26,280 nucleotides of DNA, from assembly GCA_963847625.1 (NCBI GenBank), contig CAWKAR010000036.1, forward strand, positions 1 through 26,280, in the 5' to 3' direction. The translations under genes and the position numbers were made by a program. This DNA comes from a candidate division FCPU426 bacterium (lineage in GTDB: Bacteria; Oederibacteriota; Muellerivitia; Muellerivitales; Muellerivitaceae). Positions 1-26,280 of this stretch are shown here, in pieces; the stretch's first letter is position 1, and every line of letters begins with the position of its first letter. Below the pieces are notes generated by a model that saw nothing but the letters and a program-made list of their open reading frames with translations, was not told where the DNA came from and ran no database searches.

Positions 1-1
1 A

Positions 2-1170
2 AAAAGGTGCAAAAAAGATATAGGATCAATAAATGGAATATTAATATCGGGTGATATAGCTTTTTCTGGAAATACTGACCAATATAAAGTTGCTGAAGAT
101 TGGATTCATAAGATATTGGGTATCTGTGGATGCGAATTGCAAAATGTGGTCATTGTTCCAGGGAACCATGATGTTGATTGGTCAAAAAGTAGGAGACCCT
201 CTCCAAATGCTTATCGAACCCAAATGCGGACAGCACAAGACTTCCACAAACTTGACGAAATTTTATCGGGATTTTATACAGATGTTGCTGTAGAAATTCT
301 ATTTAGTCTTTTCATAGGTTTAATAATTTTGCTGCTCCTTTTCATTGCGATATTAACAAAAGTTCTCCAATTGTAATAAAAAGAAATAAAACTTCCTGGA
401 TTTCCAAAAATAAAATTTATCGGAATGAATTCATGTTTGGCTTCTAATGAAGATGATGAATTAAAAGTTAAACATCAAGGTCTTACTTCCCACCAATTGG
501 CTTTGGATTGGGATGATTCATTTTTACATATATCCGTTTGCCACCATCCGACAAATTGGATGATGTTTTCTAACCATGTTAATCAAATGTTAAATGCTCG
601 TTTCCCAATACAATTATTCGGTCATGAACATCAACGAAGAGTATTAAATACTTGTACCACTGTGAAAATATTTGCTGGAGCTTTACAACCTGAGCAAAAG
701 GGGACAAATGGAAGCCAAGTTACAATATTTTGAAATTAGAAAAAACTTCAAATTTTAAAGAAAGTCATAAAGAAATTGAGGTTGAAGTAATTGGCAGGGT
801 TTGGAATTTAAAAACTAGCAGTTTTGGTCAAGATATGCCAATTAGTTCTAAATACGTTATAGTGGTTCCTGCAAGGTTGGGATTGAGAGGTGAACAAGTG
901 GCGGGGAAAGGAAAATATAAAGAAAACATACAGTTTCAAACTGAAACGAAGAATTCAGAAATTATTCAGAAGAGACTTTCGCCCGAAATTTATTATTCAT
1001 TTTTTAAAATGTCATTTGTAGATAGATTGGAAATATTAAAAAAATTGAAATCATATAAAGATTCGGACATGGAAAAAGGTCCGATTGAAGCAACAAAACG
1101 AGGTGTTTTAAGAATTATTAAAAGTGGGAAAATAGAAGAGTTTGAAAAATTATTAAACTCAAGTTCCTAA
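2..1170 (+). pseudogene. Calcineurin-like metallophosphoesterase with C-terminal helical adaptor (GAAD-like); 5'-partial, about 3 frameshifts
   Basis: Frame 2 from the window edge reads GILISGDIAFSG...VIVPGNHDVDW. Later frames give IGMNS, VCHHP, LFGHEH, AGALQP, then WKPSYNILKL. Frame changes at about 310, 380 and 700 lie near homopolymers. The helical tail FFKMSFVDRLEILKKL follows a linker. Confidence 0.8.
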
Positions 1171-1181
1171 CCAGGAGGTAA

Positions 1182-2253
1182 ATGGTGTTACCTAATTTTC
1201 CGGATTTGATTAAATTGGCAAAAGTCCAAATTGACCCGAAGGCTTTAGAAACCAGGTGGGAAGGTGTAGAAAATATTGTAAAAGGGTTTGATGTAAATTT
1301 TGTTATCAATGTAATTAAATATTTACGTGGCGAAGAAAGTGGAGCTTTTTTTGAAGAGATAAAAAATAAGGTTCGTGAAAAAGATAAATCACTAGGAGAA
1401 CGAAAACGTTGACAATGATATTAAAGTTGTAATCGTTGCAAGTTGTCATTTTATTTTTAAGAAAAAAATGGAAAAAAAGTGAGGCAACTTCCTTAGCATT
1501 ATTAATAACTGCCAGTTTGCGGAGTAGGGAAGGTGATCCTTTTTAATCTCGGATTTAATTAGGGTGGCAAAGTCTTTTTTGGCAGAAAAAAATAAAAAAT
1601 TAAAATATGTGTTAAAAAAAGATGTTGAGACTGAATCGATAATTACAAAACCTGTTGCCGATACATTCGATTCGAAAGATTTATTAATAAGGTTTACATC
1701 AATTTCAAGTAGGTTCAACCAATTATCAGAATCACTGAATATTTTAAGTGACGAATCAAATATTCTCTGGTGGATCACTGGAAACGAAAGTCACACTTTA
1801 AAATTACCATTTGAAGAACTTGACAAGTCGTATTTGGGTATTGTCGTGGGATTTGAATTGGGAAAAATGGTAAACGCCTTGCCGGGGCCAGCTTCATACA
1901 GATCTTTGCTAACTGAAGTAATAAATAGGGTTATTCCAAACGGAAAACTGAGGGAATCAAAAGCATGGTCTGGTGCATTAAAAAGTATGGATGAAAGTTT
2001 AGTTAAGCAAATTGTTTCAAAATTTAACGAAGTCGTTGGAAGTAAAAAGGAATTAGTAAAAACTTTATTTCCTATTCACTTTTCATTTTCACTTGAGTTG
2101 GAAATGGGAATAGGGACTTGGAAAAGTTATCTAAAAACACAAGGCGATCTTAAATACATTGAGAACCTGACTCATTATGAAATAGCCGAACAAATTTACC
2201 TTGAATACTTAAGTCTAAAAAGCTTGGTTGAAAGTGGTTTTGAAAATGGTTGA
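1182..2253 (+). pseudogene. GASH-like (GTPase-associated system helical) protein, frameshifted at about 1400-1560
   Basis: RBS AGGAGG before ATG 1182. Motifs ETRWEGVENIV, LSDESNILWW and ELGKMVNALPGPASYRSLL match my recollection of the GASH family. ORFs 1182-1412 and 1564-2253 are joined by a frameshifted stretch. Confidence 0.7.
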
Positions 2254-2381
2254 AGAAAAACCAAAAGATGAAAAAGTTGTTCCACCTCCAAAAGTTGAAG
2301 AAAGAACGGTTGCGCATAAAGAGTTTTATTCATCAGAGCATTTGTTAAAAGAGGATGTAAATATACTTCTGGGGCAAGGAC
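2246..2381 (+). pseudogene. 5' stub of the next operon gene (predicted TRAFAC/DO-GTPase), truncated by IS3
   Basis: ATG 2246 overlaps the end of the GASH gene. It reads MVEEKPK...EFYSSEHLLKEDVNILLGQG and then runs into the IS. No P-loop is present, so GTPase identity is inferred from gene order only. Confidence 0.4.
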
Positions 2382-2414
2382 TGACCTTCCCCCAATGTTC
2401 GATCCAAATTTAAG

Positions 2415-3245
2415 TTAGTTAAGGCCCAACTTTTCGGCCTTTGCTTCCATTGGGGTTTTTCCTTCTAAACTGCTGTGCGGTCTCTGCCAGTTATACACCT
2501 GCCTCCACCAATCCACGACTACCTGGGCCTCCGCTTTCGAAAGAAAAATTTCTTGGTTCAGGCACTCATCCCTAAACTTTCCGTTGAAACTTTCGATGAA
2601 TCCATTCTGCCATGGACTCCCTGGTTCGATATATAGCACCTCTACGCCCTTCTCCTCAAGCCAGTTCCTCAGTTCTTTCGCCACGAACTCTGGCCCGTTG
2701 TCCACCCGCATGCACTTCGGCGTCCCGTACTCCGTCATCAACTCATCCAGCGTCTCTAGTACGTCCCGGCTTCTCATCCGCTTCTCTGCCCGGATCTCCA
2801 AGCATTCCCTAAATCCTTCATCCAACACCGTCAAAAACTTCACCTTTCCCCCGAACCATGTCAGGTCATGCACGAAGTCCATCGTCCACACCTCGTTGGA
2901 ACCCAAAGCCGGGTGGGGCCTTCTCCATTCCGTCGGAACCCTCTTCTTCCTGGGTCTCCTGCGCGGTAATTGAAGCCCTGCTACCTGGTAGAGCCTCTCC
3001 ACCCGCTTGTGATTCACATCAAGGCCTCTGCGTTCCAACATCCACAACATCCGAGGGCTTCCGAAACGTCGGTTTCTTTGCGCTAACTTAACCATTTCCT
3101 GCAGGATCACCTGGTTCAACGGATCTTCTGGCTGGGCCTCATATCGAAAACTCGATCGATTTACCCCAAGAACATCACAGGCTCGTCTTTCCGGTACTTC
3201 CTGAGCCTTCAGGGCTTCCACCATGCCTTTTTGCTCCTCGATCAA
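2415..3245 (-). CDS. IS3 transposase OrfB (DDE/rve), in the -1 frame relative to OrfA
   Basis: WTMDFV, RVDNGPEF, PGSPWQNGFIESFNGKFRDECLN, YNWQRPHSSL. Confidence 0.95.
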   Translation of the reverse strand: MIEEQKGMVEALKAQEVPERRACDVLGVNRSSFRYEAQPEDPLNQVILQEMVKLAQRNRRFGSPRMLWMLERRGLDVNHKRVERLYQVAGLQLPRRRPRKKRVPTEWRRPHPALGSNEVWTMDFVHDLTWFGGKVKFLTVLDEGFRECLEIRAEKRMRSRDVLETLDELMTEYGTPKCMRVDNGPEFVAKELRNWLEEKGVEVLYIEPGSPWQNGFIESFNGKFRDECLNQEIFLSKAEAQVVVDWWRQVYNWQRPHSSLEGKTPMEAKAEKLGLN

Positions 3246-3511
3246 TACCCCTTTTTTTTTATGTGCTCTTGGAGAACCTGAATAGCCAGGGCCTGATCAC
3301 CCGCTAACTGCTTGAGTTTCCGGTTTTCTTCTTCCAGCTGTTTGATGCGGTGGACTTCGGAAACTCCAAGGCTTCCGTACATGCGTTTCCAGCGGTAGTA
3401 AGTCTGCTCGGAAATGCCATGCTTTCGGAGAACTTCCTCAACGGCGGGAGCTTTCTCCGCCTCGCGGAGAATAGCCACTATCTGCTCAGATAAAAACCGT
3501 TTCTTTGCCAT
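3242..3511 (-). CDS. IS3 transposase OrfA (HTH)
   Basis: KRFLSEQIVAILREAE...RKHGISEQTYYRWKRMYG followed by the coiled coil LEEENRKLKQL. Confidence 0.93.
   Translation of the reverse strand: MAKKRFLSEQIVAILREAEKAPAVEEVLRKHGISEQTYYRWKRMYGSLGVSEVHRIKQLEEENRKLKQLAGDQALAIQVLQEHIKKKGY
3251..3260 (-). promoter_or_regulatory. -1 programmed ribosomal frameshift site (A9G)
   Basis: Minus strand reads ATA AAA AAA AAG GGG TAT TGA at the end of orfA. orfB continues in the -1 frame, as is canonical for IS3. Confidence 0.85.
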
Positions 3512-3578
3512 CTTTCCCCTCCCGATCTATAATCCAAAACTAACATATTTTTGGATCAGTTTTCGGGGGAAAGGTCAC

Positions 3579-4106
3579 ACCGGAAAAATCTTGATGGGGT
3601 TGGTGGTAATAGCGATTGGGGCGGGCTCCACCCTTTTATGGTGGCCGGGAAAGTGGGGGAAAGTTTTAGACGCGGCAAAGGACAAACCGGTTAACACAAA
3701 CCAGGCCCAAGGCCAGGACGCCCAATACGCGGACATCATCAATTTCGCCGAACGCTTCACCATCATGGCCTTCAATGTGAGTTACACGGACATCAACCAC
3801 CAGGTTGAAAAGGTGGGGAACCTCATGAGCGACAACATGATGAGCTATTACCAGGAGGCTTTCCTGGACCCCAAATGGATCGCCTTCCTTTCGGACAACA
3901 AGGCCTACGTTTCCTACCAGCAGATCGACCGTTCGACGGTGGTAAGCACGGAGGGGAACCATTATTGGGTCAGCGTTATCGGCAAGAACCTTTTTAACTC
4001 GGACGCCAGGGGAGCTGGCTCCCAAATCGAGCTTCCTTTCCGCCTGGTAGTCGTCATTAAGAACGACAACGGGCGGCTTACCGTCACGAATTTTCAAAGG
4101 CAGTAA
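3579..4106 (+). CDS. VirB8/TraK-like conjugative T4SS protein, probably 5'-truncated by the IS
   Basis: Single TM segment (ILMGLVVIAIGAGSTLLWW) followed by a helix-helix-helix then beta-sheet pattern (FAERFTIMAFNVSY...YWVSVIG...FRLVVVI...LTVTNF), typical of NTF2-fold VirB8. The track start at 3414 lies inside the IS. Confidence 0.55.
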   Translation, partial: TGKILMGLVVIAIGAGSTLLWWPGKWGKVLDAAKDKPVNTNQAQGQDAQYADIINFAERFTIMAFNVSYTDINHQVEKVGNLMSDNMMSYYQEAFLDPKWIAFLSDNKAYVSYQQIDRSTVVSTEGNHYWVSVIGKNLFNSDARGAGSQIELPFRLVVVIKNDNGRLTVTNFQRQ

Positions 4107-4107
4107 A

Positions 4108-4591
4108 CATGGAAGAACAAGCGCTACAACTCAACCCGAAATTGGCGAAAAGGTGCCGCCCATCCGCGCAATCGCGCGATGGGAACTTATTGAAGGTCAA
4201 TCCCCGTTTAGCTTGGAAATACCTTGAGGCGAACGTCCGGTTGGGCGGACAAGTGGATAGGGGAAAAGCCATGAAGGTGATCGGTGAGCTTGCGGAAAAG
4301 TATGGGCCGTTTAACGGCGGAGCCTGCCGGAGGAACGTATGGGTTTTGATGAAGTTCGAGTTGCCGAACGCGATTTTGGAATTCCTCAACCGCCTGCATG
4401 GCAGGTTCCCGAAATTATCCGAAGGGCTGGTCTTTTTAGCCGACGCTGACTTTCTTTCGGGGATTTTGGTGATGGTTGTTTGCGAAGAGGACACCAAACT
4501 CATTATCGATGATTTTTTTAGGATTTGAGACCATGGAAGAACAAGCGCTACAACTCAACCCGGAATTGGCGAAAAGGTGCCTCCAATCCGC
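4108..4591 (+). repeat. 60-bp direct repeat (4108-4167 and 4532-4591), 3 mismatches
   Basis: CATGGAAGAACAAGCGCTACAACTCAACCCG(A/G)AATTGGCGAAAAGGTGCC(G/T)CC(C/A)ATCCGC occurs twice, 424 bp apart. Confidence 0.95.
4109..4528 (+). CDS. Hypothetical protein, stand-alone paralog of the N-terminal helical/TPR region of the downstream GGDEF protein
   Basis: First 20 aa are nearly identical to those of the next gene. A further gapless 90-aa block aligns to it with 30 identities by hand count. Tight operon spacing on both sides. Confidence 0.65.
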   Translation: MEEQALQLNPKLAKRCRPSAQSRDGNLLKVNPRLAWKYLEANVRLGGQVDRGKAMKVIGELAEKYGPFNGGACRRNVWVLMKFELPNAILEFLNRLHGRFPKLSEGLVFLADADFLSGILVMVVCEEDTKLIIDDFFRI

Positions 4592-6006
4592 CCATTTGTT
4601 CATGGAAAAGAAGAGGTATTTGGAGGCCTTGAAACTGTTCGACGAGGTGATCGCCAAACACCAGCCCCAAAACGTGGAAGCCTACCTGGAATCGGCGAAG
4701 ATTTACGACCATTACAAGAAACCCCAATCCATCATGAAGGTCATCAACCTGCTTCACGGTTTTTCCCCCAAAACCCCTGAAAGCCTCGTCCTATTGGCCC
4801 GCGCCCAGTTCCTTTCGAAGAATTACTCGGATTGCCAGGATACGCTGAAGGAAATTTTCACCAGGAAAAGGGATTTCTCGGAAGCGGTGGCCCTGGAAGC
4901 CGAGGTAAGCCTTTATACCGGCAAGTATGAAACGGCCATCGAGAAGTTCGAGTCGCTTTCCCAAAGGTACCCCAAAAATTACAACTACCTCACCCTTTTG
5001 GCCCTTTCCCATTGCGCCAACGGCCAGTTCCACCGGACCATCACGCTTTGCACCACGCTCATGCAGGCCGGGGTCACGGACTACCGGGTCACGAAGCTTT
5101 ATGAAATGGCGAAGAAAAAAAAGGAGGGCCGAGGCCCTGGGGAAACTCAAGAAGGTCAAACCCCTCAAGTGGCTTTTCGCGCAGATATTCGACCCGTTCC
5201 TGGAAAAGGAAATGAGGGCGGAGTCGGTCAACCAGACCGCCCAGGAGGACCTTGTACTGGAAACCTTCGTGGACCACCGGACGGGGCTCTTGAACGACCG
5301 GGCCGCCATCCAGCAGATCCCAGCCCTTGCCGTCAGGAGGAAAAACCGGTTCTTCCTCACCATGGCCGACATCGACTTTTTCAAATCCTTCAACGACGTC
5401 CACTACAACCACCAGGTCGGGAACGCCGTTTTGAAAGCCTTGGCGAAAGCCGGCCAGCGAATTTTCAGCAAGGGCAGGATTTGGCGCTACGGCGGGGAAG
5501 AGATCGTCTGGGTGTTGGATGGAACCGAGGAAGAGGCCGTAAAAGAGGCGGAGGAATTTCGGAAGTATTGCGAACAGAAGGTGGGTGAGGAAGCGAACGA
5601 GATCATCCAGAAGGAGGACATCCGCCATTTCACCGACGGCTCGGACCACAAAAAGGACGATGTTTTCACCATCCATTATCCCGTGACCATTTCCCAGGCC
5701 ATCGTGGAATGGGGAGAGGACGGCACCAACCTGGAAACCATCCTTACGGCGGCGGACCACGGCCTTTACGCGGCCAAGGAGAATGGGAGGAACACGGTGG
5801 TTTTCCGTGGAGAGCCCCGGTGCGTTGGCTTAAAGCCGGTCAAATACACTCCCCAGATTCTTGAGTTTCTCCATAAGGAAGCCGTCAAAAAAGGTTCTCC
5901 CAATTGGTGGGTTTACCGCGAGGGATTGAACGAGAAGGCAAGGGAAGCCGCATTGGAATATGCCCGAAACACCCTGGGGGACAAGGAGGCGGCAAGGAAG
6001 AATTAG
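4533..6006 (+). CDS. TPR-repeat + GGDEF-domain nucleotide cyclase (about 490 aa), split by one extra A in the A8 run at 5115-5122
   Basis: TPR helices (YLEALKLFDEVIAKHQPQNVEAY, GKYETAIEKFESLSQRYPKN) lie in the frame of 4533. DHRTGLLN, MADIDFFKSFND, RYGGEEI and ADHGLYAAKENGRN lie in the +1 frame. Removing one A joins them as AKKKRRAEAL. Confidence 0.85.
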
Positions 6007-6039
6007 TTTCAATTTTTTAAAAAACTAAGGAGGACGCAA

Positions 6040-6336
6040 ATGGCTTTAAAGATCAAGGTGACGAGGATGTACCCCTATGAAGGGGAGAACACGAAGGCGT
6101 TTTTCGACGTAAGGGTAGCCATTGCCGGTTATGAGTTCTTCTTCAATGACCTGACATTGGTGAAGAAGAAGGATGGGGATGGTTTATTCGTGGGTTTCCC
6201 TTCGCGTCCGGGAAAAAACGAGGGGGATTATTTCCACTACTGCAACGCCAACAAGAAAGCCAAGGAAGAAATCGAGAAGGCGGCGGTTAACGAGTTCAAG
6301 AAAAAGACCAAGGAAACCGCCACAACCCAGAGTTAA
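6040..6336 (+). CDS. SpoVG-family nucleic-acid-binding protein
   Basis: RBS AAGGAGG. IKVTRM...KAFFDV...FNDLTLV...GLFVGFPSR...GDY follows the SpoVG pattern. Confidence 0.75.
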   Translation: MALKIKVTRMYPYEGENTKAFFDVRVAIAGYEFFFNDLTLVKKKDGDGLFVGFPSRPGKNEGDYFHYCNANKKAKEEIEKAAVNEFKKKTKETATTQS

Positions 6337-6360
6337 TTCAAGGCGTTTCCAGGAGGGAAT

Positions 6361-6636
6361 ATGGATAACCGGAGAAAATGGGACCGCCGAAAGGCCAGCC
6401 AAGATTACCTTTTATCCGACGCAGAAGTGGCCCTCATGGCGGGGGTTCCGGTTAATACAGTTTGTTACTGGCGCTTGGCGGGAATCCTCCATTTCGTCAA
6501 GGTGGGAAGGCATCCCCGCGTTTGGTTGTCGGAATTCCAAAGGACTTTTCACCAACCAAAACCAAATGGGCCTTGGGAACCTTTGGGCGAAAGTGTTAAA
6601 ATACGAACTGGCAGTGACATTAGGAGGAAGCGATGA
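6361..6636 (+). CDS. Excisionase-like winged HTH protein
   Basis: LLSDAEVALMAGVPVNTVCYWRLAGILHFVKVGRHPRV. RBS AGGAGG. ATGA overlap with the integrase. Confidence 0.8.
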   Translation: MDNRRKWDRRKASQDYLLSDAEVALMAGVPVNTVCYWRLAGILHFVKVGRHPRVWLSEFQRTFHQPKPNGPWEPLGESVKIRTGSDIRRKR

Positions 6637-7700
6637 GCGCACCTAATGTTCACGGTTTGCCCCAGTATCTCCGAAAGGATGGTGCTGGGTATTTTATTGA
6701 TTATTCCATAAGGGAAGGAGGTAAAAGAGTTAGGAAGCGGGTTCGTTTGGGCCAAATACCTTTTGTTCAGGCCAAGAAAATTCTGGCGGAGCACATGCAG
6801 GAAATCGCCGCCGGAAAATTTTTGAACAAGGAACAACCGGAACCCACTTTCAACGAAGCGGCGGATTCATTCCTGGCATATTCCGAGGCAAGGAAGAAAA
6901 CCTTTAGGAATGATAAGTTAATAATCGGGCGACTAAAGGCCTATTTTGGCGACCGGCCATTGAAAAACCTAAACGCTGATATCGTTGAAGGTTATTTGAC
7001 CCAACGGGGGAAAGCCGGGCATCTTAAGTACCCCGGAAAACCGCTTTCTAATATGACCCTTAATGGGGAACTTCGTATCCTCAAGTCCATTTTGAATCGG
7101 GCTGTCCTCAACGGTTTATTGGAGAAAAACCCGATCCAGAAGGTCCGGGGCTTCAAAGATGTTTCCCGCGACCGCACTTTGACTCAGGAGGAATACGAAG
7201 CGCTTTTGGGCCGTTGTTCACCCCGCCTTGCTGCCATCGTCCAGTTAGCTTATTGGACTGGAATGAGGAGGGGTGAGATCCTGGGCCTAAGGTGGGACCA
7301 AGTAGATTTAAAGAATAAGGTCATAACCTTGGAAGCCACGGATACCAAGACCCAAGAGAAAAGGGAAATTCCATTGACCGACGAGTTGGCGGAGATAATC
7401 CATAAAACTCCGAGGACCTTAGGAAATCCCTACGTTTTCACCCATAAGGGCAAGCGAATTAAGAACATCAAGACCGCTTTTTGGAAGGCCGTCCGAACGG
7501 CAGGGATCAAGGATTTTAGGTTCCATGACCTCCGGCATTGTGCGGTGACCAACCTTAGGAAAGCGGGGGTTAGCGATTCGGTCATCATGTCCATTTCAGG
7601 CCACAAGACCTACGCCATGTTCAGGCGGTACAACCGGATTGACCGGGAAGACCGTTTAGAAGCTTTAAATATGCTGGCTAAGGTCGAAGGACAGGAATAG
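6633..7700 (+). CDS. int: Tyrosine recombinase/integrase
   Basis: Catalytic set TGMRRGE (R), TKT (K), FHDLRH (HxxR), SGHKT (H), RRY (Y). N-terminal arm-binding-like region. Adjacent to a tRNA 3' fragment. Confidence 0.95.
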   Translation: MSAPNVHGLPQYLRKDGAGYFIDYSIREGGKRVRKRVRLGQIPFVQAKKILAEHMQEIAAGKFLNKEQPEPTFNEAADSFLAYSEARKKTFRNDKLIIGRLKAYFGDRPLKNLNADIVEGYLTQRGKAGHLKYPGKPLSNMTLNGELRILKSILNRAVLNGLLEKNPIQKVRGFKDVSRDRTLTQEEYEALLGRCSPRLAAIVQLAYWTGMRRGEILGLRWDQVDLKNKVITLEATDTKTQEKREIPLTDELAEIIHKTPRTLGNPYVFTHKGKRIKNIKTAFWKAVRTAGIKDFRFHDLRHCAVTNLRKAGVSDSVIMSISGHKTYAMFRRYNRIDREDRLEALNMLAKVEGQE

Positions 7701-7788
7701 GACACCGGAAAAGATCGAAACCGCACCCAATTAGTATTTTTGTTGTAATGCAATCATTTTTGAATAGCGAGAGACGCCGACCTTGATG

Positions 7789-7833
7789 CTGTCACGCAGG
7801 AGGTCGCGGGTTCGAGCCCCGTCAACCCCGCCA
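7789..7833 (+). mobile_element. att site: displaced 3' half of tRNA-Asp(GUC)
   Basis: CTGTCACGCAGGAGGTCGCGGGTTCGAGCCCCGTCAACCCCGCCA comprises the anticodon loop, T-arm, acceptor strand and CCA. The upstream sequence has no D-arm or 5' acceptor strand. Confidence 0.9.
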
Positions 7834-7879
7834 TTTTTTCTAAGAAAAACTAAGTTTACCGATAATTCCGAAGTATAAA

Positions 7880-7956
7880 TGGTGTGCCCAGCAGGACTTG
7901 AACCTGCAACCTTCTGATCCGAAGTCAGAAGCTCTATCCAATTGAGCTATGGGCAC
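7880..7956 (-). tRNA. tRNA-Arg(UCG), 77 nt, CCA encoded
   Basis: GTGCCCATAGCTCAATTGGATAGAGCTTCTGACTTCGGATCAGAAGGTTGCAGGTTCAAGTCCTGCTGGGCACACCA. Anticodon stem TCTGA/TCAGA, loop CT-TCG-GA, A20 arginine identity base. Confidence 0.95.
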
Positions 7957-7976
7957 TTTCTGATTACCTGCGGCAA

Positions 7977-8005
7977 ATACTAAGAGACTCATAAAGGTTT
8001 TGCAA
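7977..8005 (-). promoter_or_regulatory. Putative sigma70 promoter of tRNA-Arg
   Basis: Minus strand TTGCAA-17 bp-TAGTAT followed by a GC-rich discriminator (TTGCCGC), about 20 nt before the tRNA. Confidence 0.5.
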
Positions 8006-8106
8006 TATTTCCTTGAACTGGGTGGGTCAAGTGGGGAATCCCTTTAATCAAGTCGGATGCAGTTTAGAAATAAGCCTATTTTAAACCGACATCCCGGAAT
8101 AGAACC

Positions 8107-9161
8107 GCCGAATTCACGGAGTAAGTGCAACACTTCGCCGGAAGACTTCCGCCGGAGTTTTAAAGCCCAAACATTTCCTGGGCCTGTTATTGAGCCATCT
8201 TTCTATGGTCCTGAATTCTTTGAAGGACACTTTAGCAAGATCAGTCTTTTTAGGCAAATGGCGGCGGACAAGACCGATAGTATTTTCCACCGTACCTTTT
8301 TCCCAACTGTGGAAAGGGGCGCAGAAAAAGGATTTTGTACCAAGCACGTGGTTGGTTTCCAAGTGGTTGGTGTTTTCGGTTCCGTTGTCATAGGTCAGAC
8401 TCAGGCGGGCGTCTTGAGGGAAGCGGCATAAAGCGCGGTTGAGGCTATGACTCATTTGGCGAGCGGTCTTTCGTTTGAGCTTTCCCAACTTGGAAAAACG
8501 GCTTTGACGCTCGACGAGAGCCCGCATAGCCACTTTACTCTGACGAGAGACCATGGTGTCGGTTTCCCAATGGCCGAATTGCTTGCGTTGATTGGCGATC
8601 TCGGAGCGCTTATCGATGGAAACACGGCCTGGGATATGGTTTTTGGCGTGCTTACGGCTATGGCCAAATGAGAATCGTCGCCGGTGGTGTCGAACTAGGC
8701 AAGGAATCAGCTCAGTGGCTTCAGCATAAACCCACTGATAGATAGCTTCAGGACCAATGGTTTGCTTAGGCCGTAGGTGACCTAATCGACCTGAAATGAG
8801 TTCTGGAGACCAGCCTCGTTTCAATTGACGACGGACGTAGGCACGAATTCGTTTTGTTTTCAGGCGTAAACGGCGTGCTCGTTGTTGGTTGCGGTCAACA
8901 TACCGTTGATGGGCTCGATGAGAAAGATAATAACCAGAACGGATAGGGGGAGCATTGCGCTTGAGTTCCCTGGAGAGGGTGGAAGGAGACCTCTTCAAGG
9001 CGCGTGAAATTGCTCGAAGGCTAAGACCCTTTCCTTTCAAGACGGATAAATGATCTCTTTCTTCAACGCTTAAATGCTTGTATTTCTTTTTCATAGCCGC
9101 ATATCCTATTCATGCGGCCTTCTTCAGACACTAAGTGTTGCACTTACTTATGGAACTCGGG
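8107..9161 (-). mobile_element. IS30-family insertion sequence
   Basis: 26-bp imperfect IRs: CCGAATTCACGGAGTAAGTGCAACAC (8108-8133) and reverse complement CCGAGTTCCATAAGTAAGTGCAACAC (9135-9160). Possible ACC target duplication at 8104-8106 and 9162-9164. Confidence 0.9.
8114..9094 (-). CDS. IS30-family transposase
   Basis: HLSVEER, RSPSTLSRELKRN, GHWETDT, TYDNGTE, WEKGTVENTIG, LNNRPRKCLGFKTP. The stop codon lies inside the IR. Confidence 0.96.
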   Translation of the reverse strand: MKKKYKHLSVEERDHLSVLKGKGLSLRAISRALKRSPSTLSRELKRNAPPIRSGYYLSHRAHQRYVDRNQQRARRLRLKTKRIRAYVRRQLKRGWSPELISGRLGHLRPKQTIGPEAIYQWVYAEATELIPCLVRHHRRRFSFGHSRKHAKNHIPGRVSIDKRSEIANQRKQFGHWETDTMVSRQSKVAMRALVERQSRFSKLGKLKRKTARQMSHSLNRALCRFPQDARLSLTYDNGTENTNHLETNHVLGTKSFFCAPFHSWEKGTVENTIGLVRRHLPKKTDLAKVSFKEFRTIERWLNNRPRKCLGFKTPAEVFRRSVALTP

Positions 9162-9324
9162 ACCTAAAGGCTGACGCTTTTTGAGCCATTTAGGTTAAAC
9201 TAACTTCATTCGGATCAATTCTTTAGGGAAGGTTACCATTTTATTCCGTCAAATACATGAAATTCATGTGTGACCATGCGTTTGTTTGATTTTGCCTAGC
9301 GATTGAAATGAACGGGGGATCGAT

Positions 9325-10560
9325 ATGAGAAATAAGGGAGTTTGGATTGTTTCGCTGGCGGCAGGTTTTCTGTTCGCGGTAATCACCCTGCGGGGTGCCT
9401 GGGGCAAATCCTTGAATTCTTTCGGGGACGAGTTGGCTTTCCTACAAAAAAACACCAAGGTGGTGGTTCTTTCCGACGAAAGCGGCCAAAAACAAGTGGT
9501 TGTCAGCCCGGCCCTGCAGGGCCGGGTTCTCACCAGCACAGCCGCGGGATTGAAGGGGCAAAGCTTCGGCTGGATTAACCGCGAGCTCATCGCCTCCAAG
9601 AAAATCCTGAAGCACATTAATCCTTTCGGCGGCGAAGACCGCTTTTGGCTGGGGCCCGAGGGCGGGCAATATTCCATCTTTTTCCCGCCCGGAGCCAAGT
9701 TCGATCTGGATCATTGGCAGACCCCGCCGGCCGTGGATAGCGAGGCATTCAATCTGGCTAAGAAGTCCACGAAAAGCGTGGTCCTGGAAAAAGACATCGC
9801 CGTGAAGAATTACTCGGGCGCCGAGTTTAAATTGGGCGTGAGGCGGGAAATCAAACTGTTGGCCGATTCCCAGGCCTGGAAGAAACTCCAGGTGAAGCCC
9901 GCCCCGGGCATCCAGATGGTGGCCTATGAATCCGAAAACCGAATCACCAATAAGGGTCCGAAAGCCTGGAGCCGCGAAACCGGCCTGCTGTCCATTTGGA
10001 TCCTGGGTATGTTCAATCCTTCCGACCACACTACAATCGTGGTCCCATTTAAGCCGGGCAAGGTTGAGAATAGGGGACCGGTCGTGAACGATGCCTATTT
10101 CGGGAAGGTACCCGCCGACCGCCTCGTCATCCGGGAACGCGTGCTGTTTTTCAGCGCCGATGGCAAGAAGCGCAGCAAGATTGGCATCTCGCCCAAGCGC
10201 GCCCTGCCGGTCCTGGGCAGCTACGACGCCGACCATGGCGTGCTCACGCTGGTTCAGTTCAGCAAGCCGGAAGGAGCGGTTGATTACGTGAATTCGATGT
10301 GGGAGTTGCAGAAGCACCCCTTTTCGGGCGATGTGGCCAACAGTTACAACGACGGGCCGCCAGCACCTGGGAAAAAACCTCTGGGCCCCTTTTACGAACT
10401 GGAATCCTCTTCGCCTGCGGCGGCATTGGAATCTGGAAAATCCATCTCGCACGTGCAGTGCACGATGCATCTGGAGGGCACGGAGCAGACCTTGGATCCG
10501 GTTTCTAAAGCCGTGTTGGGCGTAGGTATCCAGGAAATCAAATCCGCGCTGAAGAAATAA
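9325..10560 (+). CDS. Secreted conserved protein, DUF6786-like
   Basis: Signal-like N-terminus. Motifs PALQGRVLTS, GGEDRFWLGPEGGQYSIFF, YVNSMWE, NSYNDGP and GPFYELESSSPA, recalled from this family. Confidence 0.7.
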   Translation: MRNKGVWIVSLAAGFLFAVITLRGAWGKSLNSFGDELAFLQKNTKVVVLSDESGQKQVVVSPALQGRVLTSTAAGLKGQSFGWINRELIASKKILKHINPFGGEDRFWLGPEGGQYSIFFPPGAKFDLDHWQTPPAVDSEAFNLAKKSTKSVVLEKDIAVKNYSGAEFKLGVRREIKLLADSQAWKKLQVKPAPGIQMVAYESENRITNKGPKAWSRETGLLSIWILGMFNPSDHTTIVVPFKPGKVENRGPVVNDAYFGKVPADRLVIRERVLFFSADGKKRSKIGISPKRALPVLGSYDADHGVLTLVQFSKPEGAVDYVNSMWELQKHPFSGDVANSYNDGPPAPGKKPLGPFYELESSSPAAALESGKSISHVQCTMHLEGTEQTLDPVSKAVLGVGIQEIKSALKK

Positions 10561-10587
10561 AACGAAAGGCCTGTTCAGAGGCGAAAA

Positions 10588-11337
10588 ATGAAATTCCTTA
10601 GGATTTTATTCGTGGCATTTCTCATCTTGCCGTTTCTGGCGGCAATGGTTTCAGCGCAAACGGCCCAGGCTACCCCTAAACCCAATGCGGTCAAACGCGC
10701 GAAGCACAAAAAATCCCTTCTGCCTAAAAAACCCTCGGTTTCACAGCCCTTGGAAACCGAGGAAGCGCCTTTGAATCCGAAATTCGAGTTAAACCTTTAT
10801 GTGAGTCATTCGATTTTCCTGGGCCAGAACGATAAAACCCTTTGGCCCGTGGGCATTACGGGGGGGATATGGGCCGGTTATTTTCTGGATCCCCGCGCCT
10901 TGATCGGGATGAGGATGGATTACTCTTATTCGGGCGGAGATGCCCCGAGCTTTGCTGACCTGTACCTGCCCAACAACAACCAATCGGCCAGTTTGGGAAA
11001 CGGATCCGGTGACATGAACGTGATCCGGTTTATCCCTTCAATGAAGATGAATTTGAACCCCAGTGAGACTTCGGCAGTGCAGCCGTACGTCATTTTCGGC
11101 GCCGGGATCCTGAACAAATCCATGACGAGCGGCACGGTCAAGGGTAGTAATGGTGCGAGCGCGAGCATCATGGGTTATTCCATTACGAATCCAGTAGTGT
11201 CCCTGGCCGTGGGGTTGCCCATCCAATTGCCGTACGGTTACAAGGTTCCCCTGGAGTTTGAATTGTCCTCGGGTTTCACCTCCCCCCAAAGCACTTGGAT
11301 CCAAAACCTATCCGTGGGGCTGGGCCGCGATTGGTGA
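10588..11337 (+). CDS. Outer-membrane beta-barrel protein (8-stranded OmpA/OmpW-like)
   Basis: Signal peptide (VSA-Q), amphipathic strands, QPYVIFGAG, and C-terminal LSVGLGRDW ending in an aromatic residue. Confidence 0.7.
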   Translation: MKFLRILFVAFLILPFLAAMVSAQTAQATPKPNAVKRAKHKKSLLPKKPSVSQPLETEEAPLNPKFELNLYVSHSIFLGQNDKTLWPVGITGGIWAGYFLDPRALIGMRMDYSYSGGDAPSFADLYLPNNNQSASLGNGSGDMNVIRFIPSMKMNLNPSETSAVQPYVIFGAGILNKSMTSGTVKGSNGASASIMGYSITNPVVSLAVGLPIQLPYGYKVPLEFELSSGFTSPQSTWIQNLSVGLGRDW

Positions 11338-11464
11338 TCCCGGGAGGAAATGACGGCCAGAAGGCGCAGGACCGTAAAACCAGGGGCAACCCGGTACCGT
11401 TGTTTTTAGGAGCCGGACGGGTGTATGTTAAACCGATTCAGAAATCCACCAACGGTTAGCCAAT

Positions 11465-11791
11465 ATGCGGCACATTCAAAACGATTACATGAAAGTCCAG
11501 TTGCAAAATGCCCTTTTGGCCCAAGAGGTCGCGGAATCCGCTAAAATCCGTCAGGCTGAAAGGGCGCGGGCCCAAGCCGCGGAAGCCGTTGAAAACCTCC
11601 CCCCACAGAACGATGAACCGGGGATAAAAAAGGTGCCAGGAAAACCCGAAGAGGGGAAGGGTGGAACCAAGGGACGCTCCCAGGCTTTTTCGATAAGCCG
11701 TTATCAACAGAACGGGGTTTTAGAAGAGGGAGGAGGTCCCGGGGAAGAAACCGGCCAATCCTCTACCCGCCACATCGATATCAAAGTTTAA
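11465..11791 (+). CDS. Hypothetical protein ending in HIDIKV
   Basis: Q/E/A-rich helix, charged linker and a terminal HIDIKV strand. The true start may be the GTG near 11421 after AGGAG if one base is missing near 11457. Confidence 0.55.
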   Translation: MRHIQNDYMKVQLQNALLAQEVAESAKIRQAERARAQAAEAVENLPPQNDEPGIKKVPGKPEEGKGGTKGRSQAFSISRYQQNGVLEEGGGPGEETGQSSTRHIDIKV

Positions 11792-11801
11792 AAAAATAAT
11801 T

Positions 11802-11832
11802 AAAACCGAGTTAAACGGCTTATCGGTTTTTT
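11802..11832. terminator. Possible bidirectional intrinsic terminator
   Basis: AAAACCGA...TCGGTTTTTT between convergent genes. Confidence 0.4.
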
Positions 11833-12596
11833 TAATTGCCTGCCATCCCGCCGCCTGTGCTGTCTTGCATACTTGATCCCATGTGGTGACCGCCATGATG
11901 TCCCCCTTTTTTCCCTCCGGGAGTGGGGTTAGGGCTGGGTTTGACGACCGGCGCAGTGGCGGTTTCCTCGGTCCCGGTTTTCATCAGATCATCCCCCACC
12001 ACTCCGTTTCCATCGCAAGCATGGTAATGGCCATCCGCCAGAATGACTTGAATCGGATTGGGGCCTTTTGATCCCCGCCACCACCAGTAACCCCGATCGA
12101 AATAAACCCAGCGCTCCGCGTCATCGTCGCGCCACCAAAAACGCCCTTCCTGCCATAGGATCCAATGAAAAGTTCCGCCGGTACGCCATCCGTACCAATG
12201 TTTGTTCCCGGTATGATAGTGGCAGTAATTCCAGCCCTTGAAGGGATGCCAAAAGTATTTTCCCGATCGGCGGTCGGCCTTGTTGACGGCCGGTATTTGA
12301 TGAAGGGTTAGGGTGTCGGTGAGATCCCGAAGGGCAGGACCTTGGGGAGCCGTATCTTCATCGTTTGCAAGAACTAATCGCGTCCCATCGATGTATTTTT
12401 TAGGTGGGCGCGGCAAGGGATAATTAGTTTTATCCGGGATTTTTTCCCGGGGTGAAAGAAGAACCAGTTTAGGAACCGTGGACGGTTCCACCGGTTCGGG
12501 AAGAGGTTCCAGGGAATATGCGTTGTTTCCAAACCCCAGAACCACTATCAAGGCCAAGTAGGTCCGCTTGCCCAGGACTCCCCAATTTAAACTCAT
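11832..12596 (-). CDS. Secreted Trp/His-rich hypothetical protein (paralog 1)
   Basis: Signal-like LALIVVLGFGNNAYS, Pro-rich linker, aromatic domain YFWH...WNYCHY...HWYGW...FHWILW...RFWW, and a GGHHGGHH tail. Start uncertain (12596, 12611 or 12674). Confidence 0.75.
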   Translation of the reverse strand: MSLNWGVLGKRTYLALIVVLGFGNNAYSLEPLPEPVEPSTVPKLVLLSPREKIPDKTNYPLPRPPKKYIDGTRLVLANDEDTAPQGPALRDLTDTLTLHQIPAVNKADRRSGKYFWHPFKGWNYCHYHTGNKHWYGWRTGGTFHWILWQEGRFWWRDDDAERWVYFDRGYWWWRGSKGPNPIQVILADGHYHACDGNGVVGDDLMKTGTEETATAPVVKPSPNPTPGGKKGGHHGGHHMGSSMQDSTGGGMAGN

Positions 12597-12688
12597 AAGA
12601 ATTAGACGCATAGGAACAGGGAATGGGCCAAACTTTCTTATCTCCGGATCCTTGACCCGAAAGAATAACACCATGCGTCTAAAGGACT

Positions 12689-14932
12689 ATGGATTCCACA
12701 TACTCTTCTTGGCAGGCCGCCCCTCTTCCCGAAAAGCAAAACTTCTGTTCTTCTCCGTGCATTCGGGAATGGATATGTTTAGTCGCCATTCTCCTAGTGG
12801 CGGCCGCACTTCGCCTATGGAAGATCGATCAAAACGGCACCGGAAACTCTTACTACGCGGCGGCCGTGCGCAGCATGATGATAAATTGGCACAATTTCTT
12901 TTTCGTTTCTTTTGATCCTGTCGGATTCGTGACCGTGGATAAGCCTCCGGTGGCCTTGTGGATTCAAACCGCCTTCGCGAAGTTGTTTGGATACCGGGAT
13001 TTTACTTTGATCCTACCCCAAATACTCGAAGGGCTCTGCGCTTTAGTGCTGGTTTACCATCTCGTGAGGCGGCGCTTTGGCGCCGGGGCGGCGTTATTCT
13101 CGGCCTTGGTCATGGCTTTTTCCCCTGTCAGCGTAGCGGTGGACCGATACAACAACACCGATGCCTGTCTGGTCCTGGTATTGCTTCTTTCGGCTTGGGC
13201 CCTCAGTCTGGCGGCTGAAATGGGAAACCGCAAACTGCTTTACCTGGCCTTCATCCTGGCCGGTGTGGGGTTCAACACCAAGATGATGGCGGCTTTTGTG
13301 GTCCTTCCTGCTTATTACCTGGTTTACCTGGCAGGTTCCCCCACTTCCTGGTTCCGGCGCCTGTGGGCCCTCGCCACCGGCACACTTATTTTATTGGTGG
13401 TGGCGTTGTCCTGGCCCTTGGCGGTTGACTTGACCCCTCCCGAACAGCGGCCTTTTGTGGGAAGCACCCAGGATAATTCCATGATCAGCCTATCCTTGGG
13501 ATGGAATGGATTTCAACGACTGCTTGCCCGGGGAAGGCGCGGCTTTCCCCGAAACCCACGGGGAATTACACCCACGGCGGCGGGGACTCGGAACAACGGT
13601 TCACCAAACGTCGCAGATTCCGGCGCTAATACCACAACAGCCGCCTCGCCTGTCTCCACAGCGGATTCAAATATTACCGGCGCTGCGCCCGCCTCCCAAA
13701 TTCCGGGCGGTCGCAGGGGCGGAATGATGAATAACGGGACACCAGGGCCGCTCCGGCTGGCCGATAAAAACATGGCTGGACAGATTTCCTGGTTTCTTCC
13801 ACTAGCCTTGCTGGGTTTCTGGGTTGAGGCTCGACGGACCCGCTTTCGATTCCCTTTGACGCCACCCCACCAAGCCCTGGCGCTTTGGTTGGGCTGGTTT
13901 CTCGTCTACGCAGTTGTCTTCAGTTTCATGCGGGGAGCCATGCATCCCTATTATTTGGTTCTCATGGCTCCCCCGATCGCTGCCCTGGCGGGGATAGGGG
14001 CAAAAGCAATCTTGAGTTATTACCAGAATGGCCGCCGCACATACCTGTTCCTGGGACTGATTTTAACGGCCGCCTGGCAGGCTTTTATCGTGGCACATTA
14101 TCCGGACTGGAAATTCCAGCTATTGCCCATTTTGTTTTTAGGGGTTGGTTTGACCCTGACCGGCATTATTTTTTTACCATCCCTTGCGCGCCAAAAAACT
14201 TATTCAAATCAGTTCTTGCCGACTGCTATGGGATTGGGTCTTTGTGCCCTTTTCTTTTGTCCTGCGTTTTGGGCCCTGACGCCGATACTTGGCTCAGGGC
14301 AATCAGTCGAAGCCAGTCCGGATTTGTTGACCATGGGCAACCGAGGCGGAATGTTCCAGGGATTCGGCGCGAACTTGAATAACACCAAGCTCCTAGCTTT
14401 CCTGAATTCCCATCACCAGAATGAAGCTTATCTTTTGGTTTCGCAAAACAGCCAAATGGTGGCGCCCATCATCATTAAAACCGGCGAACCGGTAGTGGCC
14501 ATCGGGGGTTTCATGGGCGGGGATCCCATTCTCACAGCAAACCAATTCTCCCAAAAGGTGGCGGAAGGCCAATTCCGCTACATGATTCTATCCAATCCGC
14601 CTGAAAACCGAGGCCAGGGGGGAGGCAATGCCGGCGTTAACAGCCGGGGCTTCGGCGTCAACGCCGGAGGATTCGGAGGTGGTTTTGGATTTGGACGGAT
14701 GGGTGGATCGCAAGCCGACATCGCAAAATGGGTCCGGGAGCATGGAAAGCCGGTGGACCCGGCCCTTTGGAAGCAGTCCATCCCTCCACCGGTACTTACC
14801 AGTCAACCAACATCCCAAGGCCCAGGAGCGGCCCAAGGGTTTCCCGGAGGTTTTGAAGGCCGCCGAGGCGGCCTAGCCAATCTCCAGCTTTATGACCTGC
14901 GGCCTGATCCAGAAACAAAATCAAAAGGTTGA
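12689..14932 (+). CDS. GT-C fold glycosyltransferase (ArnT/PMT_2, YkcB-like)
   Basis: NSYYAAAVRSM, FVTVDKPPVALW, RYNNTD, GFNTKM, RPFVGST, HPYY. Many TM segments with Gly-rich loops. Confidence 0.88.
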   Translation: MDSTYSSWQAAPLPEKQNFCSSPCIREWICLVAILLVAAALRLWKIDQNGTGNSYYAAAVRSMMINWHNFFFVSFDPVGFVTVDKPPVALWIQTAFAKLFGYRDFTLILPQILEGLCALVLVYHLVRRRFGAGAALFSALVMAFSPVSVAVDRYNNTDACLVLVLLLSAWALSLAAEMGNRKLLYLAFILAGVGFNTKMMAAFVVLPAYYLVYLAGSPTSWFRRLWALATGTLILLVVALSWPLAVDLTPPEQRPFVGSTQDNSMISLSLGWNGFQRLLARGRRGFPRNPRGITPTAAGTRNNGSPNVADSGANTTTAASPVSTADSNITGAAPASQIPGGRRGGMMNNGTPGPLRLADKNMAGQISWFLPLALLGFWVEARRTRFRFPLTPPHQALALWLGWFLVYAVVFSFMRGAMHPYYLVLMAPPIAALAGIGAKAILSYYQNGRRTYLFLGLILTAAWQAFIVAHYPDWKFQLLPILFLGVGLTLTGIIFLPSLARQKTYSNQFLPTAMGLGLCALFFCPAFWALTPILGSGQSVEASPDLLTMGNRGGMFQGFGANLNNTKLLAFLNSHHQNEAYLLVSQNSQMVAPIIIKTGEPVVAIGGFMGGDPILTANQFSQKVAEGQFRYMILSNPPENRGQGGGNAGVNSRGFGVNAGGFGGGFGFGRMGGSQADIAKWVREHGKPVDPALWKQSIPPPVLTSQPTSQGPGAAQGFPGGFEGRRGGLANLQLYDLRPDPETKSKG

Positions 14933-15153
14933 TATGTCGCCATGCTGCGGATGGTTCTAAAATAAAAACCATTCTTAAACTGAAAGTGAGAAAGAACCCA
15001 TCTTCCTAGCTTAATAATTTCAATAGGGTTTTAGGTCATAAAGGGCTTCAAACTAGTTGCCTGTCACAAATTATTTCTTGTGTTCCGAAAGCTTTTTCAT
15101 TCCCCGAGCCCTATACTGAACCTAACCGATAAATACCCAAAAGGGGGAAGACC

Positions 15154-15510
15154 GTGGGAATGACCAAGGAACAGCTAAAAGGCAAGATGAAAGAAAAAGG
15201 GATCGTGGTTTTGAATGTTCTCTCGGAGAGCGATTTTGAGAAACTACACATCCGGGGTTCGCGCAGCCAGCCGTTAAATCAGGACCACGGTGCTTTTGCC
15301 CATGAGGTTGAAAGACAGTACGGAAAAGGAAGGTCTTTTGTTACCTATTGCGCTGACTTTACCTGCGCGGCAGGGGCCAATGCCGCCAGGATCCTCAGGG
15401 AACATGGCTTCACGGCAGAGAATTATCCTGGGGGAATTGAGGAATGGCATCGGGCGGGTTGGCCCACAGACGGCACCCAAGCCGAGGAACCGGCAGTTAT
15501 TCGCAAATAA
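15154..15510 (+). CDS. Single-domain rhodanese-like protein
   Basis: FEKLHIRGS, VTYCADFTCAAG, YPGGIEEWHRAGWP. GTG start with GGGGGA RBS. Confidence 0.85.
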   Translation: MGMTKEQLKGKMKEKGIVVLNVLSESDFEKLHIRGSRSQPLNQDHGAFAHEVERQYGKGRSFVTYCADFTCAAGANAARILREHGFTAENYPGGIEEWHRAGWPTDGTQAEEPAVIRK

Positions 15511-15638
15511 TAGGCAACTGCGTTCTGAAGAGAACATTCTTCAGGAGCTTGTTCTATAGCTTGCTTTTTTAGCTTTGTTATAGAGTCATGGCCCAATGTT
15601 TTCTGGAAGTCTTAAAATAAATCTCAAAGGAGGCTGTT

Positions 15639-15923
15639 ATGGCGACCTATTTCATGTTTGGGAAATACTCGGCTGAGGCCTTAAGAGGCGTCAGCGAGAA
15701 GCGTACGACCAAAGTCTTGAGCATCATTAAGAAATTGGGCGGCCATGTGAAAGACCTGTATGCCCTTCTAGGATCCTCTGACCTGGTCCTGATTGTGGAA
15801 TTGCCGGGAACGGTGGAAGCCATGAAAGCATCGTTGGCCATCGGCCAACTTACGGGCATCGGATTCACCACCTCTCCGGCCATCCAGGTGGAGGATTTCG
15901 ACAAACTGGCGACCACGCTTTAA
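15639..15923 (+). CDS. GYD-domain protein
   Basis: MATYFMFGKYS...LGGHVKDLYALLGSSDLVLIVELP. RBS AGGAGG. Confidence 0.85.
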   Translation: MATYFMFGKYSAEALRGVSEKRTTKVLSIIKKLGGHVKDLYALLGSSDLVLIVELPGTVEAMKASLAIGQLTGIGFTTSPAIQVEDFDKLATTL

Positions 15924-16361
15924 GCCTGCCCGCCATTTGGAGTGACAGCCATAAGCTAGGCGAAACCCAGCCTATGTCTCGATTGTTTTAGATCAATTAT
16001 TCATTCGTCTGGATATTGGGCCTTATATCCCGATTCTTTTCGTTTTTCCTTTTGGGACGTAATCAAAAAACCGTTCTGTAATATCCCCTTGGATCCATTC
16101 CGCCCGGAGGCGGGTCTTTTTTTCCACGCCTTAAAGCCGATAATAGATTTCGGTTTAATTCCCGCACCGTTTCCCCCGATATTTTCGCCATAACCGCGAA
16201 CCCCTCTTTTTCTTTCTTGAATGAACCTCCCTTAAGAACGCGGGGCAGGATTTTTTTTGATTTTAGCGGGGCTGTCAGTGTTAATAGCGGCGATCAGGTT
16301 AAATTGCTTTGAGTTCATTTTTCCCCAAATGGGTTAGAGAGTGTGCGGGGGTGGAAATCTT

Positions 16362-17441
16362 CTATGGCCCGGTGGATTCAGGCTGGTCGGAGGAGACAGG
16401 GATTGAAGTCGGCGAGGGTGTTGCTGTTTCGGTGACAGCCTCTTCGGCGGAATAAACCGGCAAGGGTTCTTCGGTGGGCGTACTCCGGGAAATGGCGGAA
16501 GCCGGGCCTGAGGAGTTTTTCTCGGTAGTGACTGGGCTAACGGGTGTAGCGGCCGTCGTTTCCTCTGAAGCGGGATTGTGGGTAGGGGTTGGAATGAAGG
16601 AGCGGATGTGTTTTCTCGGATGGGCTTTGACGGGAACAACAGGCACAGCAGGTTCAGCAGGTGAGGGTGTTGTGATGGCAAGACTCATGACAGGAGTACT
16701 GGTTGGAAAGGGCGAAACGGTTGGCGTGATATCACTGGGTGTGGATGAGGTGCCGGAAGTGGATTGATCCGTAGGCACGGGAGTCGTTTCCACCTGGGCG
16801 GGAACGGGTGGTGGGGTCCGGTTGGTAAAGTAAAAGGCTGTCACGGCTAGGATAACCACCAGGCCGAGGCCGGCGGAGCGAATGGGAGTCCATTTAAAAC
16901 CCTTTTTCCCCCCGGGAGGTTCAGACGCGGGGGTCAGTTTTTCAACGGAGTCCGCACTCTTAATTTGTGGGCTTTGACTTGAGACTTTTTCTGCGGGAAC
17001 AGGTTTTTTCTCAGGCGGTTTGGAGGCCGGTTCTTTCATGGAACCGGCGCTCCCGGATCGTGGGCCTTGGTTTGAGACCTTCTCCCCAGGGGTTGGCTTT
17101 TTCTCCGGAGCCTTGGGGGCCGGCACTTTCGCGGAACCTGCACTCCCGGATTGCGGACTTGGGCTTGAGGTTTTGGCACCGGGTGCCGGTTTTTCAACGA
17201 AATCGCTACTTCCGAATCGTGTGATTCGGATTAAGGCTTCAGCCCCGGCGACTGGTTTTTCAACAGGGCCCTCACTCCCGAATCTTTTGATATGGAGTGG
17301 GGTTTCGGTCCCAGCGGTCGGTTCTTTCGGAGTGACGGGCGAATCCTTCATGTGTTTGCGCCACATTTCGAAGCTTAACCCGCATCCCGAACAAATGGCC
17401 GTATCGTCGGGTTGTTCCAAGTCACATTCAGGGCATTTCAT
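16362..17441 (-). CDS. Zinc-ribbon bitopic membrane protein with Pro/Ser/Thr-rich repeats (359 aa)
   Basis: MKCPECD...ICSGCG at the likely start 17441, TM segment GLGLVVILAVTAFYF, and a P/T/S-rich C-terminal region. Confidence 0.8.
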   Translation of the reverse strand: MKCPECDLEQPDDTAICSGCGLSFEMWRKHMKDSPVTPKEPTAGTETPLHIKRFGSEGPVEKPVAGAEALIRITRFGSSDFVEKPAPGAKTSSPSPQSGSAGSAKVPAPKAPEKKPTPGEKVSNQGPRSGSAGSMKEPASKPPEKKPVPAEKVSSQSPQIKSADSVEKLTPASEPPGGKKGFKWTPIRSAGLGLVVILAVTAFYFTNRTPPPVPAQVETTPVPTDQSTSGTSSTPSDITPTVSPFPTSTPVMSLAITTPSPAEPAVPVVPVKAHPRKHIRSFIPTPTHNPASEETTAATPVSPVTTEKNSSGPASAISRSTPTEEPLPVYSAEEAVTETATPSPTSIPVSSDQPESTGP

Positions 17442-17980
17442 AAGGTGATTATAAGGGGAAAAATGTTTTTTGAGAGGGTTTGAATAAAAAAAATATCGGT
17501 CTGAACAGTATATAAGGCAAATATTTTGAGGATTTGGAATGAGGAAAAAGGGAAAGAAGGGTTTAAATTGATATGATTTGAGTGCCTTTTGAGGCATGCG
17601 GCTATAGTTAGATAGATAGTCGCAAAACTACTTATTCTGTGATAACCGGGAATTTCGGCCAAAGGTTCGGCTTTTTTGTGGGAAAAGAAATGGGTTGGGG
17701 CCAAAGTTTGGATCGCCTTTTGGAGTAAGTCGCGAAGGCTTAAGAGGGCGGCTCAGATCCAAACAAACTCAATTCCACCGATACGATTTGTTTTCTCCGC
17801 AAAGTCAAAAACCCTGACATGAAAAAAAGTTTATATTTTGATTGTTTTCTTTCTGAGACCCGGCCGATCTATTTCGACCTTGAGTTGATTTCACCACTCG
17901 CGGAGTTTCCCAACCCTTTTTTCCCTCCCTCCCAAAAAAGCTGGTAAGGTATAAGGCGATTCTTATAGGGAGGTCTCACA

Positions 17981-18709
17981 ATGAGAATTTCATGGTTTTT
18001 GTTCCTGCCTCTAGCCCTTTTTCCCTTGGAAGCGTGGACCCAAACACCGGCCCCCACTCCGCCGAAAAAAATTTCCCGGCCTCTTTTTTTGAAACCAACC
18101 GACAAGATCCCTCTTGGTACTTTGAGAAGCCCGGGAGTTCCAGATCAGGGGCGGGATGGAAACCCACTAGGGGTGGATGAATCCATTTACGCTCCCCCGG
18201 CGGATATCCTGGATAAACTTTCCGACCCCGGCCTTTTCGAGGAAATTAAAAAGGCCAAGAAAAAAGAGAATCAGGTTAACCGGATTTATTGGCATACCAG
18301 CACTGGCTGGGAATATTGCCATTTTCGGGACGAGGAAGGAAACCACTGGTACGGTTGGAATGACCGGAAGGCTTTCCATTGGGTCCTTTGGCGGGGGGAC
18401 CGTTACTGGTGGCATGACGACTTTGCCGGGAACTGGCTCTATTACTTCAGGGGCTATTGGCTACGGGCTCACCAACAATCCTCGGGGGATCTTCAAGTGC
18501 TGATCAATAGTGAATATTACGTTTGCCAAAAGGACGGGACGATCACAAAAGACATGGGCCAGGATGGAAAAGGCGGTATCGTCAGCGGCAACGGGCCTTT
18601 CCGCGGCGATTTCCACCATGAGGGGAACGGCCACGGGAACGGGCATCCTTGGAACGGGTCGAAAGCTTCCTTGAACACAGGAATGCCTGGGAGTTCACCG
18701 AGCAATTGA
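17981..18709 (+). CDS. Secreted Trp/His-rich hypothetical protein (paralog 2)
   Basis: RBS GGAGG, signal peptide, and IYWH...WEYCHF...HWYGW...FHWVLW...RYWW, collinear with 11832-12596. Confidence 0.8.
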   Translation: MRISWFLFLPLALFPLEAWTQTPAPTPPKKISRPLFLKPTDKIPLGTLRSPGVPDQGRDGNPLGVDESIYAPPADILDKLSDPGLFEEIKKAKKKENQVNRIYWHTSTGWEYCHFRDEEGNHWYGWNDRKAFHWVLWRGDRYWWHDDFAGNWLYYFRGYWLRAHQQSSGDLQVLINSEYYVCQKDGTITKDMGQDGKGGIVSGNGPFRGDFHHEGNGHGNGHPWNGSKASLNTGMPGSSPSN

Positions 18710-18745
18710 ACTAACTGGTTTAAATCGGAAGACTGGTGGTCTTGC

Positions 18746-19390
18746 ATGATGCCGACCCGGACAAGGTTGAAACCTGCCGCAACAGGCGGGAGAAAACATC
18801 CCTATTCCGTGCGCCCGAACACCGTCAGAGTTGACCTCCCATCGATCCGTTCGATTGATCACGCCTGCACCGGCTGTTCCGGGACCGCGAATTGTTGCTG
18901 CTCCAAGTATGAGATCCTCGTGGATGACGCGGAACTCAACCGCATCATGCAGGCTTTGCCCGAAGCCGCTAAGCTCTGTCCGCATCTCAAAACGGATGAC
19001 GGATATGACAACGTCTTTGAGGAAGCAGAGGGGAGACTAAACTCAATTGACACGAGGGAAGACGGCCTCTGTGTCTTCGCTTATTCGGCCGGTCCTATGA
19101 TCCGTTGCTCCTTGCACACGGTCGAGGCAAGCCTAGGGCTGCCCTTGGGGAGCCTGAAACCGAAAGTGTGTTTGCTTTGGCCGCTGACCTTCTCGCAGGC
19201 CGGTGATGTTTTGACGCTTCATGACGACGCGTTTTCCTTCGGCTGCAATTCCCGGAGAAAGAACCCGACTCGCCGTATTTCCCCAGCCTTGCTTGAAACA
19301 ATCGGACATTTTTGCGCGGGGGATTTCAGCGCTCGGTCGGTGGAAAAGGCAAAAGGGAATAAGAAATACCGGTTAAAACTGGGTCCTTGA
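18746..19390 (+). CDS. Cysteine-cluster protein (DUF3109/YkgJ-like, putative Zn or Fe-S binding)
   Basis: CTGC...CCC, GLCVF, RCSLH, KPKVCLLWPL and a distal Cys. Confidence 0.7.
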   Translation: MMPTRTRLKPAATGGRKHPYSVRPNTVRVDLPSIRSIDHACTGCSGTANCCCSKYEILVDDAELNRIMQALPEAAKLCPHLKTDDGYDNVFEEAEGRLNSIDTREDGLCVFAYSAGPMIRCSLHTVEASLGLPLGSLKPKVCLLWPLTFSQAGDVLTLHDDAFSFGCNSRRKNPTRRISPALLETIGHFCAGDFSARSVEKAKGNKKYRLKLGP

Positions 19391-19555
19391 AAATGACGCG
19401 AATTATAGGCTTTTTTCACGAAATATCGGCTTTGATCCGTAACCGCGAACTAGTATTTGGTGGCATAATGAAAGAAGGATAATGGCGTCCGGGGTTGGAA
19501 ATAAATGCCATAAATAATTCTAAGCTTATGAATCGTGTCAATGGTTTGAGGTCTT

Positions 19556-20506
19556 ATGAAATATTACGTCGGCGTGACGGATGACGAGTGGTTCCACTTC
19601 CTGGCGGCAAAGAAGCCCGATGAGGTGAATTTCTGGCTGCCAAAAGCGAAAACCGGGTTCATCCCCTTATCTCCCGGGGCACCCTTCCTTTTCAAGCTTC
19701 CTAATCCAAACAATTTCATCGTGGGCGGCGGGTATTTCATCAAATTCAGCTTTTTGCCCCTGTCCTTGGCGTGGATGGCCTTCGGCGATAAAAACGGAAC
19801 AACAACCGAGGAAGAATGCCGCCAGAAGATCCTACAGGGTCGTAAGGGCCAACACGAGGATGACCATGACCCTAAGATCGGCTGTGTGATCCTGACCGAG
19901 CCCTTCTTTTTCGATCGTTCCCAATGGATCCCGGCACCCGCCTATTGGACGCAGACTCTCGTTTCAGGAAAAACGTACGATACCGGGAATAGCATGGAAG
20001 GTTTCAGGCTTTGGGAGGATGTAAAGGCCAGACTTGCGGGCAAGGACGACAAAGAATTGGCCGCTCTTGTGGATTTAGAAAATAAAGCACCTGAACTTCA
20101 AGCTCGGTACGGGGATCCTTTCCTCACCCGGACCCGAATTGGTTCCGGGGGGTTCCGGGTGGTTGTCATGGATGCCTACCAAAGACAGTGCGCCATTAGC
20201 GGGGAAAAGACCTTGCCGGTTTTGGAGGCTGTGCATATCAAACCCTATTCCGAGGCGGGGCCCAACAAGGTGCAAAACGGTATTCTGCTCAGGTCGGACC
20301 TGCGTACCCTGTTCGATAAGGGCTATCTATCGGTCGATCCGCAATTGAAAGTTTTGGTAAGCCCCCGGATCAAGAAAGAGTTTGAAAACGGCAGGGAATA
20401 TTACGCTTATCATGGGAAGGAATTGAAGGTGGTGCCGGAGAAGCCCGAGGAAAAGCCAAGCCCGGAATTCTTAAAATGGCACAATGAAAAACGGTTTTTG
20501 TTGTGA
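19556..20506 (+). CDS. HNH endonuclease, putative restriction endonuclease
   Basis: N-terminal VGVTDDEWF...DEVNFW...FLFKL...IVGGG. C-terminal AYQRQCAISG...LEAVHIKPY...NGILLRSDLRTLFDKG...FLKWHNE. Confidence 0.88.
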   Translation: MKYYVGVTDDEWFHFLAAKKPDEVNFWLPKAKTGFIPLSPGAPFLFKLPNPNNFIVGGGYFIKFSFLPLSLAWMAFGDKNGTTTEEECRQKILQGRKGQHEDDHDPKIGCVILTEPFFFDRSQWIPAPAYWTQTLVSGKTYDTGNSMEGFRLWEDVKARLAGKDDKELAALVDLENKAPELQARYGDPFLTRTRIGSGGFRVVVMDAYQRQCAISGEKTLPVLEAVHIKPYSEAGPNKVQNGILLRSDLRTLFDKGYLSVDPQLKVLVSPRIKKEFENGREYYAYHGKELKVVPEKPEEKPSPEFLKWHNEKRFLL

Positions 20507-21170
20507 GGCATTGAGGCGAGTTTAAACTATCAAGTATTGGCCCGGCCCCTGAGACTTTATTCTTTAATTCTTAAGTGCATTATGAATCAGCTCCATGGCG
20601 ATGTCCGAGTAGGAGTTGAGCATACCCGTGGTCGTGATCGTATTAGCCTGCCAAAGTGTGCTTCCATCCTTTGTAGATAAAGGAAAAACTTCAGAGCGAC
20701 CTCCCTGTGATTACCCTTGTTCGCGAACAGACTTTTGTCTTCCTCGGTTTTATTGCCTTCTCCCTTTACCCGGTATGTCCATCCCCGGGGTACAAGAATT
20801 GCGGGAAACAAAAAGGTCTATAAGGTGGATCCGTTCTGGACATCCGGATTAACCCTGGATCATTTAAAAGCCGGTAAATATTTTCTTTAATTTTTTCCCA
20901 CAAAACGCATTGGCAAAAAAGCATGACAAATTAATATTTATGAAAACGGTTTCAGGTTTTTGCCCTTTTATTGTTAACTATTTTGTCAGGGAGATATCGA
21001 TCTGTTTTGATTGATGGTACAATTTTTTTATGGTTCTTCACTAGAAGTGATTCTTCTATTCAAGTTAGATTAATGAAGTTTAAAAGGTTCGTACTAATAA
21101 CGATCTTAGGGCGACTCACAAGGTAATAAAATATTTCTGTGAGTTTTTACAAAAAGTTTTTAGGGAAAAA

Positions 21171-24100
21171 ATGTCCAAGCGAAAATCCAAATTTTTTATC
21201 GCGCTGTTGGCTTTTACAGTTGGAAGTCTTAGCACATTCATCCCAACCTTGAGTTTCGCCCAATGTACACCGACCTCCGCGAAGATCTGCGTGGCGAGTG
21301 ACGACTGGTCGCAAGTCTATGTCGGGGGCGTTTACCTGGGGCAAGTGGCTTATTGCAACTGGGACGGCACTGGCGTCTGTCCCCCGGGCTGCATCACCGT
21401 TCCTACTTCCCTGATCTCGGGAAGCCAGGTTTATGTCAGTGTCTATACCCAAAACACCGCCTGCAACAATCTTTATACCTCCTGGGATCTGGACATCACC
21501 TGTTCCGGCGGAAATCATTCTGAAATCACCAGCAGTACCAGCGGGGTCAAATTGGATTACATTAGTTCGGGGAATCCCACCACTCCCCCCGCCACCAACT
21601 GGTACGCGACCGACTACAGCACCAGCGGCTGGGGCAGCCCGACAGTGGTCAACACCACCACCGGCGCTTGTTGTTGGGGCCAAGATATTTTTAACCCCGT
21701 GACAGGTCAAATCGTTCCGTATGTGGCCTCCACCAGCGACGGGGATTACAGCACCAGCAATTGCGGCGGTGCCCTTTTTGAATCCGTAGCCACTACCATT
21801 CCGCCCCCCTCGCCGACCGTGGGGCCTGCGACGTTGGCGATCACAAAAAGCCTTGTATCCTCGAGTGAAAGCGGCGGGGACATGTTTGTGACTTTCCAGA
21901 TCGCGATTTGCAACACTGGGGGGCCAGTAACAACTGGTGGAGTGACGCTAACCGACACGCAAACCGGAACAACGGCTTTCGCCTTTGTCGGCTGGATTAT
22001 TCCGGCGGTTTCCACGACTGCCATCGATTACAACACGAACGCCAGTTGGCCGGAACCCGCGGCCAATGGCGGAAGCCCTGCGACTTGGGGGTACTTTCCG
22101 GGGAATACCTGCGTGACCCTTCTTGCCAGTATGGAAGATTATTACTGGGCGGGGAACCAGTGCCAAACGATCACCAACCAAGCCAGTGTGGCCTATTCCG
22201 GCGGCACTAAAAATTCCGGCACTGTGACAGTGAACCGTCCTTGCTTCACTAATACCTATACCCCTACCAATACCTTTACCTATACTCCGACACCCACCGC
22301 TACACGAACCTTCACCAACACTCCTACTTATACCTACACCTATACCTCGACCCAGAATGCCACTAACACCTTCACCCGTACCTACACTTTTACCTACACT
22401 AATACCAACACCCCCACTAATACTTCAACTCCAACGAACACCCCAACCCGAACCAATACACCGACCAACACACCGACCCCCACCCCGACACCGTCACCGA
22501 CCAATACCCCAACCCGCACCAATACTCCGACTCCGACCCCAACCCCCACACCCACAGTATCACCGACCCCCACACCAACAAACACCCCGACCCGGACGAA
22601 TACGCCGACCCCGACGAACACCCCAACCCCGACCCCGACCGTGTCACCTACCCCCACCCCGACCAATACCCCCACGAACACCCCGACCCGGACGAATACG
22701 CCCACTCCGACGAACACCCCGACTCCGACCCCGACCGTCTCGCCCACTCCCACGCCGACCAATACTCCCACGAACACCCCGACCCGGACGCCTACCCCTA
22801 CCCCGACTGTCTCGCCCACCCCCACTCCGACGAACACCCCGACACGGACGAATACACCCACCCCGACGAATACCCCGACTCCAACCCCGACTGTCTCGCC
22901 CACCCCCACACCGACCAATACCCCTACGAATACCCCGACCCGGACACCCACTCCAACCCCGACGAACACCCCAACCCCGACCCCGACTGTCTCGCCCACC
23001 CCCACACCGACAAATACCCCCACGAACACCCCGACCCGGACGCCGACACCCACCCCGACTAATACCCCAACTCCGACCCCGACCGTCTCGCCCACCCCCA
23101 CGCCGACGAATACCCCCACGAACACCCCGACCCGGACGCCGACTCCAACCCCCACAACAAGCCCCACGCCTACCCCCACAAACACACCCACGAACACACC
23201 CACGAATACTCCTACACCCACTCCGACCCGTACGCCCACCCCTACGCCTACGAACACCCCTACCCTGACTCCCACGAACACGCCAACACCGACTCCGACG
23301 ACGACCCCAACCCCGACCCCTACTAACACGCCCACGAGAACCCCTACTCCCACCCCGACCCCAACTCCTACCACAAGCCCCACCCCCACACCGACGAATA
23401 CTCCCACGAACACTCCGACTCGGACACCGACTCCTACTCCCACAACAACTCCCACTCCCACCCCGACCAATACCCCCACGAATACACCCACGAACACCCC
23501 CACACCGACCCCAACGACCACACCCACTCCGACCCCGACGAACACGCCTACGAATACACCGACAAGGACACCGACTCCTACTCCCACAACGACCCCGACT
23601 CCTACCCCAACCAATACGCCGACGAACACACCCACGCGCACGCCGACTCCCACGCCTACCATCACCCCCACGCCCACCCCGACCAACACGCCCACGAATA
23701 CACCTTCGCCGACCCCCAGCCCGACCGGCACCACATCGCCCACGAACACCCCGACCAACACGCCGACTCGCACGAATACACCTACCCCGACTCCCACACC
23801 CACCATTACCCCCACACCCACCCCGACCAATACCCCGACTAATACGCCCACACGTACCCCGACACCCACCCCGACAACGACGCCCTCTCCCACGCCGACG
23901 AATACCCCAACCAACACACCCACGAACACACCCACTCCGACCCCAACGACCACACCCACACCCACCCCAACGAACACGCCCACGAGAACACCCACATCCA
24001 CACCTACTCCCACCCTCACGACGACACCCACACCCACGCCAACCAATACCTCGATCAACACCCCGACGCGCACACCTACTCCCACTCCCACGACGACTCC

Positions 24101-26279
24101 AACACCTACGCCAACCAATACCCCGACCAACACACCGACAAACACACCCACGCCGACCCCGACGACCACACCCACACCCACCCCGACGAACACGCCCACG
24201 AATACACCGACGAGGACCCCGACCCCGACCCCGACGACCACACCCACACCCACCCCGACCAATACGGCCACGAATACTCCGACGAGGACTCCAACCCCCA
24301 CGCCTACCATCACTCCCACACCGACACCCACGAACACGCCCACGAATACTCTCTCGCCGACCCCCAGCCCGACCGGGACCACCTCACCCACGAATACCCC
24401 GACCAATACGCCCACGAGAACGTCCACCCCCACGTCGACTCCCACACCCACGATCACACCCACGCCTACGCCAACCAATACCCCGACTAATACGCCCACA
24501 CGTACCCCAACACCCACCCCCACGACGACTCCCACACCCACGCCAACCAATACCCCGACCAACACACCGACAAACACACCCACCTCGACCCCGACGACCA
24601 CACCTACACCCACCCCGACGAACACGCCCACGAATACACCGACGAGGACCCCGACCCCAACTCCGACGACCACACCCACACCCACCCCGACCAATACGGC
24701 CACGAATACCCCGACGAGGACCCCAACCCCCACGCCGACCATCACCCCCACCCCAACACCCACGAACACGCCGACGAATACGCTCTCGCCGACCCCCAGC
24801 CCGACCGGGACCACCTCACCCACGAATACCCCGACCAATACGCCCACGAGAACGTCCACGCCTACTCCGACTTCCACACCCACGATCACACCCACGCCTA
24901 CGCCCACGAATACCCCAACCAACACACCCACCAACACCCCTACGCCAACCCCGACGACCACACCCACGCCAACCCCGACCAATACGCCGACTCGTACGCC
25001 CACACCCACCCCAACTTCTACGCCCACAGTCACACCCTCACCCACGCCCACGAACACACCGACCAACACACCCACGCCCACACCCACGCCGACTCCGACG
25101 ACCACACCCTCTCCCACCCCGACCAATACGCCTACGAACACGCCGACCCGGACACCCACGCCCACCCCGACGATCACGCCCACGCCCACACCAACCAACA
25201 CGCCTACGATCACACTCACTCCGACCCCCAGCCCGACCGGGACCACCTCACCCACAAACACTCCGACCAATACACCCACGAGAACGTCCACACCTACTTC
25301 GACTTCCACACCCACGATCACACCCTCTCCCACGCCGACCAATACCCCGACCAACACCCCCACGAACACTCCCACTCCGACCCCGACGACGACACCCACC
25401 TTCACCCCGACCAACACGCCGACTCGTACGCCCACATCCACCCCGACACCCACCCCGACGACCACATCCTCGCCCACGCCCACGAATACCCCGACCAACA
25501 CACCCACAAACACGCCCACCCCGACTCCGACGACGACACCCACGCCGACCCCGACCAACACCCCCACGAACACGTCGACTTCCACGTCCACCCCTACACC
25601 CACCATCACGTCTTCTCCGACCCCCAGCCCGACCGGGACGACATCACCCACGAATACGCCCACGATTACGCCAACGACTACGCCCACTCCCACGTCCACG
25701 AACACCCCGACCTCAACGCCCACCCCCACGCCGACCTTGACACCGACTGCGACTCCGACCACCACGTCCACTTCGACACCTACCCCGACTCTGACCAACA
25801 CACCGACGAACACCCCGACGAATACGCCGATTTCGACGTCGACTAGCACGTCGACTTCGACTCCTACCCCGACTCCGACCAACACGCCCATCTTCACGCT
25901 AACATTCACCAACACTCCGACGAACACCCCCACATCCACGAACACCCCGACCAACACTCCTACCCCGACGCCGACGAACACACCCACGAACACATCGACG
26001 CCAACCCCGACTCCAACCAGCACTTCCACCGCCACACCCACTTCGACCAACACCCCTCCCTTCACGTATACGTTCACCCCAACCCCGACGAACACGCCGA
26101 CGCCTACGAATACTTCCACCAATACCTACACATCGACCCCAACCGCCACGTTCACCGACACCTCCACACCCACGAATACCAACACTCCCACGAATACGCC
26201 CACCGTCACTTCGACTTCCACGCCGACAAACACTCTCACCAACACCTACACGCCGACTTCCACATCCACAGCCACGAAC
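21171..26279 (+). CDS. Giant secreted surface protein: signal peptide, Cys-rich lectin-like head, DUF11/Ig-like domain, >1300-aa Thr/Pro stalk; 3'-partial
   Basis: Hand translation from ATG 21171 gives [18 protein letters not shown]...[26 protein letters not shown]...LAITKS...[12 protein letters not shown]...VTLTDT...ITNQASVAY...RPCF, then TNTYTPT repeats. I saw no stop before the window end (1703 codons), which explains its absence from the ORF track. Confidence 0.93.
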
Positions 26280-26280
26280 A
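22248..26280 (+). repeat. Coding low-complexity (T/S-X)n repeat with higher-order units
   Basis: ACN-CCN/AAY codon alternation. The landmark [10 protein letters not shown] has its AGC codon at 23718, 24366, 24798, 25230 and 25626. Near-identical 432-bp duplication (about 24110 versus 24542). Confidence 0.95.

Follow-up and report, generated by a model that had tools for sequence, protein, structure and literature searches.

The window, by which we mean the entire stretch of 26,280 nucleotides analysed, carries between positions 3594 and 7839 a set of genes that, as read from their sequence, form the right-hand part of an integrative element (Table 1). The integrase, excisionase and att site by which an integrative conjugative element is recognized are all present. 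The att-like copy reproduces the 3' part of a tRNA-Asp gene, the full gene lying on contig C16 of genome G000 (C16:23559-23636); tRNA-Asp was preferred over tRNA-Arg as the integration site. VirB4 and VirB6 genes are absent from the window's element, which retains the cut VirB8-like gene as its sole mating-pair gene. Intact copies of the element add a divergent HTH gene, several unassigned genes, TrbL/VirB6 and VirB4, with VirB4, VirB6 and VirB8 all present in C3, C14, C19, C52 and L126; a 120-aa gene in these copies reads as pilin-like from its size and position, and a 96-aa gene as VirB3-like from its position. Matches to coupling proteins numbered six, on C16, C17, C18, C55 and C56, with none on C3, C14, C19 or C52.

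Table 1. Features of the element's right end in the window.
Feature	Position	Strand	Basis or remark
IS3-family element truncating the window's copy of the element	2382..3577	-	IS end at 3577
Outward sigma70-like site in the end of the IS3-family element	3505-3533	+	
VirB8/TraE/DotI-like transfer gene	3594..4106	+	5' end removed by the IS3-family element
Last 20 codons of the VirB8-like gene, donor of the chimera's C-terminus	4044-4103	+	profile match
Recently copied start of the cyclase (~21 codons), supplying the ORF start	4108..4170	+	59/63 identical to 4532-4594
Chimeric ORF, 139 aa, type A	4109..4528	+	junctions bridged by contigs of other runs
Old, diverged TPR-derived part (ORF residues 28-119)	4190..4465	+	residues 28-117 align to cyclase residues 6-95
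VirB8-derived last 20 codons and stop of the ORF	4466..4528	+	hhalign, junction DNA
Second copy of the 63-nt direct repeat, the cyclase's true start	4532..4594	+	repeat comparison
TPR-GGDEF diguanylate cyclase gene	4533..6006	+	split by one extra A in 5115-5122
SpoVG-like gene	6040..6336	+	Pfam SpoVG E 2.6e-6, below cut-off
Excisionase-like HTH_17 gene	6361..6636	+	E 3.2e-4
Tyrosine integrase	6633..7700	+	Pfam Phage_integrase E 4.7e-32
att-like copy, 3' part of tRNA-Asp	7789..7839	-	51 nt, 98% to C16:23553-23603

The first gene of this block is termed VirB8-like on the basis of its position, a single membrane segment, weak DotI matches (Pfam DotI, E 0.062) and its ESM Atlas neighbors, an intact homolog scoring 0.97/0.94 to TraE clusters and 0.91-0.92 to VirB8/DotI clusters; an alignment of the family gave no sequence match when compared with solved structures. 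It comes after VirB4 in intact elements, and its profile matches 14 of the 99 genomes of the phylum, 13 of them in the host family and one in the same order. Close homologs of the downstream TPR-GGDEF cyclase occur in 12 of the 31 genomes of the host family, where single genomes carry up to five close element copies. Searches further afield returned two loci from metagenome contigs and, from genome contigs, four close loci among the 80 kept, the rest being generic GGDEF proteins; viral contigs yielded no relative of the cyclase.

The cyclase, 490 aa long in intact copies, scores above the Pfam GGDEF cut-off and retains GGEE, DIDFFK and N-x-H, and so carries the motifs by which an active diguanylate cyclase is recognized from sequence (GG[DE]E, DxDxFK, N-x-H), with no RxxD site; RYGGEEI and DIDFFKSFNDVHYNHQVGN are present in the enzymes of the window, L021, L123 and L041. 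In eight public sequencing runs from five studies (X1-X8), all five that cross position 5115 (X1, X3, X5, X6 and X8) have one base fewer at 5115/5116, and three other copies within the same genome are intact. The cyclase is therefore normally intact, with the frameshift in the window an assembly error or a strain-level change, and the same observations make a programmed +1 frameshift unlikely. In all the copies seen, the gene adjoins the VirB8-like one, and this extends to the distant loci L128 and L130, where the order is VirB4, VirB8-like, TPR-GGDEF with no integrase nearby; owing to this consistent coupling, it looks like a part of the transfer module.

Between these two genes, and in the same orientation, lies the ORF at 4109-4528, which a preliminary description had presented as a stand-alone, diverged copy of the cyclase's N-terminal domain on the strength of an ungapped 90-residue alignment with 30 identities. 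The alignment is confirmed (ORF residues 28-117 against cyclase residues 6-95, 30/90 identities): its BLOSUM62 score of 114 compares with a mean of 25.6 (sd 4.1, maximum 51) in 2000 shuffles (z = 21.6), and BLASTP gives E = 4e-19. The accompanying remark that conserved residues often use different codons also stands, applying to 19 of the 30 identical residues; the two DNA segments agree at 132 of 270 positions, with 44, 55 and 33 of 90 matching at codon positions 1, 2 and 3, which is the pattern of protein-level constraint. However, the copy is not a stand-alone domain. The final 20 residues of the ORF, LVMVVCEEDTKLIIDDFFRI, correspond to those that end the VirB8-like protein, LVVVIKNDNGRLTVTNFQRQ, and the final 20 columns of the two family profiles align with an hhalign probability of 94.4 (E 8.4e-8). 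The ORF is thus a TPR::VirB8 chimera in which some 98 residues derived from the cyclase (residues 1-98) continue in frame into the C-terminal 20 residues of the VirB8-like protein, the breakpoint being identical in all three types of chimera described below. Reaching only residue ~98 of the cyclase's 490, it lacks the catalytic domain and covers five of the 11 helices predicted for the first 193 residues of the cyclase, one of the five being predicted as a strand in the chimera.

A 63-nt direct repeat spans the starts of the ORF and the cyclase (94% identity), and three of the four differences from the cyclase start change a residue. Similar start extensions are found in the relatives P0001 and P0002 and are missing in P0011-P0013, so the 22 residues that extend the window's ORF were added later, and they are likely to supply only a start. 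The AGG of the ORF's penultimate Arg codon precedes the cyclase ATG by 9-11 nt, a placement also found in the VirB8-like gene, and is likely to be the ribosome-binding site. At both junctions the stop and the following start remain closely spaced, with an AGG 9-11 nt ahead of the next ATG, so the operon would have stayed coupled. The VirB8-derived tail, the 63-nt repeat and the frameshift in the cyclase had not been noted in the preliminary description.

A chimera occupies the VirB8-cyclase junction in eight of 26 element copies, seven of them intact (the window, L021, L022, L023, L024, L025 and L042) and one broken (G000:C52), and the other 18 junctions are empty; these copies are not independent, C14/L027 and C19/L035, for example, having identical TPR regions. 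The 26 junctions comprise 24 of the 25 initial loci (L040, which starts at a contig end, was dropped) together with L041 and L042. The arrangement proposed in the preliminary description thus recurs in related elements at the same site but in a minority of them. On the cyclase tree its presence is patchy, with L033, L029 and L028/L034 empty beside filled relatives. The 13 near-full-length family members (107-140 aa) fall into three types: A (the window), B (L021-L023) and C (L024, L025, L042 and C52). The window ORF is 31-34% identical to type B and 21-25% to type C, whereas the N-termini of the host cyclases are 70-76% identical across types, and in G000 the two copies that bear the ORF differ in type (a very small sample).

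As a near-perfect 63-nt repeat flanks the segment, and as frameshifts occur in the assembly both here and on C52, the duplication could be suspected to be an artefact of a repeat-rich, indel-prone assembly. This is refuted by contigs from other runs that bridge both the 5' side (X2, 4024-4221; X8, 4128-4257) and the 3' side (X1, 4487-4680; X3, 4468-4749; X5, 4374-4627; X7, 4313-4666), and by homologous ORFs that occupy this junction in one metagenome contig and in the genomes of five other sources, which leave an artefact with virtually no probability. The empty join is also seen in runs X2, X3, X5 and X8.

Profile searches placed the window ORF in no Pfam, NCBIfam or PADLOC family, in keeping with the earlier impression of an undescribed arrangement. 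At E ≤ 0.1 it matched no Pfam family, compared with 24 for its TPR-GGDEF parent; one of six relatives gave a weak TPR_8 match (E 0.008). In the ESM Atlas it had low recognition (1755), with DUF5717 (0.93) and TPR (0.91) as leads only. Its TPR ancestry is clear, although neither the profiles nor the alpha/beta model described below place it in the TPR family. Protein searches added P0001, P0002, P0004, P0005, P0011-P0013 and P0018 along with fragments, the named members being annotated 'hypothetical protein', and among the 30 hits of a search of 1.84 billion proteins no long protein matched the full profile. P0053 (229 aa), considered as a natural fusion, proved to be a frameshift product in which VirB8 runs into a type C ORF via an out-of-frame stretch. 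The literature searched, which lay outside subscription journals, contained no description of the element or of the chimeric gene. As far as searched, the chimera is undescribed and occurs in a single element family within a single bacterial family.

The anatomy of the junction points to how the gene was formed. A gene that lies between its parents and consists of the 5' end of the downstream gene joined to the 3' end of the upstream gene, from which both its C-terminal part and its stop position derive, is what a tandem duplication across the VirB8-cyclase junction would leave, and we consider it highly probable that a duplication of ~350 bp, copying both translational junctions, produced it. 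A diversity-generating retroelement was rejected as the source of the diverged copy, the substitutions affecting all four bases. In a tree of the TPR-derived part, the 13 ORFs form one clade (support 95/88) inside the element-borne cyclases, although the branches are long and the clade could partly reflect long-branch attraction; root-to-tip distances are about 0.5-2 for the chimeras and at most 0.3 for the parents. Three independent duplications, which would group each type with its own host cyclase, are rejected for type A (p-AU 0.013) but not for type B (p-AU 0.087). From the tree, the chimera is likely to have arisen once and then to have diverged fast, with patchy loss or exchange between elements.

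Among the chimera pairs compared as DNA, the sole well-resolved one, L021 and L022 (type B), has a dN of 0.164 and a dS of 1.41 in the chimera (ratio 0.116, Fisher p 2.6e-15), compared with dN/dS of 0.057 and 0.039 in neighboring genes of the same pair. Close type C pairs give noisy ratios of 0.09-0.54 resting on 3-5 changes, dS between types is near saturation, and type A comes without a DNA pair. Residues F61, P64, P79, A89 and L94 are invariant in 13 of 13 members, and P10, L12, A13 and L17, which match the parent, are among the most conserved positions of the family. Together, these data make it very probable that the chimera encodes a constrained protein, directly from DNA for type B and by extension for types A and C, so that the preliminary description of a selected relative of the cyclase N-terminus devoid of the catalytic domain is borne out. 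Against a function stands the broken C52 copy, which has five single-base insertions and, relative to L025, 33 non-synonymous and 17 synonymous codon changes, although the genes neighboring it on C52 are likewise frameshifted.

These findings bear on one alternative account of the gene, in which it has no specific partner and is an in-frame spacer that keeps translation of VirB8 and the cyclase coupled, selected only against stops and harmful misfolding and in the course of being lost. Preservation of both coupling junctions and of the AGG before the cyclase start fits this account, as do retention of AGGAG in the L031 VirB8 gene though the residue changes, the empty join in 18 of 26 elements and in close relatives, the broken C52 copy and the mostly non-synonymous differences in the 63-nt extension. 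A clean deletion, however, would give the same coupling at a lower cost, and yet the gene has survived 0.5-2 changes per site with a dN/dS of 0.116 in the resolved pair and five invariant residues; we therefore regard a pure spacer as improbable.

To compare the chimera with its parent, the structures of both were predicted. The AlphaFold model for the first 193 residues of the cyclase is all helical (11 helices, pLDDT 92) and includes a helix at residues 48-60, the third TPR helix. The model for the chimera (pLDDT 76.8, pTM 0.61, from seven sequences and with no residue above pLDDT 90) shows, numbered in register from position 4175, strands at 4-8, 52-61, 94-105 and 108-116 and helices at 10-22, 29-43, 66-77 and 79-92. 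In these predictions, the residues that form helix 48-60 in the parent take up a strand next to the imported VirB8 hairpin. The sequence of this segment changes from LESAKIY in the parent to VWV[YL]/VTWIY in the chimera, and its strand propensity is 1.14-1.28 (with one value of 1.02) in type A and most type B members, compared with 0.99-1.15 in 16 parents, the ranges overlapping. On balance, the models favor a rearrangement in which the third TPR helix and the N-terminal tail would become strands that pair with the imported hairpin, with helices 1-2 and the PxLA motif retained. A Foldseek search of the PDB with the chimera model gave no match at E ≤ 0.001, and the best of 48,161 chains in VIA-align (Z 4.1, rmsd 3.5 over 68 aligned residues) shows neither a new nor a different fold. 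Prediction of a complex between the ORF and cyclase residues 1-193 scored 0.00 in both runs, a result that is uninformative either way. At 115 residues the product is easy to express, so the predicted helix-to-strand switch is directly testable.

Together, these results lead us to a tentative reading, possible but held with less than even confidence, in which the chimera is a duplication-born, refolded alpha/beta domain that acts as a dispensable tuner of c-di-GMP by competing for the docking partner of the cyclase. The retained surface of helices 1-2 would titrate whatever recruits or activates the enzyme. As the cyclase follows VirB8 in all copies seen, a protein of the transfer machine such as VirB4 would be a natural candidate for this partner, docking on the first TPR repeat of the cyclase, and the titration may extend in trans to co-resident elements. 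The retention of the first repeat, with P10, L12, A13 and L17 matching the parent, is consistent with such competition, as are the up to five close element copies per genome. Several observations speak against it: the conserved helix-1 residues could be purely structural, E11, which is nearly invariant in the parents, is lost in the chimera, 18 of 26 elements have no chimera, the C52 copy is broken, and in the window's element, which has no VirB4 or VirB6, a transfer partner would need to come from other copies. The strongest contrary point is that the types are only 21-34% identical to the window ORF on elements whose cyclases are 70-76% identical, as a decoy of a conserved surface should vary less.

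Precedent for a competing paralogue comes from QseM, which antagonizes FseA on ICEMlSym (PMC10359603), and TrlR, which antagonizes TraR on Ti plasmids (PMC3907764), both antagonistic domain paralogues carried by conjugative elements. Like the chimera, each is a small partial paralogue of a regulator, without its output domain and encoded on the same element. As the available text of these reports presents them, QseM and TrlR act on transcription activators and keep the parent fold, with binding as the defining feature. The chimera, in contrast, descends from a TPR-GGDEF cyclase, has part of a second gene attached and is predicted to change fold, and is known from sequence and models. Judged by the fold that QseM and TrlR retain, it keeps helices 1-2 and PxLA, has a strand predicted in place of helix 3, and lacks the pre-GGDEF helix.

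Among its readings, the preliminary description offered a dominant-negative dimerization partner, in which case the ORF would bind the cyclase through the shared N-terminal domain and poison the GGDEF dimer. GGDEF cyclases usually dimerize via the helix that precedes the GGDEF domain. The ORF ends at cyclase residue ~98, without the stretch that holds this helix and the DxxTGL region (residues ~190-255), a strand is predicted in place of its third helix, and it has not diverged in step with the host cyclase. Set against these points are the paralogy of the two proteins, their adjacency and translational coupling, the purifying selection on the ORF and the precedent of TrlR acting with TraR (PMC3907764). 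Because the dimerizing helix is absent, we favor competition for a docking partner over a poisoned dimer, which we consider doubtful.

A further possibility is a new role that has nothing to do with the cyclase; the most plausible would be to discriminate between elements (akin to entry exclusion or incompatibility), with an inner-membrane anchor from which a VirB8-like tail would be displayed. The three fast-diverging types on elements otherwise 70-76% identical would suit such a role, as would the several co-resident copies per genome, with the two ORF-bearing copies of G000 differing in type (again a very small sample). The fusion also creates a 19-residue hydrophobic stretch at the fusion point (mean hydropathy 1.46-2.21, compared with 0.35-1.29 in the parents), and known entry-exclusion factors are small inner-membrane proteins (PMC7690428). 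However, insertion-scale sums for this stretch are +1.8 to +5.6, compared with -3.0 to +0.4 for intact VirB8 anchors, the chimera model buries it as helix 4 and strand 3, and the gene is missing from 18 of 26 elements. With TraS, Eex and TrbK, in the available account (PMC7690428), the chimera has in common that it is a small, variable gene of divergent types in a transfer operon, but it shows neither a clear membrane anchor nor a lipoprotein signal, most elements do not carry it, and its pieces come from TPR and VirB8 sequences. On this evidence a role in discrimination appears unlikely. The probability that remains falls to functions not thought of here.

The more far-reaching proposal, that a newborn alpha/beta fold (two and a half TPR repeats plus a VirB8 beta-hairpin, with helix turned to strand) was recruited as a type-specific regulator between co-resident elements that carry only mating-pair genes, acting on the c-di-GMP signal or on transfer, is one that we put forward with low confidence. 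If true, the locus would show fold creation in nature at the resolution of single residues, with the two parents still next to the new gene, and the chimera would be the first regulator of a cyclase that forms part of a conjugation operon. How new genes and folds originate in bacteria must usually be worked out across deep time; in this locus the new gene still lies between its parents, its breakpoint can be placed exactly, and close relatives carry empty as well as filled alleles. The predicted outcome fits the 'creative destruction' of folds as set out in the available text of PMC9907106, the fused chain being predicted to be unlike either parent while keeping some motifs. Chimeras formed at duplication junctions are exemplified by the sigH fusion of S. 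aureus, in which, as described in the text available (PMC3486894), parts of two neighbors are likewise fused in frame, by a rearrangement that is reversible, occurs at low frequency and switches on a protein that already exists. The present chimera differs in being fixed, in occurring as three types between both intact parents, and in having a residue-exact breakpoint and relatives with the empty site.

The locus also points to an undescribed element family in which the transfer operon has a diguanylate cyclase tied to it, and this poses the question of whether conjugation is under local control by c-di-GMP. Diguanylate cyclases carried by integrative conjugative elements have been described as cargo in the case of DgcK and DgcL of SXT/R391 (PMC10672970). 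In both cases an integrative element carries a GGDEF enzyme whose catalytic motifs are intact; compared with DgcK and DgcL as portrayed in the available part of that source, the present cyclase is soluble, led by TPR repeats and coupled to a VirB8-like gene.

The VirB4/VirB6/VirB8-cyclase elements on four contigs of the G000 genome (C3, C14, C19 and C52) were searched for a coupling protein, and no match was found. In contrast, a TraD/TraG-type coupling protein is encoded in other elements of this genome, on contigs C16 (locus L156) and C56 (locus L157), in neither of which were any mating-pair genes seen. The integrase of these coupling-protein elements is 60–63% identical to that of the mating-pair elements, and the excisionase is similar. 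In both, the coupling protein is accompanied by a gene of 250–300 aa that has no match in Pfam and that may be relaxase-like. The mating-pair-only and DNA-processing-only elements possibly form a split system, each complementing the other.

The att-like copy of the window element matches tRNA-Asp on G000:C16 (region 11082–23636), where the coupling-protein element carries the same att sequence on both flanks (two copies). It is possible that one tRNA site is used in tandem by the elements.

Many elements (G000:C14, C19 and C52; loci L025, L027, L028, L034, L035, L036 and L039) contain two diverged tandem SpoVG-like copies, ~60% and ~87% identical to the SpoVG-like gene of the window. This pair is a second small duplication within the operon that holds the chimeric ORF. 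A distant version of the transfer-gene cluster, also ending in TPR-GGDEF (~30% identity), is present at L128 (G001:C5), G000:C61 and L130 (G031:C30); there is no integrase among the ORFs listed beside these clusters, which have possibly been domesticated.

Further features of the window element and its surroundings
Feature	Window position	Strand	Evidence or remark
Likely frameshifted GTPase-associated conflict system	1-2253		metallophosphoesterase, GAAD and GASH domains
IS3-family element	2382-3577
sigma70-like site	3505-3533	+	TTGCCA-17-TATAAT, 11/12
att-like copy	7789-7839
IS30-like transposase	8114-9094	-	HTH_38 + rve
Inverted repeats with the IS30-like transposase, 28 nt	8108-8135 and 9133-9160
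HNH endonuclease	19556-20506	+	PADLOC HNH, E 7.8e-18
Very long secreted-type protein	21171-26279	+	>1300 residues of Thr-Pro repeats; ORF open at window end

The sigma70-like site lies within the IS3-family element, of which the genome holds 18 further near-full-length copies, and faces outward from it, toward the remnant operon of truncated VirB8-like gene, chimeric ORF and cyclase. At the start of the window, the domains of the probable conflict system are spread over several short ORFs in a region of low GC (32–35%).
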